IMG/VR virus record: IMGVR_UViG_3300011398_000004
Span: 9,055-73,054 of that record
Strand: one strand, 5' to 3'
Origin: a virus
DNA length: 64,000 nucleotides
Part shown: piece by piece, positions 1 to 64,000 of the stretch
How positions within the stretch are numbered: position 1 is the stretch's first letter
Layout: every line of letters starts with the position of its first letter
The notes under the pieces: generated by a model
Database searches by the model: none
What the model was told of the DNA's origin: nothing
The model's input: the letters and a program-made list of their open reading frames with translations, nothing else
Position numbers and translations under genes: made by a program

Positions 1-7786: not shown

Positions 7787-9982
7787 ATGGAAGCATTGAA
7801 ATCATACCCGTCCTGGTTAGAGAAATATTATGAGCGAGGATTCCGTTTAATCTATTATCCGACGAAGAAGAAAAATCCTGAAGGCAAAGAAGCTTCGGAA
7901 TGGCCTAATCGCATCTACACAAAAGAAGACTATGTTCCAGGACAAAACATAGGAATCGTATTAGGTAATGAGATTGCACCGGGGCAATTCCTTGCCGATA
8001 TAGATTTCGATTGGATTCCTGGGATTGAATTGTCTGGCGGTATCCTTCCTGCTACGAAATTTGTATACGGCCACCCACCTTCCAAACCGATATCCCATGC
8101 ATTCTATACGACGCATGAACCTGTGATATCTAAAGCATATGAGAACATAGATTATAAAGGTGAAGGATTTGTCCCAGCAAAGAAGACGTTCGTCGAACTT
8201 CGAGGTGTAAAATACGATGGGTCTTATGGGAATCAGTCGATGGTGCCTCCATCTATTTGGACACCAAAAGGTGAGGAATTAACCCATCCTGGTGAAGTTC
8301 TTGAATTTTATAAATCCTCATCTATCAATGCAGAGATATCCTTCGTAGATGATCTACCGAGACGGACATTGCTATACGCTATAGCTTGTATGCTACATGC
8401 GTGGATTGCAAAAGGATCTTTTAAGCATGATATGCGATTAGCGGTTGCCGGGTTCTTACTATCTAATGATTTGACAAAAGAAGAAGCTACCTCTGTAATG
8501 CGTTCCGTTATCGAATATAATGGGCCTCACGATAAAGGTGACGAAGTTCTTGCAATTGAATCTACGTTAAGAGCTATCTCGAATAAGAAAGCATTCACAG
8601 GTAAGAGCAAATTGATTGAATTATTAGGAGAACATGGACATGCGATTGTAAAACAAATTATGAAATGGTTAGGTGGTTCGGAATTCGTTGAATATAAAGG
8701 AAAAGTGCTACCAAATCAAGAAAATATAAGAAGATCAATCGAATTACGGAATATTAATTTGTCGTTCAACGAATTTTCATGTAAGCCGTTGATTGAATAT
8801 CCAGAGATTTATAAAGGGGAATTAGAAGATAATATCGAACTTCATATTTGGTTAGAGACAGAGAGAAAACATCGTTTTCTACCTCCTAAGACCTTATATC
8901 AAGATGTAGTGAGAAATGTAGCATGGGAGAATCGTTTCCATCCCGTCATTGACTATCTTAAGGAACTCGTATGGGATGGTATTCCTCGTATCAATACGTG
9001 GGTGATTCAAACTGCGGGAGCCGATGATACCCCATATATTCAATCTGTTTCCTCGATTATGCTGATGGCGGCTGTTAAGCGAATAACCGATCCAGGATGT
9101 AAATACGATGAGATGGTAGTCTTCGAATCTGGTAAACAAGGATTATTGAAATCCTCCGCATTACGGACACTGTGCCCGAAAGACGAATGGTTTAGCGATA
9201 ATCTGCCGCTGAACTTGAAAGCCCAGGAAATCATGGAATTGACCATGGGAAAATGGATAATCGAAGTCGCGGAACTGAATAAGATAAGAAGCACTCAGAT
9301 GGATCACGTCAAATCCATGTTATCGAGGCAGGATGATACTGCACGGCTGGCTTACGCACACAATCCCAAGACACAACGACGACAATGTATCTTCGTTGGA
9401 ACTACGAACTCATATACTTATTTGACGGATGCAACTGGGAACCGACGATTCTGGCCTATTCGAGTTAATAAATTCGATATTGTATGGATACGTGAGAATA
9501 GAGATCAATTATGGGCAGAAGCTTTCATGCGAGCAGAAAAAGGTGATTCTATTCGTTTACCGGAAGAATTATATAAACCTGCGGAAGATGAACAAGAAAA
9601 TCGACTAGTTGATGATGATTGGAAGGATAAATTAGATCGTTTGTATGATCGTCAATATCAACGGATTTCGAATGAATCAATCTTAATCGAATTAGGAATA
9701 CCTATTGATAGAAGAACTCAAGCAGTATCTACGAGAATAGCTGAGATTATGCAGTCACTAGGATTTACGAGAGCTAGTCAGGTGCGTGATAAGGAAACAG
9801 GAAAACAAGCTCGAGGGTGGAAGAGGGAAGTTGTATATCCTGTGAAGACATGGGTTGAAAAGAGAAGATTATTAGATGAAAATGACACGAATATTGAGAT
9901 GGAGAAGGAAGAGGAACGTATGATGAAAGAAGAGGAAGAACTTTTGGATCGAGAGATGTCATTGAAGAACTTTACGAAGTGA
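7787..9982 (+). CDS. DNA primase/helicase (primase-polymerase N-domain plus VirE/D5-like NTPase)
   Basis: 731 aa; P-loop-like FESGKQGLLKSS and the VirE-family signature TDATGNRRFWPIRV; adjacent to the iteron array. Confidence 0.6.
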   Translation: MEALKSYPSWLEKYYERGFRLIYYPTKKKNPEGKEASEWPNRIYTKEDYVPGQNIGIVLGNEIAPGQFLADIDFDWIPGIELSGGILPATKFVYGHPPSKPISHAFYTTHEPVISKAYENIDYKGEGFVPAKKTFVELRGVKYDGSYGNQSMVPPSIWTPKGEELTHPGEVLEFYKSSSINAEISFVDDLPRRTLLYAIACMLHAWIAKGSFKHDMRLAVAGFLLSNDLTKEEATSVMRSVIEYNGPHDKGDEVLAIESTLRAISNKKAFTGKSKLIELLGEHGHAIVKQIMKWLGGSEFVEYKGKVLPNQENIRRSIELRNINLSFNEFSCKPLIEYPEIYKGELEDNIELHIWLETERKHRFLPPKTLYQDVVRNVAWENRFHPVIDYLKELVWDGIPRINTWVIQTAGADDTPYIQSVSSIMLMAAVKRITDPGCKYDEMVVFESGKQGLLKSSALRTLCPKDEWFSDNLPLNLKAQEIMELTMGKWIIEVAELNKIRSTQMDHVKSMLSRQDDTARLAYAHNPKTQRRQCIFVGTTNSYTYLTDATGNRRFWPIRVNKFDIVWIRENRDQLWAEAFMRAEKGDSIRLPEELYKPAEDEQENRLVDDDWKDKLDRLYDRQYQRISNESILIELGIPIDRRTQAVSTRIAEIMQSLGFTRASQVRDKETGKQARGWKREVVYPVKTWVEKRRLLDENDTNIEMEKEEERMMKEEEELLDREMSLKNFTK

Positions 9983-10013
9983 AGAACTTTACAAATCTCG
10001 AACTTTTAGGATC

Positions 10014-10280
10014 TTGAATTTTACAAAATCAATAACTTTTGGAATCTCAAATATGGTGATAATGTCTCATGTTGAGCTTGTTGGTGGTAAAGTTTATAGA
10101 GGATTAACTAATCTGGATAAGGAGAAAGATGAAAGAATAAAATTTATTGTTATGAAAGAGGGTAGTATAGAGGATTATAGGGAATGTTTATTAGGATTTG
10201 GAATGCGGTCGGAGGAGATCGAAGCAGATATTGTTCATTTTGGTAGTCCTAAGTGGTTCTATTTTGTGAAAACAGACTGA
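10014..10280 (+). CDS. hypothetical protein
   Basis: ORF track. Confidence 0.35.
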   Translation: MNFTKSITFGISNMVIMSHVELVGGKVYRGLTNLDKEKDERIKFIVMKEGSIEDYRECLLGFGMRSEEIEADIVHFGSPKWFYFVKTD

Positions 10281-10329
10281 TTAGAGGAAGGAATTCGGCG
10301 GGAGGCGGGTTTTGGAGCTGTAAAAGGAC

Positions 10330-10654
10330 GTTTACACCGTTTACAGTGTTTACAAATCGAGGGTAAATCACGGTGTTCGTAAACATGGTGTTTACATGTC
10401 CAAAAAGCTGTAAGTTACTGGAAACAAACGAGTTGCGGCGTCACTGTTCTGTAAACGTAAACGGTAAACAACACCTCCTCCAACAGTTGCTTGGCGTTTC
10501 CCGGGACCGGGGCTTTTTGCGTAACTCTTTAAATACCATGTTTACACTGTTTACAGAGTTTACAAACCCTAAATCGGACCTGTAAATACCGGCATTTTTC
10601 TGTAAACTGGATTTGTAAACGGCATTTACCCTCGAACACCACCTGTTTACAGAA
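10330..10654. repeat. iteron array, about 15 copies of GTTTACA/TGTAAAC in both orientations; candidate origin of replication
   Basis: Direct reading shows gtttacaccgtttacagtgtttacaaa..., ...tgtaaacgtaaacggtaaaca..., ...gtttacactgtttacagagtttacaaa..., ...tgtaaactggatttgtaaacgg..., ...cctgtttacag. Non-coding, downstream of the primase/helicase. Confidence 0.5.
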
Positions 10655-11089
10655 AAGCTCTAGTGAACCACCCTCGGCACGACTAAATCCATCCTCGGAA
10701 TGAATTTATGAAGATAAATAGCATCTTTGACACATCGAGCCGGCTCCTCTGACCCTAAACTCGGCCAACAATACAGACTTTCTGAGTAAATTTTCCCGCA
10801 TTTCGGACACTTTCCTCGATTTTCGGAGCTCGGACGACGACTTTTTCCATCGGATGACCTCAGTTACGTCTTTTATCGTCAGTTACAGGTTTGAATAGAT
10901 CGAAATCCCATCATTGATGTGGTCTATCTACGTCTAAGTGCTTCCACCCACAACTTGCCGCAGATTGCAAGCTCTAAATTTCGAATCAACTCATTCCTAA
11001 ATCCACGTTTAGTAATCTAATGTAAGGATTACTGCCCGTGCCGTGCTTAATTATAGCACGGAACAGTTAAATCACCTAGTCTTATTTTT

Positions 11090-11104
11090 ATCAATGAAAA
11101 GATC
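11090..11104 (+). repeat. copy 1 of the 15-mer ATCAATGAAAAGATC
   Basis: Same 15-mer, or its reverse complement, recurs at 14011-14025, 14103-14117 and 14135-14149, on both sides of the high-GC island. Confidence 0.5.
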
Positions 11105-11116
11105 TAATTTAAAGAT

Positions 11117-11145
11117 TTGCAATCTTTATTAAAATGTGGTATAAT
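11117..11145 (+). promoter_or_regulatory. consensus sigma-70/sigma-A promoter TTGCAA-N17-TATAAT
   Basis: TTGCAA at 11117-11122, exactly 17-nt spacer, TATAAT at 11140-11145. Confidence 0.45.
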
Positions 11146-11152
11146 GATAAAT

Positions 11153-11497
11153 ATGCGAGAGAATTTCCCAAATAATGAGAGAAATATCTATTTCTCAGAA
11201 TATGTCGCACGTCGAAATATGATCAACAGATGTATAAATCCTGATTGTAAAGAATGGAAATGGTATGGTGTTAGAGGAATAAAGGTCTGTGATCGTTGGA
11301 TAAATAGTTTCTTAGATTTTCTTAAAGATATTGGTCCGAAACCATCACCAGGATTAACATTAGGAAGAATAGACAACGATGGGGATTATGAACCTGGGAA
11401 TGTTAAATGGTCAACTAGAAAAGAACAAGCAAATAATCGACGTAGACGAGAATACGATCGTTCACCAGATACAAGATTAAGGCGTAGGCGCATATAG
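11153..11497 (+). CDS. HNH homing endonuclease (YGVRGIKVC...RIDNDGDYEPGNVKWSTRKEQANNRRRR)
   Basis: ORF track 11117..11497 begins with TTG, which is the -35 hexamer itself, so the first in-frame ATG after the -10 box (11153) is preferred. Start is uncertain. Confidence 0.55.
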   Translation: MRENFPNNERNIYFSEYVARRNMINRCINPDCKEWKWYGVRGIKVCDRWINSFLDFLKDIGPKPSPGLTLGRIDNDGDYEPGNVKWSTRKEQANNRRRREYDRSPDTRLRRRRI

Positions 11498-11643
11498 TAA
11501 AGTTGTGCAATATTATCACTATAAGATCTTTTCATAGATCGGCTTCTAAAAGAAGAAATAAAAAGATGTAAACGGATATGGCTCACCTGTGCTATGCTTT
11601 TGTTTGCCGCCAATACCAGCGGCACTCACAAGGAGATAACGCG

Positions 11644-12027
11644 ATGAAATTCGATAACAAGATTGAAGCGATCAAGGCTCTCCGCAACATCCCTCGTGGA
11701 ACTGCGGAGATCTCAATTGCTACCGGCAAGCCTACGCTGGTAGTCAGTGGCGGTGGTCTGGGTTTCAAGGAGGCCAAGGATCTCGTCGAAGCCATCTGCG
11801 AGATGGGTGTCCAATATCATCTGTCTCGGCAGCGTAATGACATTCTGCGTGAATTCTTGCAGACCGAGCTCGCCAAGCTCCCCGCTCCGCCGTCCAACAT
11901 CCCCAACTGCAATCGTTGCGGGAATTCTCTCGTGGACCAGTTCTCGGCTCAGCCCTGCCAGACCTGCTGGGACAAGGAGCAGGATCGTCTGCGAGAAGCG
12001 CAACTCGACGATGACATTCACTTCTAA
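11644..12027 (+). CDS. ribosomal protein L7/L12 C-terminal-domain-like protein, first gene of the high-GC island
   Basis: AAGGAGATAACGCG then ATG. [11 protein letters not shown]...[16 protein letters not shown] matches the L7/L12 CTD core ([24 protein letters not shown]). High-GC codon usage unlike the flanking phage genes. Confidence 0.5.
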   Translation: [127 protein letters not shown]

Positions 12028-12314
12028 TGGTGACAGTCATCGTCATCCTAACCGTGTTTTTCGCGATCCTGCTAATGGTGGTAGGAGTTCCTCTTCTTCT
12101 CTTATGGATAGTCCGTAACTCTATCCAAGCGGCCAAGTATCGCGCTCTTGTTCATGCATCCTCGCAAGTAAGAACTGGATACACGATCGTTTACAAGAGC
12201 GGAAGAAAGACAGAGAAGATGGATCTTGATGGGGCCACGGAAGGAGAGGCCATGATGGATCTTGTCAAGAGGAAGGTCTCCTATGACAAAATTATTTCTT
12301 TAACGAAGAAATAA
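12027..12314 (+). CDS. small membrane protein (one TM helix)
   Basis: TAATG overlap with upstream gene; VIVILTVFFAILLMVVGVPLLLLWIV. Confidence 0.45.
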   Translation: MVTVIVILTVFFAILLMVVGVPLLLLWIVRNSIQAAKYRALVHASSQVRTGYTIVYKSGRKTEKMDLDGATEGEAMMDLVKRKVSYDKIISLTKK

Positions 12315-12400
12315 TAAGAACAAATCTGCTGGCTGCGCCGTGCTATATTACTACTGGCGCAGCGCATACCGCGCGAGCCACATAAAGGAGATAGGAAGAT

Positions 12401-12634
12401 ATGGGAGAGCCAATCAAAATGGAGCATATTCTGGCTCCTGCCGCAAAGGTCAAAGTGGCCTACGGCAACTGGCGCGAGACTTCTCTCGCGCTTGCTCCTG
12501 CCGAATTCAAGGCAGGCACTCAAATCGTCGGAACTTGCGGCTCCTGCTTGGAAGTCGTGGCCGCTGTCAAACTCAAACTCGTGCGTCTCCCCTTCGGGCG
12601 TGGGGAAGCGTGGAAATGCGAGAACTGCCGATGA
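12401..12634 (+). CDS. zinc-ribbon protein (CGSC...CENC)
   Basis: AAGGAGATAGGAAG then ATG at 12401. Confidence 0.45.
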   Translation: MGEPIKMEHILAPAAKVKVAYGNWRETSLALAPAEFKAGTQIVGTCGSCLEVVAAVKLKLVRLPFGRGEAWKCENCR

Positions 12635-12903
12635 TATTTCCACGCTGGAAACGTCGTTCCCATACAGCCAACGTCGCTGATCCCACACAGGTCACTGTGT
12701 GGGAGTTCGGCAAGCGTAACTTCCAAATCTCGCTCGTTGCCTCATGGGGCGTCGAGGCGAAGATTTACTTCATGGGCCGGAAGTTCTGGTCCTATGACGC
12801 GTGGTGGGCAATTCGTCTGTATGACTTCCTCGAGAACCAGTGGGAAGCTCAGCAGATGGATTACGAGGAAGACCCGATGGGTCGGTTGTCGGATTACGAA
12901 TAA
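12616..12903 (+). CDS. hypothetical Trp-rich protein
   Basis: Internal Met of ORF 12340..12903 (MRELPMIFPRWKRR...), overlapping the end of the upstream gene. The upstream part of that ORF looks like GC-driven read-through. Confidence 0.35.
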   Translation: MRELPMIFPRWKRRSHTANVADPTQVTVWEFGKRNFQISLVASWGVEAKIYFMGRKFWSYDAWWAIRLYDFLENQWEAQQMDYEEDPMGRLSDYE

Positions 12904-12916
12904 GGAGATAACGAAG

Positions 12917-13165
12917 ATGAGAAAACGCCAACAGGAGCTGTTCTTCGAGGACAGTTCCTGGAAAGGCTCGAATACCGAGCGTGATGTTATGAGATCCTTC
13001 GAAGCTGCTGGTCGGGAGACTGACATCAGTCACAATGAGCCGTTACCAGAGCGTCGGCGGCATCTGATGAAAGTCGTCTGCCTCGAGTGCTCGACGAAGT
13101 TTACGACGAGATCGCACATCCCGTCGTGTCCCGGCTGTGGAGGTTCGGATATCGAACTTCGGTGA
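12917..13165 (+). CDS. zinc-ribbon protein (CLEC...CPGC)
   Basis: TAAGGAGATAACGAAG then ATG; MRKRQQELFFED...VVCLECSTKFTTRSHIPSCPGCGGSDIELR. Confidence 0.45.
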   Translation: MRKRQQELFFEDSSWKGSNTERDVMRSFEAAGRETDISHNEPLPERRRHLMKVVCLECSTKFTTRSHIPSCPGCGGSDIELR

Positions 13166-13346
13166 ATTTCCGTGATCCTCGTTCGTTTGGACTACAGATA
13201 TGATCTCGCGGCGGTGCCCAAGACCCCGGCTGAACATATCAAGTGCCTGAACTTTCGATAACTTCGAGAGCGGGACGTAGGAGAACTTCTTTGAACTTGA
13301 TAGAATTAAGAACCTTTGAGCTTTTGAAAAAGAGCAAAATAAGATA

Positions 13347-13375
13347 TTGCAATCTTGCGGCGAGCGTGCTACGCT
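13347..13375 (+). promoter_or_regulatory. promoter TTGCAA-N17-TACGCT inside the island
   Basis: TTGCAAtcttgcggcgagcgtgcTACGCT. The -10 is the same type as the phage early promoter family. Confidence 0.35.
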
Positions 13376-13452
13376 GCATTACACGGTGCGGGTGCAATTC
13401 AGCACCCCACCACACGTCGTCAATCAGCGGCAGATAGAGAGCAGAGTGTATC

Positions 13453-13905
13453 ATGAGCAGGAATCAGCGCGGTGGTGGAGTTCAGGAGCAGGAGAAGCCG
13501 GAGACGGAAGTCGCGGTCGAGACCACGGCTGTCGCGGAGAAGGCCAATCGCACGGCGTTCTTCCATTCGCCGCATCCGAAGGTCGGGCAGGCGTCGCGGG
13601 TCAGCTACACGATCCCCGGCGTCTCGGGCAATATCGTCATCTTCCTCAGCATGTTCAAGGACGGCGTCGCGCCTCCCACGCTGACGTTCGATGTCGACCT
13701 CGCGGAGCCGAAGGCGGACGGGAAGCAGGCCAAGGCGGAGGCCGCGGCGCTCAAGGCTCAGGAGAAGGCCGAGAAGGCGCAGGCGCGTCTCGTCGCTCAG
13801 CAGGAGAAGGCGGTGGCGATCGCGGCCAAGGCGCAGCAGGCGTTGGACGCGGCCAAGGCTAAGGTCGGGACGGCGGAGCCGAAGACCGAGGAAGTCACGT
13901 CGTAG
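13453..13905 (+). CDS. hypothetical protein with Ala/Lys/Gln-rich C-terminal coiled-coil or histone-H1-like tail
   Basis: ORF track. Overlapping Arg/Leu-rich ORFs on other frames are GC artefacts. Confidence 0.4.
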   Translation: MSRNQRGGGVQEQEKPETEVAVETTAVAEKANRTAFFHSPHPKVGQASRVSYTIPGVSGNIVIFLSMFKDGVAPPTLTFDVDLAEPKADGKQAKAEAAALKAQEKAEKAQARLVAQQEKAVAIAAKAQQALDAAKAKVGTAEPKTEEVTS

Positions 13906-13962
13906 AGCTCGGATTCTGGTTGCAACCGATGGTATGATCGGTTGCAGTCTAGACGCTCGGAG

Positions 13963-14005
13963 ATAGCCGCAGAGCACTCTCCCTCTGCGGCTATTCTTTT
14001 GTTCT
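13963..14005 (+). terminator. rho-independent terminator closing the island operon
   Basis: Perfect 12-bp stem ATAGCCGCAGAG/CTCTGCGGCTAT, 8-nt loop, then TCTTTTGTTCT. It is preceded by a second hairpin at 13919-13947 (TTGCAACCGAT/ATCGGTTGCA). Confidence 0.55.
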
Positions 14006-14102
14006 AATTCATCTTTTCATTGATCGGACGGACTTCATAGGTAATGAATCTCCTCAGTTAGAGATTCATCCTTAAGATTAGATGTGCTATAATCTTCTGC
14101 GT

Positions 14103-14149
14103 ATCAATGAAAAGATCCTTTACTTCTTATCATTGATCTTTTCATTGAT
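14103..14149. promoter_or_regulatory. operator-like inverted repeat ATCAATGAAAAGATC, 17-nt spacer, GATCTTTTCATTGAT
   Basis: Two perfect 15-bp arms; the same 15-mer recurs at 11090 and 14011. Confidence 0.45.
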
Positions 14150-14221
14150 CGCGACGATCGGATGGATCATATCTAAGATCCTCTTTGATCAGTTACAGAT
14201 CGCTCATCGCGGCGCGGCTCC

Positions 14222-14252
14222 AAATGTACGAAACCGTACATTGTACGAAACC
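14222..14252. repeat. direct repeat GTACGAAACCGTACA, two copies
   Basis: gtacgaaaccgtacattgtacgaaaccgtacatgg. Confidence 0.4.
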
Positions 14253-14254
14253 GT

Positions 14255-14432
14255 ACATGGCACGGCATATGCTATAGCATATACCATGCCATGCCATAGT
14301 GTCATATGGCACGGTTTATGCTATAGCATAAACCCTGCCATGTCATAATACCGTATGGCATAGGATATGCTATAGCATATCCCATGCCATACCACGGCAT
14401 AGCATGGCACGAGGTATGCTAATAGCATATAC
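14255..14432. repeat. array of four copies of the 14-bp perfect palindrome TATGCTATAGCATA (one copy has a 1-nt insertion) at roughly 48-bp spacing, interleaved with GGCATGG/CCATGCC motifs
   Basis: Read directly: catatgctatagcatatacc, tttatgctatagcataaacc, atatgctatagcatatccc, gtatgctaatagcatatacc. Non-coding; the overlapping ORF 14082..14348 is spurious. Confidence 0.5.
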
Positions 14433-14769
14433 CATACCACATACACGCATACCAATATGTGCATGTGGCATGGTATATGCCCTTTGTACACCTAAAACCC
14501 TGTAAGTGTAGGTGTCTCAATAATAGGTCAAAACCCGTCTAAGGGGCAAACGAGCACCCTAACGGGTGCTGGCATGGCATGGCGGGTGCTACTCACCACG
14601 GGGCTAGGAATGGCAAATAGGGCATATGTCACTTTGTGTCACAAAGTAGCACCCGACACTATGTATCTACAGATATTTTGCGGCACCCTTACGATTTATG
14701 TTGCATTGACCTATATATATGTGCCATACTACGGGTTACTGCAATACCGCAGTGTATGAGAGTAGGTCA

Positions 14770-15433
14770 TATGACAAGAGCAGAGAAAAGAGCAGCCGCT
14801 AAGGCTGCTACGCTGGACACCGTAGCCAACAGCATGTTGGCTGCCGAAGTGGCACCCGCCGAAGTGACACCCGCCGAAGTGGCACCCGCCGAAGTGGCAC
14901 CCGCCGAAGTGGCACCCGCTACCATCCTGCCATTGTGGCTCAGTGCCATACTGGCGTCATTCGCTGGCAGTATCGGCAGTGCATACGCCGTCATTTGCAC
15001 TGGCTATGCCACGTCACCCGCGCGGGTGAAATACAGCATCACGGGACGTGGTGACGCCATTGTGGCGGTACTCTCCCACTTCGTGACACTGCCCCTGCAA
15101 GGTTCGCTCTTGAACCTGTACCCGACGGACACGGAAGTACCGGGGCATACGCTGCACTACGCTGGCGCTAACAGTGTCGGCCACACGTACCGCCTTAGCG
15201 GACACAAGGGTACATGGGTGTTTCGTGGTACGGCCCTTGCGATGCTCGGCACCGTACCGCCTGCCATGCTGCTTTGTGACGTGCCATTGTTGGGCGATAT
15301 CCGTACCGCCAATCTCACCACACCCGAAGCACTCAAGACACCGCACGGACTCACGGTACACAGTGCCATACTTGAAGTAGTGGCACCCGTCGAAGTGGCA
15401 CCCGTCGCACCCGTGGTGCCCGATGCCACGTAG
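14770..15433 (+). CDS. hypothetical protein with (PAEVA)x5 tandem repeat and hydrophobic segments
   Basis: 15-bp DNA tandem repeat gccgaagtggcaccc x5 at ~14848-14922; partial repeats again at the C-terminus (VAPVEVAPVAPVVP); high GC. Start chosen at ATG 14770, since the upstream part of ORF 14636 lies in lower-GC sequence. Confidence 0.4.
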
Positions 15434-15642
15434 GCGCATCACGCTAACACCCGATGGGGGTTTATCCCTCATGGTGTTAGGTGTGGTGTACGTGCTACTG
15501 CTCTTATACGTGTCACGCTAGGCACGTACCGCGCCACGTCACCCGATGCCACTGTGTACCAGTAGCGGTACACAGTGGCATCATAATGTACAGGCATAAG
15601 CCGTGCCACCCCCCAAAAGTGTAATCACGGCTGGCGCGGACG

Positions 15643-16140
15643 TCACAAAATTTGAGGTTTGATATTCATGGCGGAGTTAAAAACTTTAACACGTTCATGA
15701 GCTCTTTGTGCTAATATTTCTAATCTTTTAATTTCAATTTGGTTGATCATATTCAACATAGATATTCTATGTTCTTCAGCTAAAGCCAAATCCCGCTTAT
15801 ATATTCCTATTTCTCTCTTCTCTTCCATTCGCTTCTTTGTTCTTATACGGTGACAATTCGCGCAAACCAAGTCACATTTCTTAATTTCTTCTAATAGGAT
15901 ATTTAGACCAGTAGCATACAATAAATCTGATATATCTTTAAATTTGTCATCCGGGTCTCGATGATCGAAATCCATACATTCAGGTGGAAAACTATTATGA
16001 CAATCCATACAAGGATTGGTTCTTAAACTTTCGATCATTAGACGTCTTTGTTCTTTCCAACCTTCTCGACCATTTATCCATTTCATTTCACCCTCTCTAA
16101 TTCTTTCATTCCCCAATGGAACGCCCATCTTGCAACCCAT
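15643..16140 (-). CDS. HNH endonuclease
   Basis: CMDCHNSFPPECMDFDHRDP...CANCHRIR HNH/zinc motif; GAGGAG Shine-Dalgarno. Confidence 0.6.
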   Translation of the reverse strand: MGCKMGVPLGNERIREGEMKWINGREGWKEQRRLMIESLRTNPCMDCHNSFPPECMDFDHRDPDDKFKDISDLLYATGLNILLEEIKKCDLVCANCHRIRTKKRMEEKREIGIYKRDLALAEEHRISMLNMINQIEIKRLEILAQRAHERVKVFNSAMNIKPQIL

Positions 16141-16240
16141 CTAATAGTCTCCTCGTCGATTGTCGTATATCTCTTCTTCGGTTCTATATGATCAATCACC
16201 CATTTACCAGATCCTTCAGCATCCTTCCTCCATCCTATAT

Positions 16241-16519
16241 TCATTTTCGTAATCTATCGATTTGCCGAGCCGCCATCCCCGGACCATTATCCCGATCGTA
16301 TAATACTTCATTGAATTCATCTTTTGACAAATTAATTTTCATCACTCTTCCTTTCAAATAATCGAAATATTTACTTTCACTCTTATCCAGAATTTCATTC
16401 GCTTCATCATACGTCATATCTTTCATTTCGTGATTCATCCATCCCATCCCCATCGGCATGGATGCATTGTATAAAACCATAAGAATTTCTATCTTATTCA
16501 GTCCTTTGATATTAATCAT
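16241..16519 (-). CDS. hypothetical protein
   Basis: ORF track; 4-nt overlap with upstream gene. Confidence 0.35.
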   Translation of the reverse strand: MINIKGLNKIEILMVLYNASMPMGMGWMNHEMKDMTYDEANEILDKSESKYFDYLKGRVMKINLSKDEFNEVLYDRDNGPGMAARQIDRLRK

Positions 16520-16989
16520 ACTCTTCCTTTATTAAAAGATTCCCATAGGCATTCATTACATATATAGATACTTTCTAATCCTCTGAATGTAGTCTCCTTT
16601 CTAAATCCACAAGTTTTACATTCTAATATTTTCTTCGGCTTCTGTTGTCTTTCTCTTTCTGGTTCACTCTTTTCCCAAGATGGTTTATATCCATACGGTT
16701 CACGGAAATCTCGTTCCCAAGCAAAAGGTTCATCTCTCCAATGACTTCTAAATCCTCTCTCCCTAAACATATCTTGATATGTCTTTAATAAATCCTCGTA
16801 TACTATTGATGAATTCGATCTATTTGGTTCTGGTTTCTTCGTTTGTCCTGGTTCTTTCTTATTCATCCCAAAATCGAATTTTCCTTCCTCGATTAGATGA
16901 CAAGCCTTCCGCGCAGCAAGATTCGCCTCATGCTCATTCGGATTATTATTCGCTAATTTTATTAATTTCTTGATCAATTCAATATTCAT
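16516..16989 (-). CDS. DUF2786-like phage protein
   Basis: N-terminal LIKKLIKLANNNPNEHEANLAARKA matches the DUF2786 signature. Confidence 0.4.
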   Translation of the reverse strand: MNIELIKKLIKLANNNPNEHEANLAARKACHLIEEGKFDFGMNKKEPGQTKKPEPNRSNSSIVYEDLLKTYQDMFRERGFRSHWRDEPFAWERDFREPYGYKPSWEKSEPERERQQKPKKILECKTCGFRKETTFRGLESIYICNECLWESFNKGRV

Positions 16990-17202
16990 TCATATGTCCA
17001 TTCCACAATGGAGGCACGGTGCGGGAGTTGGTCTTGCTTGATTCGAATGAAGAGGGAATATGGTCACTCCACCGCATGAATAACATCTTACATGAACATA
17101 TTCAATAAGAGTCTTCGTGATGTCACCTCGAGCAAGACGTACTTGTTCCTTCGCAACTTCATCGAGGATATTCCAAGAATATCTCGGGTCTTGATCGCTC
17201 AT
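16990..17202 (-). CDS. zinc-ribbon small protein
   Basis: CYSCGG...CLHCG. Confidence 0.35.
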   Translation of the reverse strand: MSDQDPRYSWNILDEVAKEQVRLARGDITKTLIEYVHVRCYSCGGVTIFPLHSNQARPTPAPCLHCGMDI

Positions 17203-17203
17203 A

Positions 17204-17413
17204 TCATTCTTTCAATTCATCCTCTTTTATTCCTTCAGTTTCTAATGTCGGTGGTTCATCGAGCCAAATTCTTTTTACTCCATTACGATGAACTCTGAAA
17301 CTACCGTCCTTAAGAGGATATACCATATAGGGTTTATGAGCAAAGCAGTAGTCGCCACCACCAGTCCGACAACCGCATTCCTTGCATGTAGATATATTAT
17401 GAGTCAATTCCAT
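17204..17413 (-). CDS. small Cys-rich protein
   Basis: ORF track; CKECGCRTGGGDYCFAH. Confidence 0.35.
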   Translation of the reverse strand: MELTHNISTCKECGCRTGGGDYCFAHKPYMVYPLKDGSFRVHRNGVKRIWLDEPPTLETEGIKEDELKE

Positions 17414-17603
17414 CTACCCACCATGTATGTCCGCAATTAGTGCATTTGTATTGATAATCTTCATATGCACCATCATTCGATTCCCATATTCTATATTGTA
17501 TTAATCCCTCTTTCGGATGAGAACAATTCTTCGGACAATTCGAGTGAGATAAGCAATCCTTCCACTCCTCGAATTTCCCTTCATTATCCTCATAAGTCTT
17601 CAT
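17397..17603 (-). CDS. small Cys/His-rich protein
   Basis: ORF track; CPKNCSH...CTNCGH. Confidence 0.35.
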   Translation of the reverse strand: MKTYEDNEGKFEEWKDCLSHSNCPKNCSHPKEGLIQYRIWESNDGAYEDYQYKCTNCGHTWWVDGIDS

Positions 17604-17761
17604 TTATAATACCAGACGATGATCGATCCATTCGAATTCCATTGCGAATGAGAGATACTTATTACTCTGTTATCTCCTAACTTCGAGGCAAATTCACAGA
17701 CTTCCTTCGCCATCGATTCCCAGCTCTGATATCCGGATTCGAATATCTTGAATGTTATCAT
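17600..17761 (-). CDS. small hypothetical protein (53 aa)
   Basis: Hand-translated MITFKIFESGYQSWESMAKEVCEFASKLGDNRVISISHSQWNSNGSIIVWYYK; ATGA-type overlaps with both neighbours. Confidence 0.3.
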   Translation of the reverse strand: MITFKIFESGYQSWESMAKEVCEFASKLGDNRVISISHSQWNSNGSIIVWYYK

Positions 17762-17982
17762 TTCTTCCTCGAATTCTTCAACATCATCCTCTCGATATTC
17801 ATCAAATGATGATCATAATTCTTCGCTATTGCTCCTAATCCTTCACTAATAAATGGTGCCGTTAATGACATTCGAAAGCTACTAACAGCCACACGAACAA
17901 CCATACATTCAGCGAATGTCAACTCTTTCCCATTGATAACGATATCCGGTTCTACCCATCCACTTTCTTTATCGATTGGCAT
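17758..17982 (-). CDS. hypothetical protein
   Basis: ORF track. Confidence 0.3.
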   Translation of the reverse strand: MPIDKESGWVEPDIVINGKELTFAECMVVRVAVSSFRMSLTAPFISEGLGAIAKNYDHHLMNIERMMLKNSRKK

Positions 17983-18200
17983 TTCTTATCCTTCTTTTCA
18001 ATAAACGGAGGACTAGCAATCCATATCTTCCTCTTCCTCTTAAATTTATTCGTCCCCACATGCCAATACAGACATTTAGGACATACATAAACTCCCATTT
18101 TATTTATTAATTTTTTGTTCTTACGCGAGTATTTTTTTAATTTCTTTAGATGTTCGTTCGCACTTTCCTTCGTTCTGTGTTGGATCTTTCTGCATTCCAT
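17952..18200 (-). CDS. basic zinc-ribbon protein
   Basis: ORF track; CPKCLYWH. Confidence 0.3.
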   Translation of the reverse strand: MECRKIQHRTKESANEHLKKLKKYSRKNKKLINKMGVYVCPKCLYWHVGTNKFKRKRKIWIASPPFIEKKDKKCQSIKKVDG

Positions 18201-18209
18201 TATCCCCTT

Positions 18210-18623
18210 CTATTCTTCATCATCTCCATGAGGTCCCTTATGATCCTTTTCTTTTATACAGATCATTTCATCATTGCCGCACAATTCACCACAAACTTTG
18301 TATTCCGGTGAGAATTCCTCTAATACAGATCTAACGTATTCTACACTCTTTCGTTTTTCATCATCAACTATTCTATTAAGTTTTTCGGCAGTTCTCTCCA
18401 TACGGAGGGTTTTGAAGTTGGTAGCTTCTTGTGGAGAAATAATCTCAATCAAGGCGTAAATAGCTTCCATGACTTCTCTTTTGTTGATCGGTGTTTGTAA
18501 CCAACCATAAGTATCTAGAGCTGTTAGAAACATTTCTTCTGCTTTCTTGATTCTAGCAGAATAATTAGAATCATTCATTTCCATAAAGGCCATTTCCCTT
18601 GGAATGGAATCGTCTTCCCTCAT
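18210..18623 (-). CDS. hypothetical protein
   Basis: ORF track; start may be an internal Met (18593). Confidence 0.4.
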   Translation of the reverse strand: MREDDSIPREMAFMEMNDSNYSARIKKAEEMFLTALDTYGWLQTPINKREVMEAIYALIEIISPQEATNFKTLRMERTAEKLNRIVDDEKRKSVEYVRSVLEEFSPEYKVCGELCGNDEMICIKEKDHKGPHGDDEE

Positions 18624-19029
18624 AGTCTGGGTAGGCTTGTCCAGTCATCGTCTGGTACCAATTACGGAATCTACATCCCCAGCATCTCGAGACCCAGGAA
18701 CCAGCTTCATTGCTTCTTATACGATTGATATCGTATAGTTCTTTCTTGTTCTTATTCAATTGATCAGTTAAAATCCTATTACGATCTATATAGGATTCAA
18801 GCATCCGTAGATTTGACATATGAGCACGATGCAATTGTCGTAATTGAGTCCTCTGATTGGTCTTTTTGATCTGTTTCCGGGGTAATCCAGATTGTTCGTG
18901 CATCTGGACAATATAGGCAGCTTTCATCAAGTCATCTCGTAATTCGGAAGCATTAGTCCCTTCCTTTGTTACGAGATGAGTTGCATGACGTCCTAGGCGT
19001 ACCGAAAGAGGTTCTATGAGAATCTCCAT
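18571..19029 (-). CDS. hypothetical protein
   Basis: ORF track. Confidence 0.4.
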   Translation of the reverse strand: MEILIEPLSVRLGRHATHLVTKEGTNASELRDDLMKAAYIVQMHEQSGLPRKQIKKTNQRTQLRQLHRAHMSNLRMLESYIDRNRILTDQLNKNKKELYDINRIRSNEAGSWVSRCWGCRFRNWYQTMTGQAYPDYEGRRFHSKGNGLYGNE

Positions 19030-19038
19030 CGACCCACC

Positions 19039-19809
19039 CTACTGAGCATCGATGATCGAAGAAGCCGAAGAACTACCCTCCTCGATATAGTCGTCCGCCG
19101 TAGGCAGACGCCATGAGCCATCAGGCAAAATCACGACTTCGTGCTTAACACCGCGCATCACGACGATGTCCGTTTTCAGCCCAGGCTTCAGTTCTCGTTC
19201 GATTTCGAGAGGGACACCGACTCGTTCGGCAAATCCAGGGTTATCTGCTCTGTATTTCTTCAGATAATCCACGATTGCTCGACGAACCAGACGAGTTCGT
19301 GGTCGATCTGTATCTTCCTCAATCATCGTGAGCTCACGAACTTGGTCTGGAGTGAGTGCTACGTGAATCTTTGTCATGACTGCCATTTTGTTTTTCCTAT
19401 TCTGTTTACGACTTTCGTTAAGTAATTCTCTTGTCTGTTTATTTAAATATCTTATCTTTTCTCTTATTTTCTTGTTTACCTCCTCACGTGATAATCTTGC
19501 TATATGGTCAACACGTGGACGTTTATTTTTTACCTGTTCTTCCCATGTTGCCCAACGAACATTTCCTGGCTCATAATTTTTATTGTTGTCAATTCTTTCT
19601 AATGTTAAATTTATAGAAGTTTTTGGGCCAATATCCTTATAGAATGCTGAAAAAGAATGAGACCATTTTTCACAGACCTTAATTCCTCTTCCACCATACC
19701 ATTTGTAGCCTTGATATTCTTCATCTGTGCATCGGCGTATCATTTCTACCCATGCACGATATTCAGATGTACCACTCATTCCGTGGCGTTCATACTGTAA
19801 ATAGCGCAT
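19039..19809 (-). CDS. HNH homing endonuclease with C-terminal ribbon-helix-helix-like extension
   Basis: [34 protein letters not shown]...RIDNNKNYEPGNVRWATWEEQ, and C-terminal TRLVRRAIVDYLKKY. Confidence 0.6.
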   Translation of the reverse strand: MRYLQYERHGMSGTSEYRAWVEMIRRCTDEEYQGYKWYGGRGIKVCEKWSHSFSAFYKDIGPKTSINLTLERIDNNKNYEPGNVRWATWEEQVKNKRPRVDHIARLSREEVNKKIREKIRYLNKQTRELLNESRKQNRKNKMAVMTKIHVALTPDQVRELTMIEEDTDRPRTRLVRRAIVDYLKKYRADNPGFAERVGVPLEIERELKPGLKTDIVVMRGVKHEVVILPDGSWRLPTADDYIEEGSSSASSIIDAQ

Positions 19810-19932
19810 AAGTAAGGTAATAGCCCTATGTGCCGTGCCCTGTTACCTGTATACAGCACTGTATACCCATATGGTAATCGATTGCAAGCCTTATTTTAAA
19901 GTTAAAAACTCAATGTTAGACCAAAATACCCC

Positions 19933-19961
19933 TTTACAATGGACTTTATCTGTGTTATCAT
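19933..19961 (+). promoter_or_regulatory. candidate promoter TTTACA-N17-TATCAT at the head of the long plus-strand morphogenesis block
   Basis: Read in the divergent intergenic region 19810-19984. Confidence 0.35.
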
Positions 19962-19984
19962 ACAAAGCGGAGTAAAGTTACCAT

Positions 19985-20377
19985 ATGGCAAGCATCTTTG
20001 ATCTAGATCCAGATGATCTTCCTCCACGATCCCAAAAGGAGGAGATCACCTTAAAGCGATCTAAGCATAGAGAGTCTATCACCCCTTCTGATTATTCGAA
20101 GGGTAAACGGACTTTGATGTCAATGGTCGAATCGGCATTTGATTGTCTAGAGGATGCCGTTAAGTCCGCGGATTTCCCAACAGCGATTAAAGCAGCTCAA
20201 ATTATTCTCGATAGATCCGGTTTCGGTCCTAAATCTACTGTAGACGTCAATACTACGTCCCTAGACTTATCTACATTAAGTCGAGAGGAACTTGCCGAGC
20301 GTGCTAGTCGCATATCTCATCAACTTCGGAGTAAAGATCAAAAAACGATTGATATTACTCCTTCCTCGATTAATTGA
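19985..20377 (+). CDS. candidate terminase small subunit
   Basis: 130 aa, first gene of the packaging block. AIKAAQIILDRSGFGPK resembles TerS helix motifs. Called mainly from position. Confidence 0.35.
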   Translation: MASIFDLDPDDLPPRSQKEEITLKRSKHRESITPSDYSKGKRTLMSMVESAFDCLEDAVKSADFPTAIKAAQIILDRSGFGPKSTVDVNTTSLDLSTLSREELAERASRISHQLRSKDQKTIDITPSSIN

Positions 20378-20381
20378 TTAT

Positions 20382-20564
20382 ATGTCGAATGAAGATAAAC
20401 GTAAGAAAATGGAATCTGAAACCATAGATATTTCTAATGGTGCTCTATTTCTAATGATTAGAGATTTAGAACGTGAAGTAAAATATCTTAAAAATCAAAT
20501 TGATGAAATTAGACCGATGGCTGAGAATGCTCATATTCATACAATGCGAATTGGTGGATCATAA
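20382..20564 (+). CDS. small coiled-coil protein
   Basis: Internal Met of ORF 20292..20564. Confidence 0.3.
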   Translation: MSNEDKRKKMESETIDISNGALFLMIRDLEREVKYLKNQIDEIRPMAENAHIHTMRIGGS

Positions 20565-20567
20565 GTA

Positions 20568-20750
20568 ATGGATATTCCCGATACTCACGTTGTTCCTATA
20601 AATGATATGAAGGAACATATCGATTCACGTGACTGTTGGTGTAAACCTTCGTTAAAATACGAGGATATTACAAAGATCCAAGATGAATCTAAATCTAAAG
20701 CAGTAATAGTAATACATAATTCGATGGATGGTCGAGAATTGATTGATTGA
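20568..20750 (+). CDS. small hypothetical protein
   Basis: ORF track. Confidence 0.3.
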   Translation: MDIPDTHVVPINDMKEHIDSRDCWCKPSLKYEDITKIQDESKSKAVIVIHNSMDGRELID

Positions 20751-20782
20751 ACGTCACGGTCTTAATTGAATAAAGGAGAAGT

Positions 20783-21001
20783 ATGTCTGTAAGGGCAAAA
20801 GTCACATGCGATCTTTTAGAAGGAAATAAAGTAAGATTCAGCACCGTATACGAGCAAAATGCCGTATTAGATACAGAGAATACGAGATTCACAAAAGCAA
20901 CTCCTTGGGGAACGATAGAAATGGGTATCGATAATCCTCAAGCATTAGCACAATTTGTCGTAGGAAAGCAATACTACGTTGATTTTAACTTAGCAGAGTG
21001 A
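20783..21001 (+). CDS. hypothetical protein
   Basis: ORF track; AAGGAGAAG Shine-Dalgarno. Confidence 0.35.
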   Translation: MSVRAKVTCDLLEGNKVRFSTVYEQNAVLDTENTRFTKATPWGTIEMGIDNPQALAQFVVGKQYYVDFNLAE

Positions 21002-21126
21002 TTGGAGAATATCATGGGAAACACTAAAGCACCGAAACAGGCTCCGAATAAAGTTCAAGTAGCGGTTCCTCTGAACCCTAAGAATCCTACAGGGCATTCG
21101 AAGACGACCCTTACGAAGAAAAATTA

Positions 21127-21438
21127 ATGGATAATCAGGCTTTTTCGATAGGACGAATTGTCCATTATAGGCTAAATGCCGATGATGCTGATCAGATCAA
21201 TCGTCGACGAATTGGGCGACGCCCAACTGCTAATGACGTAGCATGGCCTCAAGGAGCCGTAGCCCATGTAGGAAATATGGTTCACGAAAATGACGTATTT
21301 CCAATGATCATCACTCGCGTATGGGATACTGATCATATCAATGGGCAAGTTTTCCTCGATGGCAATGATCTCTATTGGGCTACATCGAGGAAATTTGGTG
21401 ACCAACCTGGGACATTCTGTTGGCCTACTCGAGTATGA
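21127..21438 (+). CDS. hypothetical protein
   Basis: ORF track. Confidence 0.4.
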   Translation: MDNQAFSIGRIVHYRLNADDADQINRRRIGRRPTANDVAWPQGAVAHVGNMVHENDVFPMIITRVWDTDHINGQVFLDGNDLYWATSRKFGDQPGTFCWPTRV

Positions 21439-22976
21439 TATCTTCTTCTCTTAAGGAAGAAGATATTGGTGATCCAATCGAAGCACTTGCAGCGATTGAA
21501 TTAGAATTACAGAAGAGGAATTGGCAAGATAATCCATCTTTATGGGTTAAAGAAAGACTGAATGAATATTTGTGGTCCTTACAGACTGTAGTATTACAAT
21601 CTGTAAGGGACCATCGTAGAACTCTTGTTCAGTCTTGTCATGCGATGGGTAAGTCGTGGCTCTCAGGAAGAGCCGCTGCATGGTGGATAGATGTATGGCC
21701 TGTAGGAACTGCTTTCGTCGTTACATCGGCTCCTAGCGGACCACAGGTAAAAGCGATTCTTTGGCGCGAAATTGGCCGCGCTTTCATGAAGGGTAAACTC
21801 GATGGAAGAGTTAACCAAACGGAATGGTATCGCTCAGTCGGAGGTAAAGAAGAAATCGTCGCCTTCGGTAGGAAGCCCGACGATCTCGATCCCGCTGCCT
21901 TCCAGGGTATTCACTCTCGTCGCGTCCTTGTTATTCTGGATGAAGCCAACGGTATCCGAGGTCCATTACACGAAGCCGCAGGATCCCTCATAGCTAATGA
22001 TGAATCTAAAATATTAATGATAGGAAATCCAGATGACCCTAATGGCGAATATTTTGAAGCGTCTAAACCGGGCTCTGGATGGAATGTGGTCAAGATCTCG
22101 GCGTTCGATACTCCAAACTTCACCGGAGAAGAACTTCCCCTCGACGTCCGTCAGCAGCTCATTGGAAAAACGTATGTTGAGGAGAAAAGAAGAAAGTGGG
22201 CACCTCTCTGGAGATGGAACGAAGAAGGAACAGCATGTATACCACCGGAAGGAGTAGATCCAGAGACTGACCCTAATTCGAATCCGATGTGGAAGTCGAA
22301 GATTTTGGGGGTTTTTCCTGAGAAGACTGAAGCAGGTGGGCTTATTCCTATTTCTTGGGTTAAAGCGGCACAATTACGAGATCTTTCCAAAACTACAATC
22401 GAGAAGAACGCTATTAACGAATTAGGTGCAGATATAGGTGGCGGCGGAGATGACTCAGCAACATGTCAGCGTAAAGGTGATGTTTATCGTATATTACGTT
22501 CTTATACAGAACCTGATACAATGATTCAATGTGGGATTATCATAGATGATTTGAATAACACAGGAGCATCGTGTGTTAAAGTTGATAAGATTGGTATTGG
22601 TTGGGGAGTTGTTAATCGTGGTCAGGAATTGAAGAGACCATTTATCGGTATTAATGTCGGTGAAGGGGCTACTGAAGACGATACTGCTTCGGATGAAAGA
22701 TTTGCGAATTTAAAAGCAGAATTATGGTGGAATGTTCGTAATATTTTCGAACGAGGACTTATCGACATTGATGCAGAGGATGAAGATCTCGCTGCTGAGT
22801 TATGTTCCATTCGTTATATAAGATTATCAAGTGGAAAGATTAAAATTGAGGATAAAAGACGAGATTCGAAAGGGAAGGTAATAGCATCACCTAATAGAGC
22901 GGAAGCATTGATGCTTGCGGCGACTCCTAAACGATTACACCGCGGTGTGATAGAATTAGAAGTATCATGGGGATGA
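21420..22976 (+). CDS. terminase large subunit
   Basis: 518 aa; Walker A-like SCHAMGKSWLSG and Walker B VLVILDEANGI, with a C-terminal nuclease-like region; immediately upstream of portal. Confidence 0.7.
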   Translation: MAYSSMISSSLKEEDIGDPIEALAAIELELQKRNWQDNPSLWVKERLNEYLWSLQTVVLQSVRDHRRTLVQSCHAMGKSWLSGRAAAWWIDVWPVGTAFVVTSAPSGPQVKAILWREIGRAFMKGKLDGRVNQTEWYRSVGGKEEIVAFGRKPDDLDPAAFQGIHSRRVLVILDEANGIRGPLHEAAGSLIANDESKILMIGNPDDPNGEYFEASKPGSGWNVVKISAFDTPNFTGEELPLDVRQQLIGKTYVEEKRRKWAPLWRWNEEGTACIPPEGVDPETDPNSNPMWKSKILGVFPEKTEAGGLIPISWVKAAQLRDLSKTTIEKNAINELGADIGGGGDDSATCQRKGDVYRILRSYTEPDTMIQCGIIIDDLNNTGASCVKVDKIGIGWGVVNRGQELKRPFIGINVGEGATEDDTASDERFANLKAELWWNVRNIFERGLIDIDAEDEDLAAELCSIRYIRLSSGKIKIEDKRRDSKGKVIASPNRAEALMLAATPKRLHRGVIELEVSWG

Positions 22977-23143
22977 TTTATGATAAGAATTAATCGTTAT
23001 GATGTTCGTGGTCGTTGGTATTGGAGAATATGGAGAGGGAGTAAGCTGATTGCTAGATGTGCTTATTCATATGATTCTTCAGAAAAAGGGTCTATAAAGA
23101 TGGAAAAAGATTTACACCTTTTATTCCCTCAATGGTTTAAATA

Positions 23144-24634
23144 ATGTCAGTCGATACTAAACACGTCTCTTACGAAGCATTAGAAGATCAATGGAGTCGT
23201 TGTAGAGACTGTGCGTCTGGAGAAGATGCTATTAAATCGAAGAAGACTAAATATTTACCTGCATTAGATAGCCATATTAAAGATAATATGCTAACGAATA
23301 AATATGGCGATTATCTAATGCGAGCGATGTTTTACAATGCCGTAGGAAGAACAATAACAGGATTATCAGGAGCTATATTCCAAAAAGCACCTTCCGTAGA
23401 CGTATCTGAAGGAATTATAAAAGAACAAATTAAAGATGTTACAATCACAGGACAGCCAATAGATTTATTCGCATTAAATGTTACGAGGGAATATCTTACT
23501 ACCGGGCGCGTAGGCATTTTAGTGGACATGTCGACTGAATTAGCGACTAGTCCACGTCCATATTGGGTCTTATACGAAGCAGAAAACATTATCAATTGGC
23601 GTTTCAAGAATCTTGGTGGTGATAAGGAATTGAATTTAGTAGTACTCAGAGAGACAGTCGATAAATTAGATCTAGATGATGAGTTTTGTATCGAGCCTGT
23701 TGTTCAATATCGTGTTTTACGTTTATCAGATCCTGGCATTTATACTCAGCAAGTCTTTGTAGAAGTTGAAAACAATTACGGAACTATTCCTGGAGTTAAA
23801 CCTGGAGAAAAAGTGTATGAAGGTGGTCCTATAATTATTCCTACAAGAAGAGGGCAACCTTTGAATTTTATACCGTTTTCACTTCCATGGGCTATAAATG
23901 CACCGCCTTTATTAGACCTCGTCTCAGTAAATTTAAGTCATTATCGTGGAACTGCTGATTTGAAACACGGACTTCATTTTACAGCACTTCCTACACCGTG
24001 GGTAGCAGGAGATGGGACTGATACTAATAAACCTCTTTCTATAGGTTCAGGAACAGCTTGGTCGTTGGGTAAAGACGGTAAAGCTGGGATGCTCGAATTT
24101 ACCGGTCGCGGATTAGGTGCTATAAAAACTGATCTATTAGATATGCAAAGACAGATGGCAACACTCGGCGCACGTCTATTAGAGGAAGCTCCTCGATATG
24201 CCGAGACTGCAATGGGCGTCTCGATGCGTCATGGTAGTGACTACGCTACTTTACGTATGGTAGCACAGATAGTCGAACAACAGATTTCATTTGCTCTAAA
24301 AATTCATTCATGGTGGCTTTCGACTGAGGAATTAGTCGAAAAGATGAAGGCAAATGTTGAATTAAATAAAGTCTTCTTCGATCAATCTGTTACAGCCGAT
24401 GAATTACGTGCGCTTCTTCTCGCATTACAGGCTTCGACTATCTCATTTAAAACATTTTATGAGAGACTATCCAATACAGGATGGACACGGGAAGGGATTG
24501 ATTCCGAGGAAGAGCTTGAGGAAATTAAGAAGGATGGGGATCAATTCAAGCCACCTGAGAAACCAGGATTGCAGCAACCTGATCCTAAATCGACAGCACC
24601 GGGGAGTAAACCTCCACCGAAACCAGTGAGCTAA
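23144..24634 (+). CDS. portal protein
   Basis: 496 aa, directly after TerL; acidic Pro-rich C-terminus; call is from position and size. Confidence 0.55.
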   Translation: MSVDTKHVSYEALEDQWSRCRDCASGEDAIKSKKTKYLPALDSHIKDNMLTNKYGDYLMRAMFYNAVGRTITGLSGAIFQKAPSVDVSEGIIKEQIKDVTITGQPIDLFALNVTREYLTTGRVGILVDMSTELATSPRPYWVLYEAENIINWRFKNLGGDKELNLVVLRETVDKLDLDDEFCIEPVVQYRVLRLSDPGIYTQQVFVEVENNYGTIPGVKPGEKVYEGGPIIIPTRRGQPLNFIPFSLPWAINAPPLLDLVSVNLSHYRGTADLKHGLHFTALPTPWVAGDGTDTNKPLSIGSGTAWSLGKDGKAGMLEFTGRGLGAIKTDLLDMQRQMATLGARLLEEAPRYAETAMGVSMRHGSDYATLRMVAQIVEQQISFALKIHSWWLSTEELVEKMKANVELNKVFFDQSVTADELRALLLALQASTISFKTFYERLSNTGWTREGIDSEEELEEIKKDGDQFKPPEKPGLQQPDPKSTAPGSKPPPKPVS

Positions 24635-24635
24635 T

Positions 24636-24869
24636 ATGGAAGACGATTTTAAAATTAGTATAGGAAGAATGGGAAGAGAATGCACTATTTCTTTGAATGA
24701 TAAAGATATATCTAAATATGTTCAGAGAATTATTGTAGATGCAAAACCTATGGAATTAACTAAAATTTGGATTCAAATATCCCCGATGGGGACTAAATTT
24801 GAAGTAACAGGAATAGAAAACCCTAATTTCTATATACCAGAGGATATTCCTAAGATTCCTGAGGATTAA
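24636..24869 (+). CDS. hypothetical protein
   Basis: ORF track. Confidence 0.4.
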   Translation: MEDDFKISIGRMGRECTISLNDKDISKYVQRIIVDAKPMELTKIWIQISPMGTKFEVTGIENPNFYIPEDIPKIPED

Positions 24870-25109
24870 ATGTTTAAGTCATTAAAATCGGAACCTAAAT
24901 CTTCATTGGAATTACAAGCGCAGGCGCTTAAAGTTCTTCAGGGATTGCCTGTAGAAGATGCTATAGGTGCAGCTTGCTCTTTTTTGCTCTATTCCTCTTA
25001 TAACCATAGAATCCAATTTAGACGTGTAATGAATGAAAAAGTAATTCGAGAAGGTTTTTCTGGTATTTCACTGTTAGAACAATTCAATCGTGTTAGTAAG
25101 GAGCTATAA
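24870..25109 (+). CDS. hypothetical protein
   Basis: ORF track. Confidence 0.4.
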   Translation: MFKSLKSEPKSSLELQAQALKVLQGLPVEDAIGAACSFLLYSSYNHRIQFRRVMNEKVIREGFSGISLLEQFNRVSKEL

Positions 25110-25537
25110 TGGCAAAAAGTGCATCGTTCGCGAATTCATTGCTTCTATTGATTTTTAATGCTACTCTTTTCGCTAACGTAGCAATCAATGCGACTTCGTC
25201 ACCGATTACGAATGTCCATGCAAGTCTACATACAGCAGATCCAGGAACTGCTGGTGATCAATCTACGAGTGAGATTACTTATACGAGCTATGCAAGAGTT
25301 GCAGTTCTTCGCACATCTGGTGGATGGACTGTAACTGCGAATTCTTGTAGCCCATTAGCTGCAATCACATTTCCTGCTGGAACTGGTGGTTCTGGTACGG
25401 CAACTCATTTCGGCTTAGGAACTCTTCTTTCTGGTGCAGGTGTTCGCATCTATTCCGGCACTGTAACTCCTAATATCGTCTGCGGAAATGGTGTTACTCC
25501 TTCCCTCTCGACAGCTTCAACTATTGTGGAGACCTAA
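25109..25537 (+). CDS. hypothetical structural protein
   Basis: ORF track. Confidence 0.45.
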   Translation: MAKSASFANSLLLLIFNATLFANVAINATSSPITNVHASLHTADPGTAGDQSTSEITYTSYARVAVLRTSGGWTVTANSCSPLAAITFPAGTGGSGTATHFGLGTLLSGAGVRIYSGTVTPNIVCGNGVTPSLSTASTIVET

Positions 25538-25538
25538 T

Positions 25539-25772
25539 ATGGAATCGAAGATCGTGACGGCAATAGGTGTTTCAGTAAACACCGTTCATGGTGCAGATGC
25601 AAATCGACGTATTGAAAAAGCTGTGAACGAGGAAATTTTAAAATGTAATGAAGAAGGAATAAGTACGGAAGAAAAGAATTCTTCTATTATTCGAGAACGG
25701 ATGGCTAAAGCACATCAACGTGTATTAGCAGAAATTGAAGAAGAATTACGAAAATCTAATGAGGAATCGTAA
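25539..25772 (+). CDS. hypothetical protein
   Basis: Internal Met of ORF 25488..25772. Confidence 0.4.
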   Translation: MESKIVTAIGVSVNTVHGADANRRIEKAVNEEILKCNEEGISTEEKNSSIIRERMAKAHQRVLAEIEEELRKSNEES

Positions 25773-26215
25773 TGGCAACTATTAAATGGACTACACTGAG
25801 TAGTGTAGTCGCAGCATTAGCGAATGCAGATATTGCTTCTATTGTGAATAACGCATACTCTGCACTTGGTACTGCGATTAATAATTCAAGTGCCCTTGAT
25901 AGATGGGGTTGGCTTGAATTGAACCTTGGTTCTATTGATCCAGTTGATGGCGCATGTATTTTCGTATATCTATTACCATCATTTGATGGTGGAACAGATT
26001 ATGATGATGGTCCTAGTGCGAATAATCCTTGTTCGCATAATATCGTTGCAGTAATGTCAGTTAATATCGCTAGTAGTGCAAAAAAGATCACATATGGTCC
26101 AATTCCATTACCAGCAGGACATTTTAAATTTGCACTTCGTAATTGTACTGGAGTCACGTTAGCTGCAACTGCTAACACTCTTGATTTATATACAAATAAT
26201 GAAGCAGTAGCATAA
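25772..26215 (+). CDS. hypothetical structural protein
   Basis: ORF track. Confidence 0.45.
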   Translation: MATIKWTTLSSVVAALANADIASIVNNAYSALGTAINNSSALDRWGWLELNLGSIDPVDGACIFVYLLPSFDGGTDYDDGPSANNPCSHNIVAVMSVNIASSAKKITYGPIPLPAGHFKFALRNCTGVTLAATANTLDLYTNNEAVA

Positions 26216-27103
26216 ATGGCTCTCTCACAACCAACAGCAAGAGGAGCGGCAGCAGACCCAGCTCCTAAATTAAAACTGGATCAATCAACTGGTTCAGTTC
26301 TTAATTCCGATTGCTATACAATGATGGTCTGGGCTTATAATTCCACAGCGGCTATTGGAGATGGAGCTTATTCGGATATTATGTGTGTACGTGATTCCAC
26401 TATAGGTGGTGATCCTAGTGATGATAAGGTAGTTGCTATCTACCATAAAGATGTCTCAACTAATTGGATTCTTTCCATGGGTGATGATATCGAGGATATT
26501 GATGCCGGCGTTCGTATTCCAGCACTCCAGTGGCGGCATTACACTCTAACTTCACAAGATATGCCTGGACAAGAGGTTAATATTACTTCTTATTTAGATG
26601 GAGCACAGCAGAAACGAGCATTGGATGGTACAACAGATGTAACACCTCCTATATTTCCAAATAATGACTGTTTCATTCAATTATTCAATAGTCGATCATC
26701 AGCTGCAGATTCATCTAGTATCTGGGTTGGTCATATGGCCGCATTTAAATGCTGGAATAATGTGGCATTGACACCTGAAGAAATTAAACGTGAAATGTGG
26801 ACTTATGTTCCAATTCGTAAAGCAGGTTTATATTCTGCTTTGCCAATGATTAATAAGGCACATTCTGTATTCGATTTAACTGGTAAAACATGGACGGTAA
26901 CAGGCGCAGATTTTGTAGATAGTAATATTAATCCACCAGGAGTTTCTTGGCAGAATCGATGGTTAAGTCGTAGTATCGTAAATTCTCCAGCTAGTGCTGC
27001 TCTTACAGGAACAGTCACAGCCGCTATTACAGAAGCTGATATCGTTACTGGTGGTAAGACTATTATCTTGACCGTAACCGGCGATACGTTCATTCCAAAT
27101 TGA
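26216..27103 (+). CDS. hypothetical structural protein
   Basis: ORF track. Confidence 0.45.
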   Translation: MALSQPTARGAAADPAPKLKLDQSTGSVLNSDCYTMMVWAYNSTAAIGDGAYSDIMCVRDSTIGGDPSDDKVVAIYHKDVSTNWILSMGDDIEDIDAGVRIPALQWRHYTLTSQDMPGQEVNITSYLDGAQQKRALDGTTDVTPPIFPNNDCFIQLFNSRSSAADSSSIWVGHMAAFKCWNNVALTPEEIKREMWTYVPIRKAGLYSALPMINKAHSVFDLTGKTWTVTGADFVDSNINPPGVSWQNRWLSRSIVNSPASAALTGTVTAAITEADIVTGGKTIILTVTGDTFIPN

Positions 27104-27110
27104 GAATTTA

Positions 27111-27887
27111 ATGGCTGACACAAAAATATCCGCTTTAACGGGAGCATCTGCTGTTGTTGCGGCAAATGAGTTTGCTATCAACGAAGCAGGTACGTCTAAA
27201 AAGGTTACAGGTACACAGATCAAAGACTTCGTGAATGACGCACCTGTATTCGCCGCAGGAAGTGACTCAGCAAACACGAAGCCGAAACTCACTGTTGGCA
27301 CATTGTTGACAACACCAGAAGCAGGCGCATTAGAATTAGATGCTAATTGCTTATATGGAACAACAGATGCTGGTAATCGTGGGGTTATACCAATTCGTCA
27401 TTTCATTAGATGTAATGCGACGAGAACACTACCTAATGACACCGCAGAGAATGCTATATTCGCTTCACCCGCAAATGGACGATTAACCCTAGAGATTGGC
27501 ACTTATCTATTCGATATGGTCATCGGCATTACGGCTATGAGTGCTACATCAGGTAATGCACTGTTAGATATTCTTGGTGCAGGAACTGCGACATGTAACG
27601 ATTGGCTATATGCCGTTCTCGGTAAGGATGCAACACTTATCAGTGTCGCTGCCGTTCTTGGTGTCATGCCAGTTATCCAGAGCACTCCGGCATCTATGTT
27701 CACAGCAGGCACAGGAGCCGAGATGTGGTGGATCGCGAAGGGATCGTTTACAGTCACTGTAGCAGGAACGTTGATTCCCTCGATTGACCAAGTCACTGCC
27801 GCTGCCGCCGTCGTAGCCATTGGTTCATATTTTTCATGCGAACGAATTGGTGATGCGGCTGTCGTCAGTGTTGGTCAGTGGGATTAA
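27111..27887 (+). CDS. fibre-like protein with conserved tail-fibre N-terminal motif
   Basis: MADTKISALTGASAVVAANEFAINEAGTSKKVTGTQI matches the widespread tail-fibre/tailspike N-terminal anchor motif (KISxLxxA...TKKvT..Ql). Confidence 0.5.
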   Translation: MADTKISALTGASAVVAANEFAINEAGTSKKVTGTQIKDFVNDAPVFAAGSDSANTKPKLTVGTLLTTPEAGALELDANCLYGTTDAGNRGVIPIRHFIRCNATRTLPNDTAENAIFASPANGRLTLEIGTYLFDMVIGITAMSATSGNALLDILGAGTATCNDWLYAVLGKDATLISVAAVLGVMPVIQSTPASMFTAGTGAEMWWIAKGSFTVTVAGTLIPSIDQVTAAAAVVAIGSYFSCERIGDAAVVSVGQWD

Positions 27888-27892
27888 TTTAA

Positions 27893-29794
27893 ATGGCTGC
27901 CCGCATTCTGCTGGAAACTGGTGATGCACTCTTAGCAGAGAATGCGGATACTCTACGTCGAGAAGAAGTATTTTTCGATGATACACGTCAAGATATTATT
28001 AATGGTTTAGATTCTGATCAAGCTGAAGCTGGCGGTTGGGATGCGAAAGTTAAACCGAATATTCCAATTGCTAATGTTATACGAACATCTGATAATGTAG
28101 CTACAATCACTTTACAAGCACAAAGTGATCATGATATAACAGTTCAAGAAATAATTACAGATATAATTCCTGGGTCTGCTCTTGTAGGTGGTAGTTCTAT
28201 TGTAGTGATACCATCATTTACAATTGATCCAGTAATTGTGAATAATATAGGAGCTTCAACTGGTTTAGCAACTGCGTTAGGTATAGGTCTTGCATTAGCT
28301 CTTAGTACAGCATCTGCAATAGGAGCATCTTCAGTCACCGCTGTTGGATCGAGTATTGTCTCCGCCGTAGGTTCTATATCAGGTTCTTCTTCCGTAGCAG
28401 GAACTGGTAAATCAGATTTTATAGCAGTTGCGTCAGCGACAGGCTCCAGTAGTGTAGCTGCAACTGGATCAAGTATTGCTTCAAGTTCTGGTGCTTCAAC
28501 AGGATCTTCTAATATAACTGTTGTAGGTTCATCATTAGCAGTTTCAGTAGGTTCTGCTTTCGGCGTAGCATCCGTATTAGGAACAGGGGCTTCTCGATTT
28601 GATGCTATAGGTTCGTCCGTTGGTGCCGCTACTGTACTAAGTACGGGTGCAGGCTTAGCCAGTTCTCTAGGTGCTTCAACAGGCGCGGCAACAGTAGAAG
28701 GGATAACTTCTTCAGCAGACCCTATCGGTTCGATAGTAGGATCTTCATCCGTAACAGCAATAGGTTCTTCATTAGCTACTTCAATTGGACTTGTTTCAGG
28801 TTCTTCATCTGTTATAGCGATAGGGACATCGGATGTTTCTGCTGTTGGTGCAGCTATTGGATCATGTTCAGTAGCGGCAACTGGGAATTCGTTAATTACA
28901 TCCATCGGTTCTGCAGTAGGAGCTTCATCTGTTGTAGCTACTGGTCAATCTTTATTTACCGCAGTAGCTTCCTCGATTGGATCATGCACAGTAGTCTCTA
29001 CTGGTAGTTCATTATTTACAGCAATAGCTTCTTCAATAGGATCTTCATCTGTTTCAGCTACGGGTCAATCTACTTCTACATCTATAGCCTCCTCGATTGG
29101 ATCATCTGTTGTAATATCAACTGGTGCTTCACTATTTACAGGAATAGGATCTGTAACTGGTTCTGCATCTATTACAGGAATAAATGGCGAACAGATTATT
29201 GGAGTTATTTCTGGTTCTAGTTCTGTTCTTGGTATAGGATCTTCTCTTGCAACATCTATTGGTAGTGTCACTGGATCTAGTTCTATTTTAGGTATAGGTC
29301 AAAGCCAAGTAAGTAGTATTGGATCATCTATAGGTTCATGTTCAGTTTCATCTGTAGGAGCGAGTAATTTCCGAGGAATAGCGGTTTCATCTGGCAGTTC
29401 AATCGTTACATCTACTGGAACTGGAATAAAGATAGCAGTTGGGTCTTCTATTGGTTCTTGTTCAGTCAGTTCAACTGGTTTATCTTTATTCACAGGAATT
29501 GGTGTATCTTCTGGTAATGCGAATATTTTAGGAACTGGTAATAGTCAATCTATAAGTATAGCATCTTCGATAGGATCTTCCTCGATTATAGCTGTTGGCG
29601 TTGGTGGGTCAATTAGTATCGGGACAGTAATAGGATCATCTGATGTTTTATCTATAGGATCTGCTTTAGGTGTTTTCCCATATATTAATATCACTTCACA
29701 AACAGTTTTTGATCCAGGATTACCTGTAGTAATACATGAAATACGGACTATTTCTGTAACTGAGAGAACTCTTAGGGTGACTTTAGATGTCTAA
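27893..29794 (+). CDS. Ser/Gly/Ala-rich repetitive fibre-like protein, about 35 imperfect 12-aa repeats (xIGSSSVxAxGxS)
   Basis: 633 aa, e.g. SAVGSSIVSAVGSISGSSSVAGTG...; 36-bp DNA periodicity. The antisense ORFs 28144..28905, 29065..29271 and 29299..29493 are repeat artefacts. Confidence 0.55.
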   Translation: MAARILLETGDALLAENADTLRREEVFFDDTRQDIINGLDSDQAEAGGWDAKVKPNIPIANVIRTSDNVATITLQAQSDHDITVQEIITDIIPGSALVGGSSIVVIPSFTIDPVIVNNIGASTGLATALGIGLALALSTASAIGASSVTAVGSSIVSAVGSISGSSSVAGTGKSDFIAVASATGSSSVAATGSSIASSSGASTGSSNITVVGSSLAVSVGSAFGVASVLGTGASRFDAIGSSVGAATVLSTGAGLASSLGASTGAATVEGITSSADPIGSIVGSSSVTAIGSSLATSIGLVSGSSSVIAIGTSDVSAVGAAIGSCSVAATGNSLITSIGSAVGASSVVATGQSLFTAVASSIGSCTVVSTGSSLFTAIASSIGSSSVSATGQSTSTSIASSIGSSVVISTGASLFTGIGSVTGSASITGINGEQIIGVISGSSSVLGIGSSLATSIGSVTGSSSILGIGQSQVSSIGSSIGSCSVSSVGASNFRGIAVSSGSSIVTSTGTGIKIAVGSSIGSCSVSSTGLSLFTGIGVSSGNANILGTGNSQSISIASSIGSSSIIAVGVGGSISIGTVIGSSDVLSIGSALGVFPYINITSQTVFDPGLPVVIHEIRTISVTERTLRVTLDV

Positions 29795-30134
29795 CATATT
29801 ATCAGTCGTAGCTGGATGGACTGCATTATTAGGCCCATTTACACTCCGTGCAGATGGTGTTCCTTTAGATCTATCAGGATTTATTGTAGAATTAGTTCTA
29901 AAGGATTCTTTTGGAAATCTCGTAGTTCATGGTGGGACAGTTACAGTATTAAATCAAATTACAAATCCTGGTCAAGTTACTTATGAACCTGTATCTGCAG
30001 ATTTCGTATTTTCTCCTTATGGTAATACTGGACGACAACCGTATACAATTCGTTGGAAGGTAACTGATGGTGCTGGGGATATAATCTATTTCCCTAATAC
30101 TGTCGCAGATGAAATTGGTGTGTATCGACTTTAG
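29787..30134 (+). CDS. hypothetical protein
   Basis: ORF track. Confidence 0.4.
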   Translation: MSNILSVVAGWTALLGPFTLRADGVPLDLSGFIVELVLKDSFGNLVVHGGTVTVLNQITNPGQVTYEPVSADFVFSPYGNTGRQPYTIRWKVTDGAGDIIYFPNTVADEIGVYRL

Positions 30135-30142
30135 GAGGAATT

Positions 30143-30334
30143 ATGGTAGAACTTAAAATAATGATGGATGACCATGGAAATTGCAGAGTAGAAGGACCCA
30201 TTGATAATAAAATGGTCTGTTATGGAATGTTAGAACTCGCAAAGGAAGCAATACATATTCATCATCTTAAGCAAGCTGAACGACTTATACAGCCAGCTTC
30301 AACTATACCGTTTACGCCGAAAGGTGTAAATTAG
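30143..30334 (+). CDS. small hypothetical protein
   Basis: ORF track; AGGAGG Shine-Dalgarno. Confidence 0.35.
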   Translation: MVELKIMMDDHGNCRVEGPIDNKMVCYGMLELAKEAIHIHHLKQAERLIQPASTIPFTPKGVN

Positions 30335-30369
30335 TATCTAAAATAATGTGTTTTCGTGTAAAATAGCTG

Positions 30370-30398
30370 TTGCTTTTGGCTTTTAGCTATGGTATCAT
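30370..30398 (+). promoter_or_regulatory. promoter TTGCTT-N17-TATCAT, with TGG extended -10, driving the GIY-YIG gene
   Basis: Read directly; the track start 30389 lies inside the -10 box, so the real start is probably ATG 30416. Confidence 0.4.
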
Positions 30399-30415
30399 AC
30401 AACTGTAGATTGTTT

Positions 30416-30916
30416 ATGAGCTTTAAGCCTTGTATCTATGCTTTAATTGACCCTCTATACCCTAATCAAATTAGGTATATTGGAAAGACGATTAAAAAAG
30501 GAAGATTGAGGGCTCATGAAAAAGAAGCAAAACTTTGCATAGAAAGACATAGTCATAAACTTAATTGGATTCGTAGTTTATTAAGACAAAATAGAACTTA
30601 TATAATTCAGATTTTACAGGAATTTCCGTTAGATATCTCTAAGGAAGATTTATTTAATGCAGAAATTTATCATATAGCTAAAGTAAAATTAGAAGGCCAT
30701 AATTTAACTAATTCAACTTCTGGTGGAGAAGGTGGATTTGTTGGACCTTTTTCTGAAATTATATTGAATAAAATACGAGAAAAAGCAAAAGAATCTTGGA
30801 AAAATCCAAAGAGACTAGAAATAAAAAGACAAATAGAGAATAAACATCGTTCTTGTAGAGCTGCGATAACAAGAAGAAATTCATTATCTACAGAATCATT
30901 AGGTTCATTTTTATGA
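30416..30916 (+). CDS. GIY-YIG homing endonuclease
   Basis: CIYALIDPLYPNQIRYIGKT is the GIY...YIG motif; sits with its own promoter between fibre and scaffold genes. Confidence 0.65.
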   Translation: MSFKPCIYALIDPLYPNQIRYIGKTIKKGRLRAHEKEAKLCIERHSHKLNWIRSLLRQNRTYIIQILQEFPLDISKEDLFNAEIYHIAKVKLEGHNLTNSTSGGEGGFVGPFSEIILNKIREKAKESWKNPKRLEIKRQIENKHRSCRAAITRRNSLSTESLGSFL

Positions 30917-31722
30917 AAGCAGTCATTAACGCTTTAACAGAAGTTGAAGAGCCTCTTCGTAATGAATACGAAGAGCGCGAAGGAAAATTCTATTTAAAAT
31001 TAGATGGGCAACTCCCAGGATTTGTTGACGCTAAAGAACTCTTAGCGGCAAATGTAAAGGTTGTTGAATTTCGAGATCGTAATATAGCTTTATTAAAAGA
31101 GAATGACGAACTCCGTCCCTTAAAACTCAAATATGAGGGGATTGACCCTGTCGAAGCCAAAGATGCTATCGAGAAAGTTAAAGCTCTTGGCAAGAAGGGG
31201 ATTAAGGACGTCGAGGATTTTAATAGTCAAGTAAAGATGGTTGCAGAGGATTTAATTAAGCCTCTTCGTGAGCAACTTGCTACGTCAGCAGCAGAAACAG
31301 CAGCTGAACGTAAACGTGCAGATGAATCTCTTCTCCATTCCAAAATCACAGACCATTTCGTTAAAATGGGTGGACGTTCTACTGCAACTGACTTTGTAGT
31401 GAATCTTGCCAAAGAAACATTTGAAGTAAAGGAACGTAACGTCACTGCAAAACCTGGAAAATTCAGCGTGAAGAAGCCGGGTGATCCTATTACTCCAGAG
31501 GAATGGTTAGCTGAAGTTGTTCAGAAAGATCATGACTATGTCTTCACTCCTTCGAATGGTGGAGGGGCTCCACCTGTAAAAGGAACGAATACACCAGTTC
31601 CATCGAAGACAAAACCGGGGCAGACAATTCTCAAGAATCCAACTCCGCAGGAATTGGGGCAATTCTCTACGGATATCGCAGCGGGTAAAATAAAAGTAGA
31701 ATTTGATACGACAACCGCGTAG
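30913..31722 (+). CDS. head scaffolding protein (candidate)
   Basis: 269 aa, Glu/Lys-rich helical, immediately upstream of the major capsid gene. Confidence 0.5.
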   Translation: MKAVINALTEVEEPLRNEYEEREGKFYLKLDGQLPGFVDAKELLAANVKVVEFRDRNIALLKENDELRPLKLKYEGIDPVEAKDAIEKVKALGKKGIKDVEDFNSQVKMVAEDLIKPLREQLATSAAETAAERKRADESLLHSKITDHFVKMGGRSTATDFVVNLAKETFEVKERNVTAKPGKFSVKKPGDPITPEEWLAEVVQKDHDYVFTPSNGGGAPPVKGTNTPVPSKTKPGQTILKNPTPQELGQFSTDIAAGKIKVEFDTTTA

Positions 31723-31814
31723 TTCACAAATTTAGTTAGAGACCATCTCGGGGAGATGGTCTCCGGCCTCGGTGAGACCGCTTTGGTATTAATTTTCCAG
31801 GGAGGTTTACATAG

Positions 31815-32963
31815 ATGGCCGGAGCACTTGTTACAACTAATATTCTTTCAACCCTCGTTGCGATGGGTCTTGCTACCCTTCGTGAACGTCTTGCCCTTGT
31901 TTTCATTGCAAATCGTGAATATGAGAGATTGATCTCTGGTGCGACTAAATTCGCAACAGTCAATGTAGCTGTTCCTGCGACTGTGGCAGTTCGCACAGTT
32001 GCACCGAATGTCGTTCCTCCTGCCGTAACTGCCGTTACCCCGACTTCCATCCCCATTACTCTCGATCAGTGGCAAGAAGCTCCTTTTGCAATGGATGATA
32101 AAGGACTTGTCCAGGTTGATAATGGGATTATCCCCATGCAGGCTAAGGAAGCTGTTAAGTCTTTAGCTAATGGTATTGAAGACTATCTCTGGTCTCTTCT
32201 TGCTGCAAAAGTCGCGAATTATGCTGGAACCGCAGGATCAACTCCTTTCGGTACTGGTCTTGATGATTTCTTGGCAGCGGATAAAATCCTCAATGATAAT
32301 TTAGCTGATCCTGAAGATCGCTTCATGGTCATCAATACTGCTGCGAAGGCGAGCGCAATGGGTCTTCGTGCAATTCAGGACGCTTCCTTCCGTGGCGGAG
32401 CTGGACCGAATTCATTAATCAGTGGTGAGATCGGTAATATCCTCGGCGCTCGTTGGGTTATGTCCCAGCGAGTTCCTAATCACGTTTCCGGAACTCTTTC
32501 GGGAGTAGGAACGACCGTTACTGGCGTGAATGCAATCGGCGCTACTGTTCTTGCATTATCAGGCGGCGCTTCAGGAACCATCCTTGCTGGCGACATCCTC
32601 ACTATTGCAGGACGTCAGTATAACGTAGTGAGTTCAGTTGGTGGTTCTACTCCTTCGTCAGTCACCATTGCAGCTCCTGGTCTTACTCTCGCAACTGCCG
32701 GTGGCGAAGTTCTTTCTATCGCTGCTTCGTTTGCTGCAAACATTCTCATTCAGAAGCATTGTCTCGCGTTTGCAATGGCTCCTCTGATTGATACTGTTGA
32801 AGTTCCTGGTGCAACTCTTCAGTCGGTAGCTATCGACGAAGGTTCTGGTCTTTCACTTCGCTTAGAAGTATCACGGCAGCATCGTCAGGTTCAGTGGTCA
32901 TTTGATGCTCTATATGGTGGAACTGTTGTTCGTCCTCAGCTCGCATCGTGGCTTGCTGGTTAA
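31815..32963 (+). CDS. major capsid protein
   Basis: 382 aa, after scaffold and followed by a strong terminator; AGGGAGG Shine-Dalgarno. Call is from position, size and composition. Confidence 0.55.
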   Translation: MAGALVTTNILSTLVAMGLATLRERLALVFIANREYERLISGATKFATVNVAVPATVAVRTVAPNVVPPAVTAVTPTSIPITLDQWQEAPFAMDDKGLVQVDNGIIPMQAKEAVKSLANGIEDYLWSLLAAKVANYAGTAGSTPFGTGLDDFLAADKILNDNLADPEDRFMVINTAAKASAMGLRAIQDASFRGGAGPNSLISGEIGNILGARWVMSQRVPNHVSGTLSGVGTTVTGVNAIGATVLALSGGASGTILAGDILTIAGRQYNVVSSVGGSTPSSVTIAAPGLTLATAGGEVLSIAASFAANILIQKHCLAFAMAPLIDTVEVPGATLQSVAIDEGSGLSLRLEVSRQHRQVQWSFDALYGGTVVRPQLASWLAG

Positions 32964-32977
32964 TAATCTGTAACACC

Positions 32978-33014
32978 GTGGGAGTTGGCTCAGACTGACT
33001 CCCACGTTTTCGTT
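32978..33014 (+). terminator. rho-independent terminator after the capsid gene
   Basis: GTGGGAGT/ACTCCCAC 8-bp perfect stem, 12-nt loop, then GTTTTCGTT. Confidence 0.55.
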
Positions 33015-33030
33015 CTATTAGGAGAGATCA

Positions 33031-33411
33031 ATGATTATTGTATCAGTCGAACCAAAAGCGGGTAAAGTTGGAGACGAGATTCTTATTTCAGGTTCAGCTC
33101 TTAATGTTGGCCCTGCAAAGAGCGCCGGTGTTGGATCTGTCACCTTTAACGGAGTAAAAGCTGATGTAGTTGAATGGTTACACGATAAAGTTCGTGTGAC
33201 TATTCCTAAGGATGCGGTTTCTGGTCCTCTTTGTGTTGCATTTAGTGGGGATGCAGTAGAGGTTCCCTTCGAAGTATATGCTGAGTCGGGTGAAGAGCGA
33301 AATGAACGACTCGCAAAAGCTGATGAAGAGGCAAAAGCTGCTGAAACTAAGAAAGCTGCGGATGATAAGAAAGCTGCCGCAGATTTGAAGAAAGCTGAAG
33401 AAAAGAAGTAA
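33031..33411 (+). CDS. Ig-like (IPT/TIG-type) domain protein with Lys/Ala/Glu-rich tail; candidate capsid decoration protein
   Basis: Beta-rich N-domain (VEPKAGKVGDEILISG...VTFNGVKADVV...VTIPKDAVSGPLCVAF), then AKADEEAKAAETKKAADDKKAAADLKKAEEKK. Confidence 0.45.
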   Translation: MIIVSVEPKAGKVGDEILISGSALNVGPAKSAGVGSVTFNGVKADVVEWLHDKVRVTIPKDAVSGPLCVAFSGDAVEVPFEVYAESGEERNERLAKADEEAKAAETKKAADDKKAAADLKKAEEKK

Positions 33412-33513
33412 TGGCGAAATCTAGTCCTAGGCCAAGTTCACGTAAAAGTGGACCATTGCCTGGACCAAGCCATCCGTCGAAGAAAAGTAAGTAAATCGTC
33501 AGTTTACTGACTG

Positions 33514-33545
33514 GAAGACGGGGCGCAACGTTCCGTCTTTCAAAA
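33514..33545 (+). terminator. weak hairpin terminator
   Basis: GAAGACGG/CCGTCTT stem followed by TTTC. Confidence 0.3.
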
Positions 33546-33557
33546 GAAGGAGACAGT

Positions 33558-34043
33558 ATGGCAGATACTAGAATGTATCCTATCGGCAAGGATACCGCAA
33601 AAGGATTTTCTCGTTCCGGTTTATCAATAGACATTGGTATCGCTAAGAATCAGCGAACTCGTGTGACTATTGCACAAATTAATGCAGGATTCACTCTTCT
33701 TCCAGCAGTTCCTGGTGTTAAATGGAGAATGATAGATCTTGTTTTAATTGCTGTCGGTGGGGCTGTCACTGGTGCTACTGATGTTCGTGTCTTAGCTACT
33801 CAGGCTGCTGCCGGTGTCGCTCTTGCAATTGCCGCAGTAGCTGGAATGACCCAGAGCACAGTTCTTAGGGCTGGATCTCCATTTGCGACTGCTGGTACTG
33901 CCTCAATCGTTGTATTAGCAAATGGTGCATCTTTTATGCCTAATGATGCTAATACCGCAGTCACTATTGGAAAGACTGGCGGCACCGGAGCAACTGCTAC
34001 CCACGTAGATGCGATTTTGACATACGTTGCTGATGCTGCGTAA
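33558..34043 (+). CDS. hypothetical head protein
   Basis: ORF track; GAAGGAGACAG Shine-Dalgarno; Ala/Gly/Thr-rich. Confidence 0.45.
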   Translation: MADTRMYPIGKDTAKGFSRSGLSIDIGIAKNQRTRVTIAQINAGFTLLPAVPGVKWRMIDLVLIAVGGAVTGATDVRVLATQAAAGVALAIAAVAGMTQSTVLRAGSPFATAGTASIVVLANGASFMPNDANTAVTIGKTGGTGATATHVDAILTYVADAA

Positions 34044-34045
34044 TT

Positions 34046-34591
34046 ATGGCTGTATCTGCTCTTGTTACAACGCCCGGTTCTGCGACTGCTAATGCTTACG
34101 TTAGCAGGACAGTCGCAGATCAATTCCATTTGGATCATCCTCCATTTGGGACAAGTGCTCTGACAGGATTATGGGCCGCTGCAACGAATGACGAGAAAGA
34201 CGCTTCTATTTTATGGGCTACTAAACTCCTTGATCGTATGTTCTTATGGAATGGTTGGGTAGTAACTGAAACTCAGTCTCTTTTATGGCCGAGACAAGGA
34301 TTATATAGACCAAGTAGCTTATATGCTTTATCTTCTACTACTATACCAGATCAAATTCAATGGGCAACTGCTGAATTAGCTCGTCAACTCTTAATGTCTA
34401 ATCGTACAGCAGATTCTGATATCGAAGCACAAGGAATTAAACTCATAAAAGCTGGTTCAGTTCGAATAGACTTTAAAGACGCTGTTTATGCAAAGCCTAT
34501 TCCTGATGCTGTGATAAATTTAATCCCAATGGAATGGGGTTATGTTATCAGCAATGATAAGATTAATATAAGGGAGTTACTCCGCTCATGA
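34046..34591 (+). CDS. head-tail connector/adaptor (candidate)
   Basis: Called from position only. Confidence 0.35.
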   Translation: MAVSALVTTPGSATANAYVSRTVADQFHLDHPPFGTSALTGLWAAATNDEKDASILWATKLLDRMFLWNGWVVTETQSLLWPRQGLYRPSSLYALSSTTIPDQIQWATAELARQLLMSNRTADSDIEAQGIKLIKAGSVRIDFKDAVYAKPIPDAVINLIPMEWGYVISNDKINIRELLRS

Positions 34592-35022
34592 GTTTATATT
34601 CTCGATCTATTCGAACAAGTGCAACAGGATCTGGTGTGGCTGCTGTAGAATTATTTACAGGAGCCTATAAACAAGCGAAAGTTGTAGAAATTGGTATCGC
34701 TATCGTTAATGCTACTGCGAGCGCATTTGCTTTAGGACGTCCTGCTGCTTTAGGTATAACTCCGACAACTCCCGTATCTTTATTATCACCATTAAATTCG
34801 ACTGCTCCTACCGGATCTAAATTAGCAGTAGCTTGGGGGACTGGTCCAACTATTCCTGGGGCTTTCTATCGTCAATGTTCTTTACCCGCTGTTGCAGGAG
34901 CTGAACGTATTTGGTTATTTCCTTCTGGTATGGGTATTGTTATCCCTATAGGTGGTAGTCTTATTCTATGGACTCTCACAACTGTTTCTATTGCTGACAT
35001 ATATTTTAATATCGAGGAATAA
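34588..35022 (+). CDS. head-tail joining protein (candidate)
   Basis: Called from position only. Confidence 0.35.
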   Translation: MSLYSRSIRTSATGSGVAAVELFTGAYKQAKVVEIGIAIVNATASAFALGRPAALGITPTTPVSLLSPLNSTAPTGSKLAVAWGTGPTIPGAFYRQCSLPAVAGAERIWLFPSGMGIVIPIGGSLILWTLTTVSIADIYFNIEE

Positions 35023-35408
35023 TGGCATTAGACGATATTATTAGGAGTAGTGTTGCAATAGCAGATAATGTAACGAAATCGTTACAGGTAAATGTATCTC
35101 ATTTTGCTTGGATTGCTGATAATGATTTTAGTCAACCTGACTATTCTCCAGAAATTATTCGTAAAGCAATTGTAGAATATGCTCAGAGATTAAGAAAAAC
35201 TGGTGACGGCCAAGAAATTATGCAACAGGCTTCTATTCTTTTTGTAGGACCAATTAGAGCAGATGGGGCTGTAGATCGTCGAGAACCTATTGATCCTCGT
35301 GATAAAATTATATTGCCTAATGGGTATACTGGTCCGATACTTTCAGTAGAAGGTGTAGTTGATCCTGATACTAATTCTTTATATACAGTAGAAGTAATAT
35401 TAGGATAA
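35022..35408 (+). CDS. hypothetical morphogenesis protein
   Basis: ORF track. Confidence 0.4.
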   Translation: MALDDIIRSSVAIADNVTKSLQVNVSHFAWIADNDFSQPDYSPEIIRKAIVEYAQRLRKTGDGQEIMQQASILFVGPIRADGAVDRREPIDPRDKIILPNGYTGPILSVEGVVDPDTNSLYTVEVILG

Positions 35409-36130
35409 TGGCTAATTTAAATCCAGGAATTGGTATAGATTCAAAAGTTAGACCGGTTGTTGACCCAACAGCTAATGTTATTGCTTTAGTTGAGGCTAAT
35501 GTTAAATCTGCTTCTATGCTACGAGAAGCAGATATTAAATTTAATGATAAAGTAGCTGAACATATGAGAGAACTCGGGGCTCTTCGCTCCGAACACGCTA
35601 ATGAAACACGCGCTTATGATAGTGACCGTTATGATAAAATTCGCTCCGTTGATATGGCTAATGCAGCAGCGACGGCACAACAAATTCTTCAAGCAGTAAA
35701 TACGAATGCTAATAATCAAGAACGTACAGCACAGACACTTCGTGATCAAGTTGCATCTACAGCCGCTGCCGCAGAGAATCGACAAGCATCATTCGCGTCT
35801 GAAATTATGAAACGATTATCAGCCGTAGAATTATCTATGTCGGAAGGTAAAGGAAAACAAACAGTAGTTGATCCACAGATGGAACGATTATCAAATTTGG
35901 TTGAGAGTTTAGCTAGAAGTAGATCTACCGATACAGGTAATAGCCAAGGTGCTGGTGATACTATTAAATGGATTGCATTAGCTATCACAATGATTGTTGG
36001 GCTAATTGCAATTAATTCATATATGTCGAGACAACAGAACATTGCTGCACTTGCACCTCAGGTGATTTATGTACCTGCTCCTCCAAATACTATGTTACCA
36101 TCAACACCGCCCGGGACAATTCCGAGATAG
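35408..36130 (+). CDS. coiled-coil protein with C-terminal TM helix
   Basis: C-terminal hydrophobic ALAITMIVGLIAINSY. Confidence 0.4.
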   Translation: MANLNPGIGIDSKVRPVVDPTANVIALVEANVKSASMLREADIKFNDKVAEHMRELGALRSEHANETRAYDSDRYDKIRSVDMANAAATAQQILQAVNTNANNQERTAQTLRDQVASTAAAAENRQASFASEIMKRLSAVELSMSEGKGKQTVVDPQMERLSNLVESLARSRSTDTGNSQGAGDTIKWIALAITMIVGLIAINSYMSRQQNIAALAPQVIYVPAPPNTMLPSTPPGTIPR

Positions 36131-36132
36131 AT

Positions 36133-36423
36133 ATGATGAAAGAATTCGCATTTCTTAAAGCTACTCGATTTTGGGCACTCGTAATTGGAGCTGTATCTGC
36201 TTATCTTAAAATAAAAGGATATATTGGTGAAGCAGAATTAACATTAATCGGGATTATTACTGGAGGATTTATTACAGTTCGCACAGTAGATCGTGCTACA
36301 GAACAGAAAATTTTAGCAGAAGGTGTAGCTGCTGGACAAGTTAATGTTTCAACTCTTCTAGAAGTTCCACCTTCTAAAGTAGATAATTTAGGTGGTGGGC
36401 CAATAGAAGAAAAGAAGAAATAA
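36133..36423 (+). CDS. small membrane protein
   Basis: Two hydrophobic segments. Confidence 0.4.
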   Translation: MMKEFAFLKATRFWALVIGAVSAYLKIKGYIGEAELTLIGIITGGFITVRTVDRATEQKILAEGVAAGQVNVSTLLEVPPSKVDNLGGGPIEEKKK

Positions 36424-36424
36424 T

Positions 36425-36706
36425 ATGTTGAGAATATTAATTCTATTCATTTTCATATTAGTTAGCATTGCTACACCGACAGGACAATTTTCAACTCCTC
36501 CGGGACAGAGAATTCTTGCAAAAACTGGTCTAAGTGAATTTATTATAATTGAATATAACGCATTCGAAAATAAAATTAGACTTAGTTCTAAAGTAGATTT
36601 TGCCGATGTAAAGATTACATTTGAGGATATATCAGATCAAACTGTGACGGTTAAAGAATTGAGACAGTGGGTAAAAGCTCAGTATAAACCAGGACCAATA
36701 AAATGA
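36425..36706 (+). CDS. hypothetical protein with N-terminal TM or signal segment
   Basis: ORF track. Confidence 0.4.
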   Translation: MLRILILFIFILVSIATPTGQFSTPPGQRILAKTGLSEFIIIEYNAFENKIRLSSKVDFADVKITFEDISDQTVTVKELRQWVKAQYKPGPIK

Positions 36707-36846
36707 GTCTATTACTTATCATCCTTATTCTTCTCCTATTATTCGGTGGCGGAGGATTCTATCTACAAGGACCTGCTGTCGGTGGTGGAATAGTAGGAGT
36801 TATCCTTGTAATTCTTGTAGTTCTTCTCCTATTAGGAAAGTTATGA
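36703..36846 (+). CDS. 47-aa double-TM hydrophobic peptide (holin-like or small membrane protein)
   Basis: Hand-translated MSLLLIILILLLLFGGGGFYLQGPAVGGGIVGVILVILVVLLLLGKL; ATGA overlaps on both sides. Confidence 0.3.
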   Translation: MSLLLIILILLLLFGGGGFYLQGPAVGGGIVGVILVILVVLLLLGKL

Positions 36847-37244
36847 TATTCGAGGTTCGAGGCGCAGCAGAAATTAATCGTCGTTTATTAAATCTCATTA
36901 GAGCATTACCACATGAGATTAATACAGCTATGATTGAAGAAGCTGACGAAATTCTAGAAGAGGCTAAAGCTGATTGTCCATGGAAAACAACTGATTTAAG
37001 AGATTCAGGGAAAAGACATGATCCAGAAAATGAAGGATTCAGTACAGCCGTAAAAATTACATTTGGAACTCCTGATCCATATTATGCGATATATGTTCAT
37101 GAAGATTTAAATGCACGACATGAGCCTCCTTATGGTAATGGAGGACATGCTAAATTCTTAGAAACAGCCGTTAATAATGCTAAACCAGGATTATCTATTA
37201 GGATAGGAAAAAGAATTCAAATAAATAGAATAATGATGTCATGA
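36843..37244 (+). CDS. tail/neck morphogenesis protein (candidate)
   Basis: Called from position only. Confidence 0.4.
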   Translation: MIFEVRGAAEINRRLLNLIRALPHEINTAMIEEADEILEEAKADCPWKTTDLRDSGKRHDPENEGFSTAVKITFGTPDPYYAIYVHEDLNARHEPPYGNGGHAKFLETAVNNAKPGLSIRIGKRIQINRIMMS

Positions 37245-37642
37245 GTGTTTTAACTGATCTAAAGACTAAATTAGATGCATTGGGTTCTTTAGGAACTATA
37301 AAAATTGCTTTTATGGGAGCTAGCCCTGATGTATTAGGTGTTCTTCAGGAATACGGTGGTCAAAAACCAGAACGTCGTTTTGGAGTTGTAGGTATAGGAT
37401 ATTATAGACCAGCAATACAATTGAGTTTTCGAGGAGCTCCTTATGACTTTAATGGACCATATGCTAAGGCTGGATTAGCTTTACAGTATCTAGCATCTGT
37501 TCCACCGGGACCTCTAGGTGATGGAGTTGATACAGTTTATTTACAAATTGATCCACAACAAAGTCCACATCCTGTAGCGTCGATAGATGCGAATAATCGT
37601 CATTACATAGGTGTAAATTTTTACATTTTTAAAGAGCCATAA
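37241..37642 (+). CDS. tail completion protein (candidate)
   Basis: Called from position only. Confidence 0.4.
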   Translation: MSVLTDLKTKLDALGSLGTIKIAFMGASPDVLGVLQEYGGQKPERRFGVVGIGYYRPAIQLSFRGAPYDFNGPYAKAGLALQYLASVPPGPLGDGVDTVYLQIDPQQSPHPVASIDANNRHYIGVNFYIFKEP

Positions 37643-37833
37643 TGAATACTATAGAGATTTTAGACTCAAATGGAAATCCTGTTAGGTCACAAAGATTTGA
37701 GCCGTGTCCTAAATGTGGGCGTTTACCAAAGGATCGTGTTCCTTCAGCAGGATTTGGTTCTGATATTTATATGATTTGCCCATGTGGAAATGAATTCAAT
37801 AAGGAAATCAAATGGGAAAAACCTACACAGTAG
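37642..37833 (+). CDS. small zinc-ribbon protein
   Basis: CPKCG...CPCG. Confidence 0.35.
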   Translation: MNTIEILDSNGNPVRSQRFEPCPKCGRLPKDRVPSAGFGSDIYMICPCGNEFNKEIKWEKPTQ

Positions 37834-38099
37834 CTCCAGGTTGTGAATTTGATTATCCTGTTGATCCTGAAAGTCTTAGGATAATTACTACGGCTGGTGG
37901 TCGTTCTAAGTTAACGGATGATCAGAAAGAGATAGTAAAATACAAAACTGTCAAAGAAGGTGAAGATTGTAGTGATATGCCTTCATCTTCCCTCGAACTA
38001 TATTTAAGTCGAGGATGGATAATTGATCCTGATGCTCCTGTCGAGGGGACTAAGGGAGAAGACGATATCGATGAGGTTCAATTTGAGAAGGATATCTAA
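37812..38099 (+). CDS. small acidic protein
   Basis: ORF track. Confidence 0.35.
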   Translation: MGKTYTVAPGCEFDYPVDPESLRIITTAGGRSKLTDDQKEIVKYKTVKEGEDCSDMPSSSLELYLSRGWIIDPDAPVEGTKGEDDIDEVQFEKDI

Positions 38100-39064
38100 T
38101 GGCTAAATATGGCGGCGGAAGTTTCGCTCTTTTCTTAGTTGATGGATATAATCTTCTTGCGTCTTTATCCGAATCAGCTACGATTAGCAAAGAATCTATT
38201 ACTCAACAGACTAATCCATTTAGAGCTTCTTCAGAGGAACATACCCCTGTTGGATTGACTAAGGGGATGTTATCTGTTGGTAGTGGATTTTTCGATACTG
38301 TTACTGATCCGTTACATTCTGCTCTTGCATCTATTTCTCATGTTTCACGAATTGTAGTTGCTGGTATTGAAGGTAACATTATCGGTAAACATTATGTAGG
38401 ATTTGAAGGTGTATACGATCAGAAATACGAAGTTCAGGATGTTCGAGATGGATTAACTAAAGCTAATGTCACTTATCAGGTAACTGGTGACGCTGATGAT
38501 GGTGTGATAGTTCAAAATCTTGCACCATTTACGGCAGACCTAGTTCCACCTACTGGAGATACTCCTGTAGACTATACTCTAGATGTGGATAATACATCTA
38601 TTGTTATTGTCTCGAATACATTAGCTAATCCATCTGTTGTAACTACGGCTACACCACATAGATTAGTAACTGGACAAACAGTTTTCATCGCAGGAGTTAT
38701 TACATCAAATCCGACGATTAATGGTGAGAGAGTTGTTACAGTTATCTCACCGACTACATTTTCAGTCCCAGTTAATGTAACTACGGCAGGAACTGGAGGA
38801 ACAATTGTAAGATCTAATTCCAGTAATGGTGGAGTTGGTTATCTTCAGGTTACTGCCTTCTCTGGTTTTACTGGAGTTATCCATAAGATAATGCATAGTC
38901 CTGATGATGTTACCTATGCTGCTTTGGTCATCTTTACAAATGTGACTGCAATCGGTCGACAACGTATTGAAGTTGCTGGAAATGTAGATCGTTATCTTTC
39001 TTCAAGTATTGACGTCACTGGAGCTGGCAGCATAACTCCATTCATGGGATTTTCTCGTTACTAA
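38099..39064 (+). CDS. major tail (tube) protein with C-terminal Ig-like domain
   Basis: 321 aa, upstream of the chaperone and tape-measure genes. Its C-terminal ~65-aa domain (NPSVVTTATPHRLVTGQTVFIAGVITSNPTINGERVVTVISPTTFSVPVNVTTAGTGG) is shared with 47772..49820. Confidence 0.5.
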   Translation: MAKYGGGSFALFLVDGYNLLASLSESATISKESITQQTNPFRASSEEHTPVGLTKGMLSVGSGFFDTVTDPLHSALASISHVSRIVVAGIEGNIIGKHYVGFEGVYDQKYEVQDVRDGLTKANVTYQVTGDADDGVIVQNLAPFTADLVPPTGDTPVDYTLDVDNTSIVIVSNTLANPSVVTTATPHRLVTGQTVFIAGVITSNPTINGERVVTVISPTTFSVPVNVTTAGTGGTIVRSNSSNGGVGYLQVTAFSGFTGVIHKIMHSPDDVTYAALVIFTNVTAIGRQRIEVAGNVDRYLSSSIDVTGAGSITPFMGFSRY

Positions 39065-39077
39065 TTAGGGAGACACA

Positions 39078-39518
39078 ATGGCTAAGCATGGACAAAATGA
39101 AGTTCAAATCACAATCGATGATGCTCCAGGTGGAACTCCTCGAATTATCACACCTTATGTTTCGACAATTGGTGGGGTAGGACTTGAGTCTATTACTCAA
39201 CAGACTAATCCATTCGGGGCCTCCTCGGAAGAGCATACTCCTGTTGGATTGGATAAGACTCCAGATATCGCCATTGGCGGCTTCCTCGATGACACGGCTC
39301 TTGTCGGTCCTAAGGTTGTTTTCTTTACTGCGGCTACTTGGGTTCTCGATAAAGCATCAGGCAGCGTTGGTCGTGTTCTTGTTATTTTAGCTGCAACTGG
39401 CATGACTTTTACCGTTACTGTTCATCTCATCAAAGCCGAACTTGGACTTAAGCGAGATGGAATGACTGAATATACGGCAACTGTCAGGCAAAAAACTGCT
39501 GGAGTCTGGTCGTTCTAA
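39078..39518 (+). CDS. tail tube paralog or minor tail protein
   Basis: Shares the 22-aa motif ESITQQTNPFxASSEEHTPVGL with 38099..39064, reflecting a ~65-nt duplicated DNA segment at 38197 and 39190. Confidence 0.4.
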   Translation: MAKHGQNEVQITIDDAPGGTPRIITPYVSTIGGVGLESITQQTNPFGASSEEHTPVGLDKTPDIAIGGFLDDTALVGPKVVFFTAATWVLDKASGSVGRVLVILAATGMTFTVTVHLIKAELGLKRDGMTEYTATVRQKTAGVWSF

Positions 39519-39732
39519 TAGTATGTCCTACCGCGCACGGCTATGTTATAGCGTGGCGGTAGGATGCCATTTAGATGGCCTTTTTAGCCTGCTGGTAAGG
39601 TTTTGATAGCTATGGGCGGCGTAGGTAAGGGTAAGTAAATAGAAGCCTTAAAACGGCTTATACGGGGTTTAGAATAGTCAAGATAGGAGTAGATAGGATC
39701 AACCTATCACTCTTCGGTTAGAGGTTACGTAA

Positions 39733-40167
39733 ATGGCTCAAGTTACTAATATCACTAAAACTATTGATATTCCAGGAGAAACAGAGAAAGTAGTCATTCG
39801 AAAATTAAATCATACACAGCTCAAACAGGCTGCAAAGGCCAAACAGAGTGAAGGTGTAGGATTTATGCGTGAGATGGGTGGGGAACTTCTTAAGGCATTA
39901 CGAGATGCCTCTTCTGCTGAAGATACCGCCGAAAAGATTAAGAAATTACAGGCTGCTCAAGAAGCAGAAGTAAGTAATTACGATCGTGATACTCTCCTTC
40001 GTTGTGGTGTAGTCTCTTGGACTTATCCTATTCCTCCTATTAGTATCGAAAAAAGTGGAGTTAGCAATGGTCTCGATGAACTCGATGAACCTACTGCTAA
40101 ATTCATTGCCGAAGAAATATTTAAATACAGTCGTCCTGAAACTAAGGAAGAAGCAAAAAACGTCTAA
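39733..40167 (+). CDS. tail assembly chaperone (candidate)
   Basis: Position upstream of tape measure; acidic. Confidence 0.4.
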   Translation: MAQVTNITKTIDIPGETEKVVIRKLNHTQLKQAAKAKQSEGVGFMREMGGELLKALRDASSAEDTAEKIKKLQAAQEAEVSNYDRDTLLRCGVVSWTYPIPPISIEKSGVSNGLDELDEPTAKFIAEEIFKYSRPETKEEAKNV

Positions 40168-40235
40168 GGCGCTATCATCTTTTTCTAGATGATCCAGAAA
40201 ATGAGGAAGCGCCTGATGAATGGATTATCAGCCGG

Positions 40236-40472
40236 GTGTGCGAAGAATTTCATTGCCTCCCGGCTGAGGCCATTGAAGCTATTGAAAATGATATAGATGG
40301 GATGTTATTCAAAATATTAGATGTTAGAATATATTCACAAGCGAAACACATTTATGATACAACTCCAATGGATAAACGTCCTAAGACAACGGCTATAAAT
40401 AAAGTTAGTGAAATCACAATGGGATTAGCAAGAGAGAGAATAGAAAAATTTAAGAAGAACAATAATGTTTAG
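40236..40472 (+). CDS. tail assembly chaperone, second component (candidate)
   Basis: Position; overlaps the tape-measure start. Confidence 0.35.
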   Translation: MCEEFHCLPAEAIEAIENDIDGMLFKILDVRIYSQAKHIYDTTPMDKRPKTTAINKVSEITMGLARERIEKFKKNNNV

Positions 40473-43400
40473 TCTTGGAGATCTTTTAATATTTTTGAGG
40501 CTAGAGGATCTAGCTAGTCCTGCTTTAAGAACAGTAGGATACGAAGCTACTTTGCTCGGACGTGGTATGCGCGAAGCCGGCGCGATTATGACTGCCGGGC
40601 TTACTCTTCCTATTGTTGGATTAGCTGGTGCTTCTATAAAAGCAGCAGCAGATTTTGAATCTTCATTTGCAGGTGTTCGTAAGACAGTAGAAGCTACAGA
40701 ACCAGAATTTTTACAACTCTCTGAAGCATTTCGTCAATTAGCTTTAGAGATTCCTGTAAGTGTAAATGAAATTAATAGAGTTGCGGAAGCTGGAGGTCAA
40801 TTAGGTGTTGCTAAACAAGATTTATTAGAATTCACGAAGACGATGGTTGCTATGGGAGTAACCACTAATCTTTCATCTGATGAAGCTGCTACAGGATTAG
40901 CGAAATTTGCGAATATCATTAAGAATGAAGCAGGTCCACAATTTGATCGATTAGGTGCTACTGTTGTAGAATTAGGTAATAAATCAGCAGCAACAGAATC
41001 TGAGATTTTAAATTTCGGTTTACGTCTTGCCGGTGCTGGTAAATTAGTAGGAATGACCGAAGGAGAAATTTTAGGTTTAGGAACAGCATTAGCATCTTTA
41101 GGTCTTCGTTCTGAATCTGGAGGAACAGCCTTCTCTAAAGTTATGATGAATATGTCAAAAGCTGTTTCTATGGGAGGGAAAGAATTAGAAGAATTTGCTA
41201 AAGTTTCTGGGATGTCGGTAGAACAATTTAAGAAAGCATTTCAAACTGATGCTGCTGGAGCTATAGCTTCATTCGTAGAAGGTTTAGGACAAGTTAAAGC
41301 GGCTGGTGGAAATCTATTTATAACTCTTGAAGATCTTAATGTGAATGAAGTTCGTTTAAGGGATAATCTTTTACGAACTGCTGGCGCGGGTAATATGGTT
41401 CGGGATATGATGAATTTGGGTAATAAGGCCCATGAAGAAAATATTGCATTAATAAATGAAGCACAAAAAAGATATGCTACATATGATTCTCAGATGAAGA
41501 TATTTAGTAATACTATAGAAGATGTTAAGATTACATTAGGAAATGCCTTATTACCGATGATCTTATCTGTGATAAATACTTTCTCTGGGCCTTTTATTGG
41601 AACTATAAGATTTCTAGCTCAAGCATTCTTAGATTCTAATATTGTCATTAAAACTTTTATCGTGACTGTATTAGGTGTCATTGCCATCGCTGGTCCAGTA
41701 TTGATATTTTTTGGTCAGTTATTGATGTCTATCGGTAATATATCTAGAGCATGGCCGTTATTAACGGGGAATTTGTTAGCAGGCTCTGCGGCTATGGCCG
41801 CGAATACTGCTGCTGTCACAGCGAATACTGCTGCACTCGCAGCTCAAAGTGCAGCATGGGGAACTCTTGCAACGACAGCAACTGTTGCAACTCCTCCAGT
41901 CGTAACATTTGGAGCAGCTTTATGGGCTGCTGCTGGACCGATTGCATTAGTTCTTGGATTACTCGCTGCTATAACTCTTGCTGTAAGGGCTATGGGATTT
42001 GAATGGTCAACAGCTCTTACACTGACTTTCCCTCCTCTCGGAATGGCGATGAAAGCATGGGATAATGTAAAAGATGCTCTTGAACGTATTAAGCCATATT
42101 GGGATTCTACATACCAAGTATTACAGCAGTTATCAGAACTTCTTAATAATACTGTCGTAGTCTCTGTAAATTTTCTTAAGGATGCTTTCTTATATTTAAC
42201 TAATGAAGTTATAAAATTCTATCCTCCTTTTTCCGCTGCTAAACTGATATTTATGGCTATGAATACAGTCTGGGATGATATGAATGGTAGATTAACAACT
42301 TTAAAATCTAAATGGAAAGAAGTATCTGAAGCGATTCTTAATTCTATCCCGATGTATAGAGATTTTGTATTCATATCTCTTATTGCTCAATATGGTTTGA
42401 AAGAAGCTAAAAATAGATTAGATGAATTATCTAGTTCGATGAAAGAAAATGCTGATCGAGTGAGAGGACAAATATCTGGAACTACGCAGTTAAGTTCAGG
42501 ATGGGAAGCTTATCGAAAGAGTATAAATGATACGAATATTGGTGTAATGGAAGCTGCTGTGTTAAGTCGTAATTTACAAGATAGAATAGATGGTATGACT
42601 AGGGCACAGAAGGATGCCATTGAAGCTGGAAAAGGAAGACAATATAACGATAAACAAATTCTTACAGGATTAGAAGAATTAAATTTAGCTGAAGGCGTTA
42701 CTGTAGAAATGATTAATTTGTATCTGAAGCAGACCAACGCTGCTACCAAAGAAACAAAAGATCATGAAACTGCACTTCAAAAAGCTCATAAGATTTTAAC
42801 TGAATGGAATTTGATGATCGATAAAACTAATTTCAATTTACAGAAAGGAGGAAATAATCTTAGTGATTTTACTGCGGCTATCAAGAAATTTACTGATGTA
42901 GCGGATGCAGCGATTATTAAGAATGCTCTAATAATAAAGAGTATTCAATTAGATATAGATAAAACAGTACGTGAACGGACAATGACTACTTATGAACTTA
43001 GAATTGATGCTGCTAAAAGATTAGCTGCAGAAGAAAGACGTGGTATTGACTTCTCTAAAGATAGTGCTATGCAAGCCGGTATACTCGCTGATAAAAGATT
43101 AAACGATACAATAAGAGTAATATTAGCTGAAGAAAAATTAAATGATACTGTAGAAAATGCTCAAAGGATTTACGATAATGCAATAGAAAAAGCAAAAAGA
43201 TTAGCTGCAGAAAGAGAAGCATTTGCCGGGAGTTTAGGATCACTTAGTAATGCATTCACACAACTCTCACAAATCGTGGGAGAAAATGCTAATGGATTTT
43301 TTAAATGGGGAGCAACAGCCGCAGGAGCAGCGAATTTAGGCGCTAACGCAGGTATTCAGATGGCAGTAGGTTTTGATTTAGTAGCAAAAGGTGGAAAAAA

Positions 43401-45051
43401 TGCTGCTGCTGGAATGATTTCCTTAGCTGCTGGAGCTATGGCTGCTGCCTCTGCATTGATGGCAGCTACTCAATCTGCTAATGCTGCTGAAAATGCTATT
43501 AGTGGAGCGATGACTGGCGCTGCAATAGGTCAATCGATTTTTCCAGGATATGGAGCTGCTGTAGGTGCTGTAGTCGGTGCTATTGTAGGATGGGCAAGAG
43601 CTGCTGGAAATGCTCGTAGAGAAGCTGAAGCATGGACTAAAGAAGTTGAGAAGAATAAAGTAGCACTCGATAAAGAATGGGGTGGTCTCGATAATCTTCA
43701 AAAGAAGATTGATGCGATAATCCCCGGTTTTATATTATTCATGGATGTAACTAAAAAAGGAATGGAAACACAAGGAAAGTTCATAGAATATGTAGTAGAA
43801 CAATATAAGAAGATACAAGCAGCAGCTGATGATATGACTAATGGATTTAAAGCTGTTATGGATTTCTTTTCAATTGGATGGGCTAAAATCGGAAAAGATG
43901 TAGAAGACGCAACAAAAGCAGTTAATGATGCGAAGATAGAATATTATAATCTAGGACTTACTGGTAAAGCTACAACTAGTCAACTAGAAGAAGCTGCGAA
44001 GAAGCTTAAGGAAGCTCAAGATAAATTAACTCTAGCTTTACAATATCAATTTAGTGCCGGTGAAAAAGCTAAACAAAAATTAGCAGATTTAGGATATCAG
44101 GCTATTATCACATTCGAAGCTGCTATGGTCGCAACTGGTAATTACAGTAAAGCATTAGCAGCCGCCGCTCCTGGTCTAGCCCTCCTTGAAAAAGCATATC
44201 GAGATCTTGGTTTAGAAGTAGAGAATGTAGCTCTCAAACATTTACTCATTGCAGGAGCAATATTAGAAAAGAATCCAGAATTAATGGCTGCAATTGATGG
44301 ACATGCAGCTTCATTAAGAGCTATGGGTAGATTGGGTCTTGGTAATGCTGAATCATTCGCAGCGATGCAGCGAACAGGAACCGAGATGTATGTAAGATTA
44401 CAAAGAGAAGTAGAAATTTTAGGAGGAGATACTCGTGATGCTCTTCTGCCAATGCAAGGATATTTACATGCTGCTGAGGCAGAAGCCAGACGTCTCGGTA
44501 TTCCATTAGATGCAAATACTCAAAGTATGATAGATCAAAGTGTACAATTAGGGATATGGGAAGTAGATGGGATGTCAGCAACTGATAAACTCATTGCTGG
44601 AATAGAATCTCTTGTAGGGAAAATGGATATTCTTATATCAAGGATATTAGGAATTCCTGATGGAGAGTATAATATATTTGAATATTTTCAAAGAGTGAAT
44701 TTACCACCTGTAGGTCCTGGCGGCGGAGGCGGTGGAGGTGGAGGCGGCGGAGGTGATAATGGAGGCGGAGGCGGAGATGGGAGTGGTGGTGGGGATGGAA
44801 ACGGAGATGCTGCTCGTTTTGGAGGAGATGTTGCTCGAGGATCATTTTTCCGTAATTTTGGTAGTGGATTAACATCTTCTCTTCAAACTACTGAAGTAAA
44901 TTTTCAAAGTAATAGAAATAGTTCATCGACTCAACTTGGGTCTAGTAATAATGATGGTGATATATTAAAACGTCTTATTAAGGATCTTCCTAGAGCAATG
45001 AAGATTGCGGTATCAGATGCGATGGTATTACGTGGAGTTAATAAAAAATAA
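40465..45051 (+). CDS. tail tape measure protein
   Basis: 1528 aa, with an N-terminal phage tail tape-measure domain signature (AGGQLGVAKQDLLEFTKTMVAMGV), TM helices, long coiled coils, and a poly-Gly tract GGGGGGGGGGGGDNGGGGGDGSGGGDGNGD. Confidence 0.8.
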   Translation: MFSLGDLLIFLRLEDLASPALRTVGYEATLLGRGMREAGAIMTAGLTLPIVGLAGASIKAAADFESSFAGVRKTVEATEPEFLQLSEAFRQLALEIPVSVNEINRVAEAGGQLGVAKQDLLEFTKTMVAMGVTTNLSSDEAATGLAKFANIIKNEAGPQFDRLGATVVELGNKSAATESEILNFGLRLAGAGKLVGMTEGEILGLGTALASLGLRSESGGTAFSKVMMNMSKAVSMGGKELEEFAKVSGMSVEQFKKAFQTDAAGAIASFVEGLGQVKAAGGNLFITLEDLNVNEVRLRDNLLRTAGAGNMVRDMMNLGNKAHEENIALINEAQKRYATYDSQMKIFSNTIEDVKITLGNALLPMILSVINTFSGPFIGTIRFLAQAFLDSNIVIKTFIVTVLGVIAIAGPVLIFFGQLLMSIGNISRAWPLLTGNLLAGSAAMAANTAAVTANTAALAAQSAAWGTLATTATVATPPVVTFGAALWAAAGPIALVLGLLAAITLAVRAMGFEWSTALTLTFPPLGMAMKAWDNVKDALERIKPYWDSTYQVLQQLSELLNNTVVVSVNFLKDAFLYLTNEVIKFYPPFSAAKLIFMAMNTVWDDMNGRLTTLKSKWKEVSEAILNSIPMYRDFVFISLIAQYGLKEAKNRLDELSSSMKENADRVRGQISGTTQLSSGWEAYRKSINDTNIGVMEAAVLSRNLQDRIDGMTRAQKDAIEAGKGRQYNDKQILTGLEELNLAEGVTVEMINLYLKQTNAATKETKDHETALQKAHKILTEWNLMIDKTNFNLQKGGNNLSDFTAAIKKFTDVADAAIIKNALIIKSIQLDIDKTVRERTMTTYELRIDAAKRLAAEERRGIDFSKDSAMQAGILADKRLNDTIRVILAEEKLNDTVENAQRIYDNAIEKAKRLAAEREAFAGSLGSLSNAFTQLSQIVGENANGFFKWGATAAGAANLGANAGIQMAVGFDLVAKGGKNAAAGMISLAAGAMAAASALMAATQSANAAENAISGAMTGAAIGQSIFPGYGAAVGAVVGAIVGWARAAGNARREAEAWTKEVEKNKVALDKEWGGLDNLQKKIDAIIPGFILFMDVTKKGMETQGKFIEYVVEQYKKIQAAADDMTNGFKAVMDFFSIGWAKIGKDVEDATKAVNDAKIEYYNLGLTGKATTSQLEEAAKKLKEAQDKLTLALQYQFSAGEKAKQKLADLGYQAIITFEAAMVATGNYSKALAAAAPGLALLEKAYRDLGLEVENVALKHLLIAGAILEKNPELMAAIDGHAASLRAMGRLGLGNAESFAAMQRTGTEMYVRLQREVEILGGDTRDALLPMQGYLHAAEAEARRLGIPLDANTQSMIDQSVQLGIWEVDGMSATDKLIAGIESLVGKMDILISRILGIPDGEYNIFEYFQRVNLPPVGPGGGGGGGGGGGGDNGGGGGDGSGGGDGNGDAARFGGDVARGSFFRNFGSGLTSSLQTTEVNFQSNRNSSSTQLGSSNNDGDILKRLIKDLPRAMKIAVSDAMVLRGVNKK

Positions 45052-47084
45052 TGGGTCTTACACATTCTTATGTATCAACTAAGATAGATCCTATTGATAC
45101 TACTCTTATAGGTAAAACTAAATGGAATGATAATCATATTTATGTAGGAAGTAATTTAGGCGCTATCCTTCATCAGGGTGTTGCTGGTGTTATTGATGCA
45201 ATTGCTTCTGTTCCTACTGGATATGTCCTAGTTTCTTCTGGGGCAGGAGTTGTTCCTGCATGGTCTAGTACTCTTTCTATTGGTTTACTTACTGTTACCA
45301 GTGGTTCTGCTACTATTGGGATCTCTGGCACATCAGCAACCCCAAAATTAATATTAGATGGATCTGCTTCAGCTGTCCCTGAAATTGATTGGCGACAAAA
45401 TGGTGTGAATAAATTTAGTATTACTTATAATCACGGTAGTTTAAGAACTGAATTTACGTCTCCTGATTCTTCTTTAACTTTTTATATTGATAATAGTGGC
45501 ATATTTTCTAATGATAGTATACAATTCAATGGTACTGGCTCTTCACGACCGGGTCCTTCTATAGGAGGTGTAAGTAGCACTCTTCGTTTAACAGGTGATA
45601 CTAGCGGAATTCGATTCTATGATCAGGGTGGAACTTCCGTTATGGGGAGTATGACCAATGCCGGTGTTTGGGTATTTCCAACTGTCACTATAAATGATAT
45701 TCTTACTGTTTTTGGTCTTGGTAGTCATATATTTAATGCTGGTGGAGTTGGATCTAATATTTTATCAATTAGAAATACCGCTGCTGGAACAGGAAATATA
45801 GCGAGTATTGATGCTCAGAGTGATGCTGCTACATTATCTATGACTTCAACTTCATCTACATTTACTACATCTGGTTTTAGAATTGCAAATTCTTCCGATA
45901 TAGTAGCTAGTGGAACTTCCGGGCTTTCTATAATAGCAAATGCAGCAGGAGGTGATGTTCGAATTTATTCACGTAATGCTTTAGCAGTCACATTTGGTGC
46001 ATCACAACTTGCAACATTCTCTGGTATAATTTCGTCAACATCTGTAATCAAAGCTAATACAGCGGGGACAGTTACATCTGGTTTTGGTGATGCTTTCAAC
46101 GTTGGTAGTTGGGATTCAATTGGTTATAATTCTGCTGGGACGACTCTCGTAGTCGGCGGCTATCGTGCTGCTCAATGGAGCCAGGTTGGATTCTATACTT
46201 CCGGCGTAGAACGTGTAAATATCAGCACTATAGGGCTAGTTACAATCCAGACAGCAAACAGTTCTGTCGACCAACTAGAGTTTGGTATTACAGGACAAGG
46301 TAAGGGAGGTCTATATAGGGATGATACTAATGGTTTAAGTATCTATTCTGCAGTCACCTCAGCCGCCAATAAAGCTATGTCGTTTTACACTGGTGGCTCT
46401 GGATCTGATTTACGAATGACAATTTCAGGGATCGGTGTCGTGACGATTAGCGCTCAGGCAACACAGTTCCCGATAAACCTGTCTATTCTTCCTAGCACTC
46501 ACGCTACCTCGCGACGAGCTTACGCCGGAATTGGTGACTGGGGTATATTCCAAGATACTTCCGGTGACGGCACATTGAATTTTAACATCCTTAATAGCAG
46601 TAGCAAGGGAATGACATTCTCTGCATCAGCCGGTTTGATAACACTTAATGGGGCAGGCACTCATCTCATCTCTGCTACTGTTAATGGAGATCAGGCTTTA
46701 CGTGTTGTCAATGGCTCAAACGCTGCGAATGCCCGTGCAGTCATTCAACTATCCAATGACGTTGGTAACTGCTATCTTATGTTCTACGGTAGCGGCAATA
46801 CTGCTGGTGCTAGTGGAATTGCTCAGGAATTACTTCTATTACAGCAAGCAGCGGCACCACTCGTGCTTAGTGCATCGAATGCGGCTGGCACTATTAGATT
46901 TATTTCAGGCGGCACTACGGAATGGGCACGTTTTACTGCTGATGGTGGCTTTGGTCTCAAGGATGGCATTACTGCACCTGCTACACTAGCGGGATTCGCA
47001 TTAATCTATATTGATACTGCTGATGGCGACTTAAAAATAAAATTTGGCGACGGCACTGTAAAAACAATTGTCGTAGATACGTAA
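45051..47084 (+). CDS. distal tail/baseplate protein with Thr/Ser/Gly-rich beta-structure (fibre-like)
   Basis: 677 aa, ATGA-coupled to the tape measure. Confidence 0.45.
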   Translation: MGLTHSYVSTKIDPIDTTLIGKTKWNDNHIYVGSNLGAILHQGVAGVIDAIASVPTGYVLVSSGAGVVPAWSSTLSIGLLTVTSGSATIGISGTSATPKLILDGSASAVPEIDWRQNGVNKFSITYNHGSLRTEFTSPDSSLTFYIDNSGIFSNDSIQFNGTGSSRPGPSIGGVSSTLRLTGDTSGIRFYDQGGTSVMGSMTNAGVWVFPTVTINDILTVFGLGSHIFNAGGVGSNILSIRNTAAGTGNIASIDAQSDAATLSMTSTSSTFTTSGFRIANSSDIVASGTSGLSIIANAAGGDVRIYSRNALAVTFGASQLATFSGIISSTSVIKANTAGTVTSGFGDAFNVGSWDSIGYNSAGTTLVVGGYRAAQWSQVGFYTSGVERVNISTIGLVTIQTANSSVDQLEFGITGQGKGGLYRDDTNGLSIYSAVTSAANKAMSFYTGGSGSDLRMTISGIGVVTISAQATQFPINLSILPSTHATSRRAYAGIGDWGIFQDTSGDGTLNFNILNSSSKGMTFSASAGLITLNGAGTHLISATVNGDQALRVVNGSNAANARAVIQLSNDVGNCYLMFYGSGNTAGASGIAQELLLLQQAAAPLVLSASNAAGTIRFISGGTTEWARFTADGGFGLKDGITAPATLAGFALIYIDTADGDLKIKFGDGTVKTIVVDT

Positions 47085-47107
47085 TAAATTTTTAAATCGG
47101 AGTAACA

Positions 47108-47371
47108 ATGGCAACAGTTATTAAGAAACCAGATGACACTTTTATTGTTACACTTGATCTAAAGGAACAGAAAACATTAAATCGGATGGGTAGTGAACGA
47201 CCTGCTCCACAATTTAATAAAGCTGAACAATTACAAGAAGAGATTACAAATCTTCTATTATTAAGGGCTCAAACATACAGAGCAATTGATGGTCCTTCAT
47301 TTCGTGATAAATATGAAGCATTATCACCTACGAAACAGGCAGAAATTGATGTGATTCTTAATTCGGTGTAA
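47108..47371 (+). CDS. hypothetical protein
   Basis: ORF track. Confidence 0.35.
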   Translation: MATVIKKPDDTFIVTLDLKEQKTLNRMGSERPAPQFNKAEQLQEEITNLLLLRAQTYRAIDGPSFRDKYEALSPTKQAEIDVILNSV

Positions 47372-47373
47372 AT

Positions 47374-47772
47374 ATGGAAATTAAATTAGGACAATTAGTC
47401 CAAGCTGAAGAAGTTCTAAATACGATTGGTAAGCAATCTGTATCTATTAAGACTGCTTATCATCTAGCTAAATTAATGAAACTTGTAAAAGAAGAAACTT
47501 CTATTTATCATCTTAAGAGAGAAGAATTTATAAAAGAATTAGGTGAAAAAAGAGAACCTACAAAAGAAGAATTAGCAAAAGGTGTAAATGGTGAAATATT
47601 CGAAGTTGCTAAAGATAAAATACCAGAATTCGTTAAACAAATAAATGAATTGTCAGAAATTTCAGTCACAATTGATAAATGGTTATTATTAACATTAGAA
47701 TTATTAGAAAATATCGATATATCTGCGCAAGATGTCTTATTCCTCGATAGTTTAATTATCGAAAAAGAATAA
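47374..47772 (+). CDS. hypothetical protein
   Basis: ORF track. Confidence 0.4.
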   Translation: MEIKLGQLVQAEEVLNTIGKQSVSIKTAYHLAKLMKLVKEETSIYHLKREEFIKELGEKREPTKEELAKGVNGEIFEVAKDKIPEFVKQINELSEISVTIDKWLLLTLELLENIDISAQDVLFLDSLIIEKE

Positions 47773-49820
47773 TGGCTCCGTATTACTCAATCGCAATCGA
47801 AGCTGCACTCGATACTGATGAAGGATCCTTTAATATTCGTTCATTCGATTCTGATACTTTCGATGTCGTAGAAAATGCTCTTGATTTAAATGCAATGGCT
47901 TCTCAAGGACTAAGTTTAAAATATGGAATAGAAGGAAATGGTCCTTTAGATCGTGTTGCGTCTACAGGAACACTTTCATTCACATTAAGAAACGATGCTC
48001 TTGCTACAGAAGGTCAAGGATGTTTCTCTCCAGGACATCCTAATGTATGTGAAGGATGGACATTTGGAATTAGAACTCAAGTTATATTTACTTTCCTTGG
48101 GATAAATTATATTAAATTCTTTGGCAAGATAGACACAATAGATCCTGATGCTGGAATGTATTCCTCGAAGAAGGTTCATGTAGTAGCTTACGATTATATT
48201 AAAGATTTAGTAGAATCTGATGTTCGAGAGATAGCTACTCAAATAGATAAAACGGAAGCTGAATTAATTGACTTAATTCTAGATAGTTTACCAGATGAGA
48301 GTCAACCATCAATACGTGATATTGATACTGGTATAGATACATTTCCTATCGCATTAGATAATTTAGGTGAAGGTGTTCCTGCGCTTACTGTTATTCAAGA
48401 TCTTGCAGTCAGCTCTCTTGGTTATGTATTTATAAAAGGTGATGGAACATTTTGTTATCGAACTCGTCACAGTAATACAATTGGAGTCAGTCAATTCTCA
48501 TTTGATAATAATATGCACGAATTAGTAGTACCATCGTCTTTAGAGAATACATTCAATTTAGTAAGAATAGATATTCATCCAAGATCAGTATCTGCTAGTC
48601 CAATAGAAGAATTATATAGTCTTCCATTCGAGAGTTCTATTACACTAGAATCTCTTGAAGTACGTGAACTTGAAGTACAGTATACAGATCCAAATGATCG
48701 AGAAACTTCAGTTGGAGGATTGGAGATTGTTACGCAATTAGTTCCTGGAGTTCATTATAAAGCAAGTACCGTAAAAGATGGGCATTCCTTTGGAACGAAT
48801 AATAGTACAGGAACAACTGTTATCGGAGTCAATCCAATAGGTACAACGGTAATCGCCGTTACTTCTGTAGCTCCTGTCTCTACTGATATTGTTTCAAATT
48901 CTATAGCTAATCCTTCAATTGTAACAACTACTGGAGCTCATGGGTTAACAACCGGGCAAAGTGTCACAATTTCTTCTGTAGTAGGATCTAGTCCTACAAT
49001 AAATGGTCAGAGAATTATTACCGTTCTTTCACCTACTACGTTTTCCATTCCTGTATCGGTAACTGTAGCTGGAACGGGTGGAAGAGTCACAAAATCTACT
49101 GGATCATTTCTTTCTCGTGATATTATTTCCATCGGTGGTAATACCTATACTGTAGTAAGTACAGTCGGTGGGCAGACTCCTACTTCTATTACGATTGAAG
49201 AACCAGGATTAATCGCTGCAACAACAGTCGGACAACTTGTTACTCTTTCTGCTGTAGGAGTTGACATTACAGATGATATAACTGCTGTATTGACTCCATA
49301 TAGTTCTAATGCTAAATTTCTATTGACTAATACAGGAGGATCTACAGCTTATATTATTCTTCTTAAAGTTATAGGAAAAGCTATAAGAGACCCAGGACCA
49401 CAAACTGTTATATCAGCAGATATACATCCTCCTGGTACTGATACGAGAAGAGTTAGACCATTAGATATAGATTTACCTTATCAAGATGATATTAATGTTG
49501 CACAATCAGCAGCAGATACAATCTGTCAGATATATGAACTTACTGAAGGACAAGTATCATCTATTTCATTTTTAGCCATAACTAATGATTTAATGATTCA
49601 AGCTCTAGAACGTGAACCCGGTGATAAAATTACTATCACGGAAGAAATGACTGGATTAATTTCTGTTATAGGTCTAATTCAATCTGTATCACTAGATATA
49701 CAGTCAAATAATGTTCTTGTATGTACATGGGGATTATCTCCTACAAGTTCTTCTGAAGTTTGGTTATGGGGAATTGCTGGTCAATCTGAGTGGGGAGAGA
49801 CTACTTACTACGGATTTTGA
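47772..49820 (+). CDS. tail-associated/baseplate protein with an Ig-like domain shared with the tail tube protein
   Basis: 682 aa; the segment NPSIVTTTGAHGLTTGQSVTISSVVGSSPTINGQRIITVLSPTTFSIPVSVTVAGTGG is paralogous to the C-terminus of 38099..39064. Confidence 0.45.
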   Translation: MAPYYSIAIEAALDTDEGSFNIRSFDSDTFDVVENALDLNAMASQGLSLKYGIEGNGPLDRVASTGTLSFTLRNDALATEGQGCFSPGHPNVCEGWTFGIRTQVIFTFLGINYIKFFGKIDTIDPDAGMYSSKKVHVVAYDYIKDLVESDVREIATQIDKTEAELIDLILDSLPDESQPSIRDIDTGIDTFPIALDNLGEGVPALTVIQDLAVSSLGYVFIKGDGTFCYRTRHSNTIGVSQFSFDNNMHELVVPSSLENTFNLVRIDIHPRSVSASPIEELYSLPFESSITLESLEVRELEVQYTDPNDRETSVGGLEIVTQLVPGVHYKASTVKDGHSFGTNNSTGTTVIGVNPIGTTVIAVTSVAPVSTDIVSNSIANPSIVTTTGAHGLTTGQSVTISSVVGSSPTINGQRIITVLSPTTFSIPVSVTVAGTGGRVTKSTGSFLSRDIISIGGNTYTVVSTVGGQTPTSITIEEPGLIAATTVGQLVTLSAVGVDITDDITAVLTPYSSNAKFLLTNTGGSTAYIILLKVIGKAIRDPGPQTVISADIHPPGTDTRRVRPLDIDLPYQDDINVAQSAADTICQIYELTEGQVSSISFLAITNDLMIQALEREPGDKITITEEMTGLISVIGLIQSVSLDIQSNNVLVCTWGLSPTSSSEVWLWGIAGQSEWGETTYYGF

Positions 49821-49840
49821 TTAAAAGCAAGAGAAATTAA

Positions 49841-50236
49841 ATGTCATATACACCTCCTCCCGCAGTAACGACAGGACAATTGGCTACAGCTAGTGATTAT
49901 AATACTTATGTCAAAGACAATATTATAGCATTACATAGATTCTGGACTATTCTGGATAAATCTGGTACGTATGCAGTAACTCCTGCTGACGTGAATCTTC
50001 GGACCATTATTCAATGTACTGGTACATTCGTTTTATCTTTACCCGCTGCGAATAATGCTTCTATAGAAGTTCCTGTGAATGGACTTCGTATAGTTAATAT
50101 TGGAACAGGTGTTATCACGTTAACACCGACTTCACCTAGTACAATTATAGGAGCTGCTACATTCACAGTAACTATTCAATATCAATCATTAGAAATTATA
50201 CCTGATTCAGCTACTAATGATTGGAGAATCTTCTAA
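49841..50236 (+). CDS. hypothetical tail protein
   Basis: ORF track. Confidence 0.4.
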   Translation: MSYTPPPAVTTGQLATASDYNTYVKDNIIALHRFWTILDKSGTYAVTPADVNLRTIIQCTGTFVLSLPAANNASIEVPVNGLRIVNIGTGVITLTPTSPSTIIGAATFTVTIQYQSLEIIPDSATNDWRIF

Positions 50237-50766
50237 TGTTTCTTCCATCGTTATATAAATCATTACAGAAAATTGTTGTTACAAATACAACAACTCTTCC
50301 TCTAGATGTTACCATAGCATCAGTAGACACTAACTATACAAGAATTTCTACGCAAGGAGCAGAATTATATCATTTTTATAGATTTAGAATAAATCTAACA
50401 TCTGCCACAAATGTGAGATTTCATGATTTTCATAATTCTTCAGGAAATCCTGGTCTAGCTGCACGTACGACACTCGTAGTTGAAGAATTTGTAGGACTCT
50501 TCTTTCATCAACCATTTTATTATGGTTCTATCACATTAGCAGAAACAGTGGTAACTAATAATGTAAACACAGGATTAACTCTCCATTCAAAAGCATTTCT
50601 AGTATCATTAGGATTTGAAGTCACATTTAATCAGGCACTAGCAGCACCGTTTGAAACAACAGCAGATCTTGCTTTAAGTGGATCTACTGTAACTGCAACA
50701 AGAACACATGCTAATAGCAATGTAGGTAATTTAATCTGTGGATTCATTCTTATAGATCCAAAATGA
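50221..50766 (+). CDS. hypothetical tail protein
   Basis: ORF track. Confidence 0.4.
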   Translation: MENLLMFLPSLYKSLQKIVVTNTTTLPLDVTIASVDTNYTRISTQGAELYHFYRFRINLTSATNVRFHDFHNSSGNPGLAARTTLVVEEFVGLFFHQPFYYGSITLAETVVTNNVNTGLTLHSKAFLVSLGFEVTFNQALAAPFETTADLALSGSTVTATRTHANSNVGNLICGFILIDPK

Positions 50767-51278
50767 CTAGTCCTATTTGGCTTAACGTCATGCGATTCGC
50801 AGAAGGTCTCCAAGAAATTCCTGGGCCTAAAAGTAATCCTGTCATCTTAAATTGGAATAAGATGATAAATGGCCCTAAGTGGTATGATAATGATGATAAA
50901 CCGTGGTGTGCTCTTGCTCTTAACGCTGTTCTTTCTGTTTGTGGTCTCCCACTAGCTGTAGGGAATTCCATCCCTCTCGATAAATATGATTTATTAAGAG
51001 CGAAATCATTCGAGACATGGGGACATGCCATTGCTATCCCCACCCTCGGATGCATCATGACTTTCAGTCGTCCTGAAGGTCATCATGTAGGATTATATCG
51101 AGGGGAACGTAAAGACGCTTATTATATTCTTGGCGCTAATCAGTCGAATACAATAGGGTCTGTATGGATTTTAAAGAAGCGTCTTACATCAATACGTTGG
51201 CCTGTTAATGTTGAGATGGTTAGTACAGGACGAATTTGGCTTACAGATAGTGGTGAAGTATCTACTAATGAAGGATAA
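50763..51278 (+). CDS. NlpC/P60-CHAP-like cysteine peptidase (TIGR02594-type)
   Basis: KPWCALALNAVL for the candidate catalytic Cys and GHHVGLY for His, as in the phage TIGR02594 peptidase family. Confidence 0.5.
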   Translation: MTSPIWLNVMRFAEGLQEIPGPKSNPVILNWNKMINGPKWYDNDDKPWCALALNAVLSVCGLPLAVGNSIPLDKYDLLRAKSFETWGHAIAIPTLGCIMTFSRPEGHHVGLYRGERKDAYYILGANQSNTIGSVWILKKRLTSIRWPVNVEMVSTGRIWLTDSGEVSTNEG

Positions 51279-51280
51279 TT

Positions 51281-52108
51281 ATGAGTTGGTTTAGTAGTCT
51301 ATTTCGTTGGACTAGGAGAAAAATAATGCCGTCACCTACATTTATTAAAGCAGCAGCAGGACTTCAATGTGGGTTCGGTGATTTTCTTGGTCCTGAATTA
51401 TTGAATGATATAAAAAATCAGGGATTTACCATTTTACGATTAGATATACAAGAAGTATCACCGCAGAAAGGGGATGCTCTAGCTCAAGAAGTTATAGATG
51501 CAGGGATGCAGCCATTATGTATCGTTCGTTATGCTGAACAATTGAAACATCTACCTAAAGGAACTTTAGCCGAACTCGGTAATGAGCCAGATATATCATC
51601 CAATAAATGGATTGTGGAATCGTATACAAGAGAAGCTTATCGTTGTGTCGAAGAAGCACTTAAATTAGATATGCGTCTATATCTAGGTGCAGTAAGTAAT
51701 CTACATAAACGTGGTTTTGACTTCTTACAGAAATTACCATGGAATTCATGGCCGTCTGCTTGCTGTAGTGTTCATCGATATCCAGATGGGAATTCACCTT
51801 TAAATGCCCATAAAGGAAGCTCTTCACGAGAGGAAGAAATTAAACGTCTTCGTGATATTATTGGGTATAGTCGTCCTATCGCGATTACTGAAGTAGGATA
51901 TCACGATACACAAAATGGTTGGTCGCCAGAAGCAGTTGCAAATCATATGGAATGGGAACGAAAATTTTTCAGTAACCAAGGAATAGAGATTGTAGTTGCC
52001 TATCAGTTGAATGATGGAAATGATAGTTCAATTGACGCACATTTTGGTTTTCGCAATTCTTCATATGAATGGAAGCCAGTTGCAAAATCATTTACTGAAG
52101 CAGTCTAA
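51281..52108 (+). CDS. clan GH-A (GH5-like) glycoside hydrolase
   Basis: LGNEPD (acid/base NEP motif) and IAITEVGYHD (nucleophile TE motif) at the spacing expected for a TIM-barrel glycosidase. Confidence 0.45.
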   Translation: MSWFSSLFRWTRRKIMPSPTFIKAAAGLQCGFGDFLGPELLNDIKNQGFTILRLDIQEVSPQKGDALAQEVIDAGMQPLCIVRYAEQLKHLPKGTLAELGNEPDISSNKWIVESYTREAYRCVEEALKLDMRLYLGAVSNLHKRGFDFLQKLPWNSWPSACCSVHRYPDGNSPLNAHKGSSSREEEIKRLRDIIGYSRPIAITEVGYHDTQNGWSPEAVANHMEWERKFFSNQGIEIVVAYQLNDGNDSSIDAHFGFRNSSYEWKPVAKSFTEAV

Positions 52109-52116
52109 AGGACATT

Positions 52117-53802
52117 ATGCCTAATACCAATCCACCGTGGCCTCCTGAAAGAGATGAACAGTCAATTAGATTCTGGGAGAAATTACAGACAAGATATGAT
52201 AGAGGAAATATAGATTTCATAGGGGCAGTCCGATGGCCTTCCGAATTTCGTATGCACATGGCGAATGGAATATCTGAAGATAATACATGGATTACAATTT
52301 CGAATGCGATTGATGCAATACGCTCAGGAAGACAACCAGACCCAACATTACCAGGTCCATATGATCTTCCATGGGCACCTGAGATGGACAGAGATTGTGA
52401 ACCATTTATTAACGCACTTCGAGGAACTTATCAGAACGAACATCCTAATAAACCACAATCTGTAGATGCAATTGGTTATGTTCGTTGGGGCAGTGAATTC
52501 CGTATGCATCGCGCTAATGGAATGAATCTTGATGAAGCATGGGAAGCTGTTCTACAAGAAATTCGTAAAATATGGCGTAGTCAGATGCCAGTTCCTGTAA
52601 CGGATAATCGTCCTTTTATAGGATCACTCCGTATAGAAAACAAACTATTCCGAGATGATGCAGGATATCGTCGTGTCTTTTTTACATCCTGGTTCCCAGC
52701 TCTTCGTATACTTCGGGACGATCCGAATGAATTCTATCGTCAGTTGGATGAGATTGTAAAAGCAGGATATCAAGGGATTAGGATTTTCCTCGCTGTAGGT
52801 GGTTGGTCTGATTTCTGGGACGGACGTGAAGTAGTTCCTATTACATTCCAGAAATGGTGGTATACTGGTAATATGCTTCGTAGTGATCGTTACGGAGATA
52901 TTCTTCAATCATGGCCAAATTACGATGTTCTACTCAGTGAATTATTAGATGCTTGCATTGCTAGGAATATACGTCTCCATATCACTGTAGGTGACTTTCA
53001 AATAATCTGTAAAGATCCTACAATAGAATTAGAATTCCATCGTAAAGTCTCTTCTATCTGTAAACAAAAAGGTGGAACGACTGTAATAGCCTTTGTCGAA
53101 GCTACGAATGAATTCCCCATTAATAGACATGGAAGTGATAGTCCTTCGTCTATCGAACAGATGGGACGTGTATTAAAAATATGGTCTGATGCAATTCCAG
53201 GGATATTAACGGGGCAAGGTGCAATCCCTCAAAATGAGGAACCAGCTTCTCTTCGTTTAGCATCTACTCATGGAAATGTATGTGTAGTGCATACGACTAG
53301 ATCACCTTTCCAAATGAATCTTAAACGAACTTTTGGATTAGTTTATTGGGAAGGAGATTATCGAGGATTTCCTAAACCATTCTGGCAGGGTGAACCTGCT
53401 GGTCCAGGATATGATTCATTTGACCCAATGAATGATCCTGCTGCTCTTACAGCACTCTACGCTATGCACGCTCTCACTGGACAGGCAAGCAATCAATTTG
53501 CTGGTCCTTCAGTTCGATCCCTCGAACCATTAGAATCTGTATGGGGATTCCGTGAACTTCCTAGATTATTTGCCAAGCATCTACCAGAAGATGTAGCTAC
53601 ATGGGAACATGGTAACAATCGCTACGGTGGAATTGAATATTGGTGGAAGAATAATATCTTTGTGACATCTACTTGCAAAGATTGGGATCCTTCTCCTCCA
53701 CGCAATATTGCTGAATGGACATTATATTCAGGAGATAATGTCTCAAATGGAGCAGGGACACCTCCTCGTGGTACTGGATTATTAACCGGTCGTTTCTTTT
53801 AA
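52117..53802 (+). CDS. two N-terminal ~70-aa tandem repeats plus a GH-A-like catalytic domain
   Basis: Repeats IDFIGAVRWPSEFRMHMANG...AIRSG and VDAIGYVRWGSEFRMHRANG...IRKIW; catalytic region FVEATNEFP. Confidence 0.45.
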   Translation: MPNTNPPWPPERDEQSIRFWEKLQTRYDRGNIDFIGAVRWPSEFRMHMANGISEDNTWITISNAIDAIRSGRQPDPTLPGPYDLPWAPEMDRDCEPFINALRGTYQNEHPNKPQSVDAIGYVRWGSEFRMHRANGMNLDEAWEAVLQEIRKIWRSQMPVPVTDNRPFIGSLRIENKLFRDDAGYRRVFFTSWFPALRILRDDPNEFYRQLDEIVKAGYQGIRIFLAVGGWSDFWDGREVVPITFQKWWYTGNMLRSDRYGDILQSWPNYDVLLSELLDACIARNIRLHITVGDFQIICKDPTIELEFHRKVSSICKQKGGTTVIAFVEATNEFPINRHGSDSPSSIEQMGRVLKIWSDAIPGILTGQGAIPQNEEPASLRLASTHGNVCVVHTTRSPFQMNLKRTFGLVYWEGDYRGFPKPFWQGEPAGPGYDSFDPMNDPAALTALYAMHALTGQASNQFAGPSVRSLEPLESVWGFRELPRLFAKHLPEDVATWEHGNNRYGGIEYWWKNNIFVTSTCKDWDPSPPRNIAEWTLYSGDNVSNGAGTPPRGTGLLTGRFF

Positions 53803-53805
53803 AGG

Positions 53806-54270
53806 ATGATTATGTTGAAACTATTTTTATTCTTCTTGATCTCTATATTCATTGCATGTGGACCAAAACTCCCACCGGACATCTCCTTCGAGGGGAAGAT
53901 GGCTGTTCGTGGAACTCAGGTCATTGCAGCTCTCCGAACAACTCTACCTGCTCTTAAACAGGCTACGTGTCAACCAGGAGTTGTTCAACCATGTTTAGCT
54001 CCTGCGGATACTGATAAGGTCGTAGCCCATATTCAGGAAGCTAGTAAACTCTCTCAAGAGCTGGCATTAGTATTAGTAGCAATCGATGAAGCTCAAACAG
54101 CCGCATTACAAGAATCTGGTTTTACCAAAGCTAAATTGATATTAACTTCAATTCAAAATTCTTTAATGCAAGCTTCTATAGCACCTAGTGAAGAAAATGG
54201 ACGACAAAAGGTCGTTGAGATTCTAGGAACAGTTATCAATCTTCTTGTCGCCGTTCTTTCATTCCAATAG
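53806..54270 (+). CDS. lipoprotein (lipobox LISIFIAC)
   Basis: MIMLKLFLFFLISIFIACG signal peptide with lipobox. Confidence 0.5.
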   Translation: MIMLKLFLFFLISIFIACGPKLPPDISFEGKMAVRGTQVIAALRTTLPALKQATCQPGVVQPCLAPADTDKVVAHIQEASKLSQELALVLVAIDEAQTAALQESGFTKAKLILTSIQNSLMQASIAPSEENGRQKVVEILGTVINLLVAVLSFQ

Positions 54271-54278
54271 GAAATCAA

Positions 54279-54503
54279 ATGGATTATCTAACAACAATTA
54301 ATTCACTTGTCACTTTAGCAGTTCAGTCTATTAATGCTGCTCGCGCAGTACGAGATGCTTCTCGTAATGCAAACCCTACTGTAGCAGAATCAGAATTTCC
54401 ATCTGATTTTGATCTGATCAAGAAATTTTTAACGGAAGCTCAGTTGCTAGATAAAGAGTCTTCAGAACTCCGGGAATGGCTCAAGACATTACAGGAGACG
54501 TAA
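54279..54503 (+). CDS. hypothetical protein
   Basis: ORF track. Confidence 0.35.
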   Translation: MDYLTTINSLVTLAVQSINAARAVRDASRNANPTVAESEFPSDFDLIKKFLTEAQLLDKESSELREWLKTLQET

Positions 54504-54573
54504 CTTATTGATGGGACGGGAGTTTCTCATAGGGGGAATATGAGGATCCCCATTGATAAGACGTAACAAGGGC

Positions 54574-54605
54574 GGATAGGGTGTGGCTTCCCTATCCGTT
54601 CCTAG
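54574..54605. terminator. bidirectional hairpin terminator between the convergent gene blocks
   Basis: GGATAGGG/CCCTATCC 8-bp perfect stem, 8-nt loop. Confidence 0.45.
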
Positions 54606-54612
54606 TTCTTAT

Positions 54613-54879
54613 TCATCTTCGATCTATGACAATACCTAGACCTAAGATTCTAGCTTCGAGGATGGAACGGTCTAACTTAGCCTGTAGTAAGCGAGCACTA
54701 CATTCTGTAGCTAATTCTTCCACAGATTTCAATTGACACGATAGAATGTCTCGATATCGAGTGATGTCCTTTGTACTCTGATTACTATAATCTTGAATCG
54801 ATTGTTGAGTAATCATCTCGAATTTTGTCATTCGACGTTCTTTAACCTTCGGTTTACGTGACGCAGTTTTCTTTTTCAT
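54613..54879 (-). CDS. hypothetical protein
   Basis: ORF track. Confidence 0.35.
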   Translation of the reverse strand: MKKKTASRKPKVKERRMTKFEMITQQSIQDYSNQSTKDITRYRDILSCQLKSVEELATECSARLLQAKLDRSILEARILGLGIVIDRR

Positions 54880-55376
54880 TTATCTTCCTCATTAAATTTT
54901 CCGTCTTTTCCTCTTGGTTGTAATATGTGACTATCTTTATAAGCACCTCTTTCTATTCTTTTATGATGATGTTCTTTTACGTGTTCAGTTTCATCTTTAG
55001 GCTCAAGATTATCTGGATGATCATTTAATCTATTTTCATCTATATGATGAGCGATTTCATTTGGTAAAAGTAATCTTCCAAGTTTTTCTTCTAAATTAAT
55101 ATCAGCACGTTTAGCGTATGGAAACCATGACTTACGATGATAATCAGGCTTATAGATTAAGAAATATCCATTTCTAATTATTTCTCCTCCTTTCCAATTA
55201 GGATTATCAATTCCAAATTTATCTTTTCTTGTTAGTTTTTCTCTTTGAAGAATTAGACCAATAATTCCTTTTCCTACATGAAGTTGTTTGGCAATGTCAG
55301 AAATCTTTTGACCAGATGTATATAGACTTATTACCTCCTTCTTTAAAATATCGTAATCTTGGCGACTTCTAGTCAT
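54876..55376 (-). CDS. HNH endonuclease
   Basis: EIAHHIDENRLNDHPDNLEPKDETEHVKEHHH. Confidence 0.6.
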   Translation of the reverse strand: MTRSRQDYDILKKEVISLYTSGQKISDIAKQLHVGKGIIGLILQREKLTRKDKFGIDNPNWKGGEIIRNGYFLIYKPDYHRKSWFPYAKRADINLEEKLGRLLLPNEIAHHIDENRLNDHPDNLEPKDETEHVKEHHHKRIERGAYKDSHILQPRGKDGKFNEEDK

Positions 55377-56227
55377 TCATCCTCCCAATGGTCGAATCGA
55401 GGATGACGAAAATTCATATCTGGCGTTTTCTCTTGAAATTCAATTCGGAGTTTTCTACCGATAGCTGGATGTATTTTATCTGGGATAGCTTCTTTCTCAA
55501 GTTTACGGCATTCCTCGTCATTACGAGTTTTTACTGTAGTTACGACTCCGTTACTATCATCCCGTAGGATGATTGTAGCATATGGCCCTCTGTCATTGAT
55601 TAATCCTCGACTAGGCTGAAAACCAATTACAGTTAGAACGGCAGATTGAAGCTTTTTGATTTTTATCCAATCCTTTGAACGTTTGTGTTGGTAGACAGCA
55701 TTACGTCTCTTTAGAATAAGCCCTTCTCCGTCTCGAGCCCAAACTGCATCTCTAAGAGCATAAACTTCGTCCATTGTATTGACGTTAGTCGAGGGATTTA
55801 ATACGACGGAAGACGTTTTAACCGACTTAAATAGTTCCTCTAGGATCATTCGACGTTCAAATTGCTTCAAGTGAGTAGTCGGTTGATTTGCTATGCTAAT
55901 TACATCGAAAACACAAAAGACGAGATCGGGAAGATTGGTGAGCTCAACTGCACCATAACTACGTTTCCCCTCGACATAGATCTCTCCATCTAAAACGGAC
56001 TCAGGAAATTCGCTTAGATCCTCCATGATATGGGTAGGGAGAGGATGAATTTTCTGTAATCGAGACCACGGTGTAATCTTACGTTTGGTGAAGAGATTCG
56101 AGGAACCAGTCTCGATCTCGCATTCGATACGGATTCCATCTACTTTTTCCTCTGCACTGTATTCACCAGGATTCAGGATAAATCCTGGTTTCATCGGATG
56201 AGCAAGCATTACCTTTTGAAATGCCAT
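55373..56227 (-). CDS. ATP-dependent DNA ligase (minimal, 284 aa)
   Basis: Motif I EEKVDGIRIE (KxDGxR), motif IV DGEGLILK, motif V DWIKIKK. Confidence 0.6.
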   Translation of the reverse strand: MAFQKVMLAHPMKPGFILNPGEYSAEEKVDGIRIECEIETGSSNLFTKRKITPWSRLQKIHPLPTHIMEDLSEFPESVLDGEIYVEGKRSYGAVELTNLPDLVFCVFDVISIANQPTTHLKQFERRMILEELFKSVKTSSVVLNPSTNVNTMDEVYALRDAVWARDGEGLILKRRNAVYQHKRSKDWIKIKKLQSAVLTVIGFQPSRGLINDRGPYATIILRDDSNGVVTTVKTRNDEECRKLEKEAIPDKIHPAIGRKLRIEFQEKTPDMNFRHPRFDHWEDE

Positions 56228-56235
56228 ATAAATTT

Positions 56236-56264
56236 AGTGTAGCACAGTTTGTTAACGATTACAA
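56236..56264 (-). promoter_or_regulatory. conserved early promoter element TTGTAATCGTTAACAAACTGTGCTACACT (family A)
   Basis: -35 TTGTAA, 17-nt spacer, -10 TACACT, upstream of the ligase gene. Confidence 0.4.
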
Positions 56265-56436
56265 CTTCTTAATTTTCTTTTTCTTACGAGGAGCAATATC
56301 AACGCTGAAAGCTATTTCCATCCTAGTCTGATACATAACTGATGCACATGAAGGATGCCTAATATCATCTTTACATCTAGGCCATTGACATTTAAGATAA
56401 GGACAATCAAATCTAACTATCCGTTTTGTCATATAA

Positions 56437-56697
56437 TCATTTATCCATTGATCTTTCTAATTTTCTTCTTTCATAATGAAAATTCAATCTACAACTATCA
56501 TTACAGAATACTTTTGTAGGATCTGTAGTCCAAAACTTCTTTTCACATCTAATACGAACCTTATATATTTTTCCTTCATATAGAACTTCTCGTAAAGGAA
56601 GATACCCAATACATATCTTCATACGATTTCTATACTTATATTTAAATTCTTCTCGCTGTATCTGACCTTTCCCGTGGTATCCCTTTTTCAAGAACAC
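56437..56697 (-). CDS. small basic zinc-ribbon protein
   Basis: ORF track. Confidence 0.35.
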   Translation of the reverse strand: MFLKKGYHGKGQIQREEFKYKYRNRMKICIGYLPLREVLYEGKIYKVRIRCEKKFWTTDPTKVFCNDSCRLNFHYERRKLERSMDK

Positions 56698-56888
56698 GCT
56701 AACCCCCTTTGTTTACAATAGGTTACAGGCGGAGCTTTAAATTTGCCTTATAGGGCCGTAACACGGCAATAGCATAGTATGGGGCTATTGCCGTGTTATA
56801 ACTACCATTTGAATGGCCCTAGAGGGCTGTAAATGCGGTCTAATATGCCCTGTAAAGCGCGGTATGGGCCGCGCTATACCGGCATAAA

Positions 56889-57587
56889 TTACGTGATTTT
56901 CCATACCCTGTCCGTAATTTTCTGGTAAGTTCCTAAGAGCTCCTGATATATCCTCTTGACTAAACGCTTAAGAGGATCATTAATCATCGTCCAGATAAGA
57001 CTCCACGGCCAATACGTAATCCATGATAAGAATCTTGTTTTATGCCTACTGGGATCAGTCTTAGCATGTGTCATATAGACATCCCATCTATCCATATATT
57101 CTGGAGGAATGTTTGTTCCTTTAATACTGTGATGTTCTATAAATCTTTCCTTCGTTAATTGGAATCTATTCGTCTCAGAAAACCACCATTTAACTATAGA
57201 CCAGATAGCACCAATTACAAAATATCCTAAGAAGATTTCAATAGCAATCCATGGATGATCCCATAGATAAGTAAATGGTTTATTTTCACTAAAGAATTCA
57301 AATGATAATAAGATAGCGATTAATAAAATTGTGGAAATACCAAAACCAAAATCATCATCTTCATGATCTAAAGTCCAACATAAAACGCAAGAATATAAGA
57401 ATAAAAGAATCCAGAAAGGGGTAGTCCCTATGACTAATACAGTAGCTAGAATAGCGAATAGAGGAGCACCCCAAGTAATTAATCCTCCGATTATCAAAGC
57501 TAGAACGATTAAAACTAGCATTATTTCTATCATAGTTTCCTTCATATGAAAATAGCCGTGGAACCTACTGCAAGTTCCACGGCTCAA
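56889..57587 (-). CDS. polytopic membrane protein (at least 4 TM), downstream partner of the vault-protein homologue
   Basis: 10-nt gap after the MVP-like gene; multiple hydrophobic helices. Confidence 0.5.
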   Translation of the reverse strand: MSRGTCSRFHGYFHMKETMIEIMLVLIVLALIIGGLITWGAPLFAILATVLVIGTTPFWILLFLYSCVLCWTLDHEDDDFGFGISTILLIAILLSFEFFSENKPFTYLWDHPWIAIEIFLGYFVIGAIWSIVKWWFSETNRFQLTKERFIEHHSIKGTNIPPEYMDRWDVYMTHAKTDPSRHKTRFLSWITYWPWSLIWTMINDPLKRLVKRIYQELLGTYQKITDRVWKIT

Positions 57588-57597
57588 CCGCCCATCT

Positions 57598-60078
57598 TTA
57601 CTGACTAGTGCCAGTAGGCATTCTTGAACGAGTGCCTAACGTCTTCATCACACCCTCGAATGGCGTTCCTCGAAACAATTGTGACAGAACGTCCGCTGTA
57701 CTGACTCCACTCATCGCAGCCATAGGAGCCAGTGCTACTGTCATCTTACCAATCAATTCTTGATCAGCAAATGCAGTAAGAGCAACTGCCAACTTATCAT
57801 CAACTGCCGCAGCTCTCTTGACGATTTCCTCGGTCTCACCGATGATTCGTTTGAGTTCGACATCGACGAGTCGCTGTTTTGCATCGGCTTGTTGCTTCGC
57901 TATCGCTTCTTCTCTAGCGATAGTTTGTGTATTGATCTCATTGAGAACTAACTGCTCAGCTTTTTGCACTTCTAATTTCTGAGAAGTTATTTCTCCATAC
58001 GACTCAACTTCAGCTAACGATGAAGCTGTAACCGCTGCTGTCTTTCTTAATGCTAGTTCACTGGCCTTCTCAAGTGTCTCAGTGATAGCAGTAGCCGATT
58101 CACGTTTGAGCCTCTCGCTTTCCTTCGTGAATTCTAAGTCCCTCTGCTCCTTCGATAATTTCAATGCAGAGGTAAGAGCATCCGTTTGAGCACTCCCCAA
58201 CAATCCGGCTACAGCAGGATTCTTAATAGAAACATCGAGGATTTCGATGTCGTATACGTGCATTCCGTTTTCATCAAATGTTCGACCGGGGCGTTTTCCA
58301 TCGACTGCTATACCTAATGTAGCATCGCGGATGATATCGATGGTATTACCGTAGAAGTCGGTGATGTTCTTCCTCTTTGCGGCATTGCGGATGATCGACC
58401 GCATATGGTCGCATAGGAGTCGAACATAATTCTCGACAGAGAACCACTTTTGATCATCACCTTCGAAGTTCATTCTGTAGGAAGTAGTCAATGTAACTTG
58501 AACTAAATCCTGTGTTTCAACTGTCATCTGATCGGATACCTTGTTGTTACGCACACGTAGGTATACAGTCGGATACAATTTAACATCAGTCTTCGGCGTT
58601 CCTGTTGACAATTCAATAGGAGCTAACGTCTCATCGTATTCGAGGAGGACATTCTCAGGGCCGATGACTACACGACGCTTCCCTGTCTTGTTCACAATTA
58701 GAACAGCGTAGCCTGCCCAAACTGCGATTGAGACGGCACCCTCATATTTGGTATCGAGAGTGATAGTACGTGGTGGTGTAAATTGAGTTCCACGTGCGAA
58801 AGTATCACCAGCGATACTCTTACTCGTAGACTTCATCAGTTTTTGAGCATCCTCCTGCACCATGAAATTGGAATACATGGATGCTGTAATAGGACGCCCA
58901 ACTTCATAGGCGGATGATCCATCACCTTTATTCAGTTCCTCGAGTTCCTTGTTGACTGCAACAACTTTTTCGTTGTTAGGATACCACAAACGAACAGTCT
59001 TCTCAGAAAGAACACGACGAATGATGACTTCCTTGCGTGGGTCGCATAAGAGCATACGTGGCCCACGGACGAGATTCACTTCGCCAGTGTTACGGTCGAG
59101 GACGTAACGACCTTCCCCCGGTGGGATCGCCACAGCGTAATGCTTTGTTTGATCTCCGTAGCGAATGATGCTATGTTCTTCGCGTTGGAAATAGATGGCC
59201 TGTTCAGCTCCAGTGATAAAGAGTTCATCACCGACTTTGTATTGTTTATCACCATCTTTGTAATCCGCAATTACCTTGATGTATAAGCCGCTATTCGCAT
59301 TGAGTTCAATAGCCCTGAACTTTCGGCTACCATCCTTCAATACGAAAGTCTCAGTGGGTTCCGGGAATACGACTGCCGGCCCTTGAACGAATCTCTTGTT
59401 GCCATTCTCGCCGAGGAGAATACAATATTCGAGACGTTCGAGAGTAACAGCTTCACGTACGTAGTTCTTATTCTCATCGGGGACAACTTTAACTCCCGTA
59501 GGAGGAATGAAGAAGGCAACTTCCGTTCCTTTGATAATAATCAATTGCCCGGGAACGAACTTCTTCATCTCGGATAAAGCTACCGGAGTTGGGGTACCGT
59601 CACCATCTTGTGGTTTTACTACGGCTTTCTTCCAGTTTTCACTTGCTTCAGTATCATTATAGACCTGAGCAAGTAAATATTGATTCGAGCGCAAGTGATG
59701 ACCCTGAATGACATTCGCCATCTGACCAGGCCATAATGAGAAATGGATTGGTCCAGGAAGGTTGACCCTATGACCTACCTTCAATGGTATAGAGACGGAC
59801 GAAGCTCCATCCCGTGGGTAACTGTCCGCAGGATTATACAGTGCGATGTAAAATCCTTCAGGAGCGATTGGATTCGTCTGAATTGCTTTATCGGCATCCG
59901 TTCGTGTAAAACGTCTTTCTTTCTTATTCCATACAACTGGTTGATCAGTATTCGACATACTGATCTTGTTAGGTCCAACTATTGTATTCACAAGCCCCTT
60001 CGTTGTGTCTAACACGAAGGCGAACTCACCAGGAGCTAGTACTAAATCTCGATCTCTACCCAAACTATTTTGATCCAT
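57598..60078 (-). CDS. major vault protein (MVP) homologue
   Basis: 826 aa. N-terminal repeat elements FAFVLDTTKGLVNTIVGPN and YCILLGENGNKRFVQGP resemble MVP repeats (YIHVLDQNSNVSRVEVGPK). The segment ETQDLVQVTLTTSYRMNFEGDDQKWFSVENYVRLLCDHMRSIIRNAAKRKNITDFYGNTIDIIRDATLG aligns residue-for-residue in pattern with the MVP shoulder region [25 protein letters not shown]...[47 protein letters not shown]. A C-terminal Ala/Glu/Lys-rich coiled coil resembles the cap-helix. Confidence 0.55.
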   Translation of the reverse strand: MDQNSLGRDRDLVLAPGEFAFVLDTTKGLVNTIVGPNKISMSNTDQPVVWNKKERRFTRTDADKAIQTNPIAPEGFYIALYNPADSYPRDGASSVSIPLKVGHRVNLPGPIHFSLWPGQMANVIQGHHLRSNQYLLAQVYNDTEASENWKKAVVKPQDGDGTPTPVALSEMKKFVPGQLIIIKGTEVAFFIPPTGVKVVPDENKNYVREAVTLERLEYCILLGENGNKRFVQGPAVVFPEPTETFVLKDGSRKFRAIELNANSGLYIKVIADYKDGDKQYKVGDELFITGAEQAIYFQREEHSIIRYGDQTKHYAVAIPPGEGRYVLDRNTGEVNLVRGPRMLLCDPRKEVIIRRVLSEKTVRLWYPNNEKVVAVNKELEELNKGDGSSAYEVGRPITASMYSNFMVQEDAQKLMKSTSKSIAGDTFARGTQFTPPRTITLDTKYEGAVSIAVWAGYAVLIVNKTGKRRVVIGPENVLLEYDETLAPIELSTGTPKTDVKLYPTVYLRVRNNKVSDQMTVETQDLVQVTLTTSYRMNFEGDDQKWFSVENYVRLLCDHMRSIIRNAAKRKNITDFYGNTIDIIRDATLGIAVDGKRPGRTFDENGMHVYDIEILDVSIKNPAVAGLLGSAQTDALTSALKLSKEQRDLEFTKESERLKRESATAITETLEKASELALRKTAAVTASSLAEVESYGEITSQKLEVQKAEQLVLNEINTQTIAREEAIAKQQADAKQRLVDVELKRIIGETEEIVKRAAAVDDKLAVALTAFADQELIGKMTVALAPMAAMSGVSTADVLSQLFRGTPFEGVMKTLGTRSRMPTGTSQ

Positions 60079-60106
60079 TTTATCCTTTCCGTCATTAACG
60101 AAGAAG

Positions 60107-60190
60107 TGCGAAGGGAGGGACTCGAACCCTCATGATCTTACGATCGGGAGATTTTAAGTCTCCTGTGAATGCCAATTCCACCACCTTCGC
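60107..60190 (-). tRNA. tRNA-Leu (anticodon UAA), type II with long variable arm
   Basis: Reverse complement GCGAAGGTGGTGGAATTGGCATTCACAGGAGACTTAAAATCTCCCGATCGTAAGATCATGAGGGTTCGAGTCCCTCCCTTCGCA. 7-bp acceptor stem, 3-bp D-stem, anticodon stem GGAGA/TCTCC with loop CTTAAAA, T-arm GAGGG-TTCGAGT-CCCTC. Confidence 0.8.
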
Positions 60191-60607
60191 TCAATGATTG
60201 ACTTTACCATTACAGCTACGAGAACAAAATATTCCTATCCAAGGTTTACATTTCTTATTTCTAACTTGATGAATAGTTGGATTAAATTCTTTTCTACAAA
60301 ACTCACAAATCCAAATTATCTTAGAAATATCTTCTGTATGATGTTTTCTATGTTCAGGCCTTTTTAAAACTTCAAAATTATTATCTTCATTATTAGCATG
60401 GTTTAAATCTTTATGATGAACTTGTTCATCTATTTCTAAATATCTATTTAATATACATTCCATTCTATATTTAGGATAAGAAACAGTCATCCTTTCAATT
60501 ATCGTACTGTTAATATCTCGCTTAACTAAACAGACATGGAGTCTTCCATCAGGTCTTGAATATGGTCCGTAAACCTCATATTCTTCATACACGATGTTTG
60601 ACTCCAT
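60191..60607 (-). CDS. HNH endonuclease inserted between two tRNA genes
   Basis: HHKDLNHANNEDNNFEVLKRPEHRKHH, plus C-terminal CEFC...CSRSC zinc knuckles. Confidence 0.6.
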   Translation of the reverse strand: MESNIVYEEYEVYGPYSRPDGRLHVCLVKRDINSTIIERMTVSYPKYRMECILNRYLEIDEQVHHKDLNHANNEDNNFEVLKRPEHRKHHTEDISKIIWICEFCRKEFNPTIHQVRNKKCKPWIGIFCSRSCNGKVNH

Positions 60608-60619
60608 GTCTATTCAAAG

Positions 60620-60692
60620 TGGGCCATCTTGGACTTGAACCAAGAACCACTCGATTATGAGCCGAGTGCTCTGACCATTGAGCTAACGGCCC
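60620..60692 (-). tRNA. tRNA-Met/Ile2 (anticodon CAU), elongator type
   Basis: Reverse complement GGGCCGTTAGCTCAATGGTCAGAGCACTCGGCTCATAATCGAGTGGTTCTTGGTTCAAGTCCAAGATGGCCCA; anticodon loop CTCATAA; the anticodon stem lacks the three G-C pairs typical of initiator tRNA. Confidence 0.8.
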
Positions 60693-60694
60693 TT

Positions 60695-60772
60695 GTCGCA
60701 GGTCACTGTTATCGGCATAGTCTCTCTTTGGGGAAAGAGTTTAACCGCCCAACCACGCCAGTGACCTGCGAC
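60695..60772 (-). ncRNA. 78-nt structured element: 14-bp perfect stem enclosing an internal 6-bp/4-nt hairpin
   Basis: GTCGCAGGTCACTG...CAGTGACCTGCGAC, with inner CTCTTT-GGGG-AAAGAG; abuts tRNA-Met. Not foldable as a canonical tRNA. Confidence 0.3.
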
Positions 60773-60778
60773 AAATCA

Positions 60779-61525
60779 TTAGAACGGAACGTCCTCTTCT
60801 TCACCAGCAGTTTCAGGATGACCACGGTCGATCTTGACATCAAGATCCTTCATGGCATCCCACATTTCCTCACCGAGTTTGTAGTCTTCCTCGGTGACCC
60901 AATCCGCATTATCGACGAGATAGACCTTATGCGGCTTGGGCTTCAGTTCGAGACCTGAAGTGATTTGGTATCTGCCAGCGAAGATGGGTTTGTTACGCGT
61001 CGCGATTAACCCATTCAGTGCCTTCGCGACTTTGATACCACTCGACTTGAAGCTGAGTGCAATCATCTCACGACGTGGATGACCTTCCCCAGGAAGAATC
61101 ACTGCGAGGAAATCACGGAAGAGAGTAGCCTTCGGCTTCTCACCATTATCCCCCCACTTGAGACGAGGATCACCCATTGGCACGTTAGGATCACGGACAC
61201 CACCGCTGGCGTTCTCAGTGAGAGGGATGAATTCCATTGCACGAAGGGAATCCTTCCTCAGGATTTGAACATAGACTGGCTGAGGGTAGATCTGCTTTGT
61301 TAACGAGTTGAAGAGATCCCCCGGTTTCATACCGGGGACCATTTTAGGGTCACCCTCGGTCACCTCAGGACTGAGAGCCTGAGCAAGGCCCAAGCGAGGA
61401 ATAAGCATATCCTCCTTGGTAATTGTCTCGAGACCACGACGATCACCTTTCTCCATAAACGATGGAGCAGGTGCTAGTCCTCGTTCCTTTTCGACTTTTG
61501 CGACTTCAGTTTTCTCATTTGCCAT
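60779..61525 (-). CDS. candidate T7 gp2.5-like ssDNA-binding/annealing protein
   Basis: 248 aa in a replication/repair neighbourhood; acidic C-terminal tail ending in Phe (ETAGEEEDVPF), as in the gp2.5 family. Weak inference. Confidence 0.3.
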   Translation of the reverse strand: MANEKTEVAKVEKERGLAPAPSFMEKGDRRGLETITKEDMLIPRLGLAQALSPEVTEGDPKMVPGMKPGDLFNSLTKQIYPQPVYVQILRKDSLRAMEFIPLTENASGGVRDPNVPMGDPRLKWGDNGEKPKATLFRDFLAVILPGEGHPRREMIALSFKSSGIKVAKALNGLIATRNKPIFAGRYQITSGLELKPKPHKVYLVDNADWVTEEDYKLGEEMWDAMKDLDVKIDRGHPETAGEEEDVPF

Positions 61526-61595
61526 CTTCGTTTTCCTTCATTCGATTTACCGGATGAATTGCTGACTTAACCGCCGTTACAGTTAAATCGCTCGA

Positions 61596-61889
61596 CTATT
61601 CGTCTTCTTCCTTATCCTCTTCATCTTCTTCATCCTCTTCATCTTCTTCAAAGATATCTTCCTCTTCATCCTCAACTTCAACTTCAATTTGAGTAACAGT
61701 TACTTTGTCAAGGGTTCTAGGAAGTTCATTAGGACGTAATGTACTGTTATAGAATGTAACCATATCCTCTGCAACTGCCTGAGGATTTTCATGATCCTTA
61801 GTAAACATAGTAGATTCATCTTCTATATAGGTTTCATCCCAAGAACCACTTTCATCATGAACAGTTAATGTGAGTTTGCGTTTTATCAT
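61596..61889 (-). CDS. highly acidic protein (E/D-rich tail)
   Basis: C-terminal EVEVEDEEEDIFEEDEEDEEDEEDKEEDE. Confidence 0.35.
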   Translation of the reverse strand: MIKRKLTLTVHDESGSWDETYIEDESTMFTKDHENPQAVAEDMVTFYNSTLRPNELPRTLDKVTVTQIEVEVEDEEEDIFEEDEEDEEDEEDKEEDE

Positions 61890-62128
61890 AATATCTCCTT
61901 TAAAGAATTCTCACTAGGCCATCTCCCTCGAATATAGCCGCAAGAAAGACAAGTCATGGTCATTCGAGGGTCTGGGTCATTCGGCCATTTCGTGATAGTT
62001 GGCCGCATACGTCTGTGTTCACACAATTTAGGATCTTCATTCCGTTCGATAATATCGAATAATGTTAGTTCATTATTCTGAAGACTTGTTTTCTTCATTG
62101 ATTGTTTCAGTTGTCTCAATAACTTCAA
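61886..62128 (-). CDS. small zinc-ribbon protein
   Basis: CEHRR...CLSCG. Confidence 0.3.
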   Translation of the reverse strand: MKLLRQLKQSMKKTSLQNNELTLFDIIERNEDPKLCEHRRMRPTITKWPNDPDPRMTMTCLSCGYIRGRWPSENSLKEIL

Positions 62129-62285
62129 TCAATTTACGACCTAGTCCAGCGCAAGATCTACAAGTTTGAAGCATAGCCGCAGTCAAATTTCCTTGATTAC
62201 CGTATGCAGATTCTTGTCCTCTACCACCGCATAAAGTACAAATTTCGTAGCGTTCCGTTTTTGTTATTTTAATCATTGTTTCCAT
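62073..62285 (-). CDS. small zinc-ribbon protein
   Basis: CTLCGG...CRSCAG. Confidence 0.3.
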   Translation of the reverse strand: METMIKITKTERYEICTLCGGRGQESAYGNQGNLTAAMLQTCRSCAGLGRKLIEVIETTETINEENKSSE

Positions 62286-62805
62286 ACCATTTAATTTTCG
62301 GTTGGAAATAGACCTTCACTCCATCCGGTGCAGGCTGACCTTTCTCAGCTCTTTCCTTCGCAATGGAATTCATAGTAGAAGGCCATAGCTGTAGTGAAGA
62401 TTCAAGACCATCTTTGATACACCAGAGACGGAATGCTTCCTTATCCTGAACCTTACCTACAGGTTCGAGGAGGACTTGAAGTTTCCGACCATCTGTCAGG
62501 AGTATAGTATTATCAGAAGCTCCATGAGTTCCCCAACCGAATTCGTCATGATCATAGGACTCGTATAGAAGTTGCTCGATTGCTGTGAGTTTCTCTTGAA
62601 TGATCGATAATTCATCTTTCAAGTCCTCCTTTACGCTTCGAACAACAGCATATTCCTTAACTAATGATTCAGGAGTATGCACCGTCTCTGCTTTGATTTT
62701 CTCTTTGATGAGATTAATCTTATCTTGGTATTTAGGATCCTCTGGTGGTAGTTGATCCAATCCACCAATGATATGGTCATATTTGCCGGGTTTCTTCTTA
62801 GCCAA
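62269..62805 (-). CDS. hypothetical protein (TTG start)
   Basis: ORF track; GAGGAG Shine-Dalgarno 8 nt upstream of the TTG start codon. Confidence 0.4.
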   Translation of the reverse strand: MAKKKPGKYDHIIGGLDQLPPEDPKYQDKINLIKEKIKAETVHTPESLVKEYAVVRSVKEDLKDELSIIQEKLTAIEQLLYESYDHDEFGWGTHGASDNTILLTDGRKLQVLLEPVGKVQDKEAFRLWCIKDGLESSLQLWPSTMNSIAKERAEKGQPAPDGVKVYFQPKIKWYGNND

Positions 62806-62952
62806 TCAATGGCTCCTCTCGACGATAAACGATCTGTGTAAAGTTGCCAGAGAATTGCATTGCGATTACATCCCAGTCAGGATGATGTTCGTTGATAAAT
62901 GCAACCGCAGCATGGAAATTACCCTGAAAATTCTCACAGAAATATACATATT

Positions 62953-64000
62953 TCATGAATCCATCCTTATGTTATCGGAGACCATGACCAATGTTTCCTT
63001 GGCTCGAGTGATAGCCACGTAGCGGATGTTATCTTCCTCGATATTATGGTAGCGCAGCGTATCCTTGAGAACAAATACCTTATTCGTTTCGAGACCCTTT
63101 GCCTTATGAACAGAGGAACAAACGATTAACCCTTTATCACCCTGTCCATCATCGGTGAATAACGACTCGATACGAGTAGTTATTTCATCGATATTCTTTG
63201 AGCCTTCGGACAACGAAATAAGCATATCGGTCTTGTCCCGAACTTCCTCAATTTTCGATTCAATAGTTGCTGTGCGTCCGTTAGTAGCCGCAGCAAGCAG
63301 AACCTTCAATCGAGAAACTTCCTTGGTTTCCCAGGATTCGACCTTACGTAGGAAATCGGGGACGGAAGTTGCCTTGAACTTACGAATAAGAGTAACTAAC
63401 CCCTTACCGATGTCCTTGCCGGCGACTTTCGCACGTTTACCGGAACGAAGCAATTTAATTGCGATGCTCACTAATGGGGCGTTTACCCTAGAGAGGATAA
63501 AGTCACCAGGACCAGCGTGTCCTACAAGATGAGTTGTATGTAAATTAAGAACTTCACCTTCAGGATTATTTGGACCAGCCTCAAAATCAGGAACAATTTC
63601 CTGTGCAAGTCGAACTATGGATTGTGGGCACCTGTAAGTAGTATTCAGCCCCAATTCCGAAGCAGACAATTCCGACTTCAAACGGTCAATCGAATTGGCG
63701 TCTGCACCGCGGAAGGCATATAGGGCTTGCCGGTCATCTCCGACAATTGCAATCCTTCCTCGACATACGCCTTGTGCAATTTCGAGTTGAGAATTTGACA
63801 TATCCTGGGCTTCGTCGATAACGACCATGTCAAATTCTTTTTGCAGCCAGTGATTACGCACTGGTAAAAAAATCATGTCACTACCATCGATTGTCTCACC
63901 GGACTTGATTTGTGAAGCAAGTTCCATCGCTTGGAGTGCAAATTCCTCGATGCGTTCGAGAGGGAACCCACTGGCGGCCCAGGATTCATCGGGTTCGCAT
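62953..64000 (-). CDS. UvrD/PcrA-family DNA helicase, C-terminal part (N-terminus beyond window end)
   Basis: Motif II VIDEAQD and motif III GDDRQALYAFRGA. The reading frame stays open upstream of the track start (63927) to the window edge. Confidence 0.6.
   Translation of the reverse strand, partial: CEPDESWAASGFPLERIEEFALQAMELASQIKSGETIDGSDMIFLPVRNHWLQKEFDMVVIDEAQDMSNSQLEIAQGVCRGRIAIVGDDRQALYAFRGADANSIDRLKSELSASELGLNTTYRCPQSIVRLAQEIVPDFEAGPNNPEGEVLNLHTTHLVGHAGPGDFILSRVNAPLVSIAIKLLRSGKRAKVAGKDIGKGLVTLIRKFKATSVPDFLRKVESWETKEVSRLKVLLAAATNGRTATIESKIEEVRDKTDMLISLSEGSKNIDEITTRIESLFTDDGQGDKGLIVCSSVHKAKGLETNKVFVLKDTLRYHNIEEDNIRYVAITRAKETLVMVSDNIRMDS

What the first reader, a model, noticed from the sequence alone, without database searches (positions are those of the whole stretch)
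11580..15640. Repeat-flanked, visibly higher-GC foreign island inside the phage replication region
Between two AT-rich HNH genes (11153..11497 and 15643..16140) the sequence turns GC-rich and spurious ORFs appear in all six frames. The real genes use a distinct, strictly conserved ribosome-binding site, AAGGAGATA-N5-ATG, at 11644, 12401 and 12917.

The cassette has its own TTGCAA-N17-TACGCT promoter at 13347 and a strong terminator at 13963-14005. A 15-mer, ATCAATGAAAAGATC, sits at 11090. Its reverse complement lies just after the terminator at 14011, and the 15-mer forms a perfect inverted pair at 14103/14135.

Cargo is an L7/L12-CTD-like protein, a one-TM membrane protein, two zinc-ribbon proteins, an Ala/Lys-rich protein, and a PAEVA-repeat protein.

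This looks like a horizontally acquired moron or mini-mobile cassette whose ends are marked by the 15-mer. The 15-mer could be a recombination or homing target, or an operator. No integrase or transposase is present; the flanking HNH endonucleases are the only candidate mobilisers.
Basis: seen in the sequence. Interest (0 to 1): 0.8.

Follow-up and report, generated by a model that had tools for sequence, protein, structure and literature searches.

The report
Conserved GC-rich accessory region, not mobile island
The GC-rich 4 kb stretch in this AT-rich uncultured phage is real, but related phages carry the same genes, junctions and control sequences, so it is an inherited accessory-gene region rather than a repeat-bounded foreign cassette, and it holds unusual arrays of sigma-54-type sites.

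Summary
Window 11.6-15.6 kb has GC 0.46-0.71 against about 0.39. GC3 of its seven genes is 0.66, against 0.28 +/- 0.10 for the backbone. HNH genes flank it, and the terminator and five copies of the 15-mer are real.

The interpretation mostly fails.
- The 15-mers do not mark the ends. Two bracket the left HNH gene outside the GC-rich DNA, three lie between genes F and G, and none is at the right end.
- AAGGAGATA is the phage's general ribosome-binding site, with spacing 5, 7 and 6.
- Genes A, B, E and F are syntenic downstream of the primase in relative L012 (primase 47% identical).
- Gene G, both its junctions, the right HNH gene and the GC step recur in relatives with 43-81% G identity.
- No integrase, transposase or bounding inverted repeats were found.

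Best reading: a lineage-conserved, compositionally distinct accessory region of several transcription units.

It carries conserved cis-elements:
- a GATC-containing 17-mer, probably an operator;
- ATACC-loop hairpins with covarying stems before start codons;
- arrays of sigma-54-type -24/-12 sites.

The top 11 sigma-54 matrix hits in the 64 kb all lie in 14258-15608. Similar clusters occur in five other distinct family contigs. Function is unproven.

The parts
11090..11104 (+). 15-mer copy 1 (ATCAATGAAAAGATC), 12 nt upstream of the -35 of promoter P1
   Evidence: sequence
11117..11145 (+). Promoter P1, TTGCAA-N17-TATAAT with TG extension. This is the family promoter type, TTGCAATC-N14-TGgTATAAT.
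   Evidence: 10 of 12 matches, TG present. Same type in L012 at 4763-4795 and 5643-5672.
11153..11497 (+). Left HNH endonuclease gene. It is AT-rich (GC3 0.23) and starts 7 nt after the -10 element. It lies outside the GC-rich DNA.
   Evidence: phrog_3377, 1.5e-34. Paralogues at 6183-6776, 19039-19809 and 2065-2579. No homologue in the related loci.
11525..11541 (+). 17-mer copy GATCTTTTCATAGATCG. This is the 15-mer on the minus strand with one mismatch. With copy 1 it brackets P1 and the HNH gene.
   Evidence: (I12)
11590..11623 (+). Extended -10-like TGcTATGCT (11590-11598), then hairpin gccgc-CAATACCA-gcggc (11606-11623), upstream of gene A
   Evidence: sequence
11644..12027 (+). Gene A, 127 aa. 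It has the N-terminal motif [13 protein letters not shown] (L7/L12 C-terminal-domain-like), a zinc ribbon, and a C-terminus DDDIHF.
   Evidence: Homologues in L012 (50% over 52 aa) and L019/L021 (34% over 67 aa). Alignment.
12027..12314 (+). Gene B, 95 aa, with an N-terminal transmembrane helix
   Evidence: Homologue in L012 at 7657-7872, 31%, E 7e-4.
12341..12374 (+). Extended -10-like TGcTATATT (12341-12349), then hairpin gcgc-ATACC-gcgc (12362-12374), upstream of gene C
12401..12634 (+). Gene C, 77 aa, a zinc-ribbon protein
   Evidence: Homologue in L017, 43% over 68 aa, E 2e-9.
12631..12903 (+). Gene D, 90 aa. Its start overlaps the stop of C (ATGA). No homologue was found.
   Evidence: (gene called in L001)
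12917..13165 (+). Gene E, 82 aa, a zinc-ribbon protein
   Evidence: L012 homologue 57% over 68 aa, E 7e-23.
13347..13375 (+). Promoter P2 of gene F, TTGCAATC...TGcTACGCT
   Evidence: sequence. Positional homologue CTTGTAATC-N14-TGgTATCCT about 100 nt before the L012 F gene.
13453..13905 (+). Gene F, 150 aa. It has a small beta-rich domain and an Ala/Lys-rich helix. GC3 is 0.88.
   Evidence: Homologues in L010 (41% over 122 aa, 3e-17), L012 (two copies) and L019/L021.
13962..14005 (+). Intrinsic terminator: 13-bp stem followed by a T run
   Evidence: The region is conserved in L087 at 71%.
14010..14026 (+). 17-mer copy CATCTTTTCATTGATCG
14085..14093 (+). Extended -10-like TGcTATAAT (P3), directed toward G
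   Evidence: sequence
14103..14151 (.). Perfect inverted pair of the 15-mer separated by 17 bp, just downstream of P3
   Evidence: I22
14114..14201 (.). Eight GATC sites in 88 bp, spaced 9-21 bp. The next GATC is at 15745.
14225..14258 (+). Two tandem copies of TGTACGAAACCGTACAT. Each is a 6-bp-arm palindrome of the form TGT-N10-ACA. Candidate enhancer or protein-binding sites.
   Evidence: (D16)
14257..14493 (.). Array of four roughly 38-bp palindromes at 49-bp spacing, plus a fifth degenerate one. Each arm reads TGGCAY-N5-ATGCT, a sigma-54 -24/-12-like site.
   Evidence: A like palindrome occurs in L012 at 10166-10200.
14722..14753 (+). Extended -10-like TGcCATACT (14722-14730), then hairpin actgc-AATACC-gcagt (14738-14753), upstream of G. 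The block is conserved in relatives.
   Evidence: Equivalent hairpins lie before G in L087, L090 and L091.
14771..15433 (+). Gene G, 220 aa. It has a basic N-terminus, a PAEVA tandem repeat, a hydrophobic helix and a conserved C-terminal domain.
   Evidence: Homologues at 81, 67, 46, 43 and 38% identity; alignment A3.
14843..14919 (+). 15-bp x 5.1 coding tandem repeat. It is the only polymorphic site between samples.
   Evidence: Five against two copies and an A/G difference at 14867 compared with L001/L002.
15545..15582 (.). Perfect 16-bp inverted repeat downstream of G. Relatives carry different perfect palindromes at the same place.
   Evidence: (I18)
15591..15640 (.). Right junction: the palindromic site GGCATAAGCCGTGCC (sigma-54-like on the minus strand, 15.8 bits), then CCCCCCAAAAGTGTAA...GACGTCAC
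   Evidence: Conserved in L087, L088 and L089.
15643..16140 (-). Right HNH endonuclease gene, AT-rich. It is a conserved neighbour of G.
   Evidence: phrog_3106, 2.7e-24. L089 homologue 53% identical.

Best explanation
What it is. The stretch is a lineage-conserved accessory-gene region. It lies between the rightward replication module (primase-helicase plus origin iterons) and a leftward operon. It was inherited together with its flanks and did not insert as a cassette.

Transcription units (all inferred from sequence).
- P1 (11117) reads through the left HNH gene into A-E. A and C also have their own extended -10 elements.
- P2 (13347) drives F and ends at the terminator at 13962.
- A long regulatory spacer (14000-14770) leads to G.

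Composition. The AT-rich spacers carry the phage family's own promoter type. The coding DNA keeps a GC-rich codon usage that also marks the homologous region in relatives. My preferred reason is that these genes belong to a GC-richer gene pool, or are tuned to a GC-richer host, and avoid the A-ending codons (TTA, ATA) that the backbone favours. The phage's own tRNA-Leu(UAA) would serve TTA; its tRNA(CAU) is called as Met, and a role in reading ATA is only a possibility.

Control elements (function inferred, not shown).
- The GATC-containing 17-mer acts as an operator for a DNA-binding protein at P1 and P3.
- ATACC-loop hairpins sit at or near the mRNA 5' ends, just before the ribosome-binding sites.
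- Arrays of sigma-54-type -24/-12 sites, preceded by paired palindromes, recruit host sigma-54 RNA polymerase upstream of G.

Shown: the composition step, synteny and junction conservation, motif enrichment and stem covariation. Inferred: transcript structure, operator role, sigma-54 use and the reason for the GC bias.
For: Composition.
- GC3 is 0.66 in the island against 0.28 in the backbone.
- TTA makes up 4% of Leu codons in the island against 38% in the backbone. ATA makes up 10% of Ile codons against 30%.
- The phage encodes tRNA-Leu(UAA) and tRNA(CAU).

Synteny.
- In L012 the homologues run A 5786, B 7657, E 8082, F 8737 and 9755, in the same order downstream of the primase.
- Their identities (31-57%) bracket the 47% identity of the primase.

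The same GC step in relatives.
- L012: primase GC3 0.41 against 0.49-0.89 for the region's genes.
- L089: segments at 0.39, 0.59 and 0.43. L087: 0.39, 0.56 and 0.41.

Junctions.
- L087 shares the end of F with its terminator, the left junction CAGTTrCAGATC..ATCGCGGCG, G, and the right junction.
- L089 has G followed by the right HNH homologue.
- Three independent assemblies are identical to the window across the region, apart from the repeat in G.

Family promoter type in the spacers.

17-mer: five copies in the window, three in L087 and one in L090. None with two or fewer mismatches in about 880 kb of other loci.

Hairpin.
- GCATACCGC occurs six times in L012, always on the + strand.
- Equivalent hairpins lie 14-29 nt before start codons.
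- Cells paired 81%; six of seven pairs show compensatory change; no shuffle out of 500 reaches the covariation score.

Sigma-54-like sites.
- A matrix built from 20 experimentally supported Salmonella sites (PMC3844500) puts its top 11 window hits all within 14258-15608. The best scores, 17.1-18.7 bits, fall inside the training range of 15.4-23.3.
- Clusters occur in L012, L019/L069 (which carry the same scores and spacings and are probably one phage), L021, L027, L087 and L090. These hold 32 of the 76 hits of 14 bits or more in 2.2 Mb.
- L027 has six co-oriented sites with differing spacers.
Against: - No expression data exist, so every promoter, operator and hairpin role is inferred from sequence.
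- The host is unknown, so sigma-54 and an activator cannot be checked. No activator gene is seen in the phage.
- In the window the sigma-54-like sites are arranged face to face inside palindromes. That suits a dimeric DNA-binding protein as well as it suits a promoter. Their -12 element is ATGC rather than TTGC.
- The motifs upstream of A and C have a spacer one base short of the canonical spacing.
- Hairpin sites were partly chosen because they have stems, so the covariation count is biased upward.
- The GC step is not family-wide. The mean difference is +0.014 over 30 loci.
- G-bearing contigs from relatives are all 2.7 kb or shorter. Backbone and region phylogenies could not be compared, so repeated swapping is not excluded.
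- D and G have no homologue in the primase-anchored loci.
Confidence: 0.6

Rival explanations
1. First reader's model. A recently acquired foreign moron or mini-mobile cassette, with the 15-mer marking its ends, possibly moved by the flanking HNH endonucleases.
For: - A strong composition step.
- HNH genes on both sides.
- The 15-mer is non-random.
- F has a promoter-like site and a terminator.
Against: - The 15-mers do not coincide with either composition boundary.
- The genes are syntenic in relatives.
- The junctions, the right HNH gene and the GC step are conserved where G is only 43-81% identical.
- L012 has the region without any 15-mer.
- No recombinase and no bounding inverted repeat were found.
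Confidence: 0.05
2. Recurrent module swapping inside the phage family. The region is repeatedly replaced by recombination with GC-richer relatives through conserved junction sequences. That keeps it GC-rich in AT-rich backbones.
For: - The family spans GC 0.38-0.65 and most members are GC-rich.
- G homologues occur in GC-rich contexts (L090 0.57, L091 0.60) and in AT-rich-flanked ones (window, L087, L089).
- Conserved left and right junction motifs could serve as recombination linkers.
- G is 81% identical in L087, whereas the closest primase found anywhere is 61%.
Against: - Identities of the region's genes to L012 (31-57%) match the primase (47%), as expected for co-inheritance.
- The right HNH gene (53%) and G (43%) diverge together in L089.
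- No relative with both backbone and region was available to show incongruence.
Confidence: 0.25
3. The palindrome array and the GATC cluster (14100-14500) are not sigma-54 sites. They are iterons of a second replication origin, a partition site or a packaging site, bound by a dimeric phage protein next to an AT-rich, methylation-sensitive stretch.
For: - Four large palindromes at a regular 49-bp spacing lie beside an AT-rich segment (GC 0.355) holding eight GATC sites in 88 bp.
- Single palindromic GGCAY-N5-RTGCC sites recur at the right junction of G in relatives.
- From my own knowledge, this layout recalls lambda ori, P1 oriR and pac, and F sopC.
Against: - A separate iteron set lies directly after the primase at 10329-10627, as in L012.
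- No ParA, ParB or extra initiator gene was detected.
- In L090 and L027 the motif occurs as non-palindromic, co-oriented TGGCAC-N5-TTGCA units that match the sigma-54 consensus in full.
Confidence: 0.12
4. Assembly chimera: GC-rich DNA from another genome was joined into the phage contig.
For: A sharp composition change. Contigs of relatives break in or near this region.
Against: - Three independent assemblies cover the region or parts of it. ENA ERZ27267659 spans both boundaries, Logan SRR6262718 spans the left boundary up to the repeat in G, and ERZ27267614 holds an 808-bp internal piece.
- Diverged relatives share both junctions.
- Family-type promoters lie inside the region.
Confidence: 0.01

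Closest known systems
Morons of lambdoid phages (independent transcription units with their own promoter and terminator and atypical composition; own knowledge of Hendrix, Juhala and colleagues)
   Same: Gene F has a promoter-like site, a strong terminator and a GC content far from the backbone. The whole region consists of small accessory genes between core modules.
   Different: F and its promoter are present at the same place in relatives whose primase is only 42-49% identical. No relative shows the flanking genes adjacent. The addition is therefore ancient or ancestral, not a recent 'more DNA' event.
Hyperplastic or accessory regions of large virulent phages, with free-standing HNH homing endonuclease genes (own knowledge, T4-like phages)
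   Same: A cluster of small genes of unknown function near the replication genes, interspersed with HNH genes. The left HNH gene has paralogues in the genome and is missing from relatives.
   Different: Here the region keeps a codon usage very different from the backbone across deep divergence, and it carries its own conserved set of cis-elements.
Sigma-54 (RpoN) -24/-12 promoters with upstream enhancer sites (sites listed in PMC3844500)
   Same: - TGGCAC(G)-N4/5-(T/A)TGC with exact GG-to-GC spacing.
- Matrix scores within the range of experimentally supported Salmonella sites.
- Paired palindromes just upstream: window 14225-14258, and CCACGTGG pairs in L087 and L090.
   Different: - The sites come in dense arrays, 27-50 bp apart, and face to face inside palindromes in the window. 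That is not the layout of ordinary sigma-54 promoters.
- The host and activator are unknown.
- Two literature searches found no report of such arrays in phages.
Iteron or centromere arrays (lambda ori, P1 oriR, F sopC; own knowledge)
   Same: Regularly spaced palindromic repeats next to an AT-rich, GATC-rich stretch.
   Different: The repeat core equals the sigma-54 consensus. A separate iteron set follows the primase. No partition or extra initiator genes were found.
Small 5'-leader hairpins with a conserved pentaloop (lambda and P22 boxB, or 5' stabiliser stem-loops such as ompA; own knowledge)
   Same: A 4-9 bp stem with a conserved 5-nt loop (AUACC) and covarying stem sequence, close to the mRNA start and before the ribosome-binding site.
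   Different: The loop sequence differs. There are up to six copies per genome, each directly before a gene. No boxA-like partner was looked for and no binding protein is known.

Membership tests
Moron (lambdoid-phage sense) | Own promoter and own terminator framing one or a few genes | tested here: met
   For gene F only: P2 at 13347-13375 (sequence; homologous position in L012) and the terminator at 13962-14005. These are sequence predictions, not transcripts.
Moron (lambdoid-phage sense) | Nucleotide composition distinct from the neighbouring genes | tested here: met
   GC3 is 0.88 for F and 0.66 for the region, against 0.28 for the backbone.
Moron (lambdoid-phage sense) | Inserted between genes that are adjacent in related phages | tested here: not met
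   No empty site was found. Relatives L012, L010 and L019/L021 carry homologues at the same place. L087 and L089 share the junctions.
Transposable element or MITE-like cassette | Terminal inverted repeats at both ends | tested here: not met
   The 15-mer copies do not sit at the composition boundaries. No bounding inverted repeat of 14 nt or more in the window or in L087-L091.
Transposable element or MITE-like cassette | Transposase or integrase, or presence at several unrelated sites | tested here: not met
   No such Pfam domain among 75 proteins scanned. The region is found only at this position in relatives.
Homing-endonuclease-mobilised segment | A free-standing endonuclease gene adjacent to the segment | tested here: met
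   HNH genes at 11153-11497 and 15643-16140.
Homing-endonuclease-mobilised segment | Presence/absence polymorphism of endonuclease plus cargo among related genomes | tested here: not met
   The right HNH gene and G are both retained and diverge together in L089 (53% and 43%). The left HNH gene is absent from relatives while the cargo is present.
Homing-endonuclease-mobilised segment | A cleavage target present in the endonuclease-free allele | not testable with these tools
   This needs enzyme assays or a close relative that lacks the HNH gene.
Sigma-54-dependent promoter | GG at -24 and GC at -12 with fixed spacing, within the TGGCAC-N5-TTGCW consensus | tested here: met
   Eight matches to TGGCA[CT]-N5-[TA]TGC, all within 14258-15608. 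Matrix scores reach 18.7 bits against a training range of 15.4-23.3. Relatives reach 21.6 bits. The motifs upstream of A and C have a spacer one base short and fail this test.
Sigma-54-dependent promoter | Upstream enhancer bound by an AAA+ activator | tested here: inconclusive
   Paired palindromes lie just upstream: 14225-14258 in the window, and CCACGTGG pairs in L087 and L090. No activator gene is in the phage.
Sigma-54-dependent promoter | The host encodes sigma-54, and transcription starts about 12 nt after the GC | not testable with these tools
   The host is unknown. The only clue is that full-length primase relatives lie on contigs binned with Acidobacteriota. No transcript data exist.
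Ribosomal protein L7/L12 C-terminal domain (gene A) | Pfam PF00542 match above the gathering score | tested here: not met
   19.7 bits against a cut-off of 25.9, covering 15 residues only. PDB L7/L12 hits at E about 0.5. The structure model was too poor to compare (pLDDT 46).

The most novel reading that the evidence does not exclude
This environmental phage family carries, downstream of its primase, dense arrays of high-affinity sigma-54 docking sites together with a private set of ATACC-loop leader hairpins.

The arrays would do one of two things.
- They could place accessory genes such as G under enhancer-dependent, host-state-dependent control.
- They could act as a sink that ties up the scarce sigma-54 holoenzyme in closed complexes. 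That would blunt sigma-54-dependent host stress or defence responses during infection.

The GC-rich codon usage would mark genes that must be read without help from the phage's own tRNAs.
Probability: 0.2. Interest if true: 0.75.

Novelty: new variant of a known kind. Interest (0 to 1): 0.5.

Why it matters
A sharp GC island flanked by endonuclease genes is usually read as recent horizontal transfer. Here, comparison with relatives shows that such an island can be old and stably inherited. Composition alone therefore misleads.

The region also exposes a candidate regulatory system that I could not find described for phages:
- clustered sigma-54-type sites conserved in several members of an uncultured soil and groundwater phage family;
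- covarying leader hairpins;
- a GATC-rich operator.

If the sites really bind sigma-54 polymerase, this would be a new way for phages to use or disarm an alternative host sigma factor. It would be directly testable with purified holoenzyme.

Tried and rejected
- Megablast and blastn of the island and both flanks against 50,697 phage records gave no match. No donor lineage could be named at the DNA level.
- Single-protein scans of IMG/VR with the primase, E and G found nothing, or only a low-complexity match. An alignment of G homologues was too variable to scan with.
- A concatenated A-E query to the protein database returned nothing, not even self hits, so that search was wasted.
- Pfam, PHROGs and PADLOC gave no family for A-G beyond sub-threshold zinc-ribbon and L12 hits. 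PDB sequence searches of F and G were empty.
- AlphaFold models of G (pLDDT 35) and A (pLDDT 46) were unusable, so no fold search was run.
- Rfam gave only sub-threshold microRNA-hairpin matches on the palindromes.
- I considered the G module as a transposon-like unit, because L089 shows a 13-nt inverted copy of the right-junction motif. I rejected this because no inverted repeat of 14 nt or more bounds it in any relative.
- I considered that the left HNH gene had inserted into a 15-N17-15 palindrome like the one at 14103-14149. I rejected this because the order of promoter and arms differs, and the flanks beyond the arms match on one side only (D10).
- Giant repeat proteins that matched G (P0122 and others) are summed weak repeat matches and were ignored.
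- A family-wide GC rise downstream of the primase was tested and not found.

Full report
**Setting.**
The window is most of a roughly 64 kb uncultured tailed phage.
- It encodes a portal, a P22-type coat protein, a large terminase, a tape-measure protein, a ligase, a UvrD-type helicase and a VapE-type primase-helicase.
- No integrase or partition genes were found.
- It has no nucleotide match in 50,697 phage records. Its terminase is at most 38% identical to that of any listed phage.
- The primase defines a large family of 55-77 kb environmental phages from soil, rhizosphere, groundwater and sea. Their GC ranges from 0.38 to 0.65, and the window lies at the low end.
- Independent assemblies from three other samples match the window at 99.98-100% over the stretches they cover: one 64-kb contig, one 5.5-kb contig and one 808-bp contig.

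**The observation.**
- GC rises from about 0.36-0.39 to 0.46-0.71 between 11.6 and 15.64 kb. It dips at gene B and falls to 0.355 at 14.0-14.2 kb.
- The shift is at synonymous sites. GC3 is 0.53-0.88 (mean 0.66) for the seven genes, against 0.28 +/- 0.10 for 81 backbone ORFs.
- TTA falls from 38% to 4% of Leu codons, and ATA from 30% to 10% of Ile codons.
- Both flanking genes are HNH endonucleases with backbone-like composition.
- The terminator at 13962-14005 is strong.
- The 15-mer has five copies, all between 11090 and 14149. No shuffle out of 100 gave five.

Two details are wrong. AAGGAGATA is spaced 5, 7 and 6 nt from the three ATGs. It also occurs three times outside the island, twice directly upstream of backbone gene starts, so it is simply the phage's Shine-Dalgarno sequence.

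**Why it is not a 15-mer-bounded foreign cassette.**
- The repeat copies do not coincide with the composition boundaries. The pair at 11090 and 11525 encloses promoter P1 and the AT-rich left HNH gene. The other three copies lie in the AT-rich spacer between F and G. The right boundary has none.
- Four of the seven genes have homologues in the same order downstream of the primase in L012: A, B, E and F, with F present twice. Identities are 31-57%, while the primase is 47% identical. C has a homologue in L017. F and A have homologues in L010 and L019/L021.
- L012 has none of the 15-mers. It does show the same step in GC3, 0.41 for the primase against 0.49-0.89 for the region.
- G looked like an orphan but is a real gene. 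An all-against-all HMMER search found five homologues at 38-81% identity. All share the same build: a basic N-terminus, a different tandem peptide repeat in each, a hydrophobic helix and a conserved C-terminal domain.
- L087, with G 81% identical, shares the end of F and its terminator, the left junction, the leader, G and the right junction.
- L089, with G 43% identical, has AT-rich flanks (0.39 and 0.43) around a 0.59 module. It has the same CCCCCAAAAGTGTAA junction, followed by a homologue of the right HNH gene at 53% identity.
- The step, the junctions and the right HNH gene therefore predate a deep split.
- The left HNH gene has three paralogues in the window and none in the 85 loci held at that stage. 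In L012 the equivalent promoter is followed directly by A. It looks like a selfish insertion next to the region.
- No bounding inverted repeats were found.

**Anatomy and likely working.**
- The AT-rich spacers carry the family's own promoter type, TTGCAATC-N14-TGgTATAAT. It occurs at P1 (11117-11145), twice in L012, and as P2 before F, where L012 has a positional homologue.
- Extended -10-like elements (TGc plus YATRYT) lie upstream of A, C and G and at 14085.
- Seven to nine bases after three of them sits a hairpin with the loop ATACC.
- The core GCATACCGC occurs six times in L012, always on the coding strand. The hairpin precedes G in L087, L090 and L091 with quite different stems.
- On ten sites, 81% of cells pair and six of seven pairs show changes on both sides. 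No shuffle out of 500 reaches the covariation score, and slid controls fall to 0.03-0.12 against 0.62. Some of these sites were picked because they have stems, so this is supportive, not proof.
- I read the hairpins as 5'-leader structures, either stabilisers or a protein operator, for a subset of accessory genes.

**The F-G spacer (14000-14770).** In order it contains:
- the 17-mer GATCTTTTCAWTGATCG;
- P3;
- a perfect inverted 15-mer pair;
- eight GATC sites in 88 bp, followed by 1.5 kb with none;
- two tandem TGT-N10-ACA palindromes;
- four 38-bp palindromes at 49-bp spacing, plus a fifth degenerate one.

The 17-mer recurs in the same spacer in L087 (three copies) and L090 (one copy), and nowhere else in about 880 kb. 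It is therefore a conserved binding site, most simply an operator.

**Sigma-54-type sites.**
- Each palindrome arm reads TGGCAY-N5-ATGCT.
- I built a weight matrix from 20 experimentally supported Salmonella sigma-54 sites (PMC3844500). Its top eleven hits in the whole window, on both strands, all fall within 14258-15608. The best scores lie inside the range of the real sites.
- This is not just one amplified repeat. L090 has four or five co-oriented TGGCAC-N5-TTGCA units. L027 has six co-oriented sites with unrelated spacers within 230 bp. L012, L019/L069, L021 and L087 also have clusters. L012 even has the same TGCTATAGCA-centred palindrome.
- These seven clusters hold 32 of the 76 hits of 14 bits or more in 2.2 Mb. 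L019 and L069 show the same scores and spacings and are probably the same phage.
- Whether the sites work as promoters, as a sink for sigma-54 holoenzyme, or as sites for another dimeric protein cannot be settled here.

**Why GC-rich?** Two readings remain, and complete genomes of the G-bearing relatives would decide between them.
- I prefer long-term co-inheritance, with selection on these genes to avoid the A-ending codons the backbone favours. The phage's tRNA-Leu(UAA) matches the backbone's TTA bias. Its tRNA(CAU) was called as Met, so any link to ATA is conjecture. Region genes and flanking genes diverge in step.
- Repeated swapping with GC-richer relatives through the conserved junctions is not excluded. 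G occurs in both GC-rich and AT-rich backgrounds. It is also more similar in L087 (81%) than any primase found (61% or less).
- The GC step is not a family-wide trait.

**Verdict.**
The mobile-cassette reading is largely refuted. What remains is an old, compositionally distinct accessory region with an unusual and conserved set of control sequences.

As an island it is an ordinary kind of thing, a moron-like accessory region. The sigma-54-type arrays and the leader hairpins make it a new variant worth an experiment.

Noticed in passing
window 10329-10627: Several short repeat sets (CGTTTACAC, TGTTTACAC, TGTAAACGG) lie just after the primase gene. This is probably the replication origin. L012 has GGTTACAG iterons at the equivalent place, 3840-4170.
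   Followed up: partly
window 20000-20061, inside ORF 19985-20377: Six GATC sites lie within 62 bp of a 130-aa gene. The gene sits upstream of the large terminase and is conserved in 11 related loci. It may be a small-terminase gene carrying a pac-type site.
   Followed up: no
window 14843-14919 (gene G): This 15-bp coding repeat is the only difference between the window and two other samples' contigs over 5.5-20 kb: five copies against two, plus one A/G change at 14867. One of those contigs ends inside the repeat. Every G homologue carries a different repeat unit, so the tract is hypervariable.
   Followed up: yes
window 12004-12027 (C-terminus of gene A); L021 15160-15510: Protein A ends in DDDIHF and its L021 homologue ends in DDDIKF. 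From my own knowledge, these resemble the DDDIPF tip of bacterial SSB that recruits replication and repair proteins. A might mimic that tail.
   Followed up: partly
window 60106-60692: An AT-rich gene (60191-60607, GC 0.29) that I take to be another HNH endonuclease gene sits between the two phage tRNA genes, tRNA-Leu(UAA) and tRNA(CAU). It was not confirmed individually. Confirmed HNH genes are 6183-6776 and 19039-19809, the latter possibly joined to a ribbon-helix-helix domain. The overlapping ORFs 2065-2226 and 2199-2579 look like a split copy.
   Followed up: partly
window 28856-29177, inside ORF 27893-29794: A 120-bp coding tandem repeat (2.2-2.4 copies, 75% matches) lies in a 633-aa protein with very low GC3 (0.14).
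   Followed up: no
window, gene not located (one of the 65 proteins in alignment A2): One phage protein matches the major vault protein shoulder domain (3e-26) and a vault repeat domain (1.7e-10). An SPFH/Band 7 match (1.5e-5) was also seen, but the output does not show whether it is the same protein. This is an unusual domain set for a phage.
   Followed up: no
L004 659-2350: The closest full-length relative (primase 61% identical, 71.7 kb contig) encodes a 563-aa Ro60/TROVE plus vWA protein. Its contig ends 1.6 kb after the primase, about where the GC-rich region would begin.
   Followed up: no
L092, L093, L123, L144: The only genome-collection contigs with full-length primase matches are binned with Acidobacteriota (Acidobacteria, Vicinamibacterales, Bryobacteraceae). 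This is a weak clue to the host range of the wider family.
   Followed up: partly
window 11032-11066: The palindrome CCGTGCT-TAATTAT-AGCACGG lies upstream of P1. It resembles the motif before gene C (12329-12350, 77% identical) and reads TGcTATAAT on the minus strand. It may be a leftward promoter facing the origin (D14, 104).
   Followed up: no
L090 59-320; L012 9463-9480; L027 5500-5570: In relatives, the sigma-54-like sites are often followed by GGATCC or GGATCCGA, as in TTGCAGGATCCGA. This links the GATC richness to the arrays.
   Followed up: no

What the first reader, a model, noticed from the sequence alone, without database searches (positions are those of the whole stretch)
11644..12027. 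Phage-island gene encoding a ribosomal L7/L12 C-terminal-domain mimic
The product contains [11 protein letters not shown]...[16 protein letters not shown]. This matches the most conserved helix-turn of the bacterial L7/L12 C-terminal domain, K(V/I)[22 protein letters not shown]. That surface recruits EF-Tu, EF-G, IF2 and RF3 to the ribosome. The protein lacks the L7/L12 N-terminal dimerisation/L10-binding domain and has a Cys-containing C-terminal extension.

A free L7/L12-CTD mimic could titrate translational GTPases or dock onto ribosomes. That would make it a candidate host-translation hijack or anti-defence factor. The ClpS adaptor shares this fold, so an adaptor role is an alternative.
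Basis: partly seen in the sequence, partly recalled or inferred. Interest (0 to 1): 0.7.

Follow-up and report, generated by a model that had tools for sequence, protein, structure and literature searches.

The report
Phage protein with split bL12 helix motif
A small early gene of an uncultivated phage belongs to an undescribed phage-only family that keeps just the two factor-contacting helices of ribosomal stalk protein bL12, splits them with a beta-hairpin and adds a zinc ribbon and an SSB-like acidic tail; it is not a true L7/L12-domain or ClpS mimic, and its function is unproven.

Summary
The ORF (11644-12027, +, 127 aa) is real and conserved, and the motif is there. The link to bL12 is specific. 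A family profile finds almost only bL12 in the PDB (best E 1e-4), as two collinear pieces matching helices alpha4 and alpha5. hhalign gives 95.7% probability, and 41 of 85 family members hit Pfam Ribosomal_L12.

The gene sits in a near-complete 64-kb siphophage genome, not an island. It opens a high-GC, HNH-flanked cassette that is syntenic in other metagenomic contigs.

New points:
- The family has about 85 clusters, all from viral or metagenomic contigs.
- None was found in 50,697 cultured phage records or 185,579 species genomes.
- The close subfamily has a conserved CxxC...CxxC zinc ribbon.
- 28% of members end in D-D-I-[K/R]-F, against about 0.15% of background ORFs. This resembles the SSB C-terminal tip.

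Best reading: a bivalent protein-protein adaptor for early infection, partners unknown. Phage bL12-domain proteins are already known, so this is a new variant of a known kind.

The parts
11630..11635 (+). Shine-Dalgarno sequence AAGGAG, 8 nt before the ATG
   Evidence: Read directly from the sequence.
11644..12027 (+). The gene: 127-aa protein plus stop codon. GC is 55% in a 41% GC genome.
   Evidence: ORF list. Homologues at 47-53% identity all start MKF. An identical protein is on ENA and Logan contigs. GC.
11644..11841 (+). N-terminal family domain (residues 1-66): helix 6-14, beta-hairpin 20-26/29-35, long helix from residue 41
   Evidence: AlphaFold2 with a 65-sequence alignment gives pLDDT 92.4 and pTM 0.66. 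Family alignments A3 and A4.
11656..11685 (+). Helix 1, [10 protein letters not shown] (residues 5-14), matching bL12 alpha4 (K65-R73)
   Evidence: Profile positions 4-17 align to T. maritima bL12 residues 68-81. I7, A9, I10, K11 and R14 are each conserved in at least 57 of 65 sequences.
11686..11754 (+). 23-residue insertion (residues 15-37) forming a beta-hairpin at the position of the bL12 alpha4/alpha5 turn
   Evidence: The two bL12 matches are contiguous in bL12 (81 then 82) but about 20 profile positions apart in the family. The motif-to-motif gap is 23-40 residues in the 77 of 85 members where both helix motifs were located. Strands come from the models.
11755..11799 (+). Helix 2 motif, [15 protein letters not shown] (residues 38-52), matching bL12 alpha5 (G77-E88)
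   Evidence: Pfam Ribosomal_L12 hit at residues 38-52. hhalign probability 95.7%. L41, K45, E49 and M52 are each conserved in at least 63 of 65 sequences.
11908..11967 (+). Probable zinc ribbon, C89-N-R-C92 ... Q-P-C105-Q-T-C108
   Evidence: The four Cys plus N90, G93, Q103 and P104 are invariant in the 5-sequence alignment of the target and its closest homologues. The Cys pairs also occur in P0006, P0014 and P0028. There is only a weak Pfam zf-FPG_IleRS hit (E 0.059). Metal binding is inferred.
12007..12024 (+). C-terminal acidic-aromatic tip, DDDIHF-COOH
   Evidence: 24 of 85 family representatives end in [DE][IVLP]xF, with consensus D-D-I-[K/R]-F. Among 671 six-frame ORFs the motif occurs 5 times; 4 are family genes, leaving 1 of 667 as background. 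The last block of the model has the lowest confidence (pLDDT 61) and residues 124-127 are coil.
12027..12314 (+). Next gene, with start overlapping the stop (TAATG): 95 aa with an N-terminal hydrophobic stretch. Syntenic partner of the target.
   Evidence: 56-61% identical proteins lie downstream of the homologue in L006, L007 and L008. No Pfam, PHROG or NCBIfam hit.
12401..13905 (+). Rest of the high-GC cassette: genes 12401-12634 (77 aa), 12631-12903 (90 aa), 12917-13165 (82 aa, zinc-ribbon-like) and 13453-13905 (150 aa)
   Evidence: Three of the four are conserved in L006 and/or L007. Weak zinc-ribbon Pfam hits for 12917-13165. Cassette GC is 55%.
13962..13995 (+). Terminator-like hairpin (13-bp stem followed by a T-run) closing the cassette
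   Evidence: Consensus scan only.
11153..11497 (+). HNH endonuclease gene flanking the cassette on the left, preceded by a promoter-like site at 11117-11145
   Evidence: PHROG 3377, E 1.5e-34. Promoter-like TTGCAA-17-TATAAT (consensus match only).
15643..16140 (-). HNH endonuclease gene flanking the high-GC region on the right
   Evidence: PHROG 3106, E 2.7e-24.

Best explanation
The gene encodes a small, modular early protein from a previously unannotated family. The family was found only in viral and metagenomic contigs.

Shown:
- It has a 60-residue N-terminal domain whose two helices are homologous to helices alpha4 and alpha5 of the bL12 C-terminal domain. The charged and hydrophobic residues that bL12 uses to contact translational GTPases are retained.
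- The helices are rebuilt on a different minimal scaffold, alpha/beta-hairpin/long-alpha.
- This is followed by a CxxC...CxxC zinc ribbon and a flexible acidic tail ending in a C-terminal Phe.

Inferred: it acts as a bivalent protein-protein adaptor during early infection. One partner would be read by the bL12-like helix pair, most plausibly the G domain of a translational GTPase or another factor that normally reads the ribosomal stalk. A second partner would be docked by the DDDIHF-COOH tip in the way SSB's DDDIPF tip docks onto its client proteins. The zinc ribbon acts as a rigid spacer or third contact.

My confidence that it is a modular interaction adaptor built on a bL12-derived helix pair is about 0.45. 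Each specific partner assignment is about 0.25.
For: Gene and family:
- The protein is conserved at 47-53% identity, with syntenic neighbours.
- About 85 representatives at 50% identity share the N-terminal domain.

bL12 relationship:
- PDB hits to the family profile are almost all bL12 (14 of 15). They fall into two collinear pieces that match alpha4 and alpha5.
- hhalign probability is 95.7%.
- 41 of 85 members hit Pfam Ribosomal_L12, and nothing else recurs.
- The near-invariant positions I7, I10, K11, R14, L41, K45 and E49 lie in or next to the factor-responsive bL12 segments 66-70 and 80-85 (PMC3505967).
- Charged residues that stay invariant after the rest of the fold is lost suggest a conserved surface. 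This is inference.

Adaptor architecture:
- The region between the domain and the tail varies across the family. It can be a zinc ribbon, a Cys/His cluster, a coiled coil, or absent.
- The D-D-I-[K/R]-F terminus recurs in 28% of members, against about 0.15% of background ORFs. 48% of members end in an aromatic residue.
- P0021 and P0023 carry two tandem N-domains.

Early-gene setting:
- Homologues sit in runs of small co-directional ORFs.
- In IMG/VR contigs they lie in operons that also carry a helicase and a kinase-like ATPase, next to a terminase gene.
- In the window the gene is 1.6 kb downstream of a primase-polymerase/VapE helicase.
Against: - No binding was tested, and no multimer modelling was possible.
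- I could not see model coordinates, so I7, I10 and L41 may be buried against the hairpin rather than exposed.
- The same helix-pair motif occurs in many non-ribosomal bacterial proteins of unknown function. Examples are the signal-peptide or transmembrane repeat proteins P0011-P0013, P0087 and P0090-P0091. It may therefore be a self-sufficient structural module with no link to GTPases.
- bL12 C-terminal domain-factor affinity is only 0.1-0.4 mM.
- The tail has His, or K/R in the family, where SSB has its conserved Pro.
- Only 28% of members carry the full tail, so it is not essential to the family.
- The conserved neighbours are all of unknown function.
Confidence: 0.45

Rival explanations
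1. It is a replication or recombination hub adaptor. The functional centre is the C-terminal DDDIHF tip, which copies the SSB C-terminal tip (DDDIPF). It would recruit or compete for SSB-client proteins of the host, or the phage's own replisome. The N-domain is only a scaffold or oligomerisation unit with no link to translation.
For: - The tail consensus D-D-I-[K/R]-F is enriched roughly 190-fold over background ORFs and persists across unrelated linkers.
- SSB-Ct (DDDIPF) is a known docking hexapeptide for many genome-maintenance proteins (PMC5872125 abstract).
- The only other ORF in the window with such a tail is a 248-aa Pam3_Gp34-like protein ending EEEDVPF. It sits near a UvrD-like helicase gene and, further off, an ATP-dependent DNA ligase gene.
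- The target lies just downstream of the primase/helicase.
- IMG/VR homologues sit in operons that contain a helicase.
Against: - Position -1 is K, R, H or Q rather than the Pro typical of SSB tips. The importance of that Pro (the ssb-113 P176S allele) is from my own knowledge.
- In the model the tail follows a helix rather than a long disordered linker.
- 72% of members lack the motif.
- Proximity to replication genes is normal for any early gene.
- This reading does not explain why the bL12-type residues are near-invariant.
Confidence: 0.22
2. It is a small nucleic-acid-binding regulator. The zinc ribbon and the helix/hairpin domain, possibly as a dimer, would bind DNA or RNA to control early phage or host gene expression.
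For: - Small size, an early-operon position and a four-Cys zinc ribbon conserved in the close subfamily.
- The alpha/beta-hairpin/alpha unit could pair through its hairpin edges. This is inference.
- There are only weak, non-significant structural echoes: phage 21 Q protein at E 1.6, and Sub1 and AbrB at E above 3.
Against: - No significant fold or profile match to any DNA- or RNA-binding family.
- The zinc ribbon is confined to one subfamily, and most members have none.
- The acidic tail is atypical for a nucleic-acid binder.
Confidence: 0.13
3. It proposes a free L7/L12 C-terminal-domain mimic that stoichiometrically titrates EF-Tu, EF-G, IF2 and RF3, or that docks onto the ribosome in place of bL12.
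For: - The motif match is real and covers the factor-contact helices.
- Phage-encoded bL12-domain proteins exist, and one was detected in ribosome fractions (PMC6375957).
Against: - It is not the C-terminal-domain fold.
- It has no N-terminal domain for uL10 binding, and no alpha6 or K95 region for uL11 contact.
- bL12 C-terminal domain-factor Kd is 0.1-0.4 mM, which is too weak to titrate abundant factors. Factor abundance is from my own knowledge.
Confidence: 0.08
4. It is a ClpS-like adaptor for a protease.
Against:
- No Pfam ClpS hit in any of the 85 members.
- No ClpS chain among the listed structural matches.
Confidence: 0.01
5. It is a chance or low-complexity motif in a protein unrelated to bL12.
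For: - The single-sequence evidence is marginal: Pfam E 1.1e-3, below the gathering score, and phmmer against the PDB gives E 0.47.
Against: - The signal grows with family depth.
- Both helices match in the right order with the same residue spacing.
- 14 of the 15 PDB hits are bL12.
Confidence: 0.03

Closest known systems
C-terminal domain of bacterial ribosomal protein bL12 (L7/L12), Pfam PF00542
   Same: The two helices carry the same conserved pattern, K-[IV]-x-[AV]-I-K-x-[LV]-R and [10 protein letters not shown], in the same order. These are the segments that respond to trGTPase binding (66-70 and 80-85).
   Different: A 23-40 residue beta-hairpin is inserted at the alpha4/alpha5 turn. Beta1, beta2, alpha6 and beta3 are absent. 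Helix 2 runs on as a long helix (LGV[RQ]x[FY]L). There is no N-terminal dimerisation/uL10-binding domain or hinge. The Pfam score is below the gathering threshold, and there is no fold match.
Phage-encoded bL12-domain proteins (Mizuno et al. 2019, PMC6375957), e.g. Ralstonia phage RSB3 (98 aa) and Salmonella phage FSL SP-076 (418 aa)
   Same: They are phage-encoded, lack the bL12 N-terminal domain, retain factor-contact residues, and occur alone or fused to other sequence. Independent acquisition by phages has been proposed.
   Different: Those proteins contain the whole C-terminal domain (HHpred probability up to 99.9%, 30-40% identity). The present family keeps only the split helix pair. It gives no tblastn hit in 50,697 cultured phage records and has its own C-terminal tail.
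Non-ribosomal 'L7/L12-like' repeat proteins of bacteria (e.g. P0013, annotated 'ribosomal protein L7/L12' in Burkholderiales; also P0011, P0012, P0016, P0087, P0090, P0091)
   Same: They use the same helix-pair motif outside the ribosome, often in several copies. P0021 and P0023 of the present family also have two copies.
   Different: Those proteins keep a contiguous alpha4-turn-alpha5 or a whole C-terminal domain, and have signal peptides or transmembrane segments. Their function is unknown to me.
SSB C-terminal tip (DDDIPF), and by analogy the acidic, Phe-terminated tails of phage T7 gp2.5 and gp4 (the T7 comparison is from my own knowledge)
   Same: An acidic run, a hydrophobic residue at -2 and a C-terminal Phe with a free carboxylate, at the end of a modular protein.
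   Different: Position -1 is K, R, H or Q instead of Pro. There is no OB fold, so it is not an SSB. No long disordered linker is predicted.
ClpS (PF02617)
   Same: Only the superfamily-level relation between ClpS and the full bL12 C-terminal domain.
   Different: No profile or structural similarity to this protein.

Membership tests
bL12 C-terminal domain (Pfam Ribosomal_L12, PF00542) | Score at or above the Pfam gathering threshold (25.9 bits) | tested here: not met
   19.7 bits, E 1.1e-3, covering only residues 38-52.
bL12 C-terminal domain (Pfam Ribosomal_L12, PF00542) | Conserved alpha4 and alpha5 sequence motifs in the right order | tested here: met
   Profile positions 4-17 match bL12 68-81, and 38-50 match 82-94. 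hhalign probability 95.7%. 41 of 85 members hit the model.
bL12 C-terminal domain (Pfam Ribosomal_L12, PF00542) | Contiguous helix-turn-helix, with a turn of about 4-6 residues between alpha4 and alpha5 | tested here: not met
   23 residues are inserted in the target. The motif-to-motif gap is 23-40 residues in the 77 members where both motifs were located.
bL12 C-terminal domain (Pfam Ribosomal_L12, PF00542) | Compact beta1-alpha4-alpha5-beta2-alpha6-beta3 fold | tested here: not met
bL12 (whole ribosomal protein) | N-terminal dimerisation/uL10-binding domain plus flexible hinge | tested here: not met
   Helix 1 starts at residue 6, and all homologues start MKF.
bL12 (whole ribosomal protein) | Binds translational GTPases and stimulates their GTPase activity | not testable with these tools
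   This needs binding assays or multimer models. Only residue conservation could be checked.
ClpS (PF02617) | Profile or fold similarity to ClpS | tested here: not met
   hhalign probability 0.07%. No Pfam hit in 85 members. Absent from the listed fold-search matches.
Phage-encoded bL12-domain proteins (Mizuno et al. 2019) | Phage-encoded protein with a full-length bL12 C-terminal domain detectable by HHpred or Pfam | tested here: not met
   It is phage-encoded, but only the helix pair aligns. There is no tblastn hit to any cultured phage record.
SSB C-terminal tip (SSB-Ct) | C-terminal Phe preceded by a hydrophobic residue at -2 and an acidic run | tested here: met
   The target ends D122-D123-D124-I125-H126-F127. 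The family logo has D at -4 (16 of 24), D at -3 (21 of 24), I at -2 (19 of 24) and F at 0.
SSB C-terminal tip (SSB-Ct) | Pro at position -1 (DDDIPF) | tested here: not met
   The target has His. The family has K 12, R 5, Q 2, E 2, H 1, D 1, and no Pro listed among 24.
SSB C-terminal tip (SSB-Ct) | Attached to an OB-fold ssDNA-binding domain through a disordered linker | tested here: not met
   No SSB or OB hit. The tail follows a predicted helix at residues 106-123.
SSB C-terminal tip (SSB-Ct) | Docks into the pockets of SSB-interacting proteins | not testable with these tools
   No multimer modelling or binding assay was available.
Zinc ribbon (CxxC-Xn-CxxC) | Four conserved Cys in two CxxC knuckles | tested here: met
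   C89, C92, C105 and C108 are invariant in the 5-sequence alignment. They are also present in P0006, P0014 and P0028.
Zinc ribbon (CxxC-Xn-CxxC) | Match to a curated zinc-ribbon model above threshold, or demonstrated metal binding | tested here: inconclusive
   zf-FPG_IleRS scores 13.7 bits against a 21.3-bit cut-off. The model shows only isolated bridges at residues 88 and 95. Metal content was not testable.
The new 'split bL12 helix-pair' phage family (defined here) | N-terminal NKIxAIKxxR, a hairpin insert (motif-to-motif gap 23-40 residues), then GLKEAKDxVEAxMxLGVxx[FY]L, in a small protein encoded on viral or metagenomic contigs | tested here: met
   Alignments A3 and A4. The target scores 198 bits against the profile built from the target and its four closest homologues, so that score is partly self-referential.

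The most novel reading that the evidence does not exclude
Phages have excised just the two GTPase-contacting helices of the ribosomal stalk protein. They rebuilt them on a new minimal scaffold and coupled them to an SSB-like docking tail. The result would be a family of free 'stalk-surface' adaptors that capture a translational GTPase, or another stalk-reading factor, and tether it to a second machine during host takeover or anti-defence.
Probability: 0.15. Interest if true: 0.8.

Novelty: new variant of a known kind. Interest (0 to 1): 0.5.

Why it matters
If the bL12-like helices still bind translational GTPases, this family would be a natural minimal version of the ribosomal stalk's factor-recruiting surface. 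It would also be a new route by which phages touch translation, distinct from the whole-domain bL12 and bS21 genes already reported in phages.

If the tail is the working part instead, the family would be a phage-encoded competitor or recruiter for SSB-type docking pockets.

Either way, the work defines a phage-only family with no Pfam, PHROG or NCBIfam model. It has about 85 clusters at 50% identity and spans contigs of 42-70% GC. It has clear, testable point mutants: K11, R14, the four Cys and F127.

The practical value today is modest. No function is demonstrated, and the general idea of phage bL12-like proteins is already published.

Tried and rejected
- ClpS-fold alternative: rejected (hhalign 0.07%; no fold hit).
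- Whole-domain bL12 mimic: rejected on fold and on the Pfam threshold.
- Single-sequence phmmer against the PDB: only non-significant bL12 hits (E 0.47). Significance appeared only with the family profile.
- PHROGs, NCBIfam and Rfam: nothing for the target or its region.
- PADLOC was not run.
- tblastn of the target and two divergent members against 50,697 cultured phage records, plus megablast of the first 25 kb of the window: no match.
- Third homologue search with the 85-sequence alignment: swamped by true bL12 words, so it added only a few ids.
- Genome collection of 185,579 species: the profile-derived pattern gave 600 stretches, none confirmed. A hand-made EAIMALGV pattern gave 69 loci, and none matched the family HMM (best E 0.0086, against 2e-25 for the positive control). 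Sensitivity is limited to those two patterns.
- The afdb50 fold library was unavailable.
- The BFVD viral structure library gave no match (best E 0.21).
- Literature searches for the tail motif and for Pam3 gp34 function found nothing useful.
- I could not inspect model coordinates. Whether helix 1 packs on helix 2 as in bL12, and which conserved residues are exposed, stays open.
- Conserved neighbours gave no functional clue, as all are of unknown function.
Full report
**1. Observation**

The ATG is at 11644, the stop at 12025-12027, and the product is 127 aa. An AAGGAG ribosome-binding site lies 8 nt upstream. A longer reading from an ATG at 11578 is possible, but every homologue begins MKF, so 11644 is the start.

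The quoted peptide is correct. Compared by eye with E. coli bL12 (sequence from memory), KIEAIKALR matches K65-R73 at 5 of 9 positions. [12 protein letters not shown] matches G77-E88 at 11 of 12. The two pieces are 23 residues apart in the protein.

**2. Setting**

The window is not an island. It is nearly the whole of a 64,284-bp metagenomic contig (ENA ERZ27267659, k141_265606). Over the 20 kb compared, the two differ by one mismatch and by 45 nt in a 15-nt tandem repeat.

The contig carries phage structural and replication genes:
- large terminase, portal, major head protein and tape-measure protein;
- a primase-polymerase/VapE helicase (Pfam VapE-like, 3.4e-68);
- a UvrD-like helicase and an ATP-dependent DNA ligase;
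- two tRNAs.

The target opens a 55% GC cassette (11644-13905) in a 41% GC genome. HNH endonuclease genes flank the high-GC region. A terminator-like hairpin at 13962-13995 closes the cassette.

The 95-aa gene whose start overlaps the target's stop is syntenic with homologues of the target on other metagenomic contigs (L006, L007). So are the 77-, 82- and 150-aa genes, in L006 and/or L007. None of the cassette genes has a significant Pfam, PHROG or NCBIfam match.

**3. Family**

Close homologues are few (P0002-P0006, 40-53% identity) and come only from metagenomes. An exhaustive profile search of 1.84 billion cluster representatives found 98 proteins at E<=0.001. After removing canonical bL12-like repeat proteins, 85 remain.

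These 85 are small, mostly 60-200 aa. Nearly all start with the same domain:
- M-x-F-x-N-K-I-x-A-I-K-A-[LV]-R;
- a variable stretch with beta-turn signatures such as ETGRYEI or DAGELVI;
- G-L-K-E-A-K-D-x-V-E-A-[IC]-M-x-L-G-V-[RQ]-x-[FY]-L.

What follows the domain differs between members. It can be nothing, a coiled coil, a CxxC...CxxC ribbon as here, or a Cys/His cluster. P0021 and P0023 have two tandem copies of the domain.

Genomic contexts are runs of small co-directional unannotated ORFs. In IMG/VR contigs of 28-50 kb the genes sit in early operons that also contain a helicase and a kinase-like ATPase, next to a terminase gene.

Searches outside metagenomes were negative:
- three diverse members gave no tblastn hit in 50,697 cultured phage records;
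- two pattern scans of 185,579 species genomes found no member.

Host GC of the carrying contigs ranges from 42% to 70%.

**4. Relationship to bL12**

The single sequence is marginal. Pfam Ribosomal_L12 gives E 1.1e-3 and 19.7 bits against a 25.9-bit cut-off. phmmer against the PDB gives E 0.47.

The family is not marginal:
- 41 of 85 members hit Ribosomal_L12 (best 4.9e-6), and no other Pfam model recurs.
- The 65-sequence domain profile hits 15 PDB sequences, 14 of them bL12, best E 1.1e-4.
- The match comes as two collinear pieces. Profile positions 4-17 match T. maritima bL12 68-81 (alpha4), and positions 38-50 match 82-94 (alpha5).
- In bL12 these pieces abut. In the family they are about 20 profile positions apart.
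- hhalign against E. coli bL12 gives 95.7% probability over 15 columns.

The best-conserved family positions are I7 (57/65), A9 (59/65), I10 (59/65), K11 (63/65), R14 (63/65), L41 (63/65), K45 (63/65) and E49 (64/65). Most lie in or next to bL12 segments 66-70 and 80-85. Those segments shift when EF-G or EF4 is titrated into the isolated C-terminal domain (PMC3505967).

I conclude that the helix pair is homologous to bL12 alpha4-alpha5. It is not a coincidence.

**5. It is not the bL12 C-terminal domain**

Nothing corresponds to beta1, beta2, alpha6 or beta3. A full-length AlphaFold2 model (pLDDT 78) predicts helix 6-14, strands 20-26 and 29-35, and a helix from 41 to 78. The Cys region and a helix at 106-123 follow. 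A domain-only model built with 65 sequences (pLDDT 92.4, pTM 0.66) gives the same N-terminal elements, up to its end at residue 66.

Fold searches found nothing significant:

| Search | Query | Best score |
|---|---|---|
| Foldseek vs PDB | full-length model | E 1.6 |
| Foldseek vs BFVD | N-domain model | E 0.21 |

No bL12 or ClpS chain appeared among the matches listed (top 50, 60 and 50 respectively). ClpS shows no profile similarity (hhalign 0.07%). The bL12 N-terminal domain is absent.

By the membership tests, the protein fails as a bL12 C-terminal domain and as a ClpS. It passes only the helix-motif criterion.

**6. C-terminal modules**

C89, C92, C105 and C108, plus N90, G93, Q103 and P104, are invariant in the alignment of the target and its four closest homologues, and the Cys pairs are also present in P0006. 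This indicates a zinc ribbon. Metal binding is inferred, and the curated models score below threshold.

The target ends DDDIHF. Across the family, 24 of 85 representatives end in [DE][IVLP]xF, with consensus D-D-I-[K/R]-F. 29 end in Phe and 41 in an aromatic residue.

Among 671 six-frame ORFs of the window and related loci, 5 carry the motif, and 4 of those are family genes. Background is therefore 1 in 667. That one ORF is a 248-aa Pam3_Gp34-like protein ending EEEDVPF. It sits in the phage's replication region, and its function is not established.

The motif persists across unrelated linkers, which marks it as a short linear docking motif. Its nearest known analogue is the SSB C-terminal tip, DDDIPF (PMC5872125). 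It differs in having a basic or polar residue instead of Pro at position -1.

**7. Mechanism**

What is shown: the gene is real, conserved and phage-borne. It has a bL12-derived helix pair on a new scaffold, a conserved Cys4 module and an enriched C-terminal acidic-aromatic tip.

What is inferred: a bivalent adaptor with two interaction modules.
- For the N-domain, the most economical partner is whatever reads the same residues on bL12, namely a translational GTPase G domain. Invariant charged residues after the rest of the fold was lost argue for a conserved surface.
- The same motif is also common in non-ribosomal bacterial proteins of unknown function, and I could not check solvent exposure in the model.
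- For the tail, an SSB-type pocket on a host or phage replication or repair protein is the closest analogy.

I put about 0.45 on the adaptor architecture and about 0.25 on each partner class.

Simple titration of elongation factors is unlikely. The bL12 C-terminal domain binds factors with Kd of 0.1-0.4 mM, and EF-Tu is very abundant (general knowledge). Ribosome docking is also unlikely, because the uL10- and uL11-contact elements are missing.

**8. Comparison with what is known, and novelty**

Phage genes for bL12 domains without the N-terminal domain are already described. They occur alone or fused to other sequence, and they retain EF-G/EF-Tu contact residues (Mizuno et al. 2019, PMC6375957). 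The concept is therefore not new.

What is new:
- a distinct family, found only in viral and metagenomic contigs, in which only the helix pair survives, split by a hairpin;
- the zinc-ribbon subfamily;
- the SSB-like tail.

No Pfam, PHROG or NCBIfam model covers the family. I rate it a new variant of a known kind, with interest of about 0.5.

**9. Limits**

- No binding, multimer or coordinate-level analysis was possible.
- The family census rests on cluster representatives.
- Absence from cellular genomes rests on two sequence patterns.

Noticed in passing
window 57598-60078 (-): An 826-aa phage ORF carries Pfam MVP_shoulder (3e-26), Vault_3 (1.7e-10) and Band_7/SPFH (1.5e-5) domains and has no PHROG match. 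A major-vault-protein-like/SPFH protein looked unusual to me in a siphophage genome.
   Followed up: no
window 60779-61525 (-): A 248-aa Pam3_Gp34-like protein (PF23977, 5.9e-26) ends in the SSB-tip-like tail EEEDVPF. It sits near a UvrD-like helicase gene, two tRNA genes and, further off, an ATP-dependent DNA ligase gene. It may be the phage's own ssDNA-binding or hub protein. There was no PDB sequence match, and I found no literature on its function.
   Followed up: partly
window 6183-6776 (-), 11153-11497 (+), 15643-16140 (-), 54876-55376 (-), 60191-60607 (-): Five HNH endonuclease genes are scattered through the genome. Two bracket the high-GC region, and one lies between the two tRNA genes. 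This suggests homing-endonuclease-driven mosaicism.
   Followed up: partly
window 11600-13950 and 14700-15600: Two patches of 55-70% GC lie in a 41% GC phage genome. The first is a conserved five-to-six-gene cassette that is syntenic in L006 and L007. It was probably acquired from a phage with higher GC.
   Followed up: partly
window 14843-14919, inside ORF 14816-15433 (+): A 15-nt tandem repeat (5.1 copies, encoding P-A-E-V-A repeats) differs by exactly 45 nt (three units) between the window and the ENA contig L001. The two are otherwise identical apart from one mismatch. This is a variable-number repeat within a coding region.
   Followed up: partly
window 14225-14439: An intergenic array just after the cassette terminator has a 17-nt unit repeated twice that looks palindromic, followed by 3.7 copies of a 49-nt unit at 76% match. 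It could be an iteron, origin-like or regulatory array.
   Followed up: no
window 13446-13905: Gene callers disagree here. The ENA record calls a 138-aa product in one frame, equivalent to window 13446-13862. Logan calls the 150-aa frame 13453-13905. Protein conservation in L007 (74% identity over 91 aa) supports the 150-aa frame.
   Followed up: yes
proteins P0021 and P0023 (L004:9277-9819): Members of the family from a 70% GC contig carry two tandem copies of the split helix-pair domain. This recalls the multi-copy arrangement of bL12 itself and of non-ribosomal L12-like repeat proteins.
   Followed up: no
proteins P0015, P0017 and P0064: A subfamily replaces the zinc ribbon with a conserved Cys/His cluster, CGAxDxxGxWxCNLxxGHxGxxHxDHVSGxxFxAG, which no model recognised.
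   Followed up: no

Follow-up and report, generated by a model that had tools for sequence, protein, structure and literature searches.

Background

Sigma-54 (RpoN) promoters are usually seen as the means by which bacteria keep genes that depend on an activator under tight control; their consensus, YTGGCACGrNNNTTGCW, has a GG at -24 and a GC at -12, and they are activated by enhancer-binding AAA+ proteins. In the divergent pairs hycA/hypA and zraP/hydH of Salmonella such promoters lie back to back and do not overlap. The centromere of the F plasmid, sopC, has a 43-bp unit repeated twelve times, and every unit contains an inverted repeat. A phage moron is a gene of deviant GC content that is inserted between phage genes and brings a promoter and a terminator of its own. 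The sites in the two Salmonella pairs are more than 100 bp apart (PMC3844500), and the 'injection stop signal' region of phage T5 is an extended untranslated tract in which repeats, palindromes and DnaA boxes are crowded together (Davison, bioRxiv 10.1101/866236).

The locus described here lies in a 64,000-nucleotide stretch of viral DNA, which is called the window. Four tandem palindromes precede the gene of a 220-aa protein, and they share with bacterial sigma-54 promoters an identical core and spacing, scores within the range of bound Salmonella sites and an orientation toward the downstream gene that is conserved in the window's relatives. Repeated palindromes lie upstream, where activator sites would be expected. 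Unlike the bacterial promoters, these sites are phage-borne, face-to-face with a shared centre and in tandem, and no activator gene is nearby. The T5-like untranslated repeat regions are similarly non-coding, packed with repeats and palindromes, and furnished with sites for host DNA-binding proteins, but T5 has no sigma-54-like sites there and the window's phage is not T5-like. Plasmid and phage-plasmid centromeres such as sopC also have tandem units of about 45-50 bp that each contain a palindrome. However, no partition genes were found among the island proteins, neighbours and arms scanned, the window's array is not conserved in relatives, and its motif matches a polymerase recognition signature and is common to hundreds of unrelated, probably lytic phages. 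As in a moron, the 220-aa gene lies in a high-GC block with its own promoter-like sites, a downstream hairpin and no known phage function, whereas the whole block is conserved in a phage family and the proposed promoter is of the sigma-54 and not the sigma-70 type.

Sequence and geometry of the region

The region contains the following features.

13962-13995, plus strand: terminator-like hairpin, a 13-pair stem followed by the T run CTTTTGTTCT, ending the upstream 150-aa gene (13453-13905)
14011-14024 (plus), 14103-14116 (minus), 14124-14137 (plus, 2 mismatches) and 14136-14149 (plus): operator-like ATCTTTTCATTGAT boxes
14085-14093, plus strand: putative extended -10-like sigma-70 element TGCTATAAT, read from the sequence, about 10 nt upstream of the inverted-repeat operator
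14114-14201: the window's densest GATC cluster, with 8 sites within about 90 bp
14225-14257, plus strand: tandem 16-bp palindromes TGTACGAAACCGTACA (TGT-N10-ACA) abutting the first sigma-54-like site, a candidate activator-binding sequence
14257-14292: palindrome unit 1, two face-to-face sigma-54-type sites, plus 14258-14275 (19.6 bits) and minus 14274-14291 (17.9 bits)
14306-14341: palindrome unit 2, plus 14307-14324 (19.8 bits) and minus 14323-14340 (16.2 bits)
14355-14390: palindrome unit 3, plus 14356-14373 (15.1 bits) and minus 14372-14389 (16.5 bits)
14404-14440: palindrome unit 4, with a central 1-nt insertion, plus 14405-14422 (16.3 bits) and a degenerate minus half 14422-14439 (11.4 bits)
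14466-14483, plus strand: single sigma-54-type site TGGCATGGTATATGCCCT, 14.4 bits, counterpart of the site kept in relatives L272/L273
14488-14494 / 14509-14515, 14554-14559 / 14564-14569 and 14631-14638 / 14640-14647: short inverted repeats of the leader
14575-14592, plus strand: weaker sigma-54-type site TGGCATGGCGGGTGCTAC, 12.5 bits, the last before the 220-aa gene
14771-15433, plus strand: gene of the 220-aa protein, with N-terminal AEVAP repeats and one predicted membrane helix; putative target of the sigma-54-like sites
15545-15582: 38-bp palindrome with 16-nt arms and a 6-nt loop, 3' of the 220-aa gene
15591-15608, minus strand: sigma-54-type site, 17.9 bits, directed back into the 220-aa gene; relative L003 keeps a counterpart of 16.1 bits

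The first-pass annotation had described four copies of a 14-bp palindrome about 48 bp apart, in non-coding DNA next to a foreign island. That the region is non-coding is borne out because ORF 14082-14348 is not conserved in L003, and the spacing is indeed regular, with a centre-to-centre period of 49, 49 and 49.5 bp. However, TATGCTATAGCATA is exact only three times (14268, 14317 and 14366), the fourth copy at 14415-14429 being present in an altered form, TATGCTAATAGCATA, with a 1-nt insertion, and the true palindromic repeat unit is far larger, namely, 36 bp, ATGGCAYRGnnTATGCTATAGCATAnnCCnTGCCAT. The high-GC island (about 11550-15640) contains the region instead of adjoining it; the reading of the region as a regulatory site of the island stands. 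The inverted pair ATCAATGAAAAGATC-N17-GATCTTTTCATTGAT was found at 14103-14117 / 14135-14149, its arms being 100% complementary. The inverted repeats ACACCTA/TAGGTGT and ACTTTGTG/CACAAAGT were found too, as the first and the third of the three leader pairs listed above. The direct repeat also occurs twice as described, but as TGTACGAAACCGTACA at 14225-14240 and 14242-14257, about 4 nt off.

With up to 2 mismatches allowed, TATGCTATAGCATA has 3 matches in the window against 0.33 expected, and none of 100 shuffles reached 3. Units 1-3 are self-complementary at 32-34 of 36 positions and the degenerate 37-bp unit 4 at 24 of 37. The array copies are mutually 78-81% alike, and the spacers inside them are symmetric at 4-5 of 6 positions as against 1.7 of 6 in other phages. 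The 5-nt centre gap of unit 4 is a common variant in other phages. A blastn search for distant matches to the array found none, and Rfam gave only two tRNAs in the window and no family for the array.

Upstream of the array, the AT-richer stretch 14000-14200 is inferred to be a separate control element consisting of a sigma-70-type extended -10 and a putative inverted-repeat operator. The -10 promoter element would be TGCTATAAT, which a promoter consensus scan omits because its -35 is poor. Matches to the ATCTTTTCATTGAT box number 8 in the window (2.0 expected), including recurrences at 11090 (minus) and 11526 (plus), each beside a -10-like element. The box sequence is altered in L270 and L272 and so follows the phage lineage, which is the pattern that a phage-specific regulator should give. 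The 15-bp inverted repeat looks like an operator for such a factor, distinct from the one that would act on the palindromes. The terminator-like hairpin has an equivalent in relatives. The equivalent region is GATC-rich in L003, L269 and L274 and not in L270 or L277, and the TGTACGAAACCGTACA pair is also found upstream of the sigma-54-like sites in L272, other relatives having different repeats there.

The 220-aa gene is under purifying selection, its identity to L003 at the three codon positions being 0.81, 0.92 and 0.45. Pfam, PHROG and PADLOC were all empty for the 220-aa protein, its C-terminal domain included, and gave no function for any of the island proteins, among which are small zinc-ribbon-like proteins. 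An exact-protein look-up of the 220-aa protein gave no match and its relatives were found by homolog search. A viral scan found no relatives of it or of the primase-helicase, and the matches in a metagenome scan were mostly to low-complexity AEVAPAEV, with only L004 (= L003) being real. Its structure prediction (3 sequences) had a pLDDT of 35 and was unusable. L003 has a different palindrome at the position of the 15545-15582 element.

The sigma-54 signature

Each palindrome half reads TGGCAY-N5-ATGCT, which is the -24/-12 signature of sigma-54 promoters, and in every half, as in the sites at 14466, 14575 and 15591, the GG and the GC are exactly 10 nt apart. All array copies have an A at the first position of the -12 element, giving ATGC where the consensus has TTGC; this form is present in the Salmonella hycA, fdhF and zraP sites (PMC3844500). 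The string TGGCA-N7-TGC occurs 11 times in the 64 kb, and all 11 occurrences are inside 14258-15608. Scored with a matrix built from 29 ChIP-bound intergenic sigma-54 sites of Salmonella (Table 3, PMC3844500), the array halves reach 15.1-19.8 bits, with one half at 11.4, as against 15.8-22.8 bits for the 29 sites themselves; seven of the eight halves score at least 15 bits. All 13 window matches of at least 10 bits are inside 14258-15608, and those of at least 14 bits number 10 where 0.9 are expected per shuffled window. The remaining 60 kb or so has no match of at least 10 bits, whereas dinucleotide shuffles gave 5.7 +/- 2.4 (minimum 1 in 60 shuffles), which suggests that stray sigma-54-like sites may be selected against elsewhere in the phage.

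Orthologous regions in related phages

Near-identity searches with the region and with structural genes found no match among cultured phages, and there was no near match in genome collections either. The entire high-GC block is shared by a family of related phages. In six diverged relatives, the orthologous intergenic regions, which are non-redundant and total 3264 nt, contain 12 matches of at least 12 bits where 0.13 are expected (maximum 2 in 500 shuffles). Every region has at least one site, and 10 of the 12 sites have the same orientation as the gene downstream. In L270, L277 and L003 this gene is the ortholog of the 220-aa gene. The GC element lies 17-234 nt before the start of the next gene. 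Relatives keep one or two plus-strand, asymmetric single sites at a distance of 50-230 nt from the downstream gene, and the rest of their intergenic sequence is unalignable. L002 has exactly the same array, and the 78%-identical L269 has part of it. The palindromes are absent from L003, L270/271, L272/273, L274 and L277, although gene order is kept, and L272/L273 has the same flanks (TGTACGAAACCGTACA twice ... TGGCATGGCATATGCCCTTTGTACACC) without the array. Since the relatives keep the sites and mostly lack the array, the conserved part would be a sigma-54-type promoter and the palindromic tandem form, as far as sequence comparison goes, is a lineage-specific amplification and elaboration of it. 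The site at 14466-14483 is likely to be the ancestral promoter copy. The flanking boxes change among relatives while the sigma-54-like motif is constant, which fits a host rather than a phage factor.

Double sites in other phages and in bacteria

A relaxed form of the palindrome was found in at least 119 viral contigs and its variant with a 5-nt centre in at least 120 further viral stretches, whereas the control with the wrong spacer (N7) had 1 viral match and 596 Gb of bacterial genomes had 15 matches to the relaxed palindrome. In its wider form, TTGGCAYR-N4-TTGCW-N2/3-WGCAA-N4-YRTGCCAA, this symmetric motif of 34-35 bp, often in tandem, is found again in several hundred phage contigs that are unrelated and range from 30 to 65% GC. 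Among them are T5-like contigs and others of great size (330-480 kb), and the occurrence of the motif in so many over so wide a range of GC points to a universal host factor. The motif does not vary among the phage groups that carry it, at least 53 in number and unrelated, none of which shares island proteins with the window. Positions that the search left unconstrained reproduce the extended sigma-54 consensus: among the matches listed, the T before TGGCA is found in 67%, the R after TGGCAY in 97% and TTGC in 87%.

In metagenomic loci with crude gene calls, single sites agreed with the orientation of the flanking genes in 36 cases against 26, with no clear co-orientation. Pseudomonas phage vB_PpS_SYP has 12 matches in 36 kb against 1.5 expected, and of the 7 single sites that lie between its genes, 6 point the same way as the genes. 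The T5-like Vibrio phage D419 carries a double site; it has six sigma-54-like sites (10-19.5 bits) and DnaA boxes beside its 'DNA transfer protein' and 'DNA binding protein' genes, which we take to be the pre-early genes A1 and A2, and T5 itself has no sigma-54-like sites in the corresponding region. vB_PpS_SYP, a phage of P. plecoglossicida, and D419, a phage of Vibrio crassostreae, have hosts known to possess RpoN. Klebsiella phage matches to a synthetic array are due to chance and lie within a tail-sheath gene. All 58 palindromes in 44 terminase-bearing loci are upstream of the terminase gene, which was the ground for considering the wider class as cos/pac sites. This idea was dropped: single sites are dispersed and arrays are in early regions.

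Proposed function and alternative explanations

The explanation we favour, and hold to be somewhat on the probable side of even, is that the array arose by amplification and forms a cluster of sigma-54 (RpoN)-type -24/-12 sites in the regulatory region of the 220-aa membrane-protein gene, arranged as four double sites at 49 bp with A/T-rich shared centres and then two more plus-strand sites. Host RNA polymerase with sigma-54 would form stable closed complexes at these sites. The complexes would be opened by an ATP-dependent activator of the host, which may bind the adjacent TGT-N10-ACA palindromes, and would then drive transcription rightward into the 220-aa gene. The minus-strand halves may fire leftwards or merely raise the local occupancy by polymerase, and two polymerases could not occupy one palindrome simultaneously. 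Several observations count against a promoter. The distance from the array to the start codon, 330-510 nt, is far for a promoter, and symmetric spacers would also suit a dimeric protein or a hairpin. The A for T in TTGC also counts, as does the weak co-orientation of sites and genes in the metagenomic loci. The minus-strand halves face the far end of a convergent gene, its 3' end, and have no evident gene to serve, and no enhancer-binding ATPase (GAFTGA motif) or RpoN box was found in the window or in the loci examined.

Some of these observations would be accounted for if the binding of sigma-54 polymerase were itself the function and the array were a trap, sink or roadblock and not a place of transcription, which we regard as unlikely, though not far-fetched. 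As a sink, symmetric high-affinity sites on a replicating genome would soak up scarce sigma-54 holoenzyme and so damp the sigma-54 responses of the host; as a roadblock, bound sites would insulate the transcription units on either side. Closed complexes of sigma-54 need no activator for their stability (PMC3844500), and no activator gene was found in the window or the loci examined. Such a function would also fit a face-to-face symmetry selected in hundreds of phages and nearly missing in bacteria, the frequency of tandem arrays, the weak orientation to genes and a centre gap that in phage palindromes is confined to 3-5 nt. The phage palindromes, moreover, occupy extended non-coding stretches, in many cases with a terminator on one side and a strong sigma-70 promoter on the other. 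On the other hand, the window's family conserves one or two gene-directed sites, as in an ordinary promoter, and the single sites of vB_PpS_SYP follow gene orientation.

It is possible, although we advance this tentatively, that face-to-face sigma-54 double sites make up a class of DNA element that is widespread in phages, has apparently gone undescribed and is selected for capturing host sigma-54 polymerase in either orientation. They might be a sponge that disables sigma-54-dependent stress and repair responses of the host, an insulator at module boundaries or a switchable two-way promoter, and the four-unit array of the window would be among the largest examples of the class.

We consider it improbable that the array came about by recent amplification, inverted and tandem, without selective value, and that only the ancestral copies at 14466 and/or 14575 matter. 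The intact flanks without an array in L272/L273 would be explained in this way, and copies that are 78-81% alike with symmetric spacers are expected after recent duplication, but the array is identical in L002 and partly common to L269, seven of its eight halves still score at least 15 bits, and palindromic and tandem forms recur in other phages.

The first-pass annotation had also offered an operator array for a dimeric regulator. Of this, the 15-bp inverted repeat remains operator-like, whereas for the palindromes, with their invariant motif and sigma-54 signature, it is improbable that they are operators of a dimeric DNA-binding protein of the phage or the island and that their likeness to sigma-54 sites is coincidence or mimicry. 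Near-perfect 36-bp palindromes with symmetric spacers, the regular 49-bp spacing and the small zinc-ribbon-like proteins of the island are all what such an operator array would have, but the phage groups that have the motif number at least 53, are unrelated, span 30-65% GC and share none of the island proteins, its unconstrained positions track the sigma-54 consensus, and the relatives hold asymmetric single sites and no palindromes.

The same annotation's partition site or second replication origin, here a centromere-like site or an origin of the island, now has very little to recommend it. In its layout the array is like F sopC and other tandem arrays of palindromes, and it is adjoined by the AT-richer stretch with 8 GATC sites, but scans of the island proteins, the neighbours and both arms of the roughly 64-kb phage turned up HNH endonucleases, a ligase, helicases and a VapE primase-helicase, without any candidate for ParA, ParB, Rep or an integrase. 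Most relatives that retain the gene order lack the array, the motif is present in T5-like and 330-480 kb phage contigs, and no initiator flanks the array; a better candidate for the replication origin is the field of about 18 GTTTACA iterons at 10300-10660, directly after the VapE primase-helicase. It is equally hard to credit that the array acts as RNA, as four tandem hairpins in a long leader from the extended -10 at 14085, for although that promoter-like element lies upstream and the fold energy of -93.6 kcal/mol is far below shuffles (z = -8.2), any palindrome gives such a z-score, no Rfam family matches, and the palindromes being missing in relatives and the spacers non-complementary in other phages also ruled out a hairpin or cruciform.

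Significance

Full-text literature gave no description of phage sigma-54 promoters, arrays or sequestration, and absence there is not proof. If the promoter explanation is true, a soil phage family puts a conserved membrane-protein gene under sigma-54 control and the phage would thereby read a host signalling pathway. If the wider pattern is true, a symmetric double form of the site that is all but missing from bacteria occurs in phages by the hundred, unrelated to each other and with cultured ones of Vibrio and Pseudomonas among them, which would point to a phage-specific use of host sigma-54 polymerase, and this use would be directly testable in existing phage-host pairs.

Setting of the region

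The genome is that of a tailed phage of ~64 kb and ~40% GC, most of which is covered by the window. Its gene set also includes a portal gene, helicase genes, a ligase gene and eight or more genes for HNH endonucleases, and the scan of window proteins turned up no integrase or repressor and neither ParA/ParB nor Rep. No cultured phage was a near match; a near-identical metagenomic contig (L002, 64,284 bp) has a copy of the region identical to that in the window. A block of 50-70% GC at ~11550-15640 encloses the region, and the array lies in an 865-bp gap between a 150-aa and a 220-aa gene.

Genes of the window
7787-9982, VapE-type primase-helicase
13453-13905, 150-aa gene, left border of the gap
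14771-15433, 220-aa gene, right border of the gap
21420-22976, terminase
40465-45051, 1528-aa ORF, tape-measure-sized (assigned by size only)

HNH-type genes are unusually many (2199-2579, 6183-6776, 11117-11497, 15643-16140, 19039-19809, 54876-55376, 60191-60607); several have a YGGRGIKVC... domain in common, and two of them flank the high-GC block.

Anatomy of the array and its match to sigma-54 sites

The first-pass annotation described four copies of a 14-bp palindrome spaced ~48 bp apart. The exact sequence, TATGCTATAGCATA, occurs only three times (14268, 14317 and 14366; 0.33 expected), the fourth copy (14415-14429) being present with a 1-nt insertion, and the spacing is indeed regular with a period of 49 bp. 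The true repeat is a 36-bp palindrome, ATGGCAYRGnnTATGCTATAGCATAnnCCnTGCCAT, which starts at 14257, 14306 and 14355 and has a degenerate copy at 14404. The other repeats listed earlier were recovered at slightly shifted coordinates, and ORF 14082-14348, raised as a possible real protein, had no counterpart in a relative.

Each half of the palindrome reads TGGCAY-N5-ATGCT, with GG and GC ten bases apart, and this separation of GG and GC is the hallmark of sigma-54 promoters. All 11 occurrences of TGGCA-N7-TGC in the window are within 14258-15608. As a sigma-54 test independent of our own pattern, a matrix was made from 29 intergenic sigma-54 sites from Salmonella ChIP-chip (PMC3844500, Table 3). 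It gave 13 matches of at least 10 bits in the window, again all in 14258-15608, and 10 sites of at least 14 bits where 0.9 were expected. The array halves scored 15.1-19.8 bits and the training sites 15.8-22.8 bits. ATGC is found as a -12 variant in the hycA, fdhF and zraP sites (PMC3844500, Table 3).

In the 59.8 kb outside 11501-15700 no match reached 10 bits, where dinucleotide-shuffled sequence gave 5.7 +/- 2.4 (the lowest of 60 shuffles had 1), and stray sigma-54-like sites are apparently avoided in the rest of the phage. On the 3' side of the 220-aa gene a 38-bp palindrome is followed by a minus-strand sigma-54-like site of 17.9 bits aimed back into the gene (15545-15608); in the related contig L003 (~1221-1275) a different palindrome and a conserved minus-strand site (16.1 bits) are arranged in the same way.

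Conservation and orientation of the sites in relatives

The 220-aa gene is a genuine gene under constraint; its identity to L003 at the three codon positions is 0.81, 0.92 and 0.45. Seven further contigs were reached through homologs of both flanking proteins. The intergenic DNA of the relatives is unalignable apart from the sigma-54-like sites, which are present in every orthologous gap. These gaps (3264 nt) hold 12 matches of at least 12 bits when 0.13 were expected; 10 share the strand of the gene that follows, and in L270, L271, L277 and L003 that gene is the 220-aa ortholog.

Sigma-54-like sites of at least 12 bits in the gap of each contig
L277: 1, single
L274: 1, single
L270 and L271: 2, tandem
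L272 and L273: 1, with a weaker TGGTAC copy, direct repeat
L003: 3, two plus-strand and one minus-strand
L269: 4, partly palindromic, TATGCTATAGCATA core as in the window
Window: 10, four palindromes and two single sites

L272 has the flanks of the window without the array (TGTACGAAACCGTACA twice, then TGGCATGGCATATGCCCTTTGTACACC), from which it follows that the array came about when a unit resembling a promoter was amplified in inverted and tandem form.

The N-terminus of the 220-aa protein has tandem AEVAP/AEVTP pentapeptide repeats (14840-14920), whose number varies between near-identical phages, the L002 protein being 15 residues shorter; in orthologs further removed, the corresponding place is taken by TPVDT or TTPVAE repeats. 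In L269, a 78%-identical relative, a strong sigma-54-like site (1635-1652, minus strand, 18.9 bits) lies at the left of a 1-kb non-coding stretch, at its start, that corresponds by gene order to the iteron region of the window, where the window has no such site.

Distribution of the double form across phages

The palindrome, which it had been proposed to look for elsewhere, was searched for in the relaxed form TGGCAY-N5-WTGCW-NN-WGCAW-N5-RTGCCA and was found widely in IMG/VR; the TATGCTATAGCATA core recurs in L269.

Matches to the relaxed palindrome
IMG/VR, N5 spacer, 4-nt centre gap: at least 119 stretches
IMG/VR, N5 spacer, 5-nt centre gap (geometry of the fourth copy in the window): at least 120 stretches
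IMG/VR, N7 spacer control: 1 match
Bacterial and archaeal genomes, 596 Gb: 15 matches, mostly in small metagenome-bin contigs

Clustered at 50-70% protein identity, the 118 viral loci form 53-62 groups, and their GC content spans 30-65%. Where the pattern left positions free, the loci agree with the extended sigma-54 consensus, with T ahead of TGGCA, R following TGGCAY in 97%, and TTGC in 87%. With 1.7 of 6 positions matching, the N5 spacers lack symmetry, so the wider class is not a hairpin. The palindrome loci contain 331 more single sites compared with ~33 expected. In face-to-face pairs the centre gap is always 3-5 nt, and tandem arrays, whose periods are 40-93 bp, are frequent among the at least 119 stretches. 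The palindromes occupy long stretches of non-coding DNA. Of the IMG/VR loci L017-L134, 44 have a large-terminase gene, and in these 58/58 palindromic double sites are upstream of that gene by 272-4389 nt, typically 5' of the small genes leading to terminase; the order in example loci is terminator, array and strong sigma-70 promoter. In one IMG/VR locus, L025 (2055-4550), a module is repeated four times; each copy has a tandem pair of sigma-54-like sites separated by 26-38 nt, and by our ORF calls all of these sites run opposite to the small genes on either side.

Among cultured phages, the first 36 kb of Pseudomonas phage vB_PpS_SYP had 12 matches versus 1.5 expected, intergenic with one exception, and 6 of 7 intergenic single sites were co-oriented with the genes. 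In T5-like Vibrio phages, six sites scoring 10-19.5 bits are accompanied by DnaA boxes and adjoin the genes annotated as 'DNA transfer protein' and as 'DNA binding protein', presumably the pre-early genes A1/A2. This site region is the counterpart of the T5 untranslated repeat region discussed by Davison (bioRxiv 10.1101/866236). In T5 itself sigma-54-like sites were looked for and none were found. In the untranslated region of T5 (AY587007, 9468-9640), direct repeats C and palindromes E-I, as annotated, are AATGAGAATCATTATCATTC, which resembles the Fur-box consensus; similar GAATGAGA/ATTCTCAT motifs lie 5' of the sigma-54 double site in vB_PpS_SYP (3760-3860).

Left part of the gap

The DNA at 14000-14200 is an element distinct from the array; judged from its motifs, it probably combines a sigma-70 promoter and an operator to which a phage regulator would bind.

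Promoter-like elements and boxes
14085-14093, extended -10 element TGCTATAAT, then a perfect 15-bp inverted repeat formed by ATCTTTTCATTGAT boxes
11090-11103, minus strand, ATCTTTTCATTGAT box beside a -10-like element, upstream of the HNH gene (11117)
11526-11539, plus strand, ATCTTTTCATTGAT box beside a -10-like element, left edge of the high-GC block

In L270 and L272, different boxes stand in place of ATCTTTTCATTGAT. That the box changes with the phage suggests that it serves a phage factor, and that the sigma-54-like site never changes suggests that it serves a host factor. CAGTTACAG occurs at 14055 and 14190 and twice more near 10862-10890; the recurrences of ATCTTTTCATTGAT and CAGTTACAG suggest a small phage regulon. 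The densest GATC cluster of the window, 8 sites in ~90 bp, is at 14114-14201; orthologous regions are GATC-rich in L003, L269 and L274 and not in L270 and L277.

Possible working of the array

We propose that host sigma-54 polymerase would bind these sites and that a host activator would fire the plus-strand sites into the 220-aa gene, the minus-strand halves perhaps playing a part. An activator gene was looked for in the window and the loci and none was found, which counts against this reading. Also counting against it are the distance from the array to the start codon of the 220-aa gene (330-510 nt), the minus-strand halves, which serve no visible gene, and the site orientation in metagenomic loci, which is ambiguous with crude gene calls. 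The main rival is that the array only binds sigma-54 polymerase, as a sink or roadblock; this better explains the symmetry of the double sites but less well their conserved orientation in the family of the window. A replication origin or a partition site, both suggested in the first-pass annotation, are not borne out, as neither initiator nor partition genes were among the proteins scanned, and the array is not conserved in relatives. The origin of the phage is likely the non-coding iteron field at 10300-10660, directly 3' of the VapE primase-helicase, which is filled by ~18 GTTTACA/TGTAAAC copies in both orientations. An RNA hairpin was rejected, its sole support being a fold z-score such as any palindrome gives.

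In the literature searched, no relevant description of phage sigma-54 promoters or of arrays of binding sites came up. Sites of the sigma-54 type are themselves known; it is their phage carrier and their arrangement that are unfamiliar.

Follow-up and report, generated by a model that had tools for sequence, protein, structure and literature searches.

A Ser/Gly repeat protein and its proposed role as the central string of a bead-chain side fibre, encoded in a putative accessory module of a long-tailed phage

A 64,000-nucleotide stretch of viral DNA (IMG/VR record IMGVR_UViG_3300011398_000004, positions 9,055 to 73,054; hereafter the window) encodes a protein of 633 residues (g633) that consists largely of serine- and glycine-rich repeats, and the question raised by this locus is what such a protein does among head genes and with which partners. 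An earlier reading made from sequence alone had placed this gene and the short fibre-like gene before it (g258) between the portal and capsid genes, and this placement holds, as Pfam and PHROG matches identify portal (23144-24634), scaffold (30913-31722), and major capsid (31815-32963) genes on either side of the pair. The repeat gene is also real, its product being 22.6% serine and 13.9% glycine. The genome contains a tape-measure gene and is that of a long-tailed, siphophage-like phage, not of a podophage. A megablast search with positions 21420-33411 returned no match among GenBank phages, and a promoter and terminator scan of 24000-31900 yielded nothing above the shuffle expectation. As part of the explanation that we favour with moderate confidence, we read the genes at 24870-30134 (Table 1) as a module for an accessory fibre, set into the genome between the portal and scaffold genes.

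Table 1. Coordinates of the genes and sub-features of the putative fibre module, numbered from the first nucleotide of the window
Feature	Position	Strand	Description
g79	24870..25109	+	79 aa, fold unassigned, co-travels with the bead gene
g142	25109..25537	+	Bead protein of the Gp80 family; homologous to gp80, the subunit of GP4 fibre I
g94	25488..25772	+	Small protein co-travelling with the bead gene
g147	25772..26215	+	147-aa cluster protein
g295	26216..27103	+	ConA-like lectin (Laminin_G_3) domain and C-terminal ITEADIVTGGKTIILTVTGDTF module
g258	27111..27887	+	Short fibre protein, 258 aa: anchor segment and TNF/C1q-like knob
g633, whole gene	27893..29794	+	Proposed rope protein, 633 aa
g633, N-terminal part	27902..28237	+	Triple 'LLE' motif and conserved beta module
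g633, repeat region	28253..29686	+	24 units; proposed rope threading Gp80-like beads
g633, C-terminal tail	29687..29794	+	PYINITSQTVFDPGLPVVIHEIRTISVTERTLRVTLDV; possible anchoring segment
g115	29787..30134	+	Beta-rich, 115 aa; start overlaps g633 stop by 8 nt
Antisense ORF	28144..28905	-	253 aa, artefact of the repeat

The repeat region of g633 (residues 121-598) comprises 24 units of 20 residues, one of them of 18, corresponding to 60 bp each, with the consensus S-I-G-S-S-S-V-x-A-T-G-x-S-L-F-T-S-I-G-S. Over these residues the identity autocorrelation at lag 20 was 0.39 versus 0.15 ± 0.016 in 2000 shuffles (z = 15), with a super-period of 40 residues or 120 bp (lag 40, z = 13.7). The sequence-only reading had instead counted about 35 repeats of 12 residues; lags 8 and 12 are sub-spacings of the glycine positions only (z about 7), and lag 36 stayed at background level in the autocorrelation of the protein. 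The 36-bp DNA period that had been reported gave an autocorrelation of 0.41, exceeded by those at 120 and 60 bp (0.49 and 0.48). Serine, glycine, alanine, and threonine make up 56% of residues, and a column profile of the units showed isoleucine, valine, leucine, and phenylalanine at fixed positions. Antisense open reading frames arising from the repeat, as had been described, are present, and the 253-residue example repeats every 40 residues, as the sense strand does. Periodic antisense frames also accompany nearly all repeat genes of related loci.

Variation of host range through changes in repeat copy number had been suggested as well, but slipped-strand phase variation is unlikely because the DNA copies are too diverged: the 60-bp units have a mean identity of 41%, with 77% in the best pair, and the longest exact repeat measures 16 bp. 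A check with Tandem Repeats Finder recovered only 2.4 copies of the 120-bp unit at 76% identity. We rejected g633 as a contingency locus, a class marked by long runs of identical or near-identical tandem DNA units that are lacking here.

The AlphaFold2 model of the g633 monomer had a mean pLDDT of 58 and a pTM of 0.49, with about 40% of residues below 50. Each repeat unit was modelled as two 8-residue strands, with values of 70-85 over residues 290-560, and the first 57 residues, the last 44, and residues 193-267 had values below 50. In a Foldseek search of the PDB the model had no match at E<=0.001, the best being curli CsgA at E = 1, and neither g633 nor g258 had a usable match when its sequence was searched against Pfam, PHROG, and the PDB. 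The beta-roll or beta-helix anticipated from the sequence is therefore only weakly predicted, and the comparison with T4 fibritin that had been recommended revealed no coiled coil. We dismissed a likeness to fibritin (wac), which is a trimeric coiled coil with heptad repeats and a C-terminal foldon, as g633 has no heptad periodicity and its model is built of strands apart from one 7-residue helix (DSSP), and also an RTX beta-roll, which is defined by the nine-residue motif GGxGxDxUx with its calcium-binding aspartate, as the period of 20 is accompanied by no 9- or 18-residue signal. Aspartate is rare in g633 (20 of 633 residues) and ranks below the top three residues at every position of the repeat. 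Weak search matches of g633 and g258 to 3k2g (E 0.66) and to a Lap adhesin (E 0.014) were treated as chance.

These predictions bear on two ways in which g633 could act without threading a partner. It could fold upon itself into a long beta-solenoid or beta-helix rod that forms a fibre shaft, whether by curli-like strand-turn-strand stacking or as a trimeric beta-helix, with the Gp80-like proteins being part of this appendage but attached in some other manner. Self-packed beta structure over residues 290-560 is what such a solenoid would also be expected to show, and the two strands per repeat, the pLDDT of the central repeats, the pTM, the top (non-significant) match to CsgA, and the regular 20-residue period with its conserved glycine turns all suit it. 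The low mean pLDDT and lack of a significant fold match speak against it, however; AlphaFold2 is known to build solenoids from repeats, and the equivalent model for the siphophage LSH1 was judged unreliable (PMC13243795). Stacked as 24 rungs, the region would moreover measure only about 11 nm, which is short for a shaft with separate tip proteins. The alternative is a flexible, possibly glycosylated, low-complexity Ser/Gly linker that keeps a distal binding module apart from its anchor and has no specific partner, for which one may cite the composition, the segments of pLDDT below 50, and the wide variation in repeat number, the repeat proteins of related loci ranging from 220 to 1810 aa. Yet the period holds strictly at 20-22 residues across divergent sequences of differing composition (ITxGSIPITGQS in locus L087, ATPAIATWTVPAPTLV in L098), and the fixed hydrophobic positions speak for an ordered structure or a set binding register and against a random linker; we regard the linker as improbable.

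Outside its repeats, g633 begins with a triple 'LLE' motif at residues 4-25 (RILLETGDALLAENADTLRREE), followed at residues 28-115 by a conserved beta module (GLDSDQAEAGGWDAKVKPNIP...ITLQAQSDHDIT) in which AlphaFold2 placed three strands, at 59-91 and with low confidence. The module is 61-66% identical in two homologues (P0002 and P0009) and about 40% identical in a third (P0001). Proteins encoded after g258-like genes in L087 and L091 also start with the LLE motif, which is found inside a protein of L086 as well. Homologues of g633 numbered only 17 at E<=1e-3, none of them annotated, and the best was 40% identical. By eye, short E/R-x-hydrophobic strand-like motifs end g633, GP4 gp79, a 625-aa protein of phage Mae-JY04, and a 543-aa protein of phage Lacusarx.

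The view of g633 as a string bearing beads, in place of a fibre built from the repeat protein itself, comes from g142, which lies 2.4 kb upstream of g633, outside the segment (27111-29794) singled out in the sequence-only reading, and had been missed there. Its product belongs to Pfam family PF23140 Gp80 (E 2e-12, 48 bits against a cut-off of 27) and matches phrog_240 (E 1e-12), and our own HMM recovered gp80 of the Ralstonia podophage GP4 at 8e-20. The whisker orthologue of phage FelixO1, ORF55, matches the Gp80 Pfam model at 2e-4, and g142 is on this basis a distant relative of the Felixounavirus neck whisker. Gp80-like proteins are common (1824 representatives of 50% identity clusters at E<=1e-3), and a naturally occurring protein with Gp80 twice in tandem (P0139) fits the idea of bead dimers. 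PHROG and RefSeq call these proteins 'head protein'. On the published account, in which dimers wrap a rope, a Gp80-type bead implies a rope in the same phage, and the window encodes both a bead subunit (g142) and, with the bead gene, a rope-like protein of serial strands (g633).

The association between bead and repeat genes was surveyed in both directions. For the forward survey, 80 IMG/VR loci were chosen solely by Gp80 similarity, and a periodic ORF was defined as one on the same strand as the Gp80 gene with 18-22- or 38-42-residue periodicity by autocorrelation, which was used since repeat counting by a 20-residue HMM was too insensitive. A periodic ORF lay downstream of Gp80 in 38 of the 55 loci with at least 3 kb of downstream sequence and upstream in 1 of 65, and a BLOSUM-based periodicity measure gave 35 of 54 downstream versus 4 of 65 upstream; p-values for this linkage are merely indicative because the loci are not phylogenetically independent. 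Conversely, among six contigs found via g633 homologues, five held a Pfam Gp80 gene within 6.5 kb on the same strand. About a third of the Gp80 loci had no detectable periodic ORF, and some of these loci, such as that of Lacusarx, are degenerate. The linkage spans unrelated backbones, having been seen in SU10-like and other podophages, in siphophages, in 200-kb contigs, and in Microcystis phage Mae-JY04 and Sphingobium phage Lacusarx, the published description of the latter making no mention of fibres or whiskers.

This two-way co-occurrence, the membership of g142 in the Gp80 family, and the periodicity of GP4 gp79 (described below) lead us to read g633, as the more probable explanation, as the rope of a long bead-chain side fibre. 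Linkage to a bead protein that accepts strands points to strand pairing between proteins rather than within one, and a self-folding solenoid would leave so tight a linkage to a strand-needing protein unexplained; we consider the solenoid, in any of its variants, unlikely.

In the proposed fibre, g633 would be a single extended chain, each of whose 24 repeats offers two short beta-strands, and dimers of g142 would be threaded on it like beads on a string, with each strand completing the incomplete beta-sandwich of one g142 subunit as in the Bas63 collar-whisker complex. If one strand completes one subunit, repeat number would set both bead count and fibre length. The 478-residue rope would reach roughly 150 nm when fully extended, and its bead count would be 12 dimers if every subunit takes up one repeat, or 24 if a single repeat serves a whole dimer. 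The two available calibrations disagree: the rope of FelixO1/Bas63 provides about 11 residues per subunit (no more than about 50 residues shared by 4 subunits, a length that draws on the paper's Cys52/69/90 numbering), versus about 20 per modelled subunit for GP4 gp79. One end of the rope would be anchored at the collar of the head-tail junction, and the other would bear receptor-binding parts, namely the lectin g295, the trimeric TNF-like knob of g258, or both, such that the fibre could make a reversible first contact with surface glycans.

The neighbouring genes supply candidates for these parts. The product of g258 begins MADTKISALTGA, and the fibre N-terminal anchor that had been noted in it was borne out, the first 80 residues being 47-49% identical to annotated tail-fibre N-termini of the Methylophilales podophages MEP401/402 and 44% identical to a Roseobacter CRP-5 structural protein. 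It is a short fibre, with the anchor at about residues 1-45 and a C-terminal jelly-roll knob of the TNF/C1q type; both this fold and an anchor shared with known tail fibres, the two features sought as marks of a trimeric fibre, were found. The g258 family profile had no match among PDB sequences, and in the one contig examined for its closest relative (86% identical), the partner is another LLE-motif protein, one that has no repeats. The lectin-like g295 is also likely to belong to the tip and, judging by its domain, is a candidate for sugar binding; it is this protein that matches Pfam PF13385 (E 3.7e-7, 30.9 bits, cut-off 27.6). The C-terminal module of g295 and the N-terminal module of g633 share one polypeptide in P0001, P0002, and P0009, and proteins of L086, Lacusarx, and L098 combine the repeat region with a LamG-like domain.

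Downstream of the repeat gene, g115 is conserved beside rope genes and may be a partner of the rope or serve to attach it: in L098, the start of a homologue (52% identical) overlaps the stop of a gene for 860 aa with 22-residue repeats and a LamG domain. Considered as the Ig-like collar that would tie the rope to the adaptor or neck, g115 did not align with the 122-aa protein that follows the L096 rope, and its family profile had no significant match in the PDB. No homologue of a GP4 gp81-like or Bas63-like collar was found in the window, and local BLASTP of the cluster proteins against the ORFs of the GP4 loci including gp81 gave no match. Homologues of g79, which had no Pfam match, stand immediately upstream of the Gp80-like gene (45-74% identity) in L006, L007/L008, and L014, whose phage backbones are otherwise unrelated, while homologues of g94 stand directly 3' of it in these loci and in L023 and L027. 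Translation of g94 probably begins at an internal ATG (25539) that lies right behind the g142 stop; no family match was found for g94. For g147 there was none in Pfam or PHROG, and its single weak homologue is located in a Gp80 locus (L085).

The sequence-only reading had suggested head fibres or decoration, or a distinct adsorption apparatus; head fibres or capsid decoration would sit on capsid hexamers or vertices. The position between portal and capsid genes and the 'head protein' label fit such a role, and some up-facing whiskers of Bas63 touch capsid decoration proteins (PMC12609058). That label, however, is older than the structures of the relatives seen by cryo-EM (Bas63, and GP4 as described there), which attach at the connector or adaptor collar and not the shell (PMC12609058). 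The same module adjoins tail-tubular or adaptor genes in other phages, and a more conventional decoration candidate is the TIG-domain protein (Pfam) encoded after the capsid gene of the window. Head fibres thus appear very improbable to us; by analogy with GP4 and Bas63, attachment at the neck or collar is the more likely, and the proposed bead-chain fibre would probably be anchored there.

A broader reading can be offered tentatively, and taken as a whole it is possible rather than probable: the 20-22-residue-repeat proteins beside Gp80 genes may form a widespread, unrecognised family of ropes that act as molecular rulers, with the LLE motif as a symmetry adaptor to g258. The repeat count would then determine how many bead dimers are threaded and hence side-fibre length, across proteins of about 200 to 1800 aa, the latter giving fibres of several hundred nm, and the family would span podo-, sipho-, myo-, and jumbo-type phages. 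The triple LLE motif would join a single asymmetric rope chain to the threefold-symmetric TNF-like knob. No Pfam, PHROG, or PDB sequence entry exists for the chain that carries Gp80 beads, and at least one recent paper left it unexplained. If the 20-residue repeat proteins are indeed ropes, the missing partner of the common Gp80-like beads would be identified, many unnamed large phage genes could be annotated as ropes, fibre length could be predicted from sequence, and the dubious AlphaFold beta-helices of such proteins would be accounted for. The appendage would also be modular, made of string, beads, and lectin or enzyme tips open to exchange; it would pass from one phage to another of unrelated kind and could be engineered for host range.

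Bead-chain fibres of this type are known from few phage structures, and in the literature that we found the string is not recognised as a protein family. Papers that cite the 2023 work of Zheng et al. describe fibre I of GP4 as dimers of gp80 strung along a 'rope' protein and attached to a gp81 collar. The GP4 structures are PDB 8JOU and 8JOV, with 10 chains of gp80 in 8JOU and 12 of gp81 deposited. The gene for gp79 (325 aa), which is annotated as virion-associated and is missing from the deposited PDB sequences, adjoins that for gp80, and its product holds about 11 degenerate Gly-rich repeats of 20 residues (lag 20, z 3.7); from these features we infer that gp79 is the rope of fibre I. GP4 thus resembles the window in having a bead of the same Pfam family and a separate rope-like gene beside it, and fibre I and the proposed fibre are alike accessory adsorption fibres. 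The window differs in its long-tailed phage type, in a rope about twice as long with 24 regular repeats, in having no gp81-like collar that we could find, in tip proteins (g295, g258) that are encoded separately, and in the location of the module between portal and scaffold genes.

A literature search on the rope protein and gp79 returned a single match, the description of Bas63, in which gp5 whisker dimers wrap a rope chain 'like beads on a string', this chain being the N-terminal rope domain of the gp4 collar and completing the incomplete sandwiches of the dimers; its authors relate the complex to GP4 fibre I (PMC12609058). The Felixounavirus complex shares with the proposed fibre the beads-on-a-string architecture and a whisker that is a weak Gp80 relative, and in FelixO1 the collar/rope and whisker genes directly follow the portal gene, the same genomic position as the window module. 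Its short rope is part of the collar protein and holds two dimers, whereas g633 is separate, and Felixounavirus whiskers may mainly brace the head-tail joint. The neck fibres of the Anabaena myophage A-1(L), gp82-gp81-gp80, are bead chains as well (PMC10966104); unlike the proposed fibre, they are built of trimer beads arranged head to tail with no rope at the centre, and these beads bear no relation to Pfam Gp80. Curli CsgA and other beta-solenoids share with g633 repeats of about 20 residues and a strand-turn-strand propensity, but g633 has neither Q/N ladders nor sequence similarity to CsgA. In LSH1, described in 2026 from Alishewanella, the gp34-gp36 module comprises an adhesin whose repeat domain is modelled poorly, together with a Gp80-like dimer and a protein of Ig fold, and is dispensable and mobile among relatives; the authors suspected the beta-helix model of the repeat domain to be a hallucination and gave no rope interpretation (PMC13243795). 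The LSH1 module lies downstream of the lysis genes and its adhesin has a lyase-like N-terminal domain, in which it differs from the window, but by description it likewise brings together, in a siphophage, a Gp80-like dimer, a small protein with a beta-sandwich fold, and an adhesin that contains repeats predicted poorly as a 'beta-helix'.

Both genes singled out by the sequence-only reading (27111-29794) are genuine open reading frames placed between the portal and scaffold genes, and the antisense frames that it remarked on are present over the repeat, as commonly arises from repeats of this kind. The product of the second, g633 (a 633-aa protein; Ser 22.6%, Gly 13.9%), is strongly periodic. 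When identity autocorrelation over residues 121-598 was compared with shuffles, the period proved to be 20 residues rather than the claimed 12 (0.39 at lag 20 vs 0.152 ± 0.016 in shuffles, z = 15; 0.38 at lag 40, z = 13.7); lags 8 and 12, each reaching 0.26 (z about 7), reflect the spacing of conserved glycines inside one unit, and lag 36 was no higher than background. The DNA autocorrelation had its maxima at 120 and 60 bp. The repeat region comprises 24 units of 20 residues, one of them only 18 residues long, with the consensus S-I-G-S-S-S-V-x-A-T-G-x-S-L-F-T-S-I-G-S and a 40-residue super-period (0.41 between units two apart vs 0.39 between neighbours; 0.45 vs 0.42 in the second half). Tandem Repeats Finder picked up no more than 2.4 copies of a 120-bp unit (76% identity), and because the 60-bp units have diverged (mean identity 41%) and no exact repeat exceeds 16 bp, the copy-number phase variation by slipped-strand mispairing that had been proposed is implausible.

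AlphaFold2, run on g633 with 13 homologues, gave a mean pLDDT of 58 and a pTM of 0.49, with pLDDT below 50 at the termini and in residues 193-267 and of 70-85 from residues ~290 to 560, where 8-residue strands were modelled, two per unit. A Foldseek search with this model found no significant match (best, curli CsgA, E = 1). The prediction is fitted equally well by a solenoid that folds on itself and by a rope, the central chain of a fibre, whose strands AlphaFold2 could have paired with one another because their partner is missing from the prediction. A similar low-quality "beta helix", which its authors suspected of being a hallucination, was reported for a domain joined to the adhesin of the Alishewanella siphophage LSH1, and that adhesin forms part of a trio whose other members are an Ig-fold protein and a Gp80-like dimer (PMC13243795).

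A potential partner for a rope lies 2.4 kb upstream, where the g142 gene matches Pfam PF23140, "Podophage GP4 fibre I protein gp80" (48 bits, cut-off 27). The whisker proteins of Bas63, known from cryo-EM, are structurally related to GP4 fibre I; the Bas63 rope passes through grooves of the whisker monomers and completes their incomplete beta-sandwiches, while in GP4 the rope is a protein in its own right, longer and interlocked with an Ig-like collar, and five dimers sit on it (PMC12609058). Consistent with this description, searches of PDB sequences found 10 chains of gp80 in 8JOU and 12 of gp81 in 8JOV. GP4 gp79, which was absent among PDB sequences, contains about 11 degenerate Gly-rich repeats of ~20 residues (best lag 20, z 3.7; harmonic at 40) and, unless the original authors have already assigned it, is a strong candidate for the rope of fibre I.

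The pairing of bead and repeat genes recurs. Across 80 IMG/VR loci chosen by similarity to g142 alone, all ORFs were scanned for periodicity, counting those on the same strand with a period of 18-22 or 38-42 residues and requiring a flank of at least 3 kb. Periodic ORFs lay downstream of the bead gene in 38 of 55 loci and upstream in 1 of 65 (35/54 vs 4/65 by a BLOSUM-based measure; Fisher p ~5e-12, indicative only, as the loci are not independent), and those near Gp80 genes ranged from about 220 to 1810 aa. In the reverse direction, five of the six contigs reached via g633 homologues carried, no more than 6.5 kb away and in the same orientation, a gene annotated as Gp80 by Pfam, and the sixth only an unassigned 144-aa candidate. 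The pairing is also present in Microcystis phage Mae-JY04, with a repeat gene that begins 7 nt behind the bead gene, in the GenBank metagenome-assembled phage genome MW202711, and in Sphingobium phage Lacusarx, where the partner combines a LamG domain with degenerate repeats. Repeat proteins of ~1800 aa occur at some Gp80 loci, such as L019 and L044 (20-residue period, lag-20 identity up to 0.67); if they are ropes, bead-chain fibres several hundred nm long would result.

The module is mobile, since the surrounding backbones are unrelated and only g142, the small flanking proteins g79 and g94, and the repeat protein are common to them. A homing endonuclease gene marks its right edge, before the scaffold gene, and the Gp80 modules of L001, L095, L099 and Lacusarx likewise have homing endonuclease or HNH genes at their flanks; these genes may be connected with its mobility.

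Natural Gp80 fusions were also observed (P0139, P0150, P0242, P0267, P0235). In P0139 two Gp80 domains stand in tandem, making a single-chain 'dimer'. Others, of 580-1130 aa, have the domain fused to extensive globular parts that look enzyme- or lectin-like, and in P0150 two or three Gly-rich units resembling those of the rope come directly behind the Gp80 domain. A second family of ~135-147 aa (MA.F.T....ARLVATSATP...) stands beside rope-like genes in phages without a detectable Gp80 gene; our Gp80 HMM gave no significant detection, Pfam no Gp80 match in the three members scanned (L096, L087, L093), and its members may be very divergent bead proteins.

Coordinates of the features discussed
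Feature	Locus	Position	Strand	Remark
Large terminase	window	21420-22976	+	
Portal	window	23144-24634	+	
g142, bead protein	window	25109-25537		
g295, ConA-like lectin (LamG)	window	26216-27103		
g258, short fibre	window	27111-27887		
g633, repeat protein	window	27893-29794		
LLE motif	window	27902-27967		
g115, beta-rich protein	window	29787-30134		
Homing endonuclease, GIY-YIG type	window	30389-30916	+	phrog_314 E 7e-9; weak Pfam GIY-YIG
Scaffold	window	30913-31722	+	phrog_206
Major capsid protein, P22-type	window	31815-32963	+	
TIG-domain protein	window	33031-33411	+	
Head-tail adaptor Ad1	window	34046-34591	+	
Tape-measure protein	window	40465-45051	+	1528 aa
GC-rich stretch	window	12001-14000		
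Vault-like protein	window	57598-60078	-	826 aa
tRNA-Leu	window	60106-60190		
tRNA-Met	window	60619-60692		
GP4 gp79 (AXG67774.1)	L005	8948-9925	-	325 aa; annotated "virion-associated"; adjoins gp80
Second-family member	L096	5653-6087		
Second-family member	L098	5786-6190		
Second-family member	L087	5399-5824		
Second-family member	L093	7062-7505		
~1800-aa repeat protein	L019	10146-15575		
~1800-aa repeat protein	L044	8432-13756		
LLE motif	L087	8801-8870		
LLE motif	L091	4680-4770		
LLE motif	L086	within 8794-11070		

The number of beads depends on the relative taken as a scale. FelixO1 ORF54 has Cys52, Cys69 and Cys90, identical to the description of the Bas63 collar, and its rope domain therefore serves four whisker subunits with no more than about 50 residues, which makes about 11-12 residues, or one strand, per subunit. 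By analogy with FelixO1, g633 would carry one dimer per 20-residue unit, or 24 dimers; on the GP4 scale (10 modelled gp80 chains, 10-11 gp79 repeats) it would carry one subunit per unit, or 12 dimers. The 40-residue super-period, in which alternate units are only marginally more similar than adjacent ones, weakly favours this second count and would suit a polar chain running through twofold dimers. Fully extended at about 0.33 nm per residue, the 478 residues of the rope would measure ~150 nm, and a tail of ~230 nm would follow from the tape measure if each of its residues accounts for about 0.15 nm.

The short fibre protein g258, which has a TNF/C1q-like knob, belongs to a large, well conserved family (1031 matches; an identical sequence on a 73-kb metagenome contig). 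The gene after a g258-like gene repeatedly encodes a rope-like protein, as in the window, MW202711, L086 and L087/88, and a non-repetitive protein in L091. All four of these following proteins that were inspected (window, L086, L087, L091) have a threefold "LLE" motif, ILLETGD-ALLAEN-TLRREE in g633 (examples, RILLETGDALLAENADTLRREE and RYLLESGAPDGYLLEDSSGVLLLEEE), which opens three of these proteins but lies inside that of L086, independent of the presence of repeats. With low confidence, we suggest that it docks one rope chain on the trimeric knob protein. The C-terminal module of g295 and the N-terminal module of g633 are parts of one polypeptide in other phages, and this lectin-like protein probably belongs to the same fibre end; a protein of L098 has N-terminal repeats and a C-terminal LamG domain.

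Elsewhere in the window, the tape-measure and structural genes identify a long-tailed phage. The 126-aa product directly after the major capsid gene combines an IPT/TIG Ig-like domain (E 1.2e-5) with a tail rich in Lys, Ala and Glu, and is plausibly a capsid decoration protein distinct from the fibre module. The gene adjoining the two tRNA genes encodes major-vault-protein domains (MVP_shoulder 3e-26, Vault_3 1.7e-10, SPFH/Band_7 1.5e-5), which to our knowledge are unusual among phages. One stretch has a GC content of 0.55 (~0.40 elsewhere) and is crowded with overlapping ORFs in both orientations; it may be of foreign origin or may not code for protein.

BLASTP of the module's proteins against the ORFs of the GP4 loci, gp81 included, found no collar homologue; the best candidate is g115, whose gene overlaps the g633 stop and whose homologue comes after another rope gene in L098. 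In structural relatives the connector or adaptor bears a collar at which they attach, and LPS binding has been suggested for GP4 fibre I (PMC12609058); by analogy, the fibre of the window would attach at such a collar and may have a similar role. Of the original interpretation, the general idea of an adsorption appendage in its own right, with its genes lying among those for the head, is upheld in spirit, while the periodicity, the phase variation and probably the fold are not. We favour, as the rather probable reading, a beads-on-a-string fibre of the Gp80 type in which g633 is the unusually long, regular rope, and on this reading the rope becomes a repeat family that is widespread, can be recognised and has so far gone unannotated. 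The module shares its post-portal position with the collar and whisker genes of Felixounaviruses, and the beads-on-a-string kind itself was recently described, of which the long, regular rope of g633 would, on balance, be a new form.
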